This document shows, one piece after another, positions 1-56,560 of a DNA stretch of 56,560 bases. The stretch spans positions 1-56,560 of IMG/VR virus record IMGVR_UViG_3300020179_000002; one strand, written 5' to 3'. A program made the position numbers and the translations under genes. Origin of the DNA: a virus. Its lineage: Duplodnaviria; Caudoviricetes. Each line of letters opens with the position of its first letter. Within the stretch, counting starts at the first letter, position 1. The notes under the pieces were generated by a model. It saw only the letters and a list, made by a program, of their open reading frames with translations, searched no databases and was not told the origin of the DNA.

Positions 1-127
1 TTTAGGAGATATCGATGTCTGCAACATCTGCTCCGTTTGGCTTGCGTCCAGCATTTCACCCGTCGGGTCTGGACAGAGCTGCCGCGCTTGCCAACGGTAT
101 TCAGGCCGTTTCCACTTCCGGAAACGT
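1..127. repeat. Terminal direct repeat, copy 1 (circular assembly overlap)
   Basis: 1-127 is identical to 56434-56560 and cuts through a CDS; 127 is a typical assembler k-mer length. Confidence 0.95.
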
Positions 128-614
128 TTCTTTAGGTTATGCCACCACCATTCTCAAGGGTCAGCCCGTGAAAATGAACACCGGTGGTTACATCGTGGTC
201 GCTGCCGCTGGTGACGCCTTCTTGGGCGCTTTCGCTGGTGTCGAGTGGACCGATTCTACCGGTCGTCGCCGGGTTTCGAATTACTGGCCAGCCAGTGAAT
301 CGTTCCAGGTGGGCTCGGTCGTCGCCTATTATTACCAGGACCCCAACATCGTGTACGAGATCCAGGCTGACGGCACCCTTGCCCAGACCTCGATCGGTGA
401 TGAGGCTGACCTGAGCAATACAACGGCGGGTTCCACCACCACGGGTCTCTCGCAGTGCACACTGTCCAACACGCTCGCCGGTTCCGGTAATAACGCACAA
501 ATGCGTATTATCGACATCGCGCCGTACCCGGACAATGCCTGGGGCGACAATTTCGTCATCGTACGTGCTCAGATTTCGAAGAGCCAGTACGTTGCCGCTT
601 CTAACGCTATCTAA
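15..614 (+). CDS. Probable capsid decoration/auxiliary head protein
   Basis: 199 aa with AGGAG RBS, directly upstream of the major capsid gene; beta-rich, small-residue composition. Confidence 0.6.
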   Translation: MSATSAPFGLRPAFHPSGLDRAAALANGIQAVSTSGNVSLGYATTILKGQPVKMNTGGYIVVAAAGDAFLGAFAGVEWTDSTGRRRVSNYWPASESFQVGSVVAYYYQDPNIVYEIQADGTLAQTSIGDEADLSNTTAGSTTTGLSQCTLSNTLAGSGNNAQMRIIDIAPYPDNAWGDNFVIVRAQISKSQYVAASNAI

Positions 615-627
615 GGAGGGCTAAGAA

Positions 628-1542
628 ATGGCAGCCCCGATGCGCAGTACCGACTTTCGGTCGATAGTCGAGCCTATCCTTAACGAATGCTTCGACGGTA
701 TTTACGAGCAACGCAAGGACGAGTGGTCGAGAGTCTTCCGCGAGGAACAAGGCATTCCTCGTAATTACCACGAAGAACCAGTCCTGTACGGATTTGGTGC
801 CGCACCCCAACTGCCTGATGGCACTCCGGTGACCTATCAGCAGGGCGGCGTGCTCTTCCTGAAGCGCTACGTGTACAACGTTTATGGCTTGGCCTTCGCG
901 CTGACCAAAGTGCTCGTGGAAGACGGCGACCACATCCGGATCGGTCAGGTTTACGCCAAGCACCTCGCACAGTCTTTAATCGAGACCAAAGAGACGCTTT
1001 CGGCGAACGTGCTTAACCGTGCTTTCAACAGTTCCTACCCAGGTGGTGATGGTGTGTCGCTTATCAACACATCACACCCGATCGTTAATGGTACCTTTAG
1101 TAACCAGTTGACGACCGCTGCAAACCTTTCGCAGACCTCGCTTGAGCAGATGTTGATCCAGGTCCGTCAGGCCGTGGATAACAACGGTAAGAAGATTCGC
1201 CTCGTGCCCCGCCAGTTGGTGGTAGCACCCGGTAACGTCTTCCAGGCCGAAGTGTTGCTCAAGTCCGTGCTCCGTGCAGGTACCGCGAACAACGACATCA
1301 ACCCGGTCAAGTCGATTGGCTTGCTCGACGAGGGTGCCGCAGTTCTTTCGCGTCTTACCTCCGCCACGGCTTGGTGGGTACAGACCGATGCTCCGGAAGG
1401 CATGAAGCTCATGATGCGTCGTGCGCTTGAGAAGACGATGGAAGGCGATTTCGAAACTGACTCGATGCGCTACAAGGCGACCGAGCGTTACGACGTCGGT
1501 TTCACCGATCCCCGAGCCATGTACGGCACTTCAGGCGTCTAA
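628..1542 (+). CDS. Major capsid protein (HK97 fold, Mu gpT-like)
   Basis: 304 aa with strong AAGGAGG RBS; gpT-like motifs (GGDGVSLINTSHP, PRQLVVAP, ERYDVGFTDPRAMYG); follows portal/scaffold on the circle. Confidence 0.85.
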   Translation: MAAPMRSTDFRSIVEPILNECFDGIYEQRKDEWSRVFREEQGIPRNYHEEPVLYGFGAAPQLPDGTPVTYQQGGVLFLKRYVYNVYGLAFALTKVLVEDGDHIRIGQVYAKHLAQSLIETKETLSANVLNRAFNSSYPGGDGVSLINTSHPIVNGTFSNQLTTAANLSQTSLEQMLIQVRQAVDNNGKKIRLVPRQLVVAPGNVFQAEVLLKSVLRAGTANNDINPVKSIGLLDEGAAVLSRLTSATAWWVQTDAPEGMKLMMRRALEKTMEGDFETDSMRYKATERYDVGFTDPRAMYGTSGV

Positions 1543-1548
1543 ACCTAA

Positions 1549-1568
1549 GAGGGAGCGAAAGCTCCCTC
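1549..1568 (+). terminator. Hairpin after the capsid gene (partial terminator or stabiliser)
   Basis: GAGGGAGC-GAAA-GCTCCCTC perfect 8-bp stem with GNRA loop; weak U tract. Confidence 0.55.
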
Positions 1569-1587
1569 GTCTTCAAGGAGAAAGACG

Positions 1588-1980
1588 ATGGCGTACAACA
1601 ATTCGGTGACTAACATCGCGGGAGTACTTTCCGCGATCACGACCACTATTGCTTATACCGATACTTCTGCGGTAACGATTGGAACTCTTCCGAAAAATGC
1701 ACAGATCGTGGATATTAATATCGACGTGACTACGGCATTTAACGCAGGGACCACCAACACCGTTACGGTAGGAAAAACCGGATCTGCTGCGGCTTTTGTC
1801 GCCGCGACCTCGGTAGGATCAGCGGGTCGTGCTTCGGTGGCTACCACTGGGGTGTACAGCGCTTGGGCGGATGTTGGAAACAGTGACGTGGACTACGCTA
1901 CTGTGACTTTCAGCCAAACGGGTACTGCCGCTTCCGCTGGCGCGGCTCGTGTAACGATCGTTTACAAATCCTTCGCGTAA
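1588..1980 (+). CDS. Virion structural protein (decoration/fibre-like)
   Basis: 130 aa, T/A/V-rich, AAGGAG RBS; IGTLPKNAQIVDINIDVTTAFNAG is typical of post-capsid structural proteins. Confidence 0.6.
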   Translation: MAYNNSVTNIAGVLSAITTTIAYTDTSAVTIGTLPKNAQIVDINIDVTTAFNAGTTNTVTVGKTGSAAAFVAATSVGSAGRASVATTGVYSAWADVGNSDVDYATVTFSQTGTAASAGAARVTIVYKSFA

Positions 1981-1989
1981 GGGGACATC

Positions 1990-2832
1990 ATGGGCCAATT
2001 CAAACCAATGGTCAAAATGATGACTACCGAGCCTTCAGTCATGCTGAAGCTTAAACAGGGAGGCTCAGCTTCTCATAAGCGGCTCATGAAGGAAGGCGGC
2101 GAAATGGGGCACAAGCCCATGGGAAAAGCAATCGGTGGCGCGATGGGCGCTTTAGCGGGTACTCCCCCTCCGACCACCCCAATGGGAAACCCCGCAGCAG
2201 CTAAAGCTATGGCGGCTCGTCGCATGGCGAAGACTCCGGCTCCCGCTGCAGCTTCGGTACCCCGTGTTGGACCCGCTCCCGCTCCCGCGATGCCAATGGG
2301 GCGTCCGATGATGCGTAAGAAGGGTGGCGCATTGGAGGCACTCAAGGCGCATGCAGGGAAACCTGCCTCAAAAGCCCATAAGGGGTTGAGGACCGGCGGA
2401 GTCGCTAAGTCGACGAAACCGGGCGAGTACGCTACCGGCGGTGTGGTAGACGGGCAGGGCGGTTTCAAAAATGGCGGCATCATCAAGACGATGACCAAGA
2501 AGACGACGAAGGTGGTGGGGGCCAAGCCCGATCACAATTCGGCCCCGACTGGCGACGTTAAGATGGGTAACGCTGGCGGTTACAGGAAAGGTGGCATGGC
2601 TATGGTCAAGAAAGATGGCAAAAAAGTGCCAGCATTTCTTGCCAAGGCAAAGGGTATGATGGGTGGTGGTATGGCTTATGAGAAAGGTGGTGCCACAAAA
2701 AAGTGCTACGCTACGGGGGGTCTTGTTGATTCAGGCAAACCCGTAGCGATGCCGAAAAAGGCACCTTCTGAACCTGTCGCGATCTCCCAGGAAGCTGGGA
2801 CGTTCAAGAGGGGCGGTAAGGTAGCTTGTTAA
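1990..2832 (+). CDS. Basic K/M/G-rich protein with about 12 phi-x-x-GG repeats (possible capsid-internal protein)
   Basis: LKQGG, MKEGG, LRTGG, YATGG x2, FKNGG, YRKGG, YEKGG, FKRGG and others in 280 aa. Confidence 0.7.
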   Translation: MGQFKPMVKMMTTEPSVMLKLKQGGSASHKRLMKEGGEMGHKPMGKAIGGAMGALAGTPPPTTPMGNPAAAKAMAARRMAKTPAPAAASVPRVGPAPAPAMPMGRPMMRKKGGALEALKAHAGKPASKAHKGLRTGGVAKSTKPGEYATGGVVDGQGGFKNGGIIKTMTKKTTKVVGAKPDHNSAPTGDVKMGNAGGYRKGGMAMVKKDGKKVPAFLAKAKGMMGGGMAYEKGGATKKCYATGGLVDSGKPVAMPKKAPSEPVAISQEAGTFKRGGKVAC

Positions 2833-2837
2833 TAGTC

Positions 2838-2853
2838 GGGGGCTTCGGCCCCC
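2838..2853 (+). terminator. GC-rich UUCG hairpin
   Basis: GGGGGC-TTCG-GCCCCC right after the stop codon; no clear U tract. Confidence 0.5.
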
Positions 2854-2872
2854 ACTAACTCTGGGGTAAGCG

Positions 2873-3154
2873 ATGAGCACCTTAACAAATGTTTTTTCGG
2901 CCCACGCAGATGCAACGGGAACCGTGTATAGTGGGGCCACTAACCTCGGCGGCTATCAAGTAGGACCCGGAGGTGTGGCTGGCGAGATCGTCCTCCGTGA
3001 CGGTGGCGCTGCAGGAACCGTTAGGTTAAGATTTAATTTAACGACGAATACCGCTATTATTTCGACCATAATTCCTGGTAATGGAATACGTTTTAATTCA
3101 GATATTCATGCAACGCTGCCTACTAATGCAGCAATCACCATATTCTGCGGGTAG
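2873..3154 (+). CDS. Hypothetical small beta-rich structural protein
   Basis: 93 aa, tightly packed in the late operon. Confidence 0.65.
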   Translation: MSTLTNVFSAHADATGTVYSGATNLGGYQVGPGGVAGEIVLRDGGAAGTVRLRFNLTTNTAIISTIIPGNGIRFNSDIHATLPTNAAITIFCG

Positions 3155-3157
3155 GTT

Positions 3158-3706
3158 ATGCCTGCCAAATCCAAGGCTCAATTTCGACTGATGAAGGCGG
3201 CGGAGAACAATCCCGCTTTCGCCAAAAAGGTCGGAATCCCGTCTATGGTTGCTGCTGAGTATACTGCTAGTAACGTCAAAGGGAAGTCTTACGGGAAGCT
3301 TCCCGAAAAGATGGCCGGAGGTGGTCTTTATGCCAATATCAACGCGAAACGTGCTAGAATCGCTGAAGGCTCTGGCGAGAAAATGCGTAAGCCCGGTTCT
3401 GCTGGTGCTCCAACGGATGAGGCTTTCCGAGATTCCGCGAAGACTGCTAAGCTCAAGCGCGGCGGTGTTTCACTCGCTATCGGACGTGGCGAAAAGCTGG
3501 CGACATCCGAGGGCGCAGGACTCACGGCAAAAGGAAGAGCTAAATACAACCGGGAAACCGGATCGAACTTGAAAGCCCCACAGCCCCAAGGGGGTTCACG
3601 CAAGGATAGTTTCTGTGCTAGAATGTCGGGTGTCGTGAAGAACGCATCGGGTGATGCACCACGAGCCAAGGCAAGTCTCCGCAGGTGGAAATGCCCCGGA
3701 TGGTAA
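3158..3706 (+). CDS. Basic modular protein: three small phage domains joined by GG motifs (C-terminal part DUF6321-like)
   Basis: MPAKSKAQ... / MAGGG-LYANINAKR... / LKRGG-...RKDSFCARM...SLRRWKC. Confidence 0.65.
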   Translation: MPAKSKAQFRLMKAAENNPAFAKKVGIPSMVAAEYTASNVKGKSYGKLPEKMAGGGLYANINAKRARIAEGSGEKMRKPGSAGAPTDEAFRDSAKTAKLKRGGVSLAIGRGEKLATSEGAGLTAKGRAKYNRETGSNLKAPQPQGGSRKDSFCARMSGVVKNASGDAPRAKASLRRWKCPGW

Positions 3707-3715
3707 AGGACTTTC

Positions 3716-4792
3716 ATGACGACTTCGGGTACAGTCGGCACCACAATAGTAACAGTTCAAGAGTTCATAGACGAGGGTGCTCGCAAGTGCGGTAAACTCG
3801 CGGAAGAGCTTACCAACGAACAGACTCGATCCGCCAAGCAGAATCTCACCTTTCTGCTCTCGGCGCTGATAAACAAAGGCATCCAGTATTGGGCGATCGA
3901 CAAGATCGTGATCGGCCTCAAGCCTGACCAATACCAATACGAATTACCGTTGGGCTCGAACGATGCACTGAATGTGCTCTACCGCACGATGAATCGGCCC
4001 TCAGGTACGTACGCGACCTCAGCGGGTGGGACGGTGGCTTTTGCTTTCGATAGTGATACTAGCACCTTCTGCCAGCAAACGTCGCCGAATGGTAATATTT
4101 CAGTCCAGTACGGTTCAGGAAACCCCGAATACATAGGCTCAATCGGACTTCTCCCTTATGTTTCAGGGGGTGGTGATGCGGTTTGGACGCTGATTCTCGA
4201 ATACTCGAACGATCTCGGAGTGACCTGGAATACGCTCGAAGACCTGGGGACTGTGACCGTCACCGATAATCAGTGGCTCTGGACCGATATAGATCCAGGG
4301 CAGGATGTCACCGGATACCGCGTCCGGGCCTCCGGAGGTACCACGCTTGCACTTAGAGAGTTCTACCTGGGTAATAATAGCCGAGAGATTCAGATGGCTC
4401 GTTTGAACCGCGACGACTACACGAACTTGCCAAATAAAAACTTCACCGCGAACCAGCCCTACCAATATTGGTTCGATCGCACGATCCCGAAGCCCACGCT
4501 CTACTTGTGGCCAACGCCGAGCGATGCTTTTATTCAGATGACCGTCTGGTACTCGCGGCTTGTCCAAGATGTAGGTAAGCTTTCGAACACGCTCGAGATC
4601 CCCGATCGGTGGTGCTTGGCCATTCAGTACATGCTCGCGCAGCATATGTCGCTTTCGCTCCCTGGAGTCGCCGTAGACCGTGCGAAGTACCTGAAAGAAC
4701 TCGCCGACCAGTATTTTAACGAGGCCGAGCAGGAAGAGCGCGACAAGTCCCCGATTTATTGGGCACCAAACATCGCCGTGTATACACGATAA
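3716..4792 (+). CDS. Head-tail connector/adaptor with an inserted beta-sandwich domain
   Basis: Helical N- and C-termini; LNRDDYTNLPNK...QPYQYWFDR...LYLWPTP is typical of podovirus adaptors. Confidence 0.65.
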   Translation: MTTSGTVGTTIVTVQEFIDEGARKCGKLAEELTNEQTRSAKQNLTFLLSALINKGIQYWAIDKIVIGLKPDQYQYELPLGSNDALNVLYRTMNRPSGTYATSAGGTVAFAFDSDTSTFCQQTSPNGNISVQYGSGNPEYIGSIGLLPYVSGGGDAVWTLILEYSNDLGVTWNTLEDLGTVTVTDNQWLWTDIDPGQDVTGYRVRASGGTTLALREFYLGNNSREIQMARLNRDDYTNLPNKNFTANQPYQYWFDRTIPKPTLYLWPTPSDAFIQMTVWYSRLVQDVGKLSNTLEIPDRWCLAIQYMLAQHMSLSLPGVAVDRAKYLKELADQYFNEAEQEERDKSPIYWAPNIAVYTR

Positions 4793-5133
4793 TGCCGATC
4801 TTTCTCGATACCACCGGAAACTCCTCGCTTGCAATCGCTATTTGCGATCGATGCAAGATGAAGCGTTTCTATTCGGTCATGCGCAAGGATCCGAATTTCC
4901 CAGGACTTCGGGTGTGCGACCAGGGCTGTGCCGACCAGTTCGACCCCTACCGATTACCAGCCAGAAAAACCGAGCGGATAAACCTGCGTTTTCCTCGTCC
5001 AGACGAATCGGTGGCGGATACGAACGAATATTTGGTTACTAGCACAGGGAACAATCTGCAGATCTCTTCTACGCAGAATAACAACACCCCGGGCAACAAC
5101 GGAAATATTAACCCCTTGACTCCGAGCACCTGA
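4792..5133 (+). CDS. Small Zn-ribbon virion-associated protein
   Basis: ATG overlaps the upstream TAA; AICDRC...GLRVCDQGC. Confidence 0.65.
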
Positions 5134-5134
5134 T

Positions 5135-7552
5135 ATGGCCGCACAAATCTCAATTAATCAGCTGCCTCCAGCAGGTGCTATCACAGGCTCGGAAATTGTT
5201 CCGGTCGTACAGAATGGTCAAACCGTTCAGACTACCACGGGTGCGATAGCTGCAACACCTAGTCAAACGCAAACGTTCCTGACCGTAAATCAGGAGCTTT
5301 CGTTATCAAACAGCCGTTACTTCGCGGTAAACACCGGACTTGGGTTAACCGACGGTGGGGCGCTTTCTTTTTTGCGATTATCACTGAACGGTGCTTCTGG
5401 ATCGCTCGAGGCCGCAGGTGCAGGTATTATTGTAAAATCCGGAGCTTCCACCATCGTCGCACGCCAGATAGCGACTTCGGGCGCAGGTCTTACAGTTGCC
5501 AACGCTGATGGTACTGGGGCGAACCCCGAATTGTCTTTGACGGGTCTCGCTGCGGCTTTCGCGAATCTTGGTGGTTCGGGAATTCCCTTCGTCAACGCAG
5601 GCACCACCGCTGGACTTCGGTTAATCGCGGGGACCGCGAATCAGATAGACGTTACAAACGGAAATGGGGTATCCGGAAACCCTACTCTCGCCATTGCTAC
5701 AGATCCGGTGATTCCGGGTACGGGATCGATGCAAGTACCCAAGGGTACTACGGCGCAAAGGCCCGGTGGTATAGATGGACAGTTTCGTTTTAACGCAGAT
5801 CTTTCGCAGTTTGAAGGCTACACTTCGGGGTCTTGGCAGCAGTTTGCATTGGCTGAAGGCGTTCCATCTTTTAGCGCAGGTGCTACCGGCTTCACTCCGT
5901 CCACGCCGACCAACGGTAACATCGTTTTAGCCGGCACCCTGAACGTAAGTAGCGGCGGTACAGGCGCTAATACGTTAACAGGCTATGTAAAGGGCACCGG
6001 CACTACCGCGATGACTGCGAGTGCGACCATCCCCAACACGGACATTACCGGCCTGGGGACGATGTCCACGCAGAATTCAGGCTCGGTCTCTATTACCGGC
6101 GGCTCAATCGCAGCGACGATCTCGGGCGCTACGGTTGACAACTCCATCATTGGCGGATCGACCCCTGCTGCGGGTACGTTTACCTCAGTCACGACCACGA
6201 CGGGCACGATCAGCACCACCCCGACGAACGCAACCGACATCGTTAACAAGTCGTATGTCGACACGATCGCAGCCTCTGGCATCACTTATCACACGCCAGT
6301 CAAGTACGAAGCGCCAAGCGCACTGACAGCGACCTACAACAACGGCACTGCAGGCGTCGGTGCCACGCTTACCAACGCAGGCACCCTGGCGGCTTTTGCG
6401 CCCGATGGGGTTACAGCTTCGGTCAGCGACCGTATCCTGGTTTATAACCAAGCCGCTCCTGCCCAAAACGGCGTTTACACGGTCACCACGGTTGGTGACG
6501 GATCGACCGCTTGGGTACTCACTCGTGCGACTGACGCCGACTCTTACGGCCTGAAGGACCCCAACGCGCTCGGTGAAGGTGATGCTTTCTTCGTCACCTC
6601 GGGGCTTACCGGCGCGGGTGAGACTTACGTCTGCAATACCTCGGGAACAATCACTTTCGGTACGACCGCGATCACCTTTGCACAAGTATCGTCTGCGCAG
6701 ATCTACAGCGCGGGAACGGGTCTTACGCTTGCCGGTACGCAGTTCAGCATCACTAATACCGGGGTTACCGCGAACTCTTATGGCGGTGCGGCTACGGTTC
6801 CGACCTTTACAGTCAACGCTCAGGGGCAGCTAACCCTTGCGACTGACGTGTCGATTGCAATCACTTCCGGGCAGGTTTCTGGCCTTGCAGCGTCGGCTAC
6901 AACGGACACGACCAACGCCTCGAACATCTCCTCAGGTACGCTCAACACGGCGCGTCTTACGGGCTCTTATACCGGCATCACGGGTGTTGGAACCCTGACG
7001 GCAGGAACCTGGAATGCGACGACGATCGGTATCGGGTACGGCGGCACCGGGGTTACGGGAACGCCCACTAACGGCCAACTTTTAATTGGAAACGGCTCGG
7101 GCTACACGCTCAATACGCTATCTGCCGGGACTAACGTCTCGATTACGAATACCGCAGGCGGTATTACCGTTTCTGCTACCCCATCTTTTGGCGGTACGGT
7201 CACTTCGGTCTCTGCTGATGGCGGCACAACGGGTCTTACCTTCTCGGGTAGTCCCATAACGGTCAGCGGCACTTTGACCCTTGCCGGTACGCTTGTAGTC
7301 TCCAACGGCGGTACCGGGGCCACAACCTTAACGGGATACGTTAAAGGCAACGGCACTTCAGCCTTCACGGCTTCGGCCAGTATTCCCAACACGGACGTAT
7401 CGGGTTTGGGGACCATGGCTACGCAAAACGCAAGTAGCGTAGCGATTACGGGCGGCACGATTAACGGCACCACGATCGGCGGGACTACGGCTGCTGCCGG
7501 AACCTTTACGACGGTAACAGCAACCACAGGCATCTACGGAGGTGCATTCTAA
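5135..7552 (+). CDS. Tail fibre protein
   Basis: 805 aa, G/T-rich; GTTAQRP...RFN...FEGY and GGTG fibre motifs; ends GGAF. Confidence 0.8.
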
Positions 7553-9994
7553 ATGGCACAGTCAGGCTACACCCCCATCCTCATCTACGCGAGTGGCACG
7601 GCTGCCGCAGTCCCTTCGGCGGCGAACCTTACCTCTTCCGCTAATGGTGCCGAGCTTGCACTGAACTACAATGATGGCAAGCTTTACTACAAGAACTCTT
7701 CCGGCGTCGTGACGCTCCTGGCCCAGGCTGGCGGCGGCTCCGCAGCCACGCCCACCACACTGGGGACGGTGTATGGGAAGATGACAACGAACGGTGCTGC
7801 GCCTTATCTGACTGCGCTTGGGTATGGTGCCGGGGCCAGCACTACCGGAGCCTATAACACCGCTGTTGGTGTAAACGTATTAAATGCAAATACTACCGGG
7901 ACATTTAACACAGGGATTGGTTATGCCGCTTTAACAAGCGCAACAGGATCAAGAAATACCGCTGTTGGCGGTACTGTTATGCGTATCACTACCGGGTCTG
8001 AAAACGTAGGGATTGGAACTGAAGATGGCGGTGCGGGATATAGCCCGTTTTGGTCAAATACCAGCGGGTCATACAACATTGCTGTTGGTAATGGTGGCCT
8101 TGGTAAAAACACCACTGGTGTTAATAATGTAGCGATAGGTCACAAAGCCCTCTACGACAACACCACCGCTTCCAGCAACACTGCTGTTGGTTATCAAGCA
8201 GGCAACAGCAACACTACTGGAAGCGTGGATGCTTTTGGTTATCAAGCCCTTTACTCCAACACAACCGGCGGAAGTTCTTATAGCAATACTGCTATGGGTT
8301 ATCGTGCCTTGTATAGCAACACAACAGGGCAAGCAAACACAGCGGTTGGCGGCGTTGGAACTTCAACCAACTCTGTGATGTATGCCAACACAACGGGCAG
8401 CTACAACACGGCGCTTGGAAATCAGGCGCTGAGGTCTAAAATCACCGCTTCCTACAACACTGCCATTGGCCAGGATTCCCAGTACTCTGGAACCACGGGG
8501 GACTTCAACGCCTCACTAGGCTATCAGGCACTTTATAACAACACCGGAAATAACAACACAGCAATTGGCGCTCGTGCAATGAACGGCGCCGCTAATACTG
8601 GCAATGAAAATACCGCTGTTGGCGCAATTACGCTCCAAGCCAACACCTCCGGTAATTTGAATGTCGCTGTTGGTTATAACGCTCTTAAAGTCAACACCAC
8701 CGGGTACTACAACACTGCGGTTGGTGCTAATGCGGCTGTTTCAAATACTACAGGTATTGCGCTTGTGGCTATTGGGCAATCCGCAATGCTTGTAAATACC
8801 ACTGGTAATAGAAACATTGCCATTGGTTCAAATGATGGTGCTTTTACCTCGCCGCTTCGCTTTAACCAAACTGGTAGCGACAACATTGCTATTGGTACAG
8901 CGGCTATTGGTGGCAATGGTAATTGTTCACAGAACATTGCCGTAGGTACTGCTGCATTAGGTTCAAACACCACCGGCGCAGGTAACGTCGGTGTTGGGTA
9001 TGAAGCAGGAAAGGCCGTTACAACCGGGTCTTACAACATATTCATGGGCGGAGGTGTTGGAAACGGAGCCTCCGCTATTACCGGAAACTTTAACATCATT
9101 ACCGCAGTTGGGGGTGGCGCTACCAGTCTTACTTCAGGCGTTAAGAACGTGGGGTATGGGCATAAAGTCTTACTAAACGTATCAAGTGGTGGCGCAAATA
9201 TTGCCATCGGCCCATCCGAGGGTGGCGTTGATCGTGGTAATTTGCAGGGTCTTACGACAGGCAGTGGCAATGTAGCCCTTGGCGCAGGAAATCTGGGTAT
9301 CGTGACAACCGGCTCTGGTAATGTGGCTATAGGTGGAAACAACGCCGGAGGATCAATAACAACCGGTCAATCTAATATTTTGATTGGCCCCGGTTCAACT
9401 GGAGGTAGTTTAACAACTGCTGTTAGCAACGTCTTTATTGGCTCTTATCCGGGTGGTGGTGCTGGTTTTGATCCGGGTTATTACATGACCGGGAGTTACA
9501 ACACAATTTTGGCTGCTTGGAATGGCAATCAAGATAGTTTAGACCTCCGTACCTCCAACTCTCAGGTAGTTATTGGCTCACAAAACGGCAATTGGGGCGC
9601 TCGACTTAATGCTACTTCGACCGCTAACTCTTGGTTTCAGCGCAGTAATTCCTCAACATGGGCCACGACTTCAGATCGACGCATCAAGACTAACTTCCAG
9701 CCAGTTACCAACGGTCTTGAAATCATCAACGCATTAAAACCAACCGAGTTTGACTACATTCTCACGGGTCAGCATGACGTGAGCTTTATCGCTCAAGAGT
9801 ACGAAGAGGTTTTGCCTGACCAAGTCGTTGAAGATACGTCAAACAAAAGCGAAGATATGATGGCATTGACCAACGGTGAGCCACTCAAAGTGCTCAGGAA
9901 AAATCTTGACCCATATCTTGTTTCCGCTATTCAAGCCTTGACTGAACAGGTCAATCAGTTAAAGGCTGAAATCGCAACCCTCAAAGGAGCTTAA
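7553..9994 (+). CDS. Tail fibre/spike (receptor-binding) with beta-helical repeats and a C-terminal S74 intramolecular chaperone
   Basis: Many NTAVGxxAL/NTTG repeats; TSDRRIKTN autocleavage motif followed by a coiled coil. Confidence 0.85.
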   Translation: MAQSGYTPILIYASGTAAAVPSAANLTSSANGAELALNYNDGKLYYKNSSGVVTLLAQAGGGSAATPTTLGTVYGKMTTNGAAPYLTALGYGAGASTTGAYNTAVGVNVLNANTTGTFNTGIGYAALTSATGSRNTAVGGTVMRITTGSENVGIGTEDGGAGYSPFWSNTSGSYNIAVGNGGLGKNTTGVNNVAIGHKALYDNTTASSNTAVGYQAGNSNTTGSVDAFGYQALYSNTTGGSSYSNTAMGYRALYSNTTGQANTAVGGVGTSTNSVMYANTTGSYNTALGNQALRSKITASYNTAIGQDSQYSGTTGDFNASLGYQALYNNTGNNNTAIGARAMNGAANTGNENTAVGAITLQANTSGNLNVAVGYNALKVNTTGYYNTAVGANAAVSNTTGIALVAIGQSAMLVNTTGNRNIAIGSNDGAFTSPLRFNQTGSDNIAIGTAAIGGNGNCSQNIAVGTAALGSNTTGAGNVGVGYEAGKAVTTGSYNIFMGGGVGNGASAITGNFNIITAVGGGATSLTSGVKNVGYGHKVLLNVSSGGANIAIGPSEGGVDRGNLQGLTTGSGNVALGAGNLGIVTTGSGNVAIGGNNAGGSITTGQSNILIGPGSTGGSLTTAVSNVFIGSYPGGGAGFDPGYYMTGSYNTILAAWNGNQDSLDLRTSNSQVVIGSQNGNWGARLNATSTANSWFQRSNSSTWATTSDRRIKTNFQPVTNGLEIINALKPTEFDYILTGQHDVSFIAQEYEEVLPDQVVEDTSNKSEDMMALTNGEPLKVLRKNLDPYLVSAIQALTEQVNQLKAEIATLKGA

Positions 9995-9996
9995 TC

Positions 9997-10257
9997 ATGC
10001 CTGAAATCATTCAAGAAGTACCCAACCAAGCAGAACTTGACCGCCATTTCTCAGCGATGGGCGATTCGGTATGGCTAATTAACGCCATCGTTGCCGGTAC
10101 GCAGATGCAACGTGAGCCAGCAAAGGATCGTCAAGACTGCGTCAATCGCAACGTCGAGCATCTTGAGCTTATGATTGCAAAGGGGTGGTTCGATGGTCGT
10201 GATCTCACGGCAACAAACGCAGCCATCGCCGCCGGTAAGTCCTATCAACCAACCTAA
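9997..10257 (+). CDS. Hypothetical tail-fibre-associated protein
   Basis: 86 aa, AAGGAG RBS, follows the fibre gene. Confidence 0.65.
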   Translation: MPEIIQEVPNQAELDRHFSAMGDSVWLINAIVAGTQMQREPAKDRQDCVNRNVEHLELMIAKGWFDGRDLTATNAAIAAGKSYQPT

Positions 10258-10266
10258 GAGGTTTAC

Positions 10267-10431
10267 ATGAAACTTCACATTCCCATCGAACTTGCTAATC
10301 AAATCATTGGATACCTGGGCACCCGCCCGTACCAAGAGGTCTACCAACTGATCGAAGGCATGAAGGAGGCTGCAAAGCCCCCGATGACGCCCCTGCAGGA
10401 AGTACCGACCGAGGAACAAGAGGCTGCGTAA
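10267..10431 (+). CDS. Hypothetical protein (54 aa, absent from the ORF track)
   Basis: GAGG RBS; MKLHIPIELANQIIGYLGTRPYQEVYQLIEGMK...; fills the gap exactly. Confidence 0.7.
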   Translation: MKLHIPIELANQIIGYLGTRPYQEVYQLIEGMKEAAKPPMTPLQEVPTEEQEAA

Positions 10432-10629
10432 ATGAGCGACGACCTGGACAAGCGCCTGTCGGTACATGAAGCGATTTGCGCCCAACGCTACGAGAACATC
10501 GAGAAACGTCTCAGTGACGGCAGCAGGCGCATGAAGCATATCGAATGGCTGCTTTACATCACGATTGCTGCCGTCTTGCTTGGTCCAGGGGTCGCGGCCA
10601 TGTTCGTTAAGAAGATCCTGGGGATCTAA
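10432..10629 (+). CDS. Small membrane protein (XhlA/holin-like)
   Basis: Coiled coil (HEAICAQRY) plus one C-terminal TM segment; in the lysis cluster. Confidence 0.6.
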   Translation: MSDDLDKRLSVHEAICAQRYENIEKRLSDGSRRMKHIEWLLYITIAAVLLGPGVAAMFVKKILGI

Positions 10630-11127
10630 ATGCTTGACATGATTGGCGGCGGCATCTTCGGTACGATCTTCGGGGGCTTGTTTCGATTGGCCCCGGAGGT
10701 CTTGAAGTTCTTGGACCGCAAAAATGAACGGCAGCACGAGCTTTCGATGTTCAACCGCCAATGTGAACTTGAGCAGATTCGCGGCGAGATGAAACTGGCC
10801 GAAATAGGAGCCGAACGTGATAAAGCAATCGATACTGGCGTTATGGCTGCATTCGAAGCTGCCATCAATCAGCAAACCGAGATGGCTAAGGCTGCCGGCG
10901 GCTGGGTGGCATCGCTTTCGGCCTCAGTCCGGCCGGTGGTGACGTACTGGATTCTGGCTATTTGGTCAGCCTCTCATATCTGGTTCGCAATCATCGCCTC
11001 CCGCGAGGGCCTCGCGGTTCAGGAAGTCTTCAAGATGATCATGTCGCCAGACTTTGCTGCGCTGGTCTCTGGCACGTTTAATTACTGGTTCCTTGATCGC
11101 ACCCTGAAGGCTCGAGGCCTTGCGTGA
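10630..11127 (+). CDS. Putative holin (3TM holin-like)
   Basis: Hydrophobic segments, SVRPVVTY and YWFLDR motifs; directly upstream of the lysozyme. Confidence 0.55.
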   Translation: MLDMIGGGIFGTIFGGLFRLAPEVLKFLDRKNERQHELSMFNRQCELEQIRGEMKLAEIGAERDKAIDTGVMAAFEAAINQQTEMAKAAGGWVASLSASVRPVVTYWILAIWSASHIWFAIIASREGLAVQEVFKMIMSPDFAALVSGTFNYWFLDRTLKARGLA

Positions 11128-11585
11128 AGCTCGACCTCGCCAAGGAGCTTTGCAAGCGCTTTGAAGGCTTTTCTGCAAAGCCTTATTTATGCCCTGCAGG
11201 CGTTTGGACGATCGGGTATGGCTCAACCTATTACCAAAGCGGCGATCGCGTCACACAGCATGATCCTGAGGTTACGCGGGAGTATGCTGAGCAGTTGCTA
11301 ATGAACGAGCTTGTGCATACCTACGCCCCAGGGGCGATTCGGGCCTGTCCGGTCCTGCTCGCCCTTGCGGTAAAAGATCGCGACTGGGGTAAATTGAACG
11401 CAATAGTCGATTTCTGTTACAATTTGGGGGTCGGACGACTGCAAACCTCAACCCTGCGGCGCAAGATTAATGCGCAAGAATGGGAAGCTGCGAAAGAGCA
11501 GTTAATGCTTTGGACTCGAGGGGGTGGTAAAGTGTTACGAGGTCTGGTGATCCGTAGGCAAGCCGAGTGCGCACTCATGAGGTAA
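11124..11585 (+). CDS. Endolysin, GH24 lysozyme
   Basis: FEG...PYLCPAGVWTIGYGST, FCYNLG and GLVIRRQAE motifs. Confidence 0.92.
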   Translation: MKLDLAKELCKRFEGFSAKPYLCPAGVWTIGYGSTYYQSGDRVTQHDPEVTREYAEQLLMNELVHTYAPGAIRACPVLLALAVKDRDWGKLNAIVDFCYNLGVGRLQTSTLRRKINAQEWEAAKEQLMLWTRGGGKVLRGLVIRRQAECALMR

Positions 11586-11589
11586 AATC

Positions 11590-12219
11590 ATGGCAGTAAC
11601 GATGACTTATACGAGCCTCGCTGCAGACGTCCAATCCTACTTGGAACGTACGGATACGGCCACTATTGATAAGATTCCGACGTTCATCATGTTAGCTGAG
11701 CAGATCCTGGCGGCAGAGATAAAATTTCTCGGAAACCTCACGGTCGATACATCCACACTTACTGCAAGTGACCCGGTGGTAGCTAAACCCGCGAGATGGC
11801 GCAAAACGGTGTCGATAAATGTGACTGTAGCAGGAGACCGTCGACCGGTGCTCGAGCGTCGCTATGAGTACATACGGAACTATTGGCCCGACCCCACCGA
11901 GACCGACGTGCCGCTTTACTACGCGGACTACGATTACACGCACTGGTTCCTTGGACCCACTCCAGCTGCGGCCTACGCTTTCGAGGTGCTTTATTACGAA
12001 CGCCCAGTGCCGCTTGATTCTACGAACCAAACGAACTGGTTTACCGAATACGCACCTCAGGCTATGCTTTATGGGTCACTCCTGCAAGCAATGCCATTCC
12101 TGAAGAACGATCCCCGAATTCCGACTTGGCAGTCGATGTACGATAAATACGTCGCCGAACTCAAGATCGAAGACAAGCTCCGCATCGCCGATCGTCAAGC
12201 CGTAGCCGTGGACACATGA
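11590..12219 (+). CDS. Head-tail adaptor / tail tubular protein A-like
   Basis: IPTFIMLAE...GPTP...TNWFTEYAPQAMLYGSLLQA is typical of phage adaptors. Confidence 0.7.
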   Translation: MAVTMTYTSLAADVQSYLERTDTATIDKIPTFIMLAEQILAAEIKFLGNLTVDTSTLTASDPVVAKPARWRKTVSINVTVAGDRRPVLERRYEYIRNYWPDPTETDVPLYYADYDYTHWFLGPTPAAAYAFEVLYYERPVPLDSTNQTNWFTEYAPQAMLYGSLLQAMPFLKNDPRIPTWQSMYDKYVAELKIEDKLRIADRQAVAVDT

Positions 12220-12220
12220 T

Positions 12221-13417
12221 ATGCCAACTTACGTTTCCCCCTTTACCGGCGACATCGTCCAGCCTACTGATGTAAGCTACCGATCGTTCACACTTTCGGC
12301 GAACACCACGCTCGAATGGCCCCTGGCCAATAGTAATACCGGTACTTATGCCTCGAGGATTATGGAAGTACTGCCGACCACGGCGGGGCTCACACTCCGG
12401 ATGCCTGCCGCAAACGCCACGTCGAACGGCACGGACTCGCTGATACGGAACCTAGGTGCTAGTTCTTTCACGGTAGCTGATAACGCCGGGAATACAATTG
12501 TTACCATCGCTGCCGGAGAAGCGCAGTACATTTACGTCACCACGAATTCCACCGCTGCGGGTACTTGGGGAGTGATCGCATTTGGAATCGGATCTTCGGG
12601 GGTTGACGCGGCAGCACTGGCGGGTAAAGGGCTCCTGGCAATTACGACCACGTTAAACCAAAGCCACCCAGTGCTTGCAGCTTCATCGGGCGGTACGTTC
12701 GCTACCACCGATCGCGCACAAACGCGACTCTGGTCAGGTGGTGCAGGGAGTTACACGTTACCCGCCGCATCGACGTTGGGCGATAACTGGTTCGTGCTGT
12801 TTAAAAATAACGGCACTGGCGCATTCACGGTCTCGACTACTGGTGCCGAACTAATTGATGGGGCATCCGCCAAGGTCTTCAACCCCGGAGAGTCGTCCTT
12901 CATCGTTTGTACTGGCAGCGCTTACATTACGGTCGGTTATGGGGTGAATGTGAACTTTGCTTTCACAGCCTTAGTAAAATCCGTCGCTCCGGGTGGCACG
13001 ACGACGTTAAATTCAAGCGAAGCGCAAAACAACATTCAAACCTTCACCGGGGCTCTTACCAGTAACGCGACCGTGATTTACCCCCCGGTCGTGAATCTTT
13101 ACGTAGTGAACAATCAGACTTCGGGTTCATTCACGCTAACTCTGAGCACTGGCCTGGGTGCTACGACTGCGGTAGCACAAGGTACCAGAGCCACGGTGAT
13201 TTGCGACGGTACGAATTTTTTCACCGCGAGTTCGGCTTCGGTGACTTCGGCGACGGTGACTCTAGTCGACGGCACTGTTACAGCACCGTCGCTATCCTTC
13301 GCCTCTGAAACTGGTACTGGGCTTTGGCGTCCCGCAGCGGGTCAATTAGCGTTCGCGGTGACTGGGGTAAATAAGTTCCTTTTGACTTCTGAGGGCTTAG
13401 CCGGGGGTGCGTTTTAA
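12221..13417 (+). CDS. Tail structural/fibre-like protein
   Basis: 398 aa, T/G/A-rich; DGTVTAPSLSF...TGLW motif; ends GGAF. Confidence 0.65.
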   Translation: MPTYVSPFTGDIVQPTDVSYRSFTLSANTTLEWPLANSNTGTYASRIMEVLPTTAGLTLRMPAANATSNGTDSLIRNLGASSFTVADNAGNTIVTIAAGEAQYIYVTTNSTAAGTWGVIAFGIGSSGVDAAALAGKGLLAITTTLNQSHPVLAASSGGTFATTDRAQTRLWSGGAGSYTLPAASTLGDNWFVLFKNNGTGAFTVSTTGAELIDGASAKVFNPGESSFIVCTGSAYITVGYGVNVNFAFTALVKSVAPGGTTTLNSSEAQNNIQTFTGALTSNATVIYPPVVNLYVVNNQTSGSFTLTLSTGLGATTAVAQGTRATVICDGTNFFTASSASVTSATVTLVDGTVTAPSLSFASETGTGLWRPAAGQLAFAVTGVNKFLLTSEGLAGGAF

Positions 13418-15420
13418 TGACCTCTAAAGTCTTCGCCCTAGATACGAAGCCCGGGATTCAACGAGACGGTACGCTTTTCGACAAGCTGTACTACACCGAT
13501 GGTCGATGGGTGCGATTTCAACGCGGAAGACCCAGAAAGATCGGCGGGTATTCGAAGATTACAAGCGCGATTCGTGGCCCGGTGCGTGGAATGTTCGTGA
13601 ACCCCCAAGGGTTGCTGAATAACGTGTTCACTGGCTATTCGGGAGGACTCCAAAAGACTCCCGTAGATAACAGTGGTGTGGGATCCGGGGTGTCCGACAT
13701 GACACTCACCGATTTCACGGCCAGCGCTAATAATCTCTGGCAATTCGACTCCTTCACGGACACTCTGGGTTCCGGACTCACTTATCTTCTTGCACACCCA
13801 GGGCAAAACCTTGCGGATCTGAACAGTTCTGTGAACACCCCGGTGCTGGCCGGTGACATCACGGGGTCCACACTTGGGAAGATCGGAACGTTTACCGACT
13901 CGGTCACTCTCACCACCGGTTCAAACACAGGTACTATAGCAGCTGCGAATCCGCTTATCGGTGCGGGACAGACTGTAGGGCCGACCACTAATTTCGCGGC
14001 GGGTACCACGGTAGTAAGTGTCGTGAGTACCACGGTGACATTTTCGACCAATGCCTTGACTACTGGCGCAGCCACACTCACCTTCGACAACAATGTCAGC
14101 GTCTCGGGTGGCGTGGTGGTCCTGCATCCCTATGTGTTCGTCTATGGGAACAATGGCTTGATTCGCAACTGCTCGAGTGGTAATTTCCAGGACTGGGTCA
14201 CCGCTGATGCGAACGAGGTGAACGTCGCAACTGGCAAAATCGTTCAAGGATTACCTGTTCGGGGCGGCTCGAATTCACCCTCGGGACTTTTTTGGTCGCT
14301 GGATTCTTTGATTCGTGTCAACTACGTCCCGACGTCAATCACTGCTGGCGCGACGACGGTCACCCAATACTGGCGCTATGATATCATTTCGACTCAGTCT
14401 TCGATCATGTCTTCGCAATGCGTCATTGAATACGACGGTATTTACTATTGGTGCGGCGTTGATCGATTCCTGCTATACAATGGCGTGGTGAAAGAGATTC
14501 CGAATCCGTTCAACCAGAATTACTTCTTCGATAATCTGAATTACACCTTCCGCGAAAAAGTCTGGGTTACCAAGGTTCCCCGTTTTGGTGAGGTCTGGTG
14601 GTTCTTCCCTAATGGGTCTTCGGCCACTGAATGTAATGATGCGGTGATTTACAACATCCGCGAAAACTGCTGGTACGACGTGGGTACTGCGGTCGGAGCA
14701 CGCAGGTCCGCCGGGTATTTCTCGCAGGTATTCGCTCGACCAATCGAAGCTGGGAATGAAATCACCTCCGCGAACGGTATCGAGAGCCTCACGATCACTA
14801 ATCCTGGCGCTGGGTACACGGACGGGACTTATAACAATCGAGCCTTGACGGGTGGTACCGGAACGGGCGCTACCGCGAACATCATCGTCGCCGGTGGTGT
14901 TATCACCTCGGCTATTATCTACAATCCGGGGCAAGGTTACACGGTCGGGGACGTACTGTCCGCTTCCATTCCCGCAGGTGCTGGACTCGTGCTCGCCGTC
15001 GCTACGGTCGGAAATTACGTGACTATGTGGCAACACGAATACGGGACCGACGCCGTGGATGGCACTTCGGCGCTTGCGATCGAGTCTTACTTCGAGACCA
15101 ACGACCTTGGCTGGGTCTCGGGTGGTCCTTCGGAACCCGCACCGACCGGCCAGAATAATTGGCTGCGTCTGGAGCGTGTAGAACCCGATTTTATTCTCTC
15201 CGGCGAGATGGAAATGTACGTCAAGGGTCGATCTTATGCACAGGGGTCGGACGACACCACCGGACCGTACACTTTCGATTCCTCCACCACCAAAATCGAC
15301 CTGCGCGAGCAACGCCGAGAGCTTCGGCTGCAGTTCGTGTCGAACGTCGCAGGTGGGAACTACCAACTCGGAAAGCTGCTGCTGAGTGCAGACCTTGGCG
15401 ATGTTCGAGGTTACTCCTGA
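13417..15420 (+). CDS. Tail nozzle / DNA stabilisation protein (P22 gp10-like beta-propeller) with inserted domains
   Basis: VRFQRGRPRKIGG N-terminus; EVWWFFP...AVIYN...W motif; located before the ejection proteins. Confidence 0.65.
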   Translation: MTSKVFALDTKPGIQRDGTLFDKLYYTDGRWVRFQRGRPRKIGGYSKITSAIRGPVRGMFVNPQGLLNNVFTGYSGGLQKTPVDNSGVGSGVSDMTLTDFTASANNLWQFDSFTDTLGSGLTYLLAHPGQNLADLNSSVNTPVLAGDITGSTLGKIGTFTDSVTLTTGSNTGTIAAANPLIGAGQTVGPTTNFAAGTTVVSVVSTTVTFSTNALTTGAATLTFDNNVSVSGGVVVLHPYVFVYGNNGLIRNCSSGNFQDWVTADANEVNVATGKIVQGLPVRGGSNSPSGLFWSLDSLIRVNYVPTSITAGATTVTQYWRYDIISTQSSIMSSQCVIEYDGIYYWCGVDRFLLYNGVVKEIPNPFNQNYFFDNLNYTFREKVWVTKVPRFGEVWWFFPNGSSATECNDAVIYNIRENCWYDVGTAVGARRSAGYFSQVFARPIEAGNEITSANGIESLTITNPGAGYTDGTYNNRALTGGTGTGATANIIVAGGVITSAIIYNPGQGYTVGDVLSASIPAGAGLVLAVATVGNYVTMWQHEYGTDAVDGTSALAIESYFETNDLGWVSGGPSEPAPTGQNNWLRLERVEPDFILSGEMEMYVKGRSYAQGSDDTTGPYTFDSSTTKIDLREQRRELRLQFVSNVAGGNYQLGKLLLSADLGDVRGYS

Positions 15421-15662
15421 TGGCGCTCGTTTACGACCCCCGCTACCACACCTGGGACTCTTGGGCGGCGCTCATGGTCGAGGCTTATGGTGCACAGCAG
15501 CTCGAGATTCCAGGGAGCGAAGACAACTGGAAATCTTGGGCCGCAGGATTCGCCGGGATCGATGTGTTCGTCAAGGATGCAGTACCTAGCCCTTACGTTT
15601 TTGACGACTGGAAAGACTGGGCAGCTGAATTAGTAAACGTTGTTAGCACATCGGTGAAATAA
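15420..15662 (+). CDS. Hypothetical Trp-rich small protein
   Basis: ATG overlaps the upstream TGA; MALVYDPRYHTWDSWA...; stop overlaps the next ATG. Confidence 0.7.
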   Translation: MALVYDPRYHTWDSWAALMVEAYGAQQLEIPGSEDNWKSWAAGFAGIDVFVKDAVPSPYVFDDWKDWAAELVNVVSTSVK

Positions 15663-18600
15663 TGACCAAATACGCCTACGACTACGCGATTGAGCCCGGC
15701 GGTATGGGCCTTGAGGCGATGAACGAAAATATTCGTAACTTCTTCGCAAACAATCCCACTGAGGAGGCGACGAAGGCCGCGATGGCCAAATACTTAGTGC
15801 GCGATGAAGATATTTTACGCGCTACCGGTAGAAGCTTTAACGACTACTTTCCTACGGTCGACGAAAATATGGGCGCTCCTGCCGGAGGTGTTCCGGGCGT
15901 TGGACCTTTAGGGTCTTTAGCCAGCGGTACCAGCACAGCACCATTGACCGGAGCGTTGAAAACTGCGGTTTCAACAGTTCCTGGCACAGACTTAACTTAC
16001 ACCCGAACAGCGGACGACGCAGGATGGCTAACAAACATTCGTCAGGGTTACGGACCACAGGGCCAAGGTGCTAGGACCGAGGAGCAGATTCCAAGCCTTT
16101 ATCGCGATCCGAATTCGGGTTATGGTGTAGGTGTCGAACTGGAAAATGGACAAGTTCAGAAGCTCGTTTATTACGACCCGCAAGGGCGAAAATTAAGGTC
16201 TAGCATTTTCACGGCTCCGGAACTTTATAGAAACGCGAGTGAATTCGGTATCGATCTAAGCGGGATAGGAAGTCTTGGAACAGCGCTCGACGCAGCAGGC
16301 GTGGGTTACAGGCCCGGTGAACTCTACGCTGGTGTAGGCTCAAACTTGGGGATTAATTTCGACGATGTGGCTGCCGGAAAATTAGGTTCAGCCTATGATT
16401 GGACTAAAGACCCATTTGCGTCGACTAAGGGACCGGGTGCACAGCAACGTTTGGCCAACGATCAGGCATTAGCGCAGACTCTAGGTATAAAATCCGAGCT
16501 TTCAGAGAACCTAGCTACAATAGATCCGTATAAGGGACCTACTGGGACTAGAAATTTCGCTGTAGTCATCCCAAGCATATCTGGTTCGCCCACTGTTGCC
16601 TACTATGCTACTGCTGAGGAAGCGGAGGCTGCAAAGTACTTGTACGGCGGCACGCTTTATAATGTCGCGGATCAGCCATTGGATGTTAATAATGACGGAA
16701 CTGTCACTGCTTCGGGAAGAGCGAAGGCCGTTACGCCAACAAGCGCGACATCGAATGCCGGTTCGTTAACATCAAGCACCAAATCTAACACGGGTGGTGA
16801 AACTGCTGGTTCGTTAACATCGAGCACCACATCTAACACGGGTGGTGCAACTGCCGGTGCGTTAACATCAAGCACGAAATCTAACGCACTCGATACCACC
16901 AATGACACATCGAGTAGAGGTGCATTACAACGCTCAAACGGGTTTACACAGCAGGATTCGTATCAAGAGGATTCCGGAATTCCGATCTCGGTCGGTGATC
17001 CGACGAAAATGACCGATTACCGGGGGAACGTCTACGACACGAAGCAGGTGTTAGGCTTAGCAAGCCAACTGGTGCCCCTCGTCGATCTTTCGCAGTCCAA
17101 AGGCGGTGTCTATGGTACTCAGGGTGAATCGGTAGGCTTCGACTTTGACCAAACGGCGGCGGTGTTGGGGCGTGCCCCCTCCTCTGCTGAACAAGTCGTG
17201 ATAGACATGGCGAGGCAGTTAATCGACTCCGGGATCACGAACGTTGAGCAATTGGGTGGATTGAAAGCCCATACATTCGAAGACACCGAGGTTACTGAAC
17301 AGGGTAACTACACTACGCAAAGACAAGGTCTGATCGACCCGACCGGCAAAGAATTTTACAGTACCTTTGGTTCCACCTACACCGGACCCGGTGGGACAAT
17401 GTACAACCTGATGCTAGGTGAGGGTGGCCCCAAGATCACGACCTCTGGAGTCAGCACTAGCGATCTTGATAAAGTCGGACCTGCGTTAACGATTCTTTCT
17501 TTCATTCCTGCCACCGCGCCCTTTGCTCGGGTGCTAAATGGAGTGATCGCAGCCAGCCAAGGCAACGTGCTCGGTGCTGGGGCGAGCCTATTGGGGGCCG
17601 GTGGATTCGCGGATGCCTCCGCTGTGCTTCGAGCCGCAGACGCCGCGCAGAAGGGCAACGTCATGGGTGCACTCTCCACCCTGGCCGGAACCACGATGGG
17701 GGCGGAACTAGCAGGAACTAGCCTAGGTGGTAACATCACGCTGGGCGACACACTCAACGCCGCGAGTACGATTACGAAGATTCAGTCCGGGGACATAGTC
17801 GGAGCACTGGATTCGGCGTCGAAGCTCACCGGCAGTACCGACATGCAAACCGCCGCGACCGCACTTAAGGTCATTAGAGCGGTGGAGAGCGGTAACTTTA
17901 ACGCAGCAGTAATGGCAGCTGGGGATCTCACTCGTACCATCGATAAAGCGACCGCGAATTCCCAGGTCGCTGCGCTCTCTACTGCCGGACAAGAAAGTCT
18001 TGACGCCAAGCAGGATTTAGGAGCTTCGGCCTTCGCCGCTGCTAAAGCCGCAGGAGCAGACGACCAGACCGCATTCGAAGTCTCAAAGGCAGTGACCACC
18101 GGTGCGGTAGCGCCAGCGGCAGTTACAACTTCGCGCGACACCAGCTACGATCCAGATCTCGTGGATGCTACCGCAGGGCAAGCGCTCGCTACCCAAATCG
18201 CGAATGCGCAAGAAGCGGTGCGAATGGGTGCGGGGGAAGCCGTGGGTACGAGCGAAATCAAGGCAGGAGCCGGTGAGTTCGCAGGAGCGGGTGCTTCTCA
18301 GGCGGTGAGCGAGAAGATCTCAAACGCTCCGAATTTCAGCGCTGCCTACGCTGCAGCGAGAGAAGCATTCGGTCCTAACTCCACCTTTAATTACCAAGGA
18401 AAGCTTTACAGCACTGCGACCTTCCAAGAAGATCCAAAACTGGGTCTTACCCCAGTTGAGGGTAGTGGTCGGGGTGTGGCCTCGGGCAAGACCGCCGAGC
18501 AGGAAGCCGCGCTTCTTAACACCGCCAATGCACTCGCTGCTGCACAAAGCGCGAAGCCTGCGGAATCCACCGGGTTCTTCCAGAATCTGTCGAATGCACT

Positions 18601-21100
18601 CTCGAACCAGATGAAACTCAGCAGTGACGCCGCGAACGCTTACCTGCAGAATAACCCAAATTCCCCGATTACTCAGTCGGTGAGTACCGCACTCGAAGCC
18701 GCAGGGGAGTTGCAGAAGAATGTGATCGGTGGCACCGCGCTCATGCTTGATAACAAACCTGTGGCCGACGCTTTCATTAAGGGCGGAAACGAATTAATCA
18801 AGCTTGGGCAGTCAATCGGCGCCGGCCCACAAGACACTAAGAACTGGAACGACACCCTGCAGCTGGTGGACCAAGCGCAAGGCCTCGAAAAGCTCGGAGT
18901 GATCGCCGGTCGAATCATCGATGGAACGAGCGGACTCGGGAGACAAACGGCGGTTGAACTTCGCCAAGAACTACCCGCACTTTTCCTCGGTGGTGGCACG
19001 GCGCGTGGTGTGCTCGTGGCCAGCGGACTTATTGACACCAAAGACACCGCAGGTGGCGCAGCCATTGATGCGTACGACGATGCGGTAAAGGCCGGTAAAA
19101 ATCATAACGACGCACTTGCCGATGCTCGCAAAGCGGGGTTCGCCGCTGGGGCTACTGAAGCGGCAGTGCAGTTAACGATTGGTAAGCTCGGCGATCTCGC
19201 GCTCGGTAAGCTCGACAATGTGATCTCTAAAGGCGTCGGAAGAGTCGGTGCTGAGGGAGTCACCGAGGGTGGACAAGAGGGCTTCGCCTCAGCAGCGGTA
19301 GATGTGGCTCTCGGCCGCGATATCGATGTGAACAAGGCACTCACTCAAGCGGTAGCAGGTGCTGCAGTAGGGAAAAGCACGACAGCTACGACGTCACCGG
19401 TCTCCGGGGTCCAGGACGCTACCGAATTGCGTGAAGCCGCAGTAGATTCCCAGGGTGTGAGCAACGCGGTGAATAACTTGAAAAGCCTGTACGGGAGCGA
19501 CAAAGCGTCGACTATCGTGCAATCGCTCACTTCCGCTACGGATCTTAATGCTGCGGGGCAATCGATCGCGAAGGACCTCTCCGGTATCATGGGCGATGAC
19601 GCGGCGGTGAAGACCGCGAACACGTTAGTGTCGAACTTCGCCGTGAACAATGCAGCAGACACGATGGCCACTCAAGGCCTGAGTGTTAATAACCTTTCCA
19701 CCGTAGTAGGTAACACCGATTCAGGCGGTACGATCACCCTCGGCGACGCGCTCGGAGCCGCAATCACCGGGAACGGGGTGGGTGTGGATACCAGCACCGT
19801 GGTGGGTACGAAAGCCGACGGCTCTAACCTCACACTTGGTGAACTTTCAGGTGTAGTGAAGGGTGGCGGCACCTCGGTGACCACCGCGACCGGACCCGCA
19901 GTTACGGCGGGGACCGGTATTGATACTAAGTCTGGGGTAGTAACTGGTACTGATACCAAATCTGGGGTAATAACTGGTACTGATACCAAATCTGGGGTAA
20001 TAACTGGTACTGATACCAAATCTGGGGTGACGACCGATACGACTACGGACACGAACAACAATACGACCACCCAGACCTCGACGGATACAAACACAAACGT
20101 CACGACCCAAGTAACCACGAACAACAATACTGGGGCAACGACGACTGTTACCACCGATCCGACGCTGGGAACGACCACCCAGACGACGACGACTACAAAT
20201 GGTACCTCCACCACCACGGTCGATACTACTTCTAATGTAACCACAAACGTCACCACGGACACTACGACTGGGATAAACACGCAAATCGTGTTGAATTCCG
20301 ACTCGGGTGAAGTGGTCATTACCAAGGTAGACCCGGTAAATAACGAGGTGATCGAGACCATCACCAAGACCGAGGAAGAACTAACTCCCGAGGAGATAGA
20401 GAAGCTCACCGTGTCGGAGCCTAAACCGGTGACGAAGACCGCAGAGAAAAAACCGACCTCTAAAAAAGCCGCGACACCGAAACCCTCAGGCGGCGGGATG
20501 ACGCTCGGTCAAGGTCCACAGGCGACGTCCAAGATTGAGATGCCCGAAGAGGCGTGGCTAGGTGGAAGATTCCGCACCGATCTGCCCTCAATCGCGGCGA
20601 TGTTTCCGTTTCTTTTCCCCTCCCAAGAGCAGCAGGACACGGCGGCGGTGTCCGCGCTGCGCCGCGCCTCAGGTGTCGAACCCCAAATACCCAAGAAGGA
20701 TGCTATGGATTATTACGCATACGGTAAAGAACCATCAATCGACAGCGTACTCGATCCATACTTAAACGGGGGATCTGTCCAAAAGTACGCCCAGGGTGGT
20801 ATAATAATGCCTTCGGCGCTGCAAGCCGCAGCCGGTGGGACTCCGCACAAGGGTTCGCACTACGTGCAGGGCGCAGGGGGTGGGCAGGACGACCTGATCC
20901 CGGCGAGGCTTGCGGACGGTGAGTACGTGTTCGATGCAGAAATCGTAGCGGCACTGGGTGATGGGTCGAACAAAGAAGGGGCACGGAGATTGGATGCCAT
21001 GCGAGAAGCGATCAGGAAGCACAAGCGATCGGGGTCCTTGAAGAAGATCCCACCACCCGCCAAGAATCCACTCGCGTACTTTAAGGAAGCGAACAAATGA
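15662..21100 (+). CDS. Large internal virion/ejection protein (1812 aa)
   Basis: A/G/T-rich with low-complexity tracts; C-terminal YAQGG...GGQDDLIPARLADGEYV domain resembling tape-measure C-termini. Confidence 0.7.
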   Translation: MTKYAYDYAIEPGGMGLEAMNENIRNFFANNPTEEATKAAMAKYLVRDEDILRATGRSFNDYFPTVDENMGAPAGGVPGVGPLGSLASGTSTAPLTGALKTAVSTVPGTDLTYTRTADDAGWLTNIRQGYGPQGQGARTEEQIPSLYRDPNSGYGVGVELENGQVQKLVYYDPQGRKLRSSIFTAPELYRNASEFGIDLSGIGSLGTALDAAGVGYRPGELYAGVGSNLGINFDDVAAGKLGSAYDWTKDPFASTKGPGAQQRLANDQALAQTLGIKSELSENLATIDPYKGPTGTRNFAVVIPSISGSPTVAYYATAEEAEAAKYLYGGTLYNVADQPLDVNNDGTVTASGRAKAVTPTSATSNAGSLTSSTKSNTGGETAGSLTSSTTSNTGGATAGALTSSTKSNALDTTNDTSSRGALQRSNGFTQQDSYQEDSGIPISVGDPTKMTDYRGNVYDTKQVLGLASQLVPLVDLSQSKGGVYGTQGESVGFDFDQTAAVLGRAPSSAEQVVIDMARQLIDSGITNVEQLGGLKAHTFEDTEVTEQGNYTTQRQGLIDPTGKEFYSTFGSTYTGPGGTMYNLMLGEGGPKITTSGVSTSDLDKVGPALTILSFIPATAPFARVLNGVIAASQGNVLGAGASLLGAGGFADASAVLRAADAAQKGNVMGALSTLAGTTMGAELAGTSLGGNITLGDTLNAASTITKIQSGDIVGALDSASKLTGSTDMQTAATALKVIRAVESGNFNAAVMAAGDLTRTIDKATANSQVAALSTAGQESLDAKQDLGASAFAAAKAAGADDQTAFEVSKAVTTGAVAPAAVTTSRDTSYDPDLVDATAGQALATQIANAQEAVRMGAGEAVGTSEIKAGAGEFAGAGASQAVSEKISNAPNFSAAYAAAREAFGPNSTFNYQGKLYSTATFQEDPKLGLTPVEGSGRGVASGKTAEQEAALLNTANALAAAQSAKPAESTGFFQNLSNALSNQMKLSSDAANAYLQNNPNSPITQSVSTALEAAGELQKNVIGGTALMLDNKPVADAFIKGGNELIKLGQSIGAGPQDTKNWNDTLQLVDQAQGLEKLGVIAGRIIDGTSGLGRQTAVELRQELPALFLGGGTARGVLVASGLIDTKDTAGGAAIDAYDDAVKAGKNHNDALADARKAGFAAGATEAAVQLTIGKLGDLALGKLDNVISKGVGRVGAEGVTEGGQEGFASAAVDVALGRDIDVNKALTQAVAGAAVGKSTTATTSPVSGVQDATELREAAVDSQGVSNAVNNLKSLYGSDKASTIVQSLTSATDLNAAGQSIAKDLSGIMGDDAAVKTANTLVSNFAVNNAADTMATQGLSVNNLSTVVGNTDSGGTITLGDALGAAITGNGVGVDTSTVVGTKADGSNLTLGELSGVVKGGGTSVTTATGPAVTAGTGIDTKSGVVTGTDTKSGVITGTDTKSGVITGTDTKSGVTTDTTTDTNNNTTTQTSTDTNTNVTTQVTTNNNTGATTTVTTDPTLGTTTQTTTTTNGTSTTTVDTTSNVTTNVTTDTTTGINTQIVLNSDSGEVVITKVDPVNNEVIETITKTEEELTPEEIEKLTVSEPKPVTKTAEKKPTSKKAATPKPSGGGMTLGQGPQATSKIEMPEEAWLGGRFRTDLPSIAAMFPFLFPSQEQQDTAAVSALRRASGVEPQIPKKDAMDYYAYGKEPSIDSVLDPYLNGGSVQKYAQGGIIMPSALQAAAGGTPHKGSHYVQGAGGGQDDLIPARLADGEYVFDAEIVAALGDGSNKEGARRLDAMREAIRKHKRSGSLKKIPPPAKNPLAYFKEANK
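16757..16885 (+). repeat. 48-bp coding tandem repeat, about 2.7 copies (AGSLTSSTKSNTGGET)
   Basis: Units start at 16757, 16805 and 16853. Confidence 0.9.
19913..20032 (+). repeat. 30-bp coding tandem repeat, about 4 copies (TGTDTKSGVI)
   Basis: ACTGGTACTGATACCAAATCTGGGGTAATA units; the middle two are identical. Confidence 0.92.
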
Positions 21101-22149
21101 GCCTCACCCAAGGATCATCGTTACCTGACGTAACGACCAAAAAAACGATCGGTACAGCAGGCCCTGATTGGTATAATACATACCTGGAGAATCTAGCGAA
21201 AGCCGGATCGGGTGCGCTTGGTACAACGTCGGCGGAGGGAGTATTCACGCCGAAAACCGGTGCGGAACTGGTCGCTGGATTCGACCCGCTGCAGACCTCA
21301 GCGTTGGCCCGGGGTGCCACCGAACTCGAGGGGTACAGCGATTATTTCTCCGATGCGGCCGATTTGGCCGAAATGGCTGGGCAGGGGATAACCCCAGAAC
21401 TAATCGCCCAATACCTGAACCCTTTCGTCTCGGGCTTCACCCCAGAGGGTGGTGGAGCACGCGTACCGGGAGTAATCGACGAGATGGAGAGGCTCTCGCA
21501 GCAGAATATGCAGCGGAACCTCACCCCAGCGTTGAAAGCCTTCTTCGGAGGTACAGGCGGTACTGGGTCGCAACGCATGCTCGGAGCTATGGGACAGATG
21601 GGGGCTGACGTCCAGGCGAATCTTACCGGTGCGCAGACTCGAGCGCTCGCGGACGCTTACAACGAAGCGGTGAAGACCGCAGGTACCCAGGCCGGACTCT
21701 ACCGAACCGCAGCGGAGACCACGAAAGGTCTCGGGCAAGCGGACCTGGACGCAGCTATTAAATCGATCACCGGTCAATTTGACCTAGGCACGAAGAGCCA
21801 AGCGCAAGAGCAGGCGAAGCTTCTTGCACCAATCGCTGCGGCTACCGGTGCTGGAAACATTTTCGCGAATTTGAAGGTTCCGACCACAGTGACCGAGGAC
21901 TTCAAGGGACCAATGCCGGGTGCCTACGCCTCCTCGCCACTCTCGCAAATCGCCGGACTCGGATCGCTCTTCGCGGCGGGTGCAGGGGGTACTTCGGCAG
22001 TCCAAGGAATTACCGACACCTTCAAGAGCCTTTTTGGTTCGGGCAGCGATGGTGGCGGTGCACTTTCTGATTGGTATAAATCGAACGTAGAATGGTCGCC
22101 TGCTACGAACGTCGACAATTCGTGGGGCAAGGACTTCGGGGATATCTAA
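21097..22149 (+). CDS. Probable DNA ejection/pilot protein
   Basis: 350 aa, A/G/Q-rich helical; YLNPF motif; C-terminal SPLSQIAGLGSLF hydrophobic patch. Confidence 0.6.
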   Translation: MSLTQGSSLPDVTTKKTIGTAGPDWYNTYLENLAKAGSGALGTTSAEGVFTPKTGAELVAGFDPLQTSALARGATELEGYSDYFSDAADLAEMAGQGITPELIAQYLNPFVSGFTPEGGGARVPGVIDEMERLSQQNMQRNLTPALKAFFGGTGGTGSQRMLGAMGQMGADVQANLTGAQTRALADAYNEAVKTAGTQAGLYRTAAETTKGLGQADLDAAIKSITGQFDLGTKSQAQEQAKLLAPIAAATGAGNIFANLKVPTTVTEDFKGPMPGAYASSPLSQIAGLGSLFAAGAGGTSAVQGITDTFKSLFGSGSDGGGALSDWYKSNVEWSPATNVDNSWGKDFGDI

Positions 22150-22150
22150 C

Positions 22151-23773
22151 ATGACCACATCTGCTGGAGATTCAGGCGCGGAAGGCTACAGCCCACTTCT
22201 GGCGCAAATGCTCAAAATCGACCCGAATAAACTCGGGGAGGTATCCTTGTCCGCGCTCGGTAGACAAGCGATGGGGGCGGAGACCGAAGCCTACAAAGCA
22301 GCGATGACCGAGGTGACGGCGGCGCGGGAAGCGATGAAAGCCGCACTCGAAAACCGTAAGGGGCGAGTGGATCCCACGATGCTCGCACTCGCTCAAGGAT
22401 TCCTAGCACCCACAAGAACCGGCTCTTTTGGTGAATCGCTCGGTGCCGCAGTGGGGTCTTACCAACAAGCTCAAGCCAGAGAGGAATCCCGTGCAGCTGA
22501 ACTCGCGAAAATGCGCTTGGAACTTGCAAACGCTGCGATTCGAGAAGAGAAGGAGGCAGCAACACTGGGCCTCAACGTTGCATCGAAGCTTACCCCGAAG
22601 CTCACCGCTTTTCAGCTCCAAGTACAATCCGAGGGTCTAGACCCCCGATCCCCGAAAGGAATCGGGCGAATTCTAGAGCTACTGGCGATTGACAAGGCCA
22701 CACCTGAGATGCGTGAGTTCGCAGCAAGTGCGAACATTAAACTTACCGACCCCACGTTCCCCGCAGCATTCAAATCGGCACAGGCTGCGAAACCGCTAAC
22801 CGACGTCGCGGCGAGACTCGGAGTCGATGTACGCACCCCCGAGGGTCGGCAATCGGCCCAAGCCGAGTTGCAACGGGAGGCCTTCCGTAAGGAGAATCCC
22901 GAGGTGGCAAAAGCGCTGGCCTCCTTCGGTGGAGACCCGCTAAAGATCGGCGATCGTCAACGCGCGGAGCAAATCGTCACACGCACTCGAACTCTTGAAG
23001 AATCTTCGAAATCTCAAAGCATCGCAACGGCGAAGCTTCAAGCCGACCGTTTGCGCCAGGAGATCGAAGAGAATCGCCGTACGAATAACACCCCCGCAGT
23101 CGCCGAGGCCGCGAGAGCAGCCGGGGTACCGTTGGATACTACCGACCGGTACGCGGGGTTGACGCCCAAAGAGAGGGCCGAACAGCAGACTCGGGACCGG
23201 GAAGCTGCAGACAAGTACGTGTCCGAAAAGATTAACCCCTTCCTCGCGGGACTTGACGACGATGTTAATAACCTACGCCGCGCACTGGAACTTAACAAAC
23301 AGATCAACACCGGAATGGTGAAGGGAATGGGTTACGGAATCGGTGAGACCGCTAAATTGCTCTCTGGCGACCGTGCAAAATTTAATGAGTTTGATTCACT
23401 AGCTGCGTTGGCCGCGAAGCAGAACCGGATCCCGGGTGACTCCAACGTGTCGAACATCGATGTGCAAATGATGCGCCTCGGAACGTTCTCCTCGGACAAG
23501 GAGCCGAGCAGCAATGACACCATCATCCAATTCCAGTTGGCTCAAAGACTACGCGACCGCGATTACCAGAACTATATGTCCAATTATGCGGCGGTTAACG
23601 GTGCTATTACTCCTCGTGCTACTTCTGAGTGGCGGAGATATTTGGATGCTAATCCTATCACTGCTCGAGACAAAAACGGTAAACTGATCATGAACCCGAA
23701 TTGGGTACCGTACACCACCTATTTTTCCGCTCCGCGAGTGAAGGTCGACGCCAGCGGTAAGGAGACACAGTAA
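22151..23773 (+). CDS. Probable internal virion/ejection protein
   Basis: 540 aa coiled coil; LALAQGFLAPTRTGSFGESLG N-terminal motif. Confidence 0.6.
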   Translation: MTTSAGDSGAEGYSPLLAQMLKIDPNKLGEVSLSALGRQAMGAETEAYKAAMTEVTAAREAMKAALENRKGRVDPTMLALAQGFLAPTRTGSFGESLGAAVGSYQQAQAREESRAAELAKMRLELANAAIREEKEAATLGLNVASKLTPKLTAFQLQVQSEGLDPRSPKGIGRILELLAIDKATPEMREFAASANIKLTDPTFPAAFKSAQAAKPLTDVAARLGVDVRTPEGRQSAQAELQREAFRKENPEVAKALASFGGDPLKIGDRQRAEQIVTRTRTLEESSKSQSIATAKLQADRLRQEIEENRRTNNTPAVAEAARAAGVPLDTTDRYAGLTPKERAEQQTRDREAADKYVSEKINPFLAGLDDDVNNLRRALELNKQINTGMVKGMGYGIGETAKLLSGDRAKFNEFDSLAALAAKQNRIPGDSNVSNIDVQMMRLGTFSSDKEPSSNDTIIQFQLAQRLRDRDYQNYMSNYAAVNGAITPRATSEWRRYLDANPITARDKNGKLIMNPNWVPYTTYFSAPRVKVDASGKETQ

Positions 23774-25791
23774 TGGCTAAAGAGCGGTTGATCAATGGCG
23801 TCATCTACGAATTCCCGGACGATGCGAGAGACGCGACTATCGAGCGATTCGTGGCACGAAAGACCGGTAGCGCACAGGGCTGGACTCCGAAGACGCCAGT
23901 CAAGCGCGAAGAGCCGAATCTCTCCGGTATGCCTGCCGCATTCGCGCAGGGCCTTACGATGGGGTTCGCGGACGAAGCCATGGCTCGTGCTCGATCGCTC
24001 GGTGGTGGCGACTACTCGGATCTCGTCAAAGCCGAACGCGAATCACTCCGCAAGTACCAAGAAGAGCACCCGATAAAGAGCACATTGGCCGAGGTGGCCG
24101 GTGCAGCAGTCCCTGCAGTACTCACGGGTGGGGCGTCTTTGGCTCCACAAGTCCCGGCGAGATTGGCACCTAAACTCGCGCAGTTCCTCTTCGGCTCCTC
24201 CCCCTCGATCCCCAGAGCAATGGGGTACGGTGCGGGGCAGGGTGCGATCACCGCAGCTGGAACCACCGAGAAGCCACTGAGTGAACTTCCCGCCGAAATG
24301 ACCCGGGGTGCAGCACAAGGGTCGCTCTTCGCGGGTGGGCTAGGGGCGCTCGGCAAGTACGTAGTGATGCCCTCCTTCCGAGCGCTAAAGACCGCGATGG
24401 GATTCAGCGACGATAACAAAGCCGCAGACATTGTCATCGCCCGGGCACTTCAGCAGGACGGCAAGACTCCGGAGCAGGCACTCGCCACACTCCAAGCGGT
24501 ACAGCGTGGTGAAATGACCCTGGCCGACGTCGGGGAAGCCACCGCGAACCTGCTTCGTCGTGCCTCCCAGGCACCGGGACAGGCGAGAGATATAACCAAG
24601 AGCGCCCTCGTACAGCGCGAGGTAGGACGAGTCCCCCGGGTGTCCGATGACCTCCGCACCTTAATGTCGGGCAGCAAAGACTTCTACACCGACGTCCAGA
24701 ACCTGCTCGATTACAGGCGAAAATCGGCTAATGCGCTTTACACGGATGCGTGGTCGAATGCCCCCACATTCACCGCGCAGAATTCGCAAGATTTAGCTAA
24801 GCTCGCGAGTCTACCCTCGTTTAAAGAGGCGATGAAGGTCGGCCAGCGCCGGATGGAAGACCAAGGGATCGATATTTCGAATCCCCAAAACGTGCTCCGT
24901 GGGTTGCACGAGACGAAGCTCGCACTGGACGATCTGATCGCTGCACAGACGGACTCGATCACCCGTAAAGTGTCGCACCAGGGCGTGACCTACATGGACA
25001 TGCGGAACCGTCTCGTCCGCGAAATGGAGAAGCTTTCACCCCAGTACCGACAGGCAAGACTCCAGTACGCCGGGGATTCCGAGATGCTGGACGCCATGGA
25101 GAAGGGTAGACGCGTGTACCAGTCGCCTGAAATGATTATGCGGCGCGAGATCGCGGATTTCTCTCAGAATCCCTCGGTCTACGACGCTTACCGTGCTGGG
25201 ATCGCGCAATCGATGCTCGAAAGACTCCGCGCTGGGGGTGGTGCAGCGGACCCGCTACGGACTGTGTTCCCTAAGGATAGCGAAGCCAAAATACGGCAAG
25301 CGTTCAGGGACGACCGAGCATTCGACGAGTTCAAGAGCCGACTTCTCGAGGAATCTAAGATGCTCAACACCGAGAAAGCCGGGTTTCGACGGACTGCGAT
25401 CGACGCCGACCTCGACACCCAAGGAGCTTCAGGAGTGGGCGCTGCTCGTGCGCTCCTATCAGGAAGCCCGGTCCAAGCGGCGCTCGAAGCCCTCCGCGCA
25501 ACGTTCCCCCGGATAACTGGGATGCCGGAACAGACGGCACAATCTGTAGCGAGTAAGCTCACTACTCCGACCACGGGACTGGATCCGGTGATCGAGGGAA
25601 TCATGCGGAACCTGCAGGCTGAAGAGGCGGTGTTAAAATCCCAATCCGCTCTGGCGAACATTGGTGGAGCACTCGCCGGAAGTCAAGCGGCAGCAAGGAA
25701 GCCCACTCCTCAATACCCGGAGGACACCCAGGGACGCGAGGATGGGTCTCCGACTGATTCCTTGGGGTCTCCGTTGAGCTTGCAGAGGTAG
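23773..25791 (+). CDS. Probable internal virion/ejection protein
   Basis: 672 aa; YEFPDD and AQGLTMGFADE motifs common in podovirus DNA-transfer proteins; last gene of the late operon. Confidence 0.6.
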   Translation: MAKERLINGVIYEFPDDARDATIERFVARKTGSAQGWTPKTPVKREEPNLSGMPAAFAQGLTMGFADEAMARARSLGGGDYSDLVKAERESLRKYQEEHPIKSTLAEVAGAAVPAVLTGGASLAPQVPARLAPKLAQFLFGSSPSIPRAMGYGAGQGAITAAGTTEKPLSELPAEMTRGAAQGSLFAGGLGALGKYVVMPSFRALKTAMGFSDDNKAADIVIARALQQDGKTPEQALATLQAVQRGEMTLADVGEATANLLRRASQAPGQARDITKSALVQREVGRVPRVSDDLRTLMSGSKDFYTDVQNLLDYRRKSANALYTDAWSNAPTFTAQNSQDLAKLASLPSFKEAMKVGQRRMEDQGIDISNPQNVLRGLHETKLALDDLIAAQTDSITRKVSHQGVTYMDMRNRLVREMEKLSPQYRQARLQYAGDSEMLDAMEKGRRVYQSPEMIMRREIADFSQNPSVYDAYRAGIAQSMLERLRAGGGAADPLRTVFPKDSEAKIRQAFRDDRAFDEFKSRLLEESKMLNTEKAGFRRTAIDADLDTQGASGVGAARALLSGSPVQAALEALRATFPRITGMPEQTAQSVASKLTTPTTGLDPVIEGIMRNLQAEEAVLKSQSALANIGGALAGSQAAARKPTPQYPEDTQGREDGSPTDSLGSPLSLQR

Positions 25792-25802
25792 CAAGCTATG
25801 TT
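25774..25802 (+). promoter_or_regulatory. Putative sigma70 promoter with an internal palindrome
   Basis: TTGAGC-N17-TATGTT; AGCTTGC-N7-GCAAGCT overlaps the spacer. Confidence 0.4.
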
Positions 25803-25803
25803 A

Positions 25804-25891
25804 GTAGCCACCGGGGGTTTGAACGCCTCCGAGAGGCTCTCCTTGTGATTCTTATTTCGCACACCCGCATGAACCCTATCCCGGTGACGAC
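25804..25891 (+). ncRNA. Candidate structured small RNA A
   Basis: CACCGGG/CCCGGTG closing stem with internal hairpins GCCTC-CGA-GAGGC and TGTGA...TCGCA; intergenic, just after a promoter. Confidence 0.35.
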
Positions 25892-25937
25892 CTATGTGGC
25901 CCGTGGAGCAGGGTTGCCGTCTGGAACCCCTTAGGAC

Positions 25938-26189
25938 TGTTCCATTGTTCCATTACGGTGGAACAGAGATGGAACAGCCTACTGGCTCCGAGGCCCCGTC
26001 GGACGGACGTTCTGAGGCAGTGGTATTCCTGTTCCACTGTTCCATCCAATATATATACATATTCAGGTTCGAAAACACGAATAGTATACGTATATATGCA
26101 TGGAACAATGGAACAATTGCCGAGAGGCCTTGCGTGACGGGGGTTCTGGCCGTTCCATCTGTGTTCCATCATGATGGAACGGTGGAACA
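25938..26189. repeat. Nested palindromic element 1 (origin-like)
   Basis: 12 GTTCCA/TGGAAC hexamers in symmetric pairs around an AT-rich core; upstream of the primase. Confidence 0.85.
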
Positions 26190-26210
26190 AGGGTGGAGCA
26201 ATGCTAAGAC

Positions 26211-26239
26211 TTGCGCTCCGGGGAGAGATGTATTATAAT
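26211..26239 (+). promoter_or_regulatory. Sigma70 promoter for the primase/helicase genes
   Basis: TTGCGC-N17-TATAAT. Confidence 0.65.
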
Positions 26240-26292
26240 TATACCAGCCCACTGAGGTGGTGTCAATAGTAATAGATAGAGGAACGTAAAGG

Positions 26293-27846
26293 ATGGAAGG
26301 GTTAGTGAACGACTTCGCCGATTTATTCTCGGGGAACCTACGCTCTTACGGGCGATGGGATCCGGTCTCCGGGAACATGTCGACGGTTAAAGGGGAGGTC
26401 TCGAACGACCAGTACCTAGAGCACCTGGAGGGTGGAATCGGGTTGGGGATCGTTCCGGTGACAGACGGTGGCACCTGCAAGTTCGGGGCGATAGATGTGG
26501 ACAAGCACGAGTCGCCGGAGGATATCGATTTCGAGGCGCTGCAAGCCAAGATTAACGAGTACCGGCTCCCGCTGGTGATGTGCCGGACCAAACGCGGGGG
26601 TGCACACTTGTACCTTTTTGGCGAGGAGTACCTCCCGGCTAAGCAAGTGCGACGGGTGCTCGGGTCGTGGCGGGATGTGCTGGGGATCAAGCACAAGACC
26701 GAGATCTTCCCGAAGCAGGATTCGCTAGTCACTTCGGGTGGCGAGAAGGCGTTGGGTAACTGGATTAACCTTTGCTACTTCGACGCCGAGCAGACGCTCA
26801 GGTACGGATTCGACGATGACTGTAACAAGCTCTCGTTCGATCTTTTCCTGCAGTATGCACAGAGCAAGCGCGTTACTGTCGAGCAACTCGCTGAGCTTAC
26901 CCTTCGCGAGCACTTGGAGGCACCCCCTTGTATCCAAAAGATGATCCACTCCGGCGTCGAGTCCGGTGCTCGGAATGAGGCGCTGTACAACGTCACCGTG
27001 TACCTGAAGAGGGCGAGACCCGATAACTTTTTCGACGACGCGGTGGCGCTTAACGGTACGATGTTCGATAAACCGCTCGGGAACGCAGAAGCGAAAAAGG
27101 TTATTCGTTCCGCCTCACGGCGCGACTACCTGTACCGGTGCGCCGAGGAGCCCTGTAAGTCGCTTTGCGATCGTAAGGTATGTGTAACCCGCGAGTTCGG
27201 GATCTCGATGGACGAGAAAAAAGAACTCGACGCCCATGACGCGCTACCTCAGTTCTCGGAGCTGATCGAGTACCTGTCGGACCCGCCCCGGTGGGGGATA
27301 CACGTCAACGGGCAGTTGATTTCGAACATCCCGACCGTAGTGCTGAGGGACCCGAGCCTGATGGGTACGCTCATTTTCGAGCGACTCAAGATAAACATCC
27401 CGAAGATCACCCTCGATAATTGGCGCTCCCGGGTGCTGGATCCGCTGGTACCGAATATCCGGACGATCGAGGTGCCGAAAGAGGCGTCGGCGTCGGGGAT
27501 CGTGCAAGCGAAGTTCGCCGAGTTCGTGCAGAAGGCCGACCTGTCCAAGGACGGGAAGGATACCAATGATCGTAAAGCGCTGCTTCGCAACATCCCGATC
27601 GTGCAGGTCATCGATGGGACGCGTTGCGTGGTGTTCCGGGGAACCGCCTTCTCCGAGTACCTGAAGCGTAATAAAGCCGAGGTCCAGACCGGCATGGATC
27701 TGTGGACCACGCTGCGGCGCGATTGCAACGCTTCACACGACAAAATCCGCGTACCGGGTGGCAAGACCCTGAACGTCTGGTACGCTCCAATCACCGAGGA
27801 ATATGAGGTCAAGGTCGATGAGCCTGAATTTACCACCGAATTCTAA
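26293..27846 (+). CDS. AEP-superfamily primase(-polymerase) with PriCT domain
   Basis: FGAIDVD (motif I), RTKRGGAHLY (motif II), EIFPKQ, GNWINL; PriCT-like GARNEALYN. Confidence 0.8.
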   Translation: MEGLVNDFADLFSGNLRSYGRWDPVSGNMSTVKGEVSNDQYLEHLEGGIGLGIVPVTDGGTCKFGAIDVDKHESPEDIDFEALQAKINEYRLPLVMCRTKRGGAHLYLFGEEYLPAKQVRRVLGSWRDVLGIKHKTEIFPKQDSLVTSGGEKALGNWINLCYFDAEQTLRYGFDDDCNKLSFDLFLQYAQSKRVTVEQLAELTLREHLEAPPCIQKMIHSGVESGARNEALYNVTVYLKRARPDNFFDDAVALNGTMFDKPLGNAEAKKVIRSASRRDYLYRCAEEPCKSLCDRKVCVTREFGISMDEKKELDAHDALPQFSELIEYLSDPPRWGIHVNGQLISNIPTVVLRDPSLMGTLIFERLKINIPKITLDNWRSRVLDPLVPNIRTIEVPKEASASGIVQAKFAEFVQKADLSKDGKDTNDRKALLRNIPIVQVIDGTRCVVFRGTAFSEYLKRNKAEVQTGMDLWTTLRRDCNASHDKIRVPGGKTLNVWYAPITEEYEVKVDEPEFTTEF

Positions 27847-29557
27847 AGAAACGAGTATCGATTATGATCCCAAAACCGGACGGTTCATCGTCTCTTCCCC
27901 GCCTTGGCTTCTGGAAAAAGTGCGGCAGATTCCTAATCGTCGTTGGGATTCTCGTCGAAGAGTCTGGACTGCTCCTGCGCTCCGAGCTAATGCTGAGTAT
28001 ATACTCGTGGCTTTTCAGAGCTGTTGTCTCACTGACCGAGCTTCTGCTGCAGCTCAAGCGGCTCTCGAAAAATCCCGCCCTGTTCAGGGCTCAATGTTCC
28101 CGGCTGGTTATACTTTCCGAACGACTCCTCGGCCATATCAGAGACAGGCTCTTGACCGTGCATTCGACAAGAACGTCTTTGCGTATTATATGGACATGGG
28201 TACGGGGAAAACGAAGGTCTCTCTGGACTTGCTAGGCGCATTGTACTTGGACCAAAAGGTAGACCGTCTCCTGGTCGTTACTAAGTTCTCGACCCGCAAG
28301 AACTGGGAGCGTGAGATCGGCATCCATCTGCCCTTTGACGCGGATATCTTGGTGCTCGATACCGCTAAGCCCAGAGTGTTCGAGAAATGGAACACGACGG
28401 TCGACCGGTTCAAGATTCTTATCGTCGGCACCGAGTCTCTCGCCGCAGGGTCCGCCGTAAACTACGCGGACGCATTCCTGATGGTCTCGACTCGGGCCGC
28501 GATGGTGGTGGATGAGGCGCACATGATCAAGAACCATTCGGCGGTAAGGAGTAAGGCTTGCGTCTCGCTCGGCCGCAAAGCCGAGTACCGGTTCATCATG
28601 ACTGGCACCCCGGTAGCGAATGGTCCGATGGACGTTTTCATGCAATTCGAGTTCCTAGACCCAAATATTATTGGTATTGGAGATTATTATTCCTTCCGTA
28701 ATCGCTACGCGGTGATGGGTGGATTCGAGGGAAAGGAGATCGTCGGATACCAGAATCTGGATGAGTTGATCGAACTGATTTCCCCCTTTATCTTCCAGGT
28801 GCGTAAGTCCGAGGTACTTACCGAGTTGCCCCCGAAAGTTTTTACCGTGCGCGAAGTGCAGATGACTGATGAGCAAAAACGATTATATCGACAGATTTCT
28901 AAGGAAGATAAAGCAGTGTCCGGAGACCGGGGCGTCACCGTCAAGTCTGTGCTCGAGCGGATGCTCAGACTACAGGAGATCTGTGGCGGGGTTATTACGT
29001 ACGAGCGCAATCCCGATCTTTATAACCCGAACAAGTACGAGCATTGTCGTGTTTCAGGTAAGAATCCGAAGGTCGAAGAGCTAAAGGCGATAATGGAGGA
29101 GACTGACGGCGCGGTGATCATTTGGTGTCGATTCCTTGAGGAGATCGCGATGGTGAGCGAGTCCTTACGCGAGACTTACGGCCGCAGATCCGTAGTCGAG
29201 ATTCACGGCGAGATTGGGGAGCAGCAGCGAGACGATAACGTCCAGGCATTCCAACGTGGCGAGGCGCGATTCCTGGTCGGCAATGCAGCAACGGGCGGTG
29301 TGGGTCTAAATATGACTCGAGCCGAGACCGTGGTGTATTTCTCAAATTCATTCTCCTTCACCGATCGTGACCAATCCGAAGATCGTGCGCACCGAATAGG
29401 GCAGACGAAGTCGGTGACTTACATCGATCTAGTGTGCGAAGGGTCGGTGGACGAGGTTGTGCTCGATGCGCTACGGAGCAAAAAAGACGTCTCCGAGTAC
29501 GTGCGTCGAAGCATTAACGATGCAAACGGAGATATCTTACGTCAATTACTCTCCTAG
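27818..29557 (+). CDS. SNF2-family (SF2) helicase
   Basis: MDMGTGKT, DEAH, MTGTP, GGVGLNM and QSEDRAHRIGQ motifs; start could be 27803. Confidence 0.92.
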   Translation: MSLNLPPNSKETSIDYDPKTGRFIVSSPPWLLEKVRQIPNRRWDSRRRVWTAPALRANAEYILVAFQSCCLTDRASAAAQAALEKSRPVQGSMFPAGYTFRTTPRPYQRQALDRAFDKNVFAYYMDMGTGKTKVSLDLLGALYLDQKVDRLLVVTKFSTRKNWEREIGIHLPFDADILVLDTAKPRVFEKWNTTVDRFKILIVGTESLAAGSAVNYADAFLMVSTRAAMVVDEAHMIKNHSAVRSKACVSLGRKAEYRFIMTGTPVANGPMDVFMQFEFLDPNIIGIGDYYSFRNRYAVMGGFEGKEIVGYQNLDELIELISPFIFQVRKSEVLTELPPKVFTVREVQMTDEQKRLYRQISKEDKAVSGDRGVTVKSVLERMLRLQEICGGVITYERNPDLYNPNKYEHCRVSGKNPKVEELKAIMEETDGAVIIWCRFLEEIAMVSESLRETYGRRSVVEIHGEIGEQQRDDNVQAFQRGEARFLVGNAATGGVGLNMTRAETVVYFSNSFSFTDRDQSEDRAHRIGQTKSVTYIDLVCEGSVDEVVLDALRSKKDVSEYVRRSINDANGDILRQLLS

Positions 29558-29566
29558 TGGTATAAT
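29558..29566 (+). promoter_or_regulatory. Extended -10 promoter
   Basis: TGG-TATAAT followed by the ATAGAGGA RBS. Confidence 0.55.
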
Positions 29567-29595
29567 AGGAACCTGTTACATAGAGGAATAGAGCG

Positions 29596-29943
29596 ATGTC
29601 ATCCCGAGTATTTGTGACCCAAGAGGTCACCACCGCTAACTACACCGACCTCGATCGGTGGGGAGAGCCCACATTTTTAACCGCGTCTGAGGTCTCGAAT
29701 GTACGAACTTCGGTCCATAACCGTAAACTGGTACACGTCATTCGATCGAAGCTCGAAACCTTTGACCCGAAGTGTGACTATATCGCACCGTCTGGATCCC
29801 CAATTGTCACGGGGATTGTATTCGCTGTATTGGCAGCTCAGGGCGTCCGACAGTTCCCAGTGCTCAAGTGGAATAACCGAGACCGGGTATACACTCTGGT
29901 CCTTGTAGAAATCGATACGACGGAGGTGGAAGATGTCATCTGA
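29596..29943 (+). CDS. Hypothetical protein
   Basis: 115 aa, ATAGAGGA RBS. Confidence 0.75.
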   Translation: MSSRVFVTQEVTTANYTDLDRWGEPTFLTASEVSNVRTSVHNRKLVHVIRSKLETFDPKCDYIAPSGSPIVTGIVFAVLAAQGVRQFPVLKWNNRDRVYTLVLVEIDTTEVEDVI

Positions 29944-30376
29944 AGACGCGCTCAACGAGGAATTCCGGATATATGACGGATTGAAGCTCACCGAGCTGAT
30001 AATCCGAATGCACGAGATCCAGAGCAAGAAGGACCGGCTTGAAGCCCAAACGAAGGACCTTAACAAACATTTTGACTTCCTGCGAATCACCAAGATCCCC
30101 GGGCAGATGGAAGAGGAGGGCATCGACCGAATCAACGTCACCGGGGTAGGGCGGGTGTCGCTTACCGCAGATATGCACGTGTCGGTCAAGGCGGACAAGA
30201 AGGGCGATTTCTACCAGTGGTTGCGCGACAACGGTCGGTCGGACCTGATCGCCGAAACCGTGAATCCGTCGACGTTGAAAGCTGCGGTGAAGAGTATGGT
30301 CAAGAACGGTGAGGCGTACCCGGACGAACTTCTGAACGTTTCCCCTTTTACACGTGCCTCGATTACGAAGGCATAG
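29933..30376 (+). CDS. Conserved phage replication-region protein
   Basis: 147 aa, GGAGGT RBS; coiled coil plus WLRDNG...VNPSTLKA. Confidence 0.75.
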   Translation: MSSEDALNEEFRIYDGLKLTELIIRMHEIQSKKDRLEAQTKDLNKHFDFLRITKIPGQMEEEGIDRINVTGVGRVSLTADMHVSVKADKKGDFYQWLRDNGRSDLIAETVNPSTLKAAVKSMVKNGEAYPDELLNVSPFTRASITKA

Positions 30377-30445
30377 GAACGAATTCGGCGAAAGCTGAAT
30401 ACTGGCGGGAGGTCCCGTCTGTTAATTGTAATGGAGTAATCACAA

Positions 30446-31195
30446 ATGGCGAAAGCTAAATTATTAGTAACTACCACAAAGAGCGATGTTGATATTGTCA
30501 CTACGGACGCTCCTGAGTGGCTCCCGACCGGCATGACGCGGGGAACGGAGAACATCACGACGGACGACATGATCATTCCTCGAATCGAGGTGATTCAGGC
30601 GCTTTCCCCGGCGCGTAACAAAAAGGACTCCTCCTACATCGAAGGAGCCGAAGAGGGGATGCTGTTCAATAACGTGACCCGCGAGCTTTACGGCGAGTCG
30701 GTCACTGTGATTCCGGTGTTCTACACCAAGCAATACCTCATCTGGAAGGATCGAAAGCTCGGTGGCGGCGGCAGCAATGGCTTCCGGGGCGCATTCAACA
30801 CCCGCGAGGATGCACTGGCCGAGATCTCAAAGCTAGGTGAAGATGGGCTCGAAGCGATAGATACCGCGCAACACTTTGTGCTCGTGCATCACCTGGGGCA
30901 GGTTACCGAAGCTGTGCTTTCGATGAGCAAGTCGAAGATGAAGGTCAGCAAGCGTTGGAATTCGTTGGTGCGCATGACCAACATGGATTCGTTCGCTCGG
31001 GCTTACACGTTGTCTTCGGTCGAGGAGACCAACGCGCGGAACGAGTCCTATTACAATTTCAACATTGCACCGTTAGGATTCGTGAACAAATCGCTTTACG
31101 ATCGTGCGCTCCAGCTCTTCACCACGATCAAGTCCGGTGGCGTCAAGGTCAGCAACGATTACGATGCTGCCGATGTTGGTGAAACCGAGTACTGA
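30446..31195 (+). CDS. Putative single-stranded DNA-binding protein
   Basis: DMIIPRIEVIQALSP, SMSKSKMKVSKRWN and an acidic C-terminus; replication-module context. Confidence 0.55.
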   Translation: MAKAKLLVTTTKSDVDIVTTDAPEWLPTGMTRGTENITTDDMIIPRIEVIQALSPARNKKDSSYIEGAEEGMLFNNVTRELYGESVTVIPVFYTKQYLIWKDRKLGGGGSNGFRGAFNTREDALAEISKLGEDGLEAIDTAQHFVLVHHLGQVTEAVLSMSKSKMKVSKRWNSLVRMTNMDSFARAYTLSSVEETNARNESYYNFNIAPLGFVNKSLYDRALQLFTTIKSGGVKVSNDYDAADVGETEY

Positions 31196-32616
31196 TGCAC
31201 GTCCGGGCCATCTACGGTCCTCCTGGCACCGGTAAGACCACGGAGTTGCTGCGGTTAGTGCAGCACACACGCGAGACCGGTGTCCAGGCCGAGCGGATAG
31301 CGTTTCTATCGTTCACTCGTGCAGCGGCGAGCGAAGCGTTATCCAGGCTCGGTCTGAAGCGGTCCGATAACGTATCGACGATTCACGCGATGGCGTTTCG
31401 CTCCCTAGGGTTGAAGCAAGCTCAGGTGGTGGACCATATCAAGCTGCGTGAGTTCTCCAAAGTCACCGGCATTCCGATCGTCGGCAAGTCCCCCGAGGAC
31501 GATGAAGAGCGCACCGACGGGGACGCTTACTTTGATCTTCTTAACTATGCACGAAACACCTTCAGTCACCCCTCCGAAATCTACGAGATTTCGGATCGTC
31601 CGGGCACTCGTGCAGAATACGAGATGTTCGTCTCCGCGTACGCTAACTGGAAGAAGACCTACGGTTATTACGATTTCACCGATATGCTTGAGCGAGCCAG
31701 TTCGGGAGTTATTCGACAAGGGATTGAGGTCCTTTTCGTCGACGAGGCACAAGACCTTTCACCTTTGCAGTGGCGTGTTATTGAGCGGCTCGCAAAACGC
31801 GCACATCAGGTCTTTGTCGCGGGGGATGATGACCAAGCAATATATGCTTGGTCGGGCGCTGATCCACACGGTATGGCAAAATTCTGCTCGAAGCATAAGG
31901 GTGATAGCGTTGTGCTCTCGCTCTCGCATCGACTTCCTGTTGCAGTGCACCAAAAGTCCCAGTCCCTCATTCGTCGAGTCCTTTTCCGCGTGGATAAGAA
32001 GTTCGATTCTTGTGGACGCTCAGGCACAGTACGGAACCATGGGTCAATGGCGTCGGTTGATGTTGAACATGGCGAGGATACGCTGGTTTTGGCACGGACG
32101 CATTCAATTATGCGCGAGGCTGAAAACGCGCTTATCGACCGCCGCATCCCCTATGTTCGCGAATCGGGCCGTCCGGGAATGTTCCAGAATCGGTACGCCG
32201 TTGGCCTTCGATCCTACAACAAGATTCGTAACGGAAAACGTCTATCAGACTCTGATCGATCGGCTCTCTTTGCAGTGGGATCAAGGGAGACAAAGGCAGC
32301 GCTTGAAAGAAACGATTACATGGCAGTCGTGGCATCCCCCTTCTATATCGCGATCGAAATGCCACACCGCGTTATCGATTACTACCAGGAGGTCGACATC
32401 GATGTGGAGCCGACTATACGACTCTCCACTATTCACGCAGCTAAGGGCCATGAGGCGAATCGCGTCATTGTACTTACGGATATGACGAACCGCGTGGCGG
32501 ATAATGCGCACACTAAGCCCGACGATGAGATCCGGGTGTGGTACGTGGCGTTGACGCGCAGCAAAGACGTGTTAGATATCGTGGAGGGCTACAATGGCTA
32601 TAACCTAGATAATTGA
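31195..32616 (+). CDS. UvrD/Rep-like SF1 helicase
   Basis: GPPGTGKT, STIH, DEAQD, GDDDQAIY, STIHAAKGHE and YVALTR motifs. Confidence 0.92.
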   Translation: MHVRAIYGPPGTGKTTELLRLVQHTRETGVQAERIAFLSFTRAAASEALSRLGLKRSDNVSTIHAMAFRSLGLKQAQVVDHIKLREFSKVTGIPIVGKSPEDDEERTDGDAYFDLLNYARNTFSHPSEIYEISDRPGTRAEYEMFVSAYANWKKTYGYYDFTDMLERASSGVIRQGIEVLFVDEAQDLSPLQWRVIERLAKRAHQVFVAGDDDQAIYAWSGADPHGMAKFCSKHKGDSVVLSLSHRLPVAVHQKSQSLIRRVLFRVDKKFDSCGRSGTVRNHGSMASVDVEHGEDTLVLARTHSIMREAENALIDRRIPYVRESGRPGMFQNRYAVGLRSYNKIRNGKRLSDSDRSALFAVGSRETKAALERNDYMAVVASPFYIAIEMPHRVIDYYQEVDIDVEPTIRLSTIHAAKGHEANRVIVLTDMTNRVADNAHTKPDDEIRVWYVALTRSKDVLDIVEGYNGYNLDN

Positions 32617-32641
32617 CAGATAATCCCACGAGTGATATAAT
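32613..32641 (+). promoter_or_regulatory. Consensus sigma70 promoter driving the polymerase/Z operon
   Basis: TTGACA-N17-TATAAT with TG extension. Confidence 0.85.
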
Positions 32642-32668
32642 AGACCCTTCACCACCATAGAGGACTTA

Positions 32669-32944
32669 ATGAAACAGTACGACAACACCAATTCCGGTCT
32701 GCTGATGCGGAATGAAAATCGGACCACAGACTCGCACCCCGAGTTCACTGGATCGCTCAACGTTGAAGGTCGCGACTTCTGGGTCTCGGCCTGGGTCAAC
32801 ACTGGCAGACCCGGGTCCAAGATCGAGGGGAAGCGCTACTTCTCGATTAAAGTCACGCCGAAGGACGCTTCGAACCGTGCCAACACGGGTCGCAAGAACG
32901 CGGCGACGGATTTCGACGATATAGACGACGATATCCCATTTTGA
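32669..32944 (+). CDS. Small SSB-like protein (DUF736-like)
   Basis: HPEFTGSLNVEG...W; C-terminal DDDIPF SSB tail. Confidence 0.65.
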   Translation: MKQYDNTNSGLLMRNENRTTDSHPEFTGSLNVEGRDFWVSAWVNTGRPGSKIEGKRYFSIKVTPKDASNRANTGRKNAATDFDDIDDDIPF

Positions 32945-34782
32945 TGAACATCCCACGCATTGACGGCCAAATCCCCTACTTGGTGGTGGACACCGAAACC
33001 ACCGGCCTGAAGTGGTGGGAGGATGAGGTATTCGGAGTCTCGATCGCACTTCCCGACGGCACCGCCGGGTACTGGGATGTACGGGCGACGCCGAAGATCC
33101 TGAATTGGTTAAGCGACCTTATCGCCGAAGATCGGGTCGGGGTGTGGGTCGGGCATAATTTCAAGTTCGACCTGCACTTCCTGCGTGAAGCTCGGGTGAG
33201 AATTCCGACCGACCGGATCGATTGCACGATGATTCGGGCGGCGCTAATCAACGAGCATGAACCGACCTACGGGCTGGATTTCTTGGCGCGGAAATACGTT
33301 GGGGCGCAGAAGGACACGGAGATCTACGATGAACTGGCAAAGATATTTGGGGGTCGTGCTACACGCAACGCGCAGATGCCGAACATTTCACGCGCTCCTC
33401 AAGAGGTCGTGGCGCGGTATGCAATCCAGGACGCGGTAGTCACGCGAAAGCTTTATTTGTGGCAGCGCGACGAGATCGAGAAGCAGAACTTGCATCGAGT
33501 CCATAATCTCGAGCGCGAACTAATGCCCGTCATTATCGACATGGAGACCGAGGGTGTGCGGGTCGACGTCGATATGGCCGAGAGAGCCTCCCGACACCTC
33601 ACGAAGCGCATCAACGACATGCAGCGGGACTTGAATACGGAGGCCGGGTTCGAGATCAACCCGAACCCCTCCGGATCGATCGCGGAGCTATTCAAGCCGA
33701 CCCTAGGGGAAGACAATGAGTGGTACCTGATCGACGGGACCCGGGCAGGGAAGACTGATGGCGGAAAGGCATCAATCGACGCCGATTGCTTGCGTCGTAT
33801 GAAGCACCCAGCGGCGAGCATGATCCTCGATCTCCGCAAAATGCTCAAGACCCGCGACACTTTCATTCAGGGCCATATCCTCGGACACCAGCAGGACGGG
33901 GTGATACACTGCAACTACAACCAGACCAAGAACGATGCGGAGGCTGGGACCGGCACCGGGCGGCTCTCGATCACGAATCCAGCGCTGCAGCAAATCCCGT
34001 CGCGGGACGTATCGATCAAATCGCTCGTGCGCCCGATCTTCAAGGCGGACCACGGCGCGAAATGGCTTGGGCTCGACTGGTCGCAGTTCGAATTCCGGGT
34101 GGCGAATCACTACGGGCAGGTGCCGTCGATCCTGGAAGCTTACCGGGCGAATCCGAATTTGGATTTCCACCAGTTGGTGTCCGACATGACCGGTATTCCC
34201 CGGAACGCGCAGTACGCCGGGGGTCCCTCCTCGAAGGCGATTAATCTCGGGCTTGCTTTTAATATGGGCTCCGGGCGACTGGCCCAAGAGTGTGGACTCC
34301 CCTACACCGAGGAGACGGGGCCGAACGGGAACGCGTACCTGAAGGCGGGACCCGAGGCGATGGAGCTTTTCGAGCGATACCACGCCGCGAACCCCGGGAT
34401 GCGGAACATGGCGAGCAAGGCGAGTTCGATCGCCAAAGAGCGCGGGTTTGTGCACTCGATCATGGGGCGGCATATCCGATTTCCGGGTGGGCAATTCGTC
34501 CACAAGGCGTCGGGACTGATTTACCAAGCGACGTCGGCCGATTGCATGAAGATGAAGCTCATTGAACTGCACCGCTACTTAACCGGTCACGGGGTGGGGC
34601 GGCTGCTGTTGTCCGTGCACGACGAGGTCGGGATCTCGCTCGATAAGGATTCGCTGAATCACGCCGAGAAGATCGCGCAGATTTACACTACGTTTAACGG
34701 TATCGATTGCCCGATCAAGCTCCGGGTACCGATTACCTGTGATTGGGGCTTGGGTGAAGACTGGTACGAGGCAAAAGGATGA
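32944..34782 (+). CDS. dpoZ: Family A DNA polymerase with 3'-5' exonuclease, DpoZ-like
   Basis: DTETTG exo I, DWSQFEFR motif A, KAINLGLAFNMG motif B (L/F in place of canonical F/Y), VHDE motif C; overlaps purZ. Confidence 0.85.
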   Translation: MNIPRIDGQIPYLVVDTETTGLKWWEDEVFGVSIALPDGTAGYWDVRATPKILNWLSDLIAEDRVGVWVGHNFKFDLHFLREARVRIPTDRIDCTMIRAALINEHEPTYGLDFLARKYVGAQKDTEIYDELAKIFGGRATRNAQMPNISRAPQEVVARYAIQDAVVTRKLYLWQRDEIEKQNLHRVHNLERELMPVIIDMETEGVRVDVDMAERASRHLTKRINDMQRDLNTEAGFEINPNPSGSIAELFKPTLGEDNEWYLIDGTRAGKTDGGKASIDADCLRRMKHPAASMILDLRKMLKTRDTFIQGHILGHQQDGVIHCNYNQTKNDAEAGTGTGRLSITNPALQQIPSRDVSIKSLVRPIFKADHGAKWLGLDWSQFEFRVANHYGQVPSILEAYRANPNLDFHQLVSDMTGIPRNAQYAGGPSSKAINLGLAFNMGSGRLAQECGLPYTEETGPNGNAYLKAGPEAMELFERYHAANPGMRNMASKASSIAKERGFVHSIMGRHIRFPGGQFVHKASGLIYQATSADCMKMKLIELHRYLTGHGVGRLLLSVHDEVGISLDKDSLNHAEKIAQIYTTFNGIDCPIKLRVPITCDWGLGEDWYEAKG

Positions 34783-35894
34783 AGAAAATCGATTTGGTCA
34801 TTGACCTTCAATTCGGTAGCACAGGTAAGGGGTTGATAGTTGGCACCCTCGCCACCTACGAGGGCTACGACACGGTGATTACCGCGTGGGCACCCAACGC
34901 GGGGCATACGTTCATTGATGCCCGAGGGCGAAAGTTCGTACATACGCATCTGGCCAACGGCATTGTAGCCCCCTACCTTCGTAGGGTACTGTTGGGTCCA
35001 GGCTCGGTCATCAATCCGGCGCAGCTCCTGGCCGAGATCGAGCAGTGCAAGGATATAATCGAGGCAAAGCAGATCAAGATCATGATTCACCCGCATGCAG
35101 CGGTGGTGACTGACGAGCACTTGGAAGAGGAGGCGCAAAGCATGACGGCGATCGGCTCGACCAAGAAGGGCGTGGGCGCGGCGATGATCTCCCGAATCCG
35201 TCGGCAGCCGAACAAACCGGCCGTCGCGAAGGATTTCTTGGAACTCGTAAATCTGGTGTGCACCACCGAGCAGTACACGCGAGCGATCCACGATTCGACC
35301 CATATCCTAATCGAGGGTGCACAGGGTGTGGGGCTTTCCATGTACCACGGCTTTTACCCCTACACCACCTCGCGGGACGTCAGCACCTTCCAGATCCTGG
35401 CCGATTGTGGAATCCCGGCGGCGATCTTCAATCAGGCCTCCTGTCGTGTGGTTGGCACCGCGCGGACCTACCCGATCCGGGTGGCCAATCGATTCGATTC
35501 GGAAGGGCGACAGGTGGGCTTCAGTGGGCCGGGACACCTGGACCAGACCGAGATTTCGTTCGAGCAGATCGGCCAGCCGACCGAACTCACCACGGTGACC
35601 AAGCTCCCCAGGCGCATTTTTACATTCAGTCGCCAGCAGATCCTCGAGGCGATCGACCTTTCGGGCGCGAGTGAAGTGTTCCTGAACTTCGCGAATTATG
35701 TGCAGGACGAACAGTACCTGTTATCGATCGTGAACGCGATCGAGGAGACCGGGGCTCGAATTAAATGGCTGGGTCTAGGTCCAGATATTCACTCGGTGGT
35801 GTTAATGTCCGAAGGTGATAACTACACGGCGCGGCGCAAAGAGATCGTGTCGAAATGGCAGCGTTACCGATTACGCAACAAAGCAGGAGCTTAA
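34779..35894 (+). CDS. purZ: N6-succino-2-amino-dAMP synthetase PurZ
   Basis: PurA-family motifs (NAGHT, EGAQG, YPYTTSR) with PurZ signatures GSTGKG (S for PurA D), TTVTKLPRR and NFAN in place of TKLD. Confidence 0.95.
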   Translation: MKKIDLVIDLQFGSTGKGLIVGTLATYEGYDTVITAWAPNAGHTFIDARGRKFVHTHLANGIVAPYLRRVLLGPGSVINPAQLLAEIEQCKDIIEAKQIKIMIHPHAAVVTDEHLEEEAQSMTAIGSTKKGVGAAMISRIRRQPNKPAVAKDFLELVNLVCTTEQYTRAIHDSTHILIEGAQGVGLSMYHGFYPYTTSRDVSTFQILADCGIPAAIFNQASCRVVGTARTYPIRVANRFDSEGRQVGFSGPGHLDQTEISFEQIGQPTELTTVTKLPRRIFTFSRQQILEAIDLSGASEVFLNFANYVQDEQYLLSIVNAIEETGARIKWLGLGPDIHSVVLMSEGDNYTARRKEIVSKWQRYRLRNKAGA

Positions 35895-35897
35895 CTC

Positions 35898-36416
35898 ATG
35901 GCGAATGAATTTATAATGAACTCGTTACTTCATACCAACGAGCAAAACCCCCTCCCCTGGTCCACTCACCCAGATAACGACTCGGTGGTGGTAGATGCCA
36001 ACGGCGCGGCGGTCGCGAACTTCGAGGTGAGGCACCAACACAAGGGGGTACTCGCGAATTGCGAGAAGAATGCAGACTTGGCTGTGCGATCCGTTAACGC
36101 ATTCGCCAAGCGCGGAGGGGCAGATATCCGGCGGCTGCAGCACGTGGTGACCACTTGGGCGGACGAGGTGTTCCCGAATAGACAGACACCTGACATTCTG
36201 CTTAAGCTCTACGAGGAGGTGGGTGAGTACGCCCGTAACCCGAAGGCTGCGGCAGAATTTGCCGATATAATGATTTTGCTGCTCGATCTAGCGGCGATTA
36301 ACGGTATCGATATTCAAAAGGCAGTAACCGAAAAAATGGTAATCAATGTCGGACGTACTTGGGCCGTGGACTCTCAAACCCGTATTATGAGGCATACACA
36401 TGATGAAAAACCGTAA
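35898..36416 (+). CDS. mazZ: MazG-like (d)GTP/dATP diphosphohydrolase MazZ (DUF550-like) with an N-terminal extension
   Basis: WADEVFP...KLYEEVGE...EFADIMILLLD...KMVINVGRTW; directly after purZ. Confidence 0.85.
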   Translation: MANEFIMNSLLHTNEQNPLPWSTHPDNDSVVVDANGAAVANFEVRHQHKGVLANCEKNADLAVRSVNAFAKRGGADIRRLQHVVTTWADEVFPNRQTPDILLKLYEEVGEYARNPKAAAEFADIMILLLDLAAINGIDIQKAVTEKMVINVGRTWAVDSQTRIMRHTHDEKP

Positions 36417-36615
36417 TGAAGTATTCGAGATTTGGTATACTCGCCGATTCGGCGAATTATTAGGTGAACAGGACTCGCACACCAGAGAGTTCGTGCGAGA
36501 GATATGGAATCAGGCGCTCAGTCGTGCCGTGGACCACTTCGAGTTCGAGAACTTCGAACCACTTGAAAGTGGGCAGATCATCGACCGACTCGAGCGCCTT
36601 AAAGCGATAAGGTGA
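36400..36615 (+). CDS. Hypothetical protein inside the Z cassette
   Basis: 71 aa overlapping both mazZ and datZ. Confidence 0.7.
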   Translation: MMKNRNEVFEIWYTRRFGELLGEQDSHTREFVREIWNQALSRAVDHFEFENFEPLESGQIIDRLERLKAIR

Positions 36616-37169
36616 CCAGGATGGGTCTTTCTCTAGCTGAACAACTCCGTGCTTCGCACGTCAAACGGTGGCAGATCGTCAACGTCTCGCGCACTCAGAA
36701 TCTTGCGGAGCATCATTTTAACGTCACCCTCATCGTCGGTCAACTCGCTCGACACTGCAGGGACAAGCAGCTGCTCGATCCCCAGTACGCGTTGAGGCTC
36801 ATGCACTGGTCGCTCTCGCACGATATGGTCGAGGTTCGCACAGGGGACACCCCTACGCCCTACAAGCGGGTGCTGAAGCAGGTGGGTGGATTGGACATCA
36901 TCGACAATTCCGAGGAGGTCGTGGACCCGGGGTACATCGCCGACAAGCGTCGGATCGCTGGGACGCCGATCGAAATGTACGTGGAGATCGCGGACTTGAT
37001 CGAGGCGATTTGGTTCCTGCATGACCACGGGATCGGGCAGAACGCACTCAAAGTTCAATCGGGTCTTGAGGCGTCGCTCGACCGCTGTGTGCAGAAGTGG
37101 CATGGGGTTTTCGAGGAATTAGATATTGATTTCGCGGTGCGCTGCGTGAGCGAGGAGATCGGAATATGA
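36612..37169 (+). CDS. datZ: HD-domain dATP triphosphohydrolase DatZ
   Basis: HVKRW...NLAEH...HDMVEVRTGDTPTP...ADLIEA, a YfbR/DatZ-type HD motif set in the purZ operon. Confidence 0.9.
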   Translation: MTRMGLSLAEQLRASHVKRWQIVNVSRTQNLAEHHFNVTLIVGQLARHCRDKQLLDPQYALRLMHWSLSHDMVEVRTGDTPTPYKRVLKQVGGLDIIDNSEEVVDPGYIADKRRIAGTPIEMYVEIADLIEAIWFLHDHGIGQNALKVQSGLEASLDRCVQKWHGVFEELDIDFAVRCVSEEIGI

Positions 37170-37366
37170 AATGCGTAAAATGTGGCGGTATCACCCAGGT
37201 CACGACCGTGTACCAAAACGCGGATGGTGGAACGCGTCGTCGCAGGGCATGCACGGTCTGCCAATTCCGGTTCACCACTCGCGAGTACCCGTCGATTACG
37301 GATCCGAAGCTCAAAGAGTACTACTTGGAGACGGATGTTGACACGGATACCCCGCCCGTGGTATAA
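37166..37366 (+). CDS. NrdR-like Zn-ribbon protein (no ATP cone)
   Basis: MKCVKC...RRRRACTVCQFRFTTRE matches the NrdR N-terminal pattern. Confidence 0.8.
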   Translation: MKCVKCGGITQVTTVYQNADGGTRRRRACTVCQFRFTTREYPSITDPKLKEYYLETDVDTDTPPVV

Positions 37367-37367
37367 T
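37338..37367 (+). promoter_or_regulatory. Sigma70 promoter for the deacetylase operon
   Basis: TTGACA-N18-TATAAT with TG extension. Confidence 0.75.
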
Positions 37368-37396
37368 TAGGGTCTTAACACACATAGAGGAACTTA

Positions 37397-38227
37397 ATGA
37401 CCCCGATTTTTTACAATCTCCGCCAGTCCTGCGACTTCGACTTTCCGTCTTATCGCAAGATCCCGATGTTCGTGCGACAGGCCGCGCGACCACTGCTCAC
37501 CGATTTTGAACCGTTGAAGAACGTCGAGATAATCGCCGCGCATTCAATTAAGTACGTGGTGAATGTGTTCTCGGGCAAGACCCCCAATGGATTCGGAAAT
37601 ACCGACCCGGTGCTTAACGAGACACTCAGGTACACGAATGCGAACTTCGTGGCTGCGACCCGGCACGTCAGCGAAAAGAAAGCGGAGGTTGCATGCTCAG
37701 CGACCCAGGGCTTCCACCATGCGGGGTTCGACTCCGGGGGCGGGTATTGCACATTCAACGGGTTGATGATCGCGGCGCTCGGCAGCGAAGCGATCAGACC
37801 GGCGCTAATCTTCGACGGTGATGGCCACTACGGGGATGGGACGGACGATGTCATTGGGGCGCTGGCCACGCACGACCGAGTGCGGCACGTGACGAATCTA
37901 GATATGCGATCGTTCGTCTCGCGCTACAAGCCAAACGCTCATGATTGGGAAGTGTGGGCCTCCGGCTTGATTTCGTCGTCGAAGCCTAGTATAATAATGT
38001 ACCAAGCCGGTGCTGATGCATGGATCGAGGACCCTTATGGTGCTGGGTACCTCACTCTTGAGGGTCTGCGAAATCGTGACCTCGGGATCTTTCGCGCAGC
38101 CAGGAAGTCTAAGATCCCTCTCGTGTGGAATCTCGCCGGTGGATACTGCAAAGATGTTCAGCGCACGGTAGACGTGCATATTCAGACACTCAGAGCCAGC
38201 GACGAGGTGTATTATGGCGGGACCTAG
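37397..38227 (+). CDS. Zn-dependent histone-deacetylase-family amidohydrolase
   Basis: GFHHA, GYCTFN, DGDGHYGDGT, QAGADAWIEDP and LAGGY; the catalytic and metal motifs are all present. Confidence 0.9.
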   Translation: MTPIFYNLRQSCDFDFPSYRKIPMFVRQAARPLLTDFEPLKNVEIIAAHSIKYVVNVFSGKTPNGFGNTDPVLNETLRYTNANFVAATRHVSEKKAEVACSATQGFHHAGFDSGGGYCTFNGLMIAALGSEAIRPALIFDGDGHYGDGTDDVIGALATHDRVRHVTNLDMRSFVSRYKPNAHDWEVWASGLISSSKPSIIMYQAGADAWIEDPYGAGYLTLEGLRNRDLGIFRAARKSKIPLVWNLAGGYCKDVQRTVDVHIQTLRASDEVYYGGT

Positions 38228-40862
38228 CAAAGCACTCACATTCTTGGACCTTATGAATCAAGTCGGGGCTGGAACTCGCATGATAGCGAATATCCCGGGG
38301 GCGAAGCGCATCCCGGAATCTTTCGCCAGAGCGCAGAAAGGGCTAAGCCCTGATGAAATCATCGAGCAGTATAACATGAAGGAGATGTTCGGGAGAGATC
38401 AGAAGACGGGAGTGGTAAGACTATTAACACAGTCTCCGGGCTATTCATCTTCCTCGTTGCCCGCGAACGATCGAGCACGGATGGCGCGAGGAAAGCTGCC
38501 GCTAGAAAGTAAAATAACACAGCAGGTGGTAGACCCCTCGAATCCAAGGAACATTTTGTCACAATTTGAGTTGAAGCCTGACCGAGATTTAGCCACCGGT
38601 AGTTATGCCGACGAGCTTTACCGCCGGATGTACGATCGTGCCGAGAATGCGCAACGGGCGAAAATCGTTCCGGATGATGTCGGTGTGTACGATATCGGGG
38701 CGCTGAATGCTGGTCGGTTAGGAGGTGAGGGGTTCGGTGCCATGCAGTATGCGGCACTCTACGACCAACTTCGTGCCGCAGGAGCTTTTTCAGGTCCCAC
38801 GGGACTCACTGATATTAACGAGTTGCGCAGGCTGGGTAACGTGATGTCCTACGGTCTGCGACACGGCGATTACGAGAACATCGCTCCGGTCGTGAGCGCG
38901 TGGGGTCGATCGCCTCAATTATTTCATCGTGCAGAACAAACGGACTGGCTGGCTCGCCCCTTGATGGACATCTTGCAGCAGGGTAAAGGCGATCCGATTT
39001 TCGACGCAGCGGTGGCATTGAAACCCGTGGACTTGGCTAACATGACACCGGACCAGATCACCGGGGTGCTAGGCCTGAAAGAAGCGCAGTTAAATCGTAT
39101 CGCAGGTCCGGTACGTGAACCGATCATGCTCGAGGCGGCGGATCCGGGTCTGCTTCGTCATTTGGCGGTCCCCGCACTCACCGACCCCAACGCCTACGGC
39201 ATCCAGAAGGGCATTGGCCCCAACACCCTGGGCCGTGCGGCGACGGTGGAGCAGCTGATCGAGAAGATCCTCGCGGGTCGTACCGGAGAGGAAGCAGCGG
39301 AGGAGATTCTTAATCAGTCCAAACGTCGCGGGATGAATCTAGAGGAAGGATTCAAGGGTAGATACAAAGACGGTGGATCGGTCGCTTTATTCTCCGGGGG
39401 TGGTGGGGTGAAAAAGACCGTGGCTGAGATGGCTGCGGAACTCGCGGCTAAAAGCACGAAGACCCCTGATATGTCTAGGCGTAAATTCATGTCTCTTGGT
39501 AATGTGTTTAACTCGCCGACCTCGACACCTAATCTGCCAGTGACCGCCACCGAAGCGGCGAAGATGTCGCAAGACCCAGCGTCATCGGCTATCGAGAAAA
39601 TAACGGAGGCTCCCGTCTCCAGACGGCAGGTACTCCAAGGCGCTTTGGCGCAGGGTGCGCAACGAATGCTACCTACCGCAGCGATGCAGCCCGTCAAAGA
39701 TGTAGCATCTGAATTTGCGAAATCGATGATGAGACATGTTCCGGCACCCTCTATCGGTGGGTTAGTAGCGCAAGGACTGAAGATGGGAATGGGTGATTAT
39801 GAAATCATGCGATTCGTGCAGTCCGCGATGCCAGAGGCAGACCCCAAAAAGCTAGCCTACGACATATCTTTATTGCCTGACATTATGCGAAATCCATCGG
39901 AATACGTCGAAGATCCGGATTGGCAAATGATGCATGATAAATTCGTCGGCGACGAAAGTCTGATGAATGTTTTCGGGCGGCTGGTGACTCCTTATAAAGT
40001 CGATTCTCCGATGAGTCTTCGCCGCACAATGCGTGAGATTAAAGATATCAATCCCAATAAATACGGTGAATTGAAGTCGATAGCTCGTGATATTTTTCAT
40101 TCCTCAAATCCTAACGCGGGGAACCATGATTATTCCGGCGGCGGTAAAGTAACGAAGACCGTGGCTGAAATGGCTGCGGAACTCGCGGCTAAAGGTACCA
40201 AAACCCCTGATATGTCCAGGCGTAAATTCATGTCTCTAGGTAGTGTGTTTGACTCACCAACCTCGACGCCTAATCTACCGGTGACCGCTACTGAAGCAGC
40301 AAAGATGTCGCAGGACCCAACATTATCGGCCATCGAGAAAATAGCGGAAACTCCCGTTTCTAGACGACAAGTGCTTCAGGGTGCTTTAGCTCAGGGTGCA
40401 CAACGAGTGCTACCTGGGATCTCGCCTACCAGTGCTCTATCACGTGCTATTGATGCGGCCACTAGCGCACCACAAACAGCAAGCACCATCCCGGGTCTTG
40501 TGGCGCAGGGTTTAAACATGAAGCTTAAAGGGCAAGAATTGGTCGACTTTGTAAATCGTTCGATGCCACCGAGCGACGTTCATACTCCAAAATCGCTCAA
40601 GTTTACGACGGAACTCCTAGCTTCCAACATCAAAAGGCCTGAACCCTATATCGACATGTACTATGATTATGACCCTTCTTCGATTCGTTTACAAATCCTC
40701 ACCGATCAGTTGTTTCCCGAAGCTAAGAGGCCACCAAGCGGAATGGGTTTGCGACCGACGTTGCGCGAGATTCAAGAGTATAATCCCAAAGCGTATGATA
40801 AGCTCGTAAAATCAGCGACTACACTCAGGGATCAAATCGCCAAGGATCTCGAAGATGACTAA
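38214..40862 (+). CDS. Modular polyprotein: GNAT-like N-terminal domain plus two twin-arginine repeat modules
   Basis: 882 aa; GG-motif junctions YKDGG/FSGGG/YSGGG; internal duplication. Confidence 0.75.
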   Translation: MAGPSKALTFLDLMNQVGAGTRMIANIPGAKRIPESFARAQKGLSPDEIIEQYNMKEMFGRDQKTGVVRLLTQSPGYSSSSLPANDRARMARGKLPLESKITQQVVDPSNPRNILSQFELKPDRDLATGSYADELYRRMYDRAENAQRAKIVPDDVGVYDIGALNAGRLGGEGFGAMQYAALYDQLRAAGAFSGPTGLTDINELRRLGNVMSYGLRHGDYENIAPVVSAWGRSPQLFHRAEQTDWLARPLMDILQQGKGDPIFDAAVALKPVDLANMTPDQITGVLGLKEAQLNRIAGPVREPIMLEAADPGLLRHLAVPALTDPNAYGIQKGIGPNTLGRAATVEQLIEKILAGRTGEEAAEEILNQSKRRGMNLEEGFKGRYKDGGSVALFSGGGGVKKTVAEMAAELAAKSTKTPDMSRRKFMSLGNVFNSPTSTPNLPVTATEAAKMSQDPASSAIEKITEAPVSRRQVLQGALAQGAQRMLPTAAMQPVKDVASEFAKSMMRHVPAPSIGGLVAQGLKMGMGDYEIMRFVQSAMPEADPKKLAYDISLLPDIMRNPSEYVEDPDWQMMHDKFVGDESLMNVFGRLVTPYKVDSPMSLRRTMREIKDINPNKYGELKSIARDIFHSSNPNAGNHDYSGGGKVTKTVAEMAAELAAKGTKTPDMSRRKFMSLGSVFDSPTSTPNLPVTATEAAKMSQDPTLSAIEKIAETPVSRRQVLQGALAQGAQRVLPGISPTSALSRAIDAATSAPQTASTIPGLVAQGLNMKLKGQELVDFVNRSMPPSDVHTPKSLKFTTELLASNIKRPEPYIDMYYDYDPSSIRLQILTDQLFPEAKRPPSGMGLRPTLREIQEYNPKAYDKLVKSATTLRDQIAKDLEDD
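39414..40406 (+). repeat. Diverged direct repeat of about 250 bp (39414-39665 vs 40155-40406)
   Basis: Both copies encode KTVAEMAAELAAK...SRRQVLQGALAQGAQR; differences are mostly synonymous; period 741 bp. Confidence 0.9.
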
Positions 40863-40881
40863 CCAAGGAGAATGATAGATT

Positions 40882-41145
40882 ATGAATGTTGATCTCAATG
40901 CAATACTCGAGGAGCGAGGCTCCGAATACGGCGATTTCACCGAACAGGCGCAAATCTCCCAGGCGATGCAGGACATAACTAGGGCTGGGCGCAGCTACAC
41001 CACGATGGACTCCTACCAGAGGGAGGCGCTCGCGATGATTTTACACAAAATATCTAGGATCGTTAATGGAAACACTCGGAACGTTGACTCGTGGGCGGAT
41101 ATCGCCGGATATGCCACACTCGTTGCAAACCGGCTACAGAAGTGA
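40882..41145 (+). CDS. DUF6378-like protein
   Basis: ERGSEYGDF...KISRIVNG...DSWADIAGYA. Confidence 0.75.
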   Translation: MNVDLNAILEERGSEYGDFTEQAQISQAMQDITRAGRSYTTMDSYQREALAMILHKISRIVNGNTRNVDSWADIAGYATLVANRLQK

Positions 41146-41152
41146 GGGGGGA

Positions 41153-41181
41153 TTGACAGATTGTAGCACCCGTGTTATAAT
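41153..41181 (+). promoter_or_regulatory. Consensus early sigma70 promoter
   Basis: TTGACA-N17-TATAAT with TG extension. Confidence 0.85.
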
Positions 41182-41216
41182 AGAGTCTCCAGTAAACAAA
41201 CCGATAGAGGACAAAA

Positions 41217-41501
41217 ATGGCAAAGAAGACACCAGTAATCACCGAGCAGATGGTCGACGAATTGGCGCGGGTCCGCCAGCAGCTTGCCGAGCTTGTGGCG
41301 CGGGAGAAAGCGCTGAAGGAGAGCTTTCGCGAGGCGGGTGCAGCCGTCTACAGGGGCCAGCAGTTCCAGGTCGAAATTACGTTCTCATCCCAGAGTCGGT
41401 TAGACTCGCAAGCGGTGAAGGATGCCCTTGGGCCGAAGTGGATTGCCGAGCACCAGAAAGCGGTGGAACAGATGAATATCCGCTCGATGGTCCTGGTGTG
41501 A
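41217..41501 (+). CDS. Hypothetical early protein
   Basis: 94 aa, ATAGAGGA RBS. Confidence 0.75.
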   Translation: MAKKTPVITEQMVDELARVRQQLAELVAREKALKESFREAGAAVYRGQQFQVEITFSSQSRLDSQAVKDALGPKWIAEHQKAVEQMNIRSMVLV

Positions 41502-41737
41502 TGAAGCCCCGATACGTGACGACGCGTAAAGGGGTCCGGATCGGGTACACGTACGTACCCCGTCCGGTTTACGATCAAAGCGGTGACATGGACCGGCTGC
41601 AAACCGCGTTGCTGCACCGCCGCACGGACGCCTGGGCGGGAGCGAAAGATCTCCTGGCCTATGCGATCGGGATGGCGGCGCTTCTTTCACTTCTCTGGGC
41701 CAAGGACCTTTACCAATGGATAAGCAGTTTTGTTTAG
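41501..41737 (+). CDS. Hypothetical membrane protein
   Basis: ATG overlaps TGA; TTRKGVRIG motif plus a C-terminal hydrophobic segment. Confidence 0.65.
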   Translation: MKPRYVTTRKGVRIGYTYVPRPVYDQSGDMDRLQTALLHRRTDAWAGAKDLLAYAIGMAALLSLLWAKDLYQWISSFV

Positions 41738-41763
41738 CGACAGTAAACCTAGGAGAAAGACCA

Positions 41764-42069
41764 ATGAGTAAAAACATATCAGCAAAGACACCAGCAGATG
41801 GGCCGGATTACGAGCGCGGATTTATTGACGGGATGCAGTGCCAGATGCGATCAAGCGTTGAAAAGGCTATTCGCGAGCAGCCCACCAAGGTCTTTGGTCC
41901 CGGTCTAGAGCAGATCCTCAACAGCGCCGGATTTCATAAACAGCGCGAGTGGGTAGGGCTGACCGACCGCGACATCGACGAGTGTTATTTCGCCGCGCGA
42001 AAACCAGAATTCGATCTCTGGGCTTTCGCCGAGGAGATCGAGGAAAGACTCAAAGAGAAAAACACTTAA
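41764..42069 (+). CDS. Hypothetical protein
   Basis: AGGAG RBS; YERGFIDGM and WVGLTD motifs. Confidence 0.65.
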   Translation: MSKNISAKTPADGPDYERGFIDGMQCQMRSSVEKAIREQPTKVFGPGLEQILNSAGFHKQREWVGLTDRDIDECYFAARKPEFDLWAFAEEIEERLKEKNT

Positions 42070-42071
42070 CT

Positions 42072-42091
42072 ACCGTTCGTCGGACGACTGG
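42072..42091. promoter_or_regulatory. 20-bp promoter-proximal repeat, copy 1
   Basis: ACCGTTCGTCGGACGACTGG, identical at 45525-45544. Confidence 0.7.
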
Positions 42092-42100
42092 CCAGATTCA

Positions 42101-42129
42101 TTGACGAGTTGTCCTACTGGTGTTATAAT
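42101..42129 (+). promoter_or_regulatory. Early sigma70 promoter
   Basis: TTGACG-N17-TATAAT with TG extension. Confidence 0.8.
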
Positions 42130-42162
42130 ATAGGTTCATCAATCACAATAGAGGACAGCAAA

Positions 42163-43137
42163 ATGGCACACGAACTCGATTTTTCAAATGGTCGCGCGAA
42201 CATGGCTTACGTCGGTCGCACCCCCTGGCACGGACTCGGGCAGGAGCTGGACGCGAACGCGTCTCTTGACACCTGGATCGAGCAAGCGGGGTTTAACTGG
42301 CAAGTCAAGAAGGGTGCGATTCAGTACGAAGTGCGCGACGAGGAGAATCACCCCGTCTGCGTGAATACGGTCCCCAACCGCTGGGCGCTTTATCGCTCGG
42401 ACACCGGCAAACCGCTTTCGGTCATGTCCTCGAACTACTTCATCACCCAGCCACGCGAAGTGATGGAGTTCTTCCGGAACCTGATCGACATCGGCGGGTT
42501 CAAGATGGAGACCGCCGGAATGCTCCGTGGTGGTGCCACCTATTGGGCGCTCGCTCGGATCGACGACTCGTTCGATGTCGGTGGTGGCGACACGATTCGC
42601 CCCTACGTTCAGGTTGCGACTTCGTGCGACGGGACGCTGGCGAACGTTGCCCAGTTTACCTCGGTGCGGACCGTATGCCAGAACACGTTAAATGCTGCGC
42701 TCCGCGAAAGTCAGGGCCAAGTCCGCATTCCGCATTCGACGAAGTTCAACGCAGAACGTGTTAAGGCCGACCTCGGGCTGATCGGCGGGACCTGGGAGCG
42801 GTTCAAGAAAGACGCAGTCGAGCTTTCGAAGCGCACGGTGTCCAAAGCCGAGGCGACCAAGTATTTCCTCGACGTGCTCTACCCCGACCAGGAAGAGGTC
42901 GACCTCGACGCGCATCGCCCGATGCTCGAACTCGTGACTTCGATTTACCTGAACGGCATCGGCCAGAACACCCGCACCGCGCAGGGTACAGCTTGGGGGC
43001 TGGTCAACGCGATCACCCGGTTCACGGACCACGAGCGTAAAGCCACGAGCACAGACACTCGGCTGCAGTCTGCTTGGTTCGGTGCCGGTGCCCGGATGAA
43101 ACGCGATGCATTGACTGCGGCTCTCGCTCTGGTATAA
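42163..43137 (+). CDS. DUF932 family protein
   Basis: MAHEL...MAYVGRTPWHGLG, SCDGT, VRTVCQNTL and GTAWGLVNAIT motifs. Confidence 0.88.
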   Translation: MAHELDFSNGRANMAYVGRTPWHGLGQELDANASLDTWIEQAGFNWQVKKGAIQYEVRDEENHPVCVNTVPNRWALYRSDTGKPLSVMSSNYFITQPREVMEFFRNLIDIGGFKMETAGMLRGGATYWALARIDDSFDVGGGDTIRPYVQVATSCDGTLANVAQFTSVRTVCQNTLNAALRESQGQVRIPHSTKFNAERVKADLGLIGGTWERFKKDAVELSKRTVSKAEATKYFLDVLYPDQEEVDLDAHRPMLELVTSIYLNGIGQNTRTAQGTAWGLVNAITRFTDHERKATSTDTRLQSAWFGAGARMKRDALTAALALV

Positions 43138-43138
43138 T
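43111..43138 (+). promoter_or_regulatory. Sigma70 promoter for candidate sRNA B
   Basis: TTGACT-N16-TATAAT with TG extension, embedded in the end of the DUF932 gene. Confidence 0.7.
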
Positions 43139-43144
43139 AGTGGT

Positions 43145-43227
43145 GCGGACCTTCCTCGGTCCGCGTCTCCTGTTGTATGGGTTTACGACGAATTTGGGGG
43201 GGATCCGCACAGGGTTCCCCCGTTTTT
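43145..43227 (+). ncRNA. Candidate small RNA B with an anti-SD loop and an intrinsic terminator
   Basis: GCGGACC-TTCCTC-GGTCCGC hairpin at the predicted +1, a second hairpin, then a G/C stem plus TTTTT. Confidence 0.55.
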
Positions 43228-43247
43228 AAACACTAATAGAGGTCTTA

Positions 43248-43646
43248 ATGCCAATGGTCATCAAAAAAGGTAAACTAACCACCCCGCCCATCGACGATCA
43301 CGAGGCGTTGACGTTCCAAAAGCTTGACGTGAGACGAGCGTTCGAGCAAGTCGGGCTCCCTCTCCCGCTCGAGGACACCTCGGAACCCGCGAAACCTGTT
43401 CAACCTGTAAAAAAGGTCTACACCCGAGATGAGGCCATTCACGCGATCGCCTTCTACGAGTCTGAGGGCCTGACCGCATCGCAAGTGTACGAAATGCTGG
43501 TGGGGTCCACGATGCCGCTGCCATTCAAGACTAACGCGGTACTCGCCATGATTCTCGCTGAATGGCTCGGCGTGGACGAGGTCCAGGTGCACTCAACCAA
43601 CGACTGCGTGAAGCGCTGGTTCGTCTCTGCTGAATCCCGGGTGTGA
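43248..43646 (+). CDS. Hypothetical protein
   Basis: 132 aa, ATAGAGG RBS. Confidence 0.7.
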   Translation: MPMVIKKGKLTTPPIDDHEALTFQKLDVRRAFEQVGLPLPLEDTSEPAKPVQPVKKVYTRDEAIHAIAFYESEGLTASQVYEMLVGSTMPLPFKTNAVLAMILAEWLGVDEVQVHSTNDCVKRWFVSAESRV

Positions 43647-43861
43647 AGAGCTACATCGCCGGTGAAGCCACGTGGCGGTCACCGCTGGAGCACCCGCCTC
43701 CGATGGGCGTGAGAATGCTGCTTCTGAACCCGAGTGGCGTGTGCGTGATCGGGACCTGGGCCGACTGGGCGTTGGCCTGGGCTCCCTTGCCGAAAATCAC
43801 ACCCGAAATGAGAAGCATCATTATCTACGGGAAGCGAAAAATCATGGAAGCGAAAGAATGA
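43643..43861 (+). CDS. Hypothetical protein (DUF551-like)
   Basis: W...PPMG...LLL...G...W...AWAPLP; GTGA overlap. Confidence 0.65.
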   Translation: MKSYIAGEATWRSPLEHPPPMGVRMLLLNPSGVCVIGTWADWALAWAPLPKITPEMRSIIIYGKRKIMEAKE

Positions 43862-44055
43862 CCCGAGATATGTCACACTCGGAAGAACCGCACCTCGAGG
43901 CCGCAGCGTATGCTAACGGACGCAGGGAGGCGTACTTAGACCTGATGAAAAGTGGGGCAGTCGAGACGCTGGATCAGAAAACGATCGGCTATATTTGGGT
44001 TGCGCATTACGAAGGGTTCAGGGACGCGATATGGGCGAAACGTGAACCAGAGTAA
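43858..44055 (+). CDS. Hypothetical protein
   Basis: ATGA overlap with the upstream stop; 65 aa. Confidence 0.55.
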   Translation: MTRDMSHSEEPHLEAAAYANGRREAYLDLMKSGAVETLDQKTIGYIWVAHYEGFRDAIWAKREPE

Positions 44056-44104
44056 TACCGTTCATCCGATCCGACGAGCGGTAGGTTCAAAACCCATTTT
44101 GGGC

Positions 44105-44133
44105 TTGACAAAGTATCGCACCACTGTTATAAT
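44105..44133 (+). promoter_or_regulatory. Consensus early sigma70 promoter
   Basis: TTGACA-N17-TATAAT with TG extension. Confidence 0.85.
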
Positions 44134-44184
44134 AGAGGTTCGTTAGTAGTAAACATTCAACCCAAACCGATAGAGGAAAACGCA

Positions 44185-44760
44185 ATGAACCAGACCACCA
44201 TCACCACCGCTCGTGTAATCCCCACCGACGACCTCGTAAAGATCCTCGCTGTCAAAGGCGGTTGGACCACCGTGGCCGATGTCGGCAATGGTCGCGAGTA
44301 CAAGGTCCGCAATTCCGCTCTGTATATGATCGTCGAGACCCCAGTCAAGCCCCCGGTCTTGGCCGAGGAAGTCCGCGCTCCCCAGACCGTAGTGCGCAGT
44401 TACGATGCCGATGGCACAGGCCCGGTCACGAAGATGAAAGCCGAGAAAGCCGCAGCTGCTGCTCGTCAAAAGCTCCCTCTCGACCAGCGCAAGAACGGCG
44501 TGGTGGATTCGCTCTACCTGCAGTTCTACCAGAATTACAGCAAGACCGTGAACGGCCAAGTCGTCCGCTCGATGGACAAGGGCGATTTCGTGGCGGTCGA
44601 GCTTCGCAAATGCGAAACGCTCGAGCAGGTGTACGCTTTCGTCGCGACCCAGATGGGACTCTCCCGTGCCGATTTGGTCTCCCGGTTCGCTCACCTCAAC
44701 GTCGGCATGCAGCGCATGAACCTCGGCAACATGCTGCGCCGCTACCTCAAAGGAGCATGA
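44185..44760 (+). CDS. Hypothetical early protein
   Basis: 191 aa, ATAGAGGA RBS; C-terminal NVGMQRMNLGNMLRR. Confidence 0.78.
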   Translation: MNQTTITTARVIPTDDLVKILAVKGGWTTVADVGNGREYKVRNSALYMIVETPVKPPVLAEEVRAPQTVVRSYDADGTGPVTKMKAEKAAAAARQKLPLDQRKNGVVDSLYLQFYQNYSKTVNGQVVRSMDKGDFVAVELRKCETLEQVYAFVATQMGLSRADLVSRFAHLNVGMQRMNLGNMLRRYLKGA

Positions 44761-44972
44761 TGACCACCAAACCCGCAAACGTCCGGATCCGCCTCGCGAA
44801 GGGGCGGTTTGCCGGTGAAATGCTGCACCAGGGTCGAGTCTACCAATTCGACTGTTCGATCTCGGGGCAGGACATCGACGCTGAATTCAGGACGGTGGGC
44901 GAAAAACCCTTCGACCGCTGGGAGCTTTTCCGAGCGCTCGAGGCCTGGGTCGAGGAGAACCTCTGTGGTTAA
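44757..44972 (+). CDS. Hypothetical protein
   Basis: AAGGAG RBS, ATGA overlap. Confidence 0.65.
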   Translation: MMTTKPANVRIRLAKGRFAGEMLHQGRVYQFDCSISGQDIDAEFRTVGEKPFDRWELFRALEAWVEENLCG

Positions 44973-45066
44973 CTGGCCTTTTCCGTTTGGTGATCGACCC
45001 GATGGCACCCACCGTGCGATCGGAGAACCTGCGGCACCACCCACCCAAGCCCTCGTGGAGGACTCA

Positions 45067-45525
45067 ATGAGCTTTGAACTCGCTATCGACGAACACGCCC
45101 CGCGAGGAGTCGGAGACCCCTTTTACATTCCGTGGTGGGCGAAAATTCGCCAACTCGACGGCGATGCGAAAACGTACCGTGCCTGGGACGGCACCGAAAT
45201 CCGAGGTGGGAAAATCGTCTCGCGTGGTGCCTCCTTCCGAGGGTTCGAGGCCGTGATGCGCACGAAGCCCGAGGTCGCTCCGGAAGAGATAGCCCCGTCG
45301 AGCCCACGGAAGGTACCTCCGTTGCATTCGAAGCCCCGGGTTAAGGCTAATGTACCTGACTGGGCCTCCGATGCGCTCCGTGAGGCCGGGAAGTGCCCCG
45401 ACGCTCGTTCAAGGCTCTGCGCCCAGTACGGCATCGACTACGCGACGCTCGTCGAGGGAGCACCGAATGCTGGGGTGGCTACGATGCGGATCGTGAACGC
45501 GCTCCGCCGTTCGTCGAAAGGCTGA
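45067..45525 (+). CDS. Hypothetical early protein
   Basis: GGAGGA RBS; C-terminal NAGVATMRIVNALRR; start could be further upstream. Confidence 0.65.
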   Translation: MSFELAIDEHAPRGVGDPFYIPWWAKIRQLDGDAKTYRAWDGTEIRGGKIVSRGASFRGFEAVMRTKPEVAPEEIAPSSPRKVPPLHSKPRVKANVPDWASDALREAGKCPDARSRLCAQYGIDYATLVEGAPNAGVATMRIVNALRRSSKG

Positions 45526-45544
45526 CCGTTCGTCGGACGACTGG
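45525..45544. promoter_or_regulatory. 20-bp promoter-proximal repeat, copy 2
   Basis: Identical to 42072-42091. Confidence 0.7.
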
Positions 45545-45554
45545 GGTTGACAGT

Positions 45555-45583
45555 TTGACTGGGTGTTTCACCGGTGTTATAAT
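45555..45583 (+). promoter_or_regulatory. Early sigma70 promoter
   Basis: TTGACT-N17-TATAAT with TG extension. Confidence 0.8.
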
Positions 45584-45628
45584 AGAGGTTCGGTAGTAGC
45601 AGGACATTAACCAATAGAGGACAACGAA

Positions 45629-45832
45629 ATGAACACCAGCCAGCTCCAGCAAGTCGCCCTGATCGACGAACTCGCTAACATCGTAGCGGAGCTTCCACGC
45701 CGCGACAACATAATGGCAGGCAAGCTCCTGAAAGCGTTTGACGCTTACGGGAAGTTAACCGCCGCTCAGGAACAGGTAGCACGGTCAATCGTCAAGCGGC
45801 ACGTGACGGATTTTTGCGATTTTTGGGCTTAA
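45629..45832 (+). CDS. Hypothetical early protein
   Basis: 67 aa, ATAGAGGA RBS. Confidence 0.72.
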   Translation: MNTSQLQQVALIDELANIVAELPRRDNIMAGKLLKAFDAYGKLTAAQEQVARSIVKRHVTDFCDFWA

Positions 45833-45858
45833 TTCTTAACTCATAGAGGACTACAGAC

Positions 45859-46245
45859 ATGAAAGCATTCACACCCAGCAACACCGCCTTTAACGTGGTA
45901 TCCTACGTCGTCGTGGTCGGAATCGATCCCGAGTGCGCGGACTACAGCAACCCGCGTGGCGAGCGGTACGGATTCGCGGCCTGTGTTCGCGGCTGCAACG
46001 ATCGTGGCGACACCCGCGAATTGCACGTGGCGACCGATCGGGACGAGGGGATCGCCTTGGCAAAGGCCTGCAAAATGTCTGATGCGCTCAATGTCCGCGC
46101 GAAAAACCTGAACAAGCTCCCGGTCGGGTTCGACTCCTGGGCCACCGGTCGCCCCGTGTACGGGTCGGACGCCTACGTCGAGTACGGGCAGGCCGACGAT
46201 TTGGCGCTCGAAGCACGAGAACTGGCCGAGGAAGGCTGGCGTTAA
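45859..46245 (+). CDS. Hypothetical early protein
   Basis: 128 aa, ATAGAGGA RBS; PVYGSDAY motif. Confidence 0.75.
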   Translation: MKAFTPSNTAFNVVSYVVVVGIDPECADYSNPRGERYGFAACVRGCNDRGDTRELHVATDRDEGIALAKACKMSDALNVRAKNLNKLPVGFDSWATGRPVYGSDAYVEYGQADDLALEARELAEEGWR

Positions 46246-46252
46246 TCCACCC

Positions 46253-46268
46253 TGGGGCTTCGGCCCCA
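46253..46268 (+). terminator. UUCG hairpin
   Basis: TGGGGC-TTCG-GCCCCA after the stop codon; same core as 2838-2853. Confidence 0.5.
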
Positions 46269-46287
46269 CAAATTCACGAGGTGCGAA

Positions 46288-46473
46288 ATGGCAAAACGGT
46301 TAAATGAGATGGCCCTAGTGCGGGTCGCCCAAGAAATGAAAGCCAAGGCGGAGCGTTACCCCACTTGCGGGTACCGCAAAATCGCGGCGATGCTCAGGCT
46401 CGACGGGTGGGCAGTCACCGATGCGCAGGTGAGACGCTTGTGGTGGCTGGCCGGGATGAGGGCTCAATTGTGA
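46288..46473 (+). CDS. Stand-alone HTH protein resembling the IS3 OrfB N-terminal HTH
   Basis: YPTCGYRKIAAMLRLDGWAV...VRRLWWLAGM; GAGGT RBS. Confidence 0.65.
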   Translation: MAKRLNEMALVRVAQEMKAKAERYPTCGYRKIAAMLRLDGWAVTDAQVRRLWWLAGMRAQL

Positions 46474-46931
46474 GCGCGGAAAAGAACCTCTGGGGCTGGC
46501 TCGACCTGCGCCTCGGGGGTCATTGGTTCGCCCAACGAGTCGAGAACGAGGTTGGGCGCGACACCCCGGACGTCTGGTTCGCGCTGTACAAGCTCCGCGC
46601 GGTCTCGGGCTGGATCGAACTCAAGGTCCTCACCGACCTGCCCAAGCGCCCCGGCACCCCTCTCCGGCTCCCAAAGTGGACCTCCGGGCAGCGCAACTGG
46701 GCGGTGTCCGCGCACCGGCACGGTGCTTGGTGCTTCCTGGGGCTGCAGGTGCTCGAACGCCAGGAATTCTTCCTGATCCCCGGGCATGAGGCGGCACGAC
46801 TGGTCGAAATGCAGGTGCCGTACGAGGAGACGCTGCACAAACTCCGCGTCCGAGGGCTGTGCATAGACCAAAAAACTTCACGTGAAACACAAACCCAACA
46901 CCTAATTGACACGCTGCACCAGCCGTGGTAA
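46470..46931 (+). CDS. PD-(D/E)xK nuclease (VRR-NUC / Holliday junction resolvase-like)
   Basis: AEKNLW...RVEN...TPDV...WIELK...QRNW; GTGA overlap. Confidence 0.8.
   Translation: MSAEKNLWGWLDLRLGGHWFAQRVENEVGRDTPDVWFALYKLRAVSGWIELKVLTDLPKRPGTPLRLPKWTSGQRNWAVSAHRHGAWCFLGLQVLERQEFFLIPGHEAARLVEMQVPYEETLHKLRVRGLCIDQKTSRETQTQHLIDTLHQPW
46874..46889. other. parS-like site 1
   Basis: AACTTCACGTGAAACA, 13/16 to TGTTTCACGTGAAACA. Confidence 0.4.
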
Positions 46932-46934
46932 GAT
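46906..46934 (+). promoter_or_regulatory. Sigma70 promoter
   Basis: TTGACA-N17-TAAGAT with TG extension. Confidence 0.7.
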
Positions 46935-46942
46935 TCGTGGAT

Positions 46943-47021
46943 CTGCCCTCCCCGGGCGGTGTGTAGCACCCTCGCTACACTGGCCGAGATAAGTCTCGCG
47001 CCGTCTTGGCAGCAGCCGAGA
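46943..47021 (+). ncRNA. Candidate four-hairpin small RNA C
   Basis: Four back-to-back stems starting just after the promoter; loops TCCCC, ACCCTC, TAAG and AGCA. Confidence 0.45.
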
Positions 47022-47023
47022 AG

Positions 47024-47277
47024 TGTTCCATCGTTCCACCATAATGGAACACAGATGGAACGGCCAAAAGCCCCGTACGACGGACCAGAGAGCCAAGTGT
47101 TCCATTGTTCCATGCATATATACGTATATATTTTTGGTTCGAAAACCTGAATATGGGGGGATATGAGATGGAACGGTGGAACAGAAGAGGGTACTTGAAG
47201 AGAAGCCCCGAGGGACGGGGCCTTTGGACCAGTGGGGTTGTTCCATTGCTGTTCCATTGTGGTGGAACGATGGAACG
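47024..47277. repeat. Nested palindromic element 2 (inverted homologue of element 1)
   Basis: The same 12-hexamer architecture; core and spacers match the reverse complement of 25938-26189. Confidence 0.85.
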
Positions 47278-47444
47278 GATATGACCACACCCGTACTACA
47301 CCTGCAGACTTCCAGACGACAAGGTATCGTCATCCACCACGCAGGGCTACACCTCGGTATCGCACGTAAACGCGTAAAAGGTGAGTTCGAAACATTTGAC
47401 GGAACAGTTGCGGAACGTGTTGCTTTTATGGTACACTTCGCGTC

Positions 47445-48140
47445 ATGGCTGGAGTGAAAATCGAACCTTTGCCGGTGGTGGACGTCGACGCGGTGGGTGA
47501 AGAAACACTGCGGGAATACGGACGCCGCGCGGGGATAACGTACGCGATGCTTTACGAAATGGTGAAGCAAGACCGTGTTCGTTTTAAGGAGCGTGGAGTC
47601 GAGGATGATCCTGAATCGCTAAAATTCTGCGTCCCAGGTGTTGAGGGCGTGGGGCGGCTTCGCCGTTATGAGCGTACCAAAGCCTATCGCATGTTGCAGA
47701 TCCTGGCCGAGTTCAGGGATGGACCCGCAAACGAGAAATTTTCTTTAAGACACGCGTACACGGCGGCTGATGTCAGTCGTGGTGCGATGACGACGTGGAG
47801 GGCTGAACATCCGACCTTCGATCGTCTGATGGAAGACATCCAACTCGAAATGGTCGACACGATGAAAGCCGAAGCTTACCGTCGCTCAGTAATCGGACAT
47901 GACGAACCGTTGGTGCATCAAGGTGTAAAGACTGGTGAAACGATTAAGAAGTTCTCCGACTCCTTGCTGCAGTTCACGCTGATGGGGTACGACGCGAAAT
48001 TCCGAGCCAAAGACGTTAACGTTGCGGTATCGGGCTCACTTAACCAGAATGTAAACATTGAGGGACTCCGTGATCGACTTGCCCAGCGATTACAGGCGGT
48101 CGCCAAGTCAAAGGTACAAGGCGAAGAAAACGCCGATTGA
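47445..48140 (+). CDS. terS: Terminase small subunit
   Basis: HTH-like segment, EAYRRSVIG...KKFSDSLLQF motif; directly upstream of terL. Confidence 0.75.
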   Translation: MAGVKIEPLPVVDVDAVGEETLREYGRRAGITYAMLYEMVKQDRVRFKERGVEDDPESLKFCVPGVEGVGRLRRYERTKAYRMLQILAEFRDGPANEKFSLRHAYTAADVSRGAMTTWRAEHPTFDRLMEDIQLEMVDTMKAEAYRRSVIGHDEPLVHQGVKTGETIKKFSDSLLQFTLMGYDAKFRAKDVNVAVSGSLNQNVNIEGLRDRLAQRLQAVAKSKVQGEENAD

Positions 48141-49512
48141 TCCGCACAATTTCTCGGAGTTCGTTTCCGAGATGAACGATCAAGAGGTGGTGGAGCTTTA
48201 TTACGACTGGCCGACCTGGGCTCGACCCAATCAAGTAGTCCCTCCTGGCGAGGATTGGACGATCTGGCTCATTCTTGCCGGTCGTGGGTGGGGAAAGACT
48301 CGGTGTGGCGGTGAATTCGTACGGTTCCACGTGGAACAAAAGCTCGCTTCACGCGTCGCGCTGATCGCTGAAGACGCGGGGGACGCCCGGGACGTGATGA
48401 TTGAGGGTGAGTCCGGGCTGCTGGCCATTTCGCACCCCTCTAACCGCCCGAATTGGGTGCCGTCCAAGCGCCGACTTGAGTGGCCCAACGGGGCGATCGC
48501 GACCATTTACTCGGACAACGATCCCGAGACGCTTCGCGGTCCGCAGCACGACCTGTTCTGGGTCGACGAACTCGCCAAGTTTCGCAACGCAAAAGAAATG
48601 TGGTCGAACCTGATGTTCGGCCTGCGTCTCGGCCAACGTCCGCGCGGTGTCGTCACCACGACGCCCAAGCCGATTCCGATCGTGCGGGAGCTGCTCGAAA
48701 ACCCGCGCGTATTCGTCACTTCAGGGACCACGCATGAGAATTTCGGAAACCTCGCCCCTACCTTTCGTGATGAAATCATCGCCCAGTACGAGGGAACTCG
48801 ACTCGGACGTCAGGAGCTTTACGCCGAGGTTATCGACCCGGAAGATTACGGAATCGTCAAGCGCGAGTGGTTCAAGCTTTGGGACTCCGATCGGCCATTC
48901 CCCGATTTCATGTATATTGTGCAGTCCTACGATTGTGCTTACACCGAAAAAACTATCAATGACCCGACCGCATGTTCTGTCTGGGGAGTGTTCAGGCCGA
49001 GCGAAGATTCACCTTTATGCGTGATGCTCATCGACTGCTGGGAGGAGTTTCTCGCCTACCCCGATCTGCGCCCTCGGGTGGTGAACGAGTACAAAGAGTC
49101 CGTGTACGGCGAACCCGGTAAAAAGACCGATTTGGTGCTGGTCGAGGAGAAAGCCTCAGGCATTTCGATCCTCCAGGACCTGCGCTACGCCGGGGTGCCT
49201 TGCCGTGGCTACAATCCGGGCAGAGCGGACAAGGTCCAGCGGCTGCACATTGTGGCGAACATCATCGCTTGTGGCCGAGTCTACATCCCCGAATCGGTCG
49301 TGCACCGGGGGCAGCCGCGTGACTGGGCGGAAAAGCTCGTCTCCCAGATCTGCTCTTTCCCCGAGGCCGAGCGCGACGATTTGACCGACACCACCACGCA
49401 AGTGCTCCGGCTGTTGAAGGACATGGATTTCTTGCGCATCGACCCGGCCGAAGTCGCGCCGGATTACTACGACGACGAGCGTCCACGCAGGGTGAACCCT
49501 TATGCCCAATGA
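48058..49512 (+). CDS. terL: Terminase large subunit
   Basis: AGRGWGKT, LRGPQ, WVDE, TTTP, QSYD and DDLTD motifs; start uncertain (first ATG at 48172). Confidence 0.93.
   Translation: MRDSVIDLPSDYRRSPSQRYKAKKTPIDPHNFSEFVSEMNDQEVVELYYDWPTWARPNQVVPPGEDWTIWLILAGRGWGKTRCGGEFVRFHVEQKLASRVALIAEDAGDARDVMIEGESGLLAISHPSNRPNWVPSKRRLEWPNGAIATIYSDNDPETLRGPQHDLFWVDELAKFRNAKEMWSNLMFGLRLGQRPRGVVTTTPKPIPIVRELLENPRVFVTSGTTHENFGNLAPTFRDEIIAQYEGTRLGRQELYAEVIDPEDYGIVKREWFKLWDSDRPFPDFMYIVQSYDCAYTEKTINDPTACSVWGVFRPSEDSPLCVMLIDCWEEFLAYPDLRPRVVNEYKESVYGEPGKKTDLVLVEEKASGISILQDLRYAGVPCRGYNPGRADKVQRLHIVANIIACGRVYIPESVVHRGQPRDWAEKLVSQICSFPEAERDDLTDTTTQVLRLLKDMDFLRIDPAEVAPDYYDDERPRRVNPYAQ
48323..48338. other. parS-like site 2
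   Basis: GGTTCCACGTGGAACA, 15/16 to TGTTCCACGTGGAACA. Confidence 0.55.
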
Positions 49513-51550
49513 TCTTCTTAAAACAGTTGGCGACTACCTCAACCCCGAGGACCTGCTCACCCTGGCCGGGCCGCTGGCCGGGTTCAAGCCCACGGCCGGG
49601 ATCACCGCCGCGTTGTACGCACCGAGCCTGAACGAAAACGAGGCCGAGGAGTTGGACAAGCTCCGCGCGATGCGCCCTCCCGCCGCTGCTCCACGTGAAA
49701 CAGCACAGAGTCCTGAAATGCGCGATTTCGTGAATAGGCTTCGGTACGAGCAATTCGTGGGAGACCTGCGCAAGCAGTACGGACAGCACGCCGATCTCAT
49801 GTTACAAGGAATCATCAAGCAGGGGTTGCAGGACGAGGCGCAACAGGCCCGGATGACCGGTCCACGCGCCAAGCCCCCCGCCCCTCCCGCTGCACGGCAC
49901 GAGGCGACCGTACCCGAAGGGCGGTTCCGCAGGTACGCCGAGGGCGGCATGATCGAGCACATGACGCCGGATTTCTCCGACGGTGGTCGAATGATTTACT
50001 CCGACTCGCTCGATTCCTACTCTGGGGGTGGTGGCGTCAAGGGGAAGACCGTGCAGCAGATGGCGGACGAACTAGTTACTAAAGGCATCAAGGTGGGCGT
50101 TGCGCCTCCGAGAAGGGGTACCGCTGCACCGATAGTACAAGCTCCGAAGCTTCCGATGTCCGCGCAGGAGATGCAAGCGATTCGGGAAGGATCTGTCCGT
50201 AATCTAAAATCCCTCGGGGAGTCGGTAGATCGAGAAGTGCGCAAAGTGCGTCGTATGGATGAACTTGGCAAACCCGGAGCCAGTGCAGGTACAATTCCTG
50301 CTCCACAGAACGCCAACGTTACAGGGTGGCACATAACCTCCGATTTTCCAGGAATTCTGAAAACCGGGGCGATGACTAATCGAGACGTAGGGGTGAATAA
50401 CCTTCAAGGCCACCCACCGGCACATGTTGGTGGAGCGTATTTCTATTCTGACCCACGGTTGGCGTTGAACAAACGTGACGAGCTATTGGAAATGGTCGAC
50501 TACGACCCGGATTACGCCGCAGAGATTCCGATCTTGCGAGCACAGTTGAGACAAGGAAATCGTTTGGTCTCCGATGAGGATGTAGGATTAAATATCCCTT
50601 GGCAGAGGTCATTCGAGGAGGGTAGCTTCGCGACAACGCGACCGGTTTTGTTAAATCAGATCGACCGAATTTACGCTGAAAACCCCGATGTGATCAAAGA
50701 TATCATTCGAGACACTGTGGTGCGGCAGCGGCGCTACAGAGACGGGGGGTCAGTCCAGGGATTGTCGAAAGGTGGTGACGCGAAAAAGACCGTACAGCAG
50801 ATGGCGGACGAGTTGCTCACCAAAGGCCTGAAGACCCCGGACCTGTCCAGGCGTGGCTTTATGCGACTGCCCGATCTTGGTGGCCCCAAGGAGTCGAAGC
50901 TCCCGATACCCGCCAAAGACATGGAGCGTTACCAGACCGAGAAGACCACGGTGAACCCCCTGTCAGGTTCGGTGGAGAAGGTGGTCGAAAAGGTCGCACA
51001 AACGCCGATGTCCAGGCGTCAGGTGCTACAGGGTGCACTCGCCCAAGCCGCGCAAAGGGTGATGCCCTCCGTGGCCATGCAGCCCGTGAAGGATATGGCA
51101 CAATCGGTAGCACAAGAGGTCGCGCAGACTGTGGCTCCGAAGGCCTCGCCCACTATGGGTGGTCTGGTCGCTGAGGCTCTAAGGATGGGTCTTGACGAGA
51201 ATCAAGCCGTAGAATTCGTACATTCGATGTTACCGGGATCGACAAAGAAGATGGTCGCGGATCATCTTGATTACATGTACCCAGTGATGAAAGATCCGTT
51301 TGATGTGCTGAGTCACGAGGTGGAATACGCTTTGGAGTCTGCCGACGACGTGGATCTCGCGTTTGATGCCGGTAAGCCCGTGTTGGGTTCGCCTGTTAAA
51401 ATTCTAGGCGACATGATCTCGCCCAGCGTAAGCCACAAGGGAATGAATCTTCGGCCGACATTGCGCGGTATACGTCAGGCGAACCCAGAAAAGTACGACG
51501 AGATTATGCAAGCGGTTAGAGACGCGGCTGAATATTTGTACGAGCCCTAA
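49502..51550 (+). CDS. Modular polyprotein: ART-like domain plus a twin-arginine repeat module
   Basis: 682 aa between terL and portal; five GG motifs; WHITS...GAYFYS domain; C-terminal module homologous to those in 38214-40862. Confidence 0.75.
   Translation: MPNDLLKTVGDYLNPEDLLTLAGPLAGFKPTAGITAALYAPSLNENEAEELDKLRAMRPPAAAPRETAQSPEMRDFVNRLRYEQFVGDLRKQYGQHADLMLQGIIKQGLQDEAQQARMTGPRAKPPAPPAARHEATVPEGRFRRYAEGGMIEHMTPDFSDGGRMIYSDSLDSYSGGGGVKGKTVQQMADELVTKGIKVGVAPPRRGTAAPIVQAPKLPMSAQEMQAIREGSVRNLKSLGESVDREVRKVRRMDELGKPGASAGTIPAPQNANVTGWHITSDFPGILKTGAMTNRDVGVNNLQGHPPAHVGGAYFYSDPRLALNKRDELLEMVDYDPDYAAEIPILRAQLRQGNRLVSDEDVGLNIPWQRSFEEGSFATTRPVLLNQIDRIYAENPDVIKDIIRDTVVRQRRYRDGGSVQGLSKGGDAKKTVQQMADELLTKGLKTPDLSRRGFMRLPDLGGPKESKLPIPAKDMERYQTEKTTVNPLSGSVEKVVEKVAQTPMSRRQVLQGALAQAAQRVMPSVAMQPVKDMAQSVAQEVAQTVAPKASPTMGGLVAEALRMGLDENQAVEFVHSMLPGSTKKMVADHLDYMYPVMKDPFDVLSHEVEYALESADDVDLAFDAGKPVLGSPVKILGDMISPSVSHKGMNLRPTLRGIRQANPEKYDEIMQAVRDAAEYLYEP
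49687..49702. other. parS-like site 3
   Basis: TGCTCCACGTGAAACA, 15/16 to TGTTCCACGTGAAACA. Confidence 0.55.
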
Positions 51551-51575
51551 TCCACGTTACGAATGAAAGCATCCT

Positions 51576-54116
51576 ATGGCCACTAGCACTTTCCCTCAAC
51601 AGCAGCAGCCAGCGATGACTCCGGGACCGGAGGACACCGAAGGCCTGATGGTCGACTTGGACGACGAATTCGCGGAGATCGAAGAGCAGCCCGATGGCTC
51701 GGCGATCGTCCGGATGCGGGAGTTCGCGGGTCCCAAAGAAGACCCGGATTTCTACGAAAATCTGGCGGAGTCGGTACCGTCGTGGGAACTGTCGAAGCTC
51801 GCGCTGAAAATGATCGACCTAATCAAAGCGGATAAAGAAGCGCGGAAGGAACGCGACAAGCAGTACGAAGAGGGGATTCGACGCACGGGGTTAGGGAAAG
51901 ACGCTCCGGGCGGTGCGAATTTCGAGGGTGCGTCCAAAGTCGTGCACCCGGTGATGGCCGAAGCCTGCGTGGATTTTGAATCCCGAGCGATCAAAGAGCT
52001 TTTCCCGCCGGACGGTCCCGTACGGACGAATGTGGTGGGGGACGTCACCGAGGAGCAAAAGAATCGGGCCGAGCGCAAGCGCGACTTCATGAACTGGCAG
52101 CTTACGAACCAGATCGTCGAATTCCGCGACGAGCAAGAGCAAATGCTCACGCAGCTGCCGCTCGGTGGCTCCCAGTTTCTGAAGCTGTGGTACGACCCGC
52201 AAAAGAAACGCCCCTGTGCCGAGTTTGTCCCGATCGATAACCTGATTATCCCCTACGCGGCGGGGAGCTTCTACACCGCGAACCGCTGCGCCGAGATGCA
52301 GGACATCACCGAACAGATGTTCAACGAGCGGATCGAGGCGGGGCTTTATCGCGACATTTCGGTCACGCGGGTTGCCGAGGAGCCGGAGCTTACTGGACCC
52401 GAAAAGGCGAATCAAAAGGTCGAAGGCAAAACCTGGACCGACGACGAGGACGGGCTCCGGCGTGTGTACCACGTGATGGTGAACATGTCCTGCGAGTGGG
52501 ACTCGTTTTGCGAAGGCGAAATCGCCCCTTACATCTTGATGATCGACGAGCAGACGACCGACGTGGTCGGCTGGTACCGGAATTGGGAAGAAGGGGACGA
52601 CACGCGGACGAAGCTCGACTGGATCATCGAGTTCAAATTCATCCCCTGGCGTGGGGCGCTGGCAATCGGGTTTCCACACTTGATCGGCGGGATGTCGGCC
52701 GCACTTACTGGAGCGCTCCGGGCGCTGCTCGATACCGCGCACATCAACAACGCGGCGACGATGCTCAAGCTTAAAGGCGCGAAGATTTCGGGCCAGAGCC
52801 AAAACGTCGACGTGACCCAGGTCACCGAGATCGAAGGTGCACCAGGGGTGGACGACATTCGAAAGATCGCAATGCCGATGCCTTTCAACCCGCCCTCCGA
52901 GGTGCTGTTCAAGCTGATGGGGTGGCTGACCGAGGCCGCGAAAGGCGTGGTGACCACGAGCGAGGAAAAGATCGCCGATATCGCCTCCACCGCTCCAGTC
53001 GGCACCACCCAGGCGCTAATCGAGCAGGGTGCGGTGGTGTTCAGCGCGATCCACGCCCGGTTGCACGAGTCCCAAAAGCGGGTGCTGATGGTGTTGCAGC
53101 GCATCAACCGCTGGTACCTCGACGAAATGGTGATGCACGACGTTCCGGCGGAACTCGAGGTTAAACGCGAGGATTTTAATCGGAATTCGGACGTGATCCC
53201 GGTGTCGGATCCGCATATCTTCTCCGAAACGCAACGCATGGCGCAGAACCAAGCGGTGCTGGCGCTGATGGACAAGAATCCGGACCTTTTCGATCGACGC
53301 GCGGTGGTCCACCGGGTGTTGAAACAGATGAAGGTACCGAACATCACAGAAATCATGCCTGCCGTGGCCGAGCCGATGGAGATTAATGCGGCAGAAGAAA
53401 ACGGAGCAATGTCGATCGGACGAGCGGCGTTCGCGTATCCGCACCAAAACCATCTGGCGCATATCCAAGCGCACCTGGATTTCGCGATGAACCCGATGTT
53501 GGGTGCGAACCCGATGATCGCCCCGACCTTCATGCCGATGCTGGTGGAGCACATTAAGCAACACGTGATCCTCTGGTACCTAGGTCATATGAATGGGTAT
53601 GTCGAGAAAGCGCTTGGTAAAAAGCCCACCGATTATGACGTCGCCGGGATTACAGGCGAGGTGGACAAGCTTTACGCGTTAGCCTCACAGCACGTGATGA
53701 TGGACAGCAAAGAGGCCTTTGCAAAAGTCATGCCCGTTATCCAGCAGATTCAGCAGGTGTTGCAGCAGTTGAAACCGAAGCCCCCAATGGACGGCGGGGA
53801 CCAAGTGATTCTCGAGACCTCGATGGCCGAAACCAAGCGTCGCGCCGAGGAGGATAAAGCGCGACTGATGCTCGATGCCGAGACCGAGAAGGGTCGCCTT
53901 GCGTTTGACGCCGAGAAGCTCCGTTTGGACGCGCTGGCCAAGAATCGCCAGCAGCAAATCGATATTGCGCTCAACGCCAACGATAATTTGACCGAAGAGC
54001 GAATCAAGTCCGCAGAACTTACGCAAGATGCGCAAAGGCTGCAAACCGAGCAGCTCGAAACTGCTCTCACCGCGCAGGAAAGCGCACAACGTTCACTAGG
54101 AGGCACTAATGGCTAA
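51576..54116 (+). CDS. Portal protein (P22-like, long C-terminal coiled coil)
   Basis: 846 aa; FEGASKVVHPVMAEA, ELFPPDGPV, APVGTTQAL and IPVSDP motifs; follows the terminase. Confidence 0.88.
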   Translation: MATSTFPQQQQPAMTPGPEDTEGLMVDLDDEFAEIEEQPDGSAIVRMREFAGPKEDPDFYENLAESVPSWELSKLALKMIDLIKADKEARKERDKQYEEGIRRTGLGKDAPGGANFEGASKVVHPVMAEACVDFESRAIKELFPPDGPVRTNVVGDVTEEQKNRAERKRDFMNWQLTNQIVEFRDEQEQMLTQLPLGGSQFLKLWYDPQKKRPCAEFVPIDNLIIPYAAGSFYTANRCAEMQDITEQMFNERIEAGLYRDISVTRVAEEPELTGPEKANQKVEGKTWTDDEDGLRRVYHVMVNMSCEWDSFCEGEIAPYILMIDEQTTDVVGWYRNWEEGDDTRTKLDWIIEFKFIPWRGALAIGFPHLIGGMSAALTGALRALLDTAHINNAATMLKLKGAKISGQSQNVDVTQVTEIEGAPGVDDIRKIAMPMPFNPPSEVLFKLMGWLTEAAKGVVTTSEEKIADIASTAPVGTTQALIEQGAVVFSAIHARLHESQKRVLMVLQRINRWYLDEMVMHDVPAELEVKREDFNRNSDVIPVSDPHIFSETQRMAQNQAVLALMDKNPDLFDRRAVVHRVLKQMKVPNITEIMPAVAEPMEINAAEENGAMSIGRAAFAYPHQNHLAHIQAHLDFAMNPMLGANPMIAPTFMPMLVEHIKQHVILWYLGHMNGYVEKALGKKPTDYDVAGITGEVDKLYALASQHVMMDSKEAFAKVMPVIQQIQQVLQQLKPKPPMDGGDQVILETSMAETKRRAEEDKARLMLDAETEKGRLAFDAEKLRLDALAKNRQQQIDIALNANDNLTEERIKSAELTQDAQRLQTEQLETALTAQESAQRSLGGTNG

Positions 54117-54279
54117 TACTTCGTACGAAATCAACGCGTCGAAAACGAATCTGCCGTACCACAAGCGGATCGCGATGGGCGAAAAGCTCGACGGTTCGTC
54201 TCTTCAATCGAAGGGTAGCACCGAGGCCCCCGTCAAAAAGTCGACGGGCGGTGCACTGTCTTCGATGAAAAAGAAGTAG
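54109..54279 (+). CDS. Hypothetical basic protein (56 aa, absent from the ORF track)
   Basis: AGGAGG RBS; MANTSYEINASK...KSTGGALSSMKKK. Confidence 0.65.
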   Translation: MANTSYEINASKTNLPYHKRIAMGEKLDGSSLQSKGSTEAPVKKSTGGALSSMKKK

Positions 54280-54282
54280 AGC

Positions 54283-54468
54283 ATGCGTTACGTCTCGGAC
54301 TTCGTCGAGGCTCTGAAGTACGAGCAGCAACGCTTGCGCGATGCAATGGCCGCAGGATCTCCTGCGACTTTTGAGGCCTACCAACGCCTAGTTGGGGAAA
54401 ATCAAGGGCTTGAAAAAGCTCTGGATATCTTAAATAATCTTTTAATGGAAGAGGAATCAGATGACTGA
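54283..54468 (+). CDS. Hypothetical protein
   Basis: 61 aa; YQRLVGENQGL, typical of the gene between portal and GroES. Confidence 0.7.
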   Translation: MRYVSDFVEALKYEQQRLRDAMAAGSPATFEAYQRLVGENQGLEKALDILNNLLMEEESDD

Positions 54469-54892
54469 TATACCGGAGGCTTCGAATGAAGCCGCTTTGC
54501 GGGAAGCATTTCCTGCTGTTGATCCCGGTGCTGTACCCGTAGGTGGTCGTATTTTGGTTCAATGGCGTCAAACCCGCAAGACCGTGACCTCTGCTGGGCT
54601 ACTTATCGTGGAAGAAACGAAAGAGACCGAGAAATGGAACAATCAAGTCGCGAAGGTGATAGCGATTGGACCGCTGGCATTTCGGAAGCGCGACACACTC
54701 GAACCCTGGCCAGAAGGCAATTGGGTGGAGGTGGGCGACTTCGTTAGAATGCCCAAATGGGGTGGTGACCGGTGGGAAGTCGTGTACGGCGACCCGAAGC
54801 TCGGTGAAACCGCGCTGTTCTCGATATTTAACGACCACGAAGTGATCTCCAAGGTCACGAGTGACCCCTTGAAAGTGAGGGCCTTCCTATGA
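54461..54892 (+). CDS. groES: GroES-like co-chaperonin
   Basis: PVGGRILV...TSAGLLI...KVIAIGP...VEVGDFV...NDHEVI. Confidence 0.8.
   Translation: MTDIPEASNEAALREAFPAVDPGAVPVGGRILVQWRQTRKTVTSAGLLIVEETKETEKWNNQVAKVIAIGPLAFRKRDTLEPWPEGNWVEVGDFVRMPKWGGDRWEVVYGDPKLGETALFSIFNDHEVISKVTSDPLKVRAFL

Positions 54893-56560: not shown

Follow-up and report, generated by a model that had tools for sequence, protein, structure and literature searches.

A probable 2-aminoadenine (Z-genome) operon of the phiVC8/SH-Ab 15497 type in an uncultivated freshwater phage

Does a phage gene resembling adenylosuccinate synthetase, together with its neighbours, serve the replacement of adenine by 2-aminoadenine (Z), or is it an ordinary purine gene? 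The question is raised by a locus in IMG/VR record IMGVR_UViG_3300020179_000002 (Caudoviricetes; hereafter the UViG phage); the window that was analysed is the entire record of 56,560 nt, which bears terminal repeats and has a completeness rating of 100% in IMG/VR. The UViG phage is an uncultivated freshwater phage with a complete genome of about 56 kb; in it the set of known Z genes is intact, and it belongs to an already well-described kind of phage. We consider it highly probable (about 0.88) that the region represents a functional Z-genome operon of the phiVC8/SH-Ab 15497 type.

At 32613–37366 on the plus strand, seven ORFs lie close together behind a perfect sigma-70 promoter (SSB-like, DpoZ, PurZ, MazZ, orf71, DatZ, and an NrdR-like Zn-ribbon protein, in this order), with adjacent genes either overlapping by 1–17 nt or separated by 3-nt gaps. 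The features of the locus and its flanks are as follows:

26293–32616, plus strand: upstream replication genes (primase, helicase, phrog_2378 protein, Pam3 gp34-like protein, UvrD-like helicase)
32613–32641, plus strand: sigma-70 promoter, TTGACA-17-TATAAT with TG before the -10 (extended -10), 12/12 match
32669–32944, plus strand: SSB-like protein, 91 aa, first operon gene (phrog_7364, phrog_18154)
32941–34782, plus strand: DpoZ, phiVC8-type family A DNA polymerase with 3'-5' exonuclease (PF00476, PF01612, PDB 7pbk)
34779–35894, plus strand: PurZ, predicted ATP-type 2-aminoadenylosuccinate synthetase, 371 aa (PF00709, phrog_1211, PDB 6fm1)
35898–36416, plus strand: MazZ, MazG-like/DUF550-type, predicted dATP/dGTP pyrophosphohydrolase, 172 aa (PF04447, phrog_801, PDB 7ody)
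36400–36615, plus strand: orf71, conserved small helical protein (tblastn match in related loci)
36612–37169, plus strand: DatZ, HD-domain protein, predicted dATP triphosphohydrolase, 185 aa (PF12917, PF13023, phrog_7076, PDB 6zpa)
37166–37366, plus strand: NrdR-like Zn-ribbon protein without ATP-cone, 66 aa, last operon ORF (PF22811)
37338–37367, plus strand: next perfect sigma-70 promoter, 18-nt spacer, TG extension, preceding the deacetylase-like gene
37397–38227, plus strand: histone-deacetylase-fold Zn amidohydrolase, 276 aa (PF00850)

The preliminary description had placed dpoZ-purZ-mazZ-orf-datZ behind one consensus promoter, and both the gene positions and the promoter are borne out by the ORF coordinates and by the 12/12 match at 32613–32641. 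It spoke of four genes (five in its title) that are adjacent or overlapping; the close packing stands, but the count does not, as seven ORFs lie behind the promoter and the SSB-like ORF (32669–32944) and the Zn-ribbon ORF (37166–37366) had been missed. DpoZ likely starts at the ATG at 32944, which shares nucleotides with the TGA stop codon of the ORF before it. Five perfect promoter matches occur in the window, compared to 0.00 expected from 100 shuffles, and the promoter ahead of the SSB-like gene is kept by position among related loci, scoring at least 11/12 in 37 of 47; no terminator-like sites were found on the plus strand between 32613 and 38901.

By its Pfam label PurZ is merely a member of the adenylosuccinate synthetase family (PF00709, E = 2.3e-33), and its homologues bear that name in many database records, as would be expected for an auxiliary purine gene whose product converts IMP and GTP to adenylosuccinate and whose neighbours are generic nucleotide-pool enzymes. 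The protein also matches phrog_1211 (E = 1.1e-83), and its structure matches are led by 6fm1 (1.5e-82) and 7odx (7.2e-76), compared to 1.2e-24 for the PurA-like 7vf6 and 1e-13 for E. coli PurA. The signatures quoted in the preliminary description are real, with GSTGKG, TTVTKLPRR, and NFAN found at residues 13, 271, and 303, respectively, while Salmonella PurA shows GDEGKG at residue 13 and TKLD at residue 331. The position of the catalytic Asp in Salmonella PurA (GDEGKG) is occupied by S14 in the UViG protein (GSTGKG); the available part of PMC12884076 gives the swap of PurA catalytic Asp13 for Ser as a PurZ feature. Across five specificity positions the UViG protein has F12, S14, T262, F295, and Y298 (phiVC8 numbering for the last two), whereas Salmonella PurA has W/D/G/K/V; S14, T262, F295, and Y298 are kept in all 64 IMG/VR relatives (64/64). 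Three PurZ0 references (Wayne, Ghobes, and SBlackberry) present M or F plus Q at the 295/298 positions, where PurA has K/V. In the available part of the source on the roles of the PurZ residues (bioRxiv 10.1101/2025.10.22.683976), F295 and Y298 stack on the adenine of ATP. A phylogeny against PurA, PurZ, and PurZ0, which had been proposed as a check (IQ-TREE quick search, LG+G4, 74 rows, SH-aLRT support; no archaeal PurA row), nested the UViG protein among the PurZ sequences (SH-aLRT 97), with PurZ0 plus Keanu (96) and Salmonella PurA falling outside; long-branch warnings were raised for S-2L, OH, Ghobes, and PurA. Conservation of F295/Y298 and clade membership support the earlier assignment to the ATP-using PurZ type and set the protein apart from both PurZ0 and PurA. 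With Ser14 instead of the catalytic Asp, PurZ-type residues at the 2-amino-group and ATP-binding positions, nesting in the PurZ clade, and linkage with DatZ, MazZ, and DpoZ in 58 of 70 loci, an ordinary PurA function is very improbable.

The polymerase encoded upstream of purZ combines a family A polymerase domain (PF00476, E = 1.8e-48) and an exonuclease domain (PF01612, E = 2.9e-15), and its best structure match is 7pbk (E = 6.4e-142), followed by Klenow/Taq structures at about 1e-40. DTE, NxxFD, and YAxxD stretches and an HDE in motif C are seen in the alignment, and we take these to be the exonuclease and motif C stretches of the enzyme. Three phiVC8-type insertions (residues 331–336, 423–429, and 454–468) are present, the phiVC8 signature residues L455, F459, and G548 are kept, and R161 and M165 of phiVC8 exonuclease helix E2 correspond to R142 and M146. 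According to the available part of PMC8599892, the features of DpoZ-2 include insertions in the palm, in helix O, and at the finger tip, L455, F459, and G548, as well as R161 (or K) and M165 (or I/A) in helix E2; the same source places SH-Ab 15497 in this phiVC8-like subfamily. S583 in motif C is absent from UViG DpoZ, which has the canonical E; because SH-Ab 15497 also has E and belongs to the same subfamily, S583 appears, on this evidence, to be a trait of phiVC8 and not of the subfamily. The top 25 tblastn matches of DpoZ all come from phages that are also in the PurZ match list, and identity is 41.6–47.5% to the polymerases of PurZ phages and then at most 29.7% (among the matches listed, 45 of 235 records, spread). 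The insertions, residues, and matches support assignment of this putative Z polymerase to the phiVC8-like subfamily (DpoZ-2).

MazZ presented a moderate match to PF04447 (30.1 bits, cut-off 23; E = 5.8e-07), a match to phrog_801, and a match to the S-2L MazZ structure 7ody (E = 5.1e-13) across residues 75–166; it carries an N-terminal extension of 74 aa. EEVGE and EFAD, two stretches matched in the alignment to S-2L MazZ, are presumably the acidic metal-binding motifs of the all-alpha MazG-like domain; the protein is also 43% identical to the DUF550 part of a 385-aa protein of SH-Ab 15497. DatZ matches phrog_7076 (E = 9.5e-27) and the S-2L structure 6zpa (E = 3e-15), and W20, I22, H34, the HD pair, and a later Asp align with S-2L DatZ. 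Apart from W20 and I22, we take these residues to be the metal ligands. In S-2L numbering, W20 is a sugar contact and I22 an adenine contact, as given in the available part of bioRxiv 10.1101/2025.10.22.683976. Each of the four enzymes has as its best solved-structure match a characterised Z enzyme of phiVC8 or S-2L, and all published specificity residues that could be checked are present, except for phiVC8's own DpoZ S583; the four family assignments made earlier (DpoZ, PurZ, MazZ, and DatZ) survive sequence, residue-level, phylogenetic, and synteny tests.

The SSB-like protein matches phrog_7364 (E = 2.4e-14) and phrog_18154 (E = 1.5e-13), has no Pfam match, and is 37% identical to the SSB whose gene adjoins purZ in SH-Ab 15497. 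Directly behind mazZ, orf71 has a tblastn match in 47 of 70 related loci and no Pfam or PHROG match; AF2 models it as three helices (pLDDT 76), a fold without a match in the PDB. The Zn-ribbon protein (PF22811, 31.7 bits, cut-off 27.2) has a tblastn match in 51 of 70 related loci and is absent from SH-Ab 15497 and phiVC8. The replication genes at 26293–32616 travel with the Z genes; they are collinear with SH-Ab 15497 21245–34019 (28–49% identity) and absent from MW202545.1. Beyond the operon, the deacetylase-like protein (PF00850, E = 4.4e-21) has 9gkv as its best PDB match (5.2e-16), with HH, DxDxH..GDGT, and GGY stretches aligned, and its gene has a match in 49 of 70 related loci and none in SH-Ab 15497, phiVC8, or MW202545.1; it is a clade-specific neighbour whose role in the Z pathway is at most putative.

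The four Z genes, intact in the UViG phage, keep their order and all lie on one strand in 58 of the 70 related viral loci from IMG/VR, and in 11 of the remaining 12 the gene order puts the missing gene beyond the contig end. Four complete relatives have nearly the whole gene set in common with the UViG phage, and dpoZ-purZ-mazZ-datZ beside a helicase and an SSB gene is also found in MAG contigs and in SH-Ab 15497; this arrangement is described for phiVC8-type Z phages in the available part of PMC12884076. The earlier emphasis on completeness as the outstanding feature was over-generous, since this gene set next to helicase and SSB genes is the usual phiVC8-type arrangement. The freshwater lineage to which the UViG phage belongs accounts for 48 of the 74 rows of the PurZ tree, with contigs of about 53–59 kb; no PurZ relative with more than 47% identity was found among 50,697 deposited phage records.

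Among characterised phages, SH-Ab 15497 (MG674163.1), a Z-genome siphovirus of Acinetobacter, is collinear with the UViG phage over an 11-kb replication-plus-Z module that includes primase, helicase, phrog_2378, Pam3 gp34-like, and UvrD/PcrA helicase genes as well as those for DpoZ, SSB, PurZ, DUF550-type MazZ, and DatZ (28–49% identity); it also has the canonical HDE in polymerase motif C and perfect extended -10 promoters. However, its SSB and DpoZ genes stand in the reverse order, MazZ is there a fusion of 385 aa (vs. 172 aa in the UViG phage), orf71, the Zn-ribbon protein, and the deacetylase-like gene find no match in it, and its structural genes are without match to those of the UViG phage. 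Vibrio phage phiVC8 (JF712866.1) provides the best structure matches of both DpoZ (7pbk, 42% identity) and PurZ (6fm0/6fm1, 47% identity), having in common with the UViG phage the three DpoZ insertions, L455, F459, G548, R161, and M165, and five identical PurZ specificity residues; it differs in S583, where UViG DpoZ has E, and in its 39-kb genome, and has no match to UViG MazZ, its small ORF p26 resembling an NTP pyrophosphohydrolase of Ochrobactrum phage OH. Cyanophage S-2L (MW334946.1; MazZ 7ody, DatZ 6zpa, PurZ 7odx) likewise carries purZ, mazZ, and datZ in this order and is the source of the solved structures that best match MazZ and DatZ, with DatZ W20/I22 and the metal ligands kept; unlike the UViG phage, it is a tape-measure-bearing siphovirus of a cyanobacterial host with a PrimPol, without DpoZ, and with no consensus sigma-70 promoters.

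The structural genes point elsewhere. Caudoviricetes sp. MW202545.1, an uncultivated phage of 57.5 kb, matches the UViG phage in the capsid (90% identity), portal (59%), GroES-like protein (54%), terminase (47%), and adaptor and tail proteins, and the structural module also matches that of Caulobacter phage RW (capsid 78% identical); unlike the UViG phage, neither has a PurZ match in its whole record or a promoter scoring at least 11/12, and both are without the replication-plus-Z module, the sole exception being one weak RW helicase match (23%). The label "podovirus-like, GroES-encoding" given in the preliminary description is backed by a Cpn10 (GroES) match (26.8 bits, cut-off 21.1), an SU10-adaptor-like protein, and no match to tail tube, sheath, or tape-measure proteins in PHROGs and Pfam scans, and the morphology is probably podovirus-like. 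Judged from its sequence, the genome is a mosaic of a replication-plus-Z module and a podovirus-like structural module; as the former is common to unrelated siphovirus-type Z phages and the latter to purZ-less phages, the trait appears to reside on a mobile replisome module. While the different nearest relatives of the two halves (SH-Ab 15497 and MW202545.1) might also reflect a metagenomic assembly artefact in which the Z replication module was fused with unrelated structural genes, both modules are present in four more complete or near-complete IMG/VR records (57–59 kb, PurZ identity 62–91%), the UViG record itself has terminal repeats and is rated complete, and contigs from three lake-water runs cover 30 of 30 bins of positions 26000–41000; such a chimera is extremely improbable. 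Contigs from a fourth run, from a separate study, bridge the dpoZ/purZ and purZ/mazZ junctions. All of these contigs are Illumina-derived, and base Z is invisible in them.

For a natural mosaic carrying a Z operon, homology suggests the following activities. Transcription by the host sigma-70 RNA polymerase would begin at the extended -10 promoter at 32613 and run through seven genes coupled in translation; MazZ would convert dGTP and dATP to monophosphates; PurZ would form dSMP from dGMP, Asp, and ATP, and not use IMP and GTP; DatZ would strip the triphosphate from dATP and no other dNTP; and DpoZ, with the phage SSB, primase, and helicases, would copy the genome using dZTP instead of dATP. 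Because Pfam and PHROGs scans found no gene for PurB, guanylate/adenylate kinase, or NDK in the UViG phage, host enzymes are presumed to carry dSMP to dZTP. These steps follow the pathway in the available part of PMC12884076, and virion DNA would be largely or wholly Z-substituted.

The observed/expected ratio of A/T-containing hexamer palindromes in the UViG phage is 0.90, with overlapping ranges of 0.72–0.92 in 10 known PurZ phages and 0.38–0.88 in 15 PurZ-less controls (one-sided Mann-Whitney p = 0.004; 5 of 15 controls reach 0.80–0.88); Pseudomonas phage ZC01, one of the controls, likewise avoids GC-only palindromes strongly and those containing A/T less so. Fifteen A/T-containing palindromes strongly avoided in MW202545.1 (4 observed vs. 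179.8 expected) occur 330 times in the UViG phage (373.2 expected). This pattern is compatible with Z-DNA, not diagnostic of it. Residual avoidance (e.g., GAGCTC, 0 observed vs. 14.6 expected) might instead indicate a genuine cassette with partial or conditional substitution and mixed A/Z virion DNA, and E. coli plasmids expressing purZ-mazZ-datZ-dpoZ reached 29%, 38%, and 42% Z in the available part of PMC12944874; however, both exclusion devices, DatZ and the exonuclease-bearing DpoZ, are present, intact, and conserved across the clade, and for phages with these same genes full substitution is described (PMC12884076, available part), making mixed DNA unlikely.

Perfect 12/12 promoters were found in all seven known proteobacterial PurZ phages (2–5 each; 24/24 with the TG extension) and in the UViG phage and its four complete relatives (4/4; 1–11 each), compared to none of 15 phages without PurZ (9 PolA-encoding, gamma-/beta-proteobacterial; controls not host-matched). 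A TATAAT written with Z has three-hydrogen-bond pairing and is harder to open, so proteobacterial Z phages might need super-consensus sigma-70 promoters (perfect -35, -10, and extended -10 TG), an idea we put forward tentatively and regard as rather doubtful. PurZ phages with perfect promoters may represent only about four independent lineages; they have a homologous replication module and partly similar promoter spacers in common, and the promoter trait could therefore be merely inherited. If the idea is true, the strength of the promoter at 32613 would be no accident: this promoter would belong to the Z system as an adaptation to the modified DNA.

As the pathway, the enzymes, and the usual gene order are already established, the cassette as such teaches nothing new about the biology; the gain is an uncultivated freshwater lineage of Z phages, and a large one. 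The UViG phage and the PurZ-less MW202545.1, with capsids 90% identical, form a natural matched pair, which would allow effects of Z-DNA on packaging, restriction avoidance, and transcription to be asked about with the virion almost unchanged; should the promoter pattern prove real, it would prompt one to ask how transcription by host RNA polymerase starts on Z-DNA.

The window (56,560 bases) is an entire IMG/VR virus record, listed there as 100% complete and as having direct terminal repeats; bases 1–127 are repeated exactly at 56434–56560. Almost every gene is encoded on the + strand, and no tRNA genes were found. The 2-aminoadenine (Z) gene operon of the preliminary description is real, being borne out by the ORFs, their positions, and the promoter, and its interpretation as a Z cassette is supported by the analyses reported here. 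Its extent required correction, as the text of that description counted four genes and its title five; the unit contains seven ORFs, including an SSB-like gene that was missing from the list even though it sits directly behind the promoter. The features of the unit are as follows:

32613–32641, + strand: sigma-70 promoter, TTGACA-17-TATAAT with extended −10 TG, perfect match
32669–32944, + strand: SSB-like ORF, directly behind the promoter
32941–34782, + strand: DpoZ; its ATG at 32944 overlaps the TGA of the upstream ORF
34779–35894, + strand: PurZ ORF
35898–36416, + strand: MazZ ORF
36400–36615, + strand: orf71
36612–37169, + strand: DatZ ORF
37166–37366, + strand: 66-aa Zn-ribbon protein, overlapping the datZ stop codon

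Junctions within the unit are overlaps of 1–17 nt or a 3-nt gap, and no terminator-like site was found on its + strand. Genes for PurB, nucleotide kinases, or NDT/DmtZ were absent among the ORFs scanned (ORFs of 50 aa or more, apart from a few small ones).

All four enzymes were assigned to the expected families. The polymerase ORF matched PF00476 and PF01612; PurZ matched PF00709 and phrog_1211 (“2-aminooxy adenylosuccinate synthetase”; E = 1.1e-83); MazZ matched PF04447 and phrog_801; and DatZ matched PF12917, PF13023, and phrog_7076 (“dATP triphosphohydrolase”; E = 9.5e-27). When compared against all PDB sequences, each had a characterised Z enzyme as its top match. For DpoZ this was phiVC8 DpoZ (7pbk, 6.4e-142; Klenow and Taq, approximately 1e-40), for DatZ it was S-2L DatZ (6zpa, 3e-15), and for MazZ it was S-2L MazZ (7ody, 5.1e-13). 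PurZ was closest to the PurZ structures of phiVC8 (6fm1, 1.5e-82) and S-2L (7odx, 7.2e-76), whereas archaeal PurA and the PurA-like 7vf6 scored approximately 1e-24 and E. coli PurA 1e-13.

Residues reported in the literature to define these enzymes were also inspected. In PurZ, F295 and Y298 steady the adenine ring of ATP, and an S14D mutation leads to loss of selectivity (bioRxiv 10.1101/2025.10.22.683976). The window PurZ carries F, S, T, F, and Y at positions 12, 14, 262, 295, and 298; the corresponding residues of Salmonella PurA are W, D, G, K, and V. In the PurZ0 references (Wayne, Ghobes, and SBlackberry), position 295 is M or F and position 298 is Q. S14, T262, F295, and Y298 are kept in all 64 full-length IMG/VR PurZ relatives. 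We took ATP as the PurZ cofactor, following the same preprint and the introduction of PMC12884076; section 24 of the latter states that PurZ0 and PurZ favour “ATP and GTP, respectively”, which conflicts with its own introduction and is probably a slip of word order. The window DatZ has both W20 and I22, the sugar and base determinants (bioRxiv 10.1101/2025.10.22.683976, section 10), and its His, HD pair, and later Asp align with those of S-2L DatZ. For DpoZ, PMC8599892 describes three insertions (G349–G353, A442–P448, and P473–K491), the signature residues L455, F459, G548, and S583, plus R161 and M165 in the exonuclease; every one of these features is kept in the window except S583, where the window and SH-Ab 15497 alike have the canonical E.

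The phylogeny of PurZ against PurZ0 and PurA, proposed in the preliminary description as a check, gave the same assignment. The tree (IQ-TREE quick search, LG+G4, SH-aLRT support) contained 74 rows, i.e., 64 IMG/VR relatives, phiVC8, SH-Ab 15497, S-2L, OH, three PurZ0 sequences, Keanu, and Salmonella PurA as the sole PurA row. The window fell within the PurZ side (SH-aLRT 97), separate from PurZ0 and Keanu (96), with long-branch warnings for several reference rows. Within PurZ it was placed in a 48-row clade of uncultivated contigs only (95), and therein in a 9-row subclade (100). For DpoZ, the best 25 phage matches all came from PurZ-carrying phages, and polymerase identity dropped from 47.5% to 41.6% and then to at most 29.7% among 45 of 235 records spread across the match list.

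A scan of IMG/VR for PurZ yielded 70 distinct loci, 58 of which carry DpoZ, PurZ, MazZ, and DatZ on one strand with this gene order preserved. Judged by coordinates, 11 of the other 12 end at a contig edge where the missing gene would be expected; in the remaining contig (L062), no MazZ match was found within 13 kb. Matches were also obtained for orf71 (47 loci), the Zn-ribbon protein (51 loci), and a deacetylase-like gene (49 loci). In one related contig (L047), the PurZ match range (6001–7110) translates with two stop codons; the gene could be frameshifted or a pseudogene, or the coordinates could be offset, and this row was left out of the alignment. Among deposited phages, megablast gave no DNA-level match of the region, and PurZ identity reached at most 47% across 50,697 deposited records.

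The small ORF orf71 is conserved among related loci; it had no Pfam or PHROG match and resembled none of the small ORFs that occupy the corresponding positions in phiVC8, OH, S-2L, and SH-Ab 15497. In the Atlas it matched unnamed viral clusters only (0.88–0.89, below the 0.9 lead level), and its AF2 model, a three-helix protein (pLDDT 76), had no fold match in PDB (Foldseek; best E = 9.3). Related loci vary in the interval between orf71 and datZ, an insertion hotspot that reaches 2.2 kb and is occupied by small ORFs of no known family (e.g., L035 7563–9570, L036 5093–7293, and L066 7564–9673); the window has no such insert, and a 211-aa ORF recurs there in seven loci. A Pfam scan of ten of the 89 inserted ORFs identified one HNH endonuclease and gave no match for the other nine. 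The 66-aa Zn-ribbon protein matched the N-terminal Zn-ribbon domain of NrdR only, with no ATP-cone; host nrd operators are a possible target. The deacetylase-like gene (37397–38227) immediately follows the Z unit and has its own consensus promoter; its product has a histone-deacetylase fold with catalytic stretches that align with those of solved deacetylases. This gene is clade-specific, with no match in SH-Ab 15497, phiVC8, or MW202545.1; nothing links it to Z synthesis, and the two survey papers make no mention of any deacetylase.

The promoter of the Z unit is one of five perfect (12/12) sigma-70 promoters in the window, where none is expected; all five are TG-extended. The other four and two near-perfect copies are:

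26238–26266, − strand: perfect sigma-70 promoter, TG
37338–37367, + strand: perfect sigma-70 promoter, TG; next after the Z-unit promoter
41153–41181, + strand: perfect sigma-70 promoter, TG; shares downstream sequence (repeat family D6)
44105–44133, + strand: perfect sigma-70 promoter, TG; shares downstream sequence (D6)
42101 and 45555: 11/12 copies with the shared downstream sequence (D6)

The promoter upstream of the SSB-like gene is conserved in position: among 47 related loci it scores at least 11/12 in 37 and 12/12 in 23, with varying spacers. Four complete relatives have 6, 11, 7, and 1 perfect promoters, and seven known proteobacterial PurZ phages have 2–5 each, with TG in 24 of 24. 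Perfect promoters were found neither in S-2L, Wayne, and Ghobes nor in any of 15 phages without PurZ, which served as controls and were not matched for host. TG-extended promoters of at least 11/12 numbered 4–8 per proteobacterial PurZ phage versus 0–2 in nine controls with gamma- or beta-proteobacterial hosts (p = 0.0003). Because a homologous module is common to the PurZ phages and five of them have a similar promoter spacer, these phages do not represent independent samples. We consider it rather unlikely that the consensus extended −10 promoters are an adaptation to Z-DNA (i.e., DNA with adenine replaced by 2-aminoadenine). In a thin literature search, none of the best 15 of 1,033 papers combined a Z-base term with a promoter-melting term.

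As the base Z cannot be read from sequence, an indirect test based on palindromes was used; with A-containing sites protected, avoidance would be expected in GC-only palindromes alone. In the window, GC-only hexamer palindromes were observed 52 times versus 135.2 expected (ratio 0.38) and A/T-containing ones 767 times versus 855.1 expected (0.90). Of the six palindromes with the strongest depletion, five are GC-only. CCGCGG occurs 0 times versus 25.7 expected; the A/T-containing palindromes are near expectation, with GAGCTC as an exception (0 versus 14.6). MW202545.1, in contrast, avoids both classes (GC-only 0.29, A/T-containing 0.63); for 15 A/T-containing sites it has 4 versus 179.8 expected, whereas the window has 330 versus 373.2. 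Controls were picked from terminase and polymerase match lists before their values were known, leaving out near-duplicates of Caulobacter phage RW, Brevundimonas phage Polewnik and MW202777.1. With six controls, known PurZ phages were well separated by palindrome ratio (p = 0.003); after addition of four PurZ phages and nine controls, the ranges overlapped (PurZ 0.72–0.92, controls 0.38–0.88; p = 0.004). Five of the 15 controls had an A/T palindrome ratio of at least 0.80, and the GC-only bias also appeared in one control without PurZ. With these ranges overlapping, palindrome avoidance was rejected as a sequence-only diagnostic of Z-DNA; the pattern in the window is compatible with Z-DNA without being diagnostic of it. 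A thin literature search found no paper combining 2-aminoadenine or diaminopurine with restriction-site avoidance.

Several further repeats were observed. Two proteins of 882 aa and 682 aa (38214–40862 and 49502–51550), each with a duplicated unit approximately 741 nt apart, have in common a repeated GG-KKTV-EMA-EL motif (repeat families D1 and D3); the 882-aa protein also contains twin-arginine-like stretches (SRRKFMSLG and SRRQVLQGA), twice each, and neither protein had an above-threshold family match. Four copies of a 35-nt GTTCCA/TGGAAC inverted-repeat element (D8) form two pairs (25937–26195 and 47023–47283; spacing 224 and 226 nt), one at each border of the early region; these copies resemble operators, with paralogous small genes as the alternative. 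A 1,812-aa protein (15662–21100) has tandem 30-nt and 48-nt repeats (D2 and D7) and no family match; its conservation extends over 80% of the length in the closest relative alone, compared with 3–15% in the others.

Scanning genome contigs with the single PurZ gave no match, and using a 9-row PurZ alignment as the query gave 17 MAG contigs (identity ≤53%). Their taxon labels were mixed and mutually inconsistent; therefore, no host can be named from them. PurZ-like genes with a QFGSTG-type N-terminal motif and 31–33% identity occur alone on four large genome contigs (L142, L143, L144, and L149), whose labels are Acidoferrum, Bacteroidales (4.27 Mb), Terriglobia, and Dehalococcoidia, with no DpoZ, MazZ, or DatZ match nearby; these genes may be cellular PurA variants or belong to prophages.

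When each protein of the window was compared with four complete relatives and reference phages, a mosaic genome emerged. The structural genes have counterparts in MW202545.1 (capsid 90%, portal 59%, GroES-like 54%, and terminase 47% identity), and the capsid of Caulobacter phage RW is 78% identical to that of the window; neither record has a PurZ match. In contrast, the region from primase to DatZ (26293–37169) is collinear with SH-Ab 15497 21245–34019 (28–49% identity); this module is absent from MW202545.1, and RW has one weak helicase match (23%) only. This structure agrees with the statement that Z-phage groups are closely tied to canonical-DNA phages (PMC12884076, section 25). We infer a podovirus-like morphology from an SU10-adaptor-like protein, from matches to tailspike and ejection proteins, and from the lack of tube, sheath, or tape-measure matches in the window.

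Public runs were surveyed through Logan contigs, which reveal neither base modification nor transcript ends. Three lake-water-labelled runs contain 84–92% of sampled words, with contigs covering all of 26000–41000, and one of these may be the source sample. A drinking-water-labelled run from another study contains a diverged relative, with contigs bridging the dpoZ/purZ and purZ/mazZ junctions; no RNA dataset holding the stretch was listed. Judged by its genes, the window is a new uncultivated freshwater member of the phiVC8-type Z phages, whose virion DNA very probably contains Z; the biology is already known. Its PurZ-less sister phage is useful, and the promoter pattern is worth testing.
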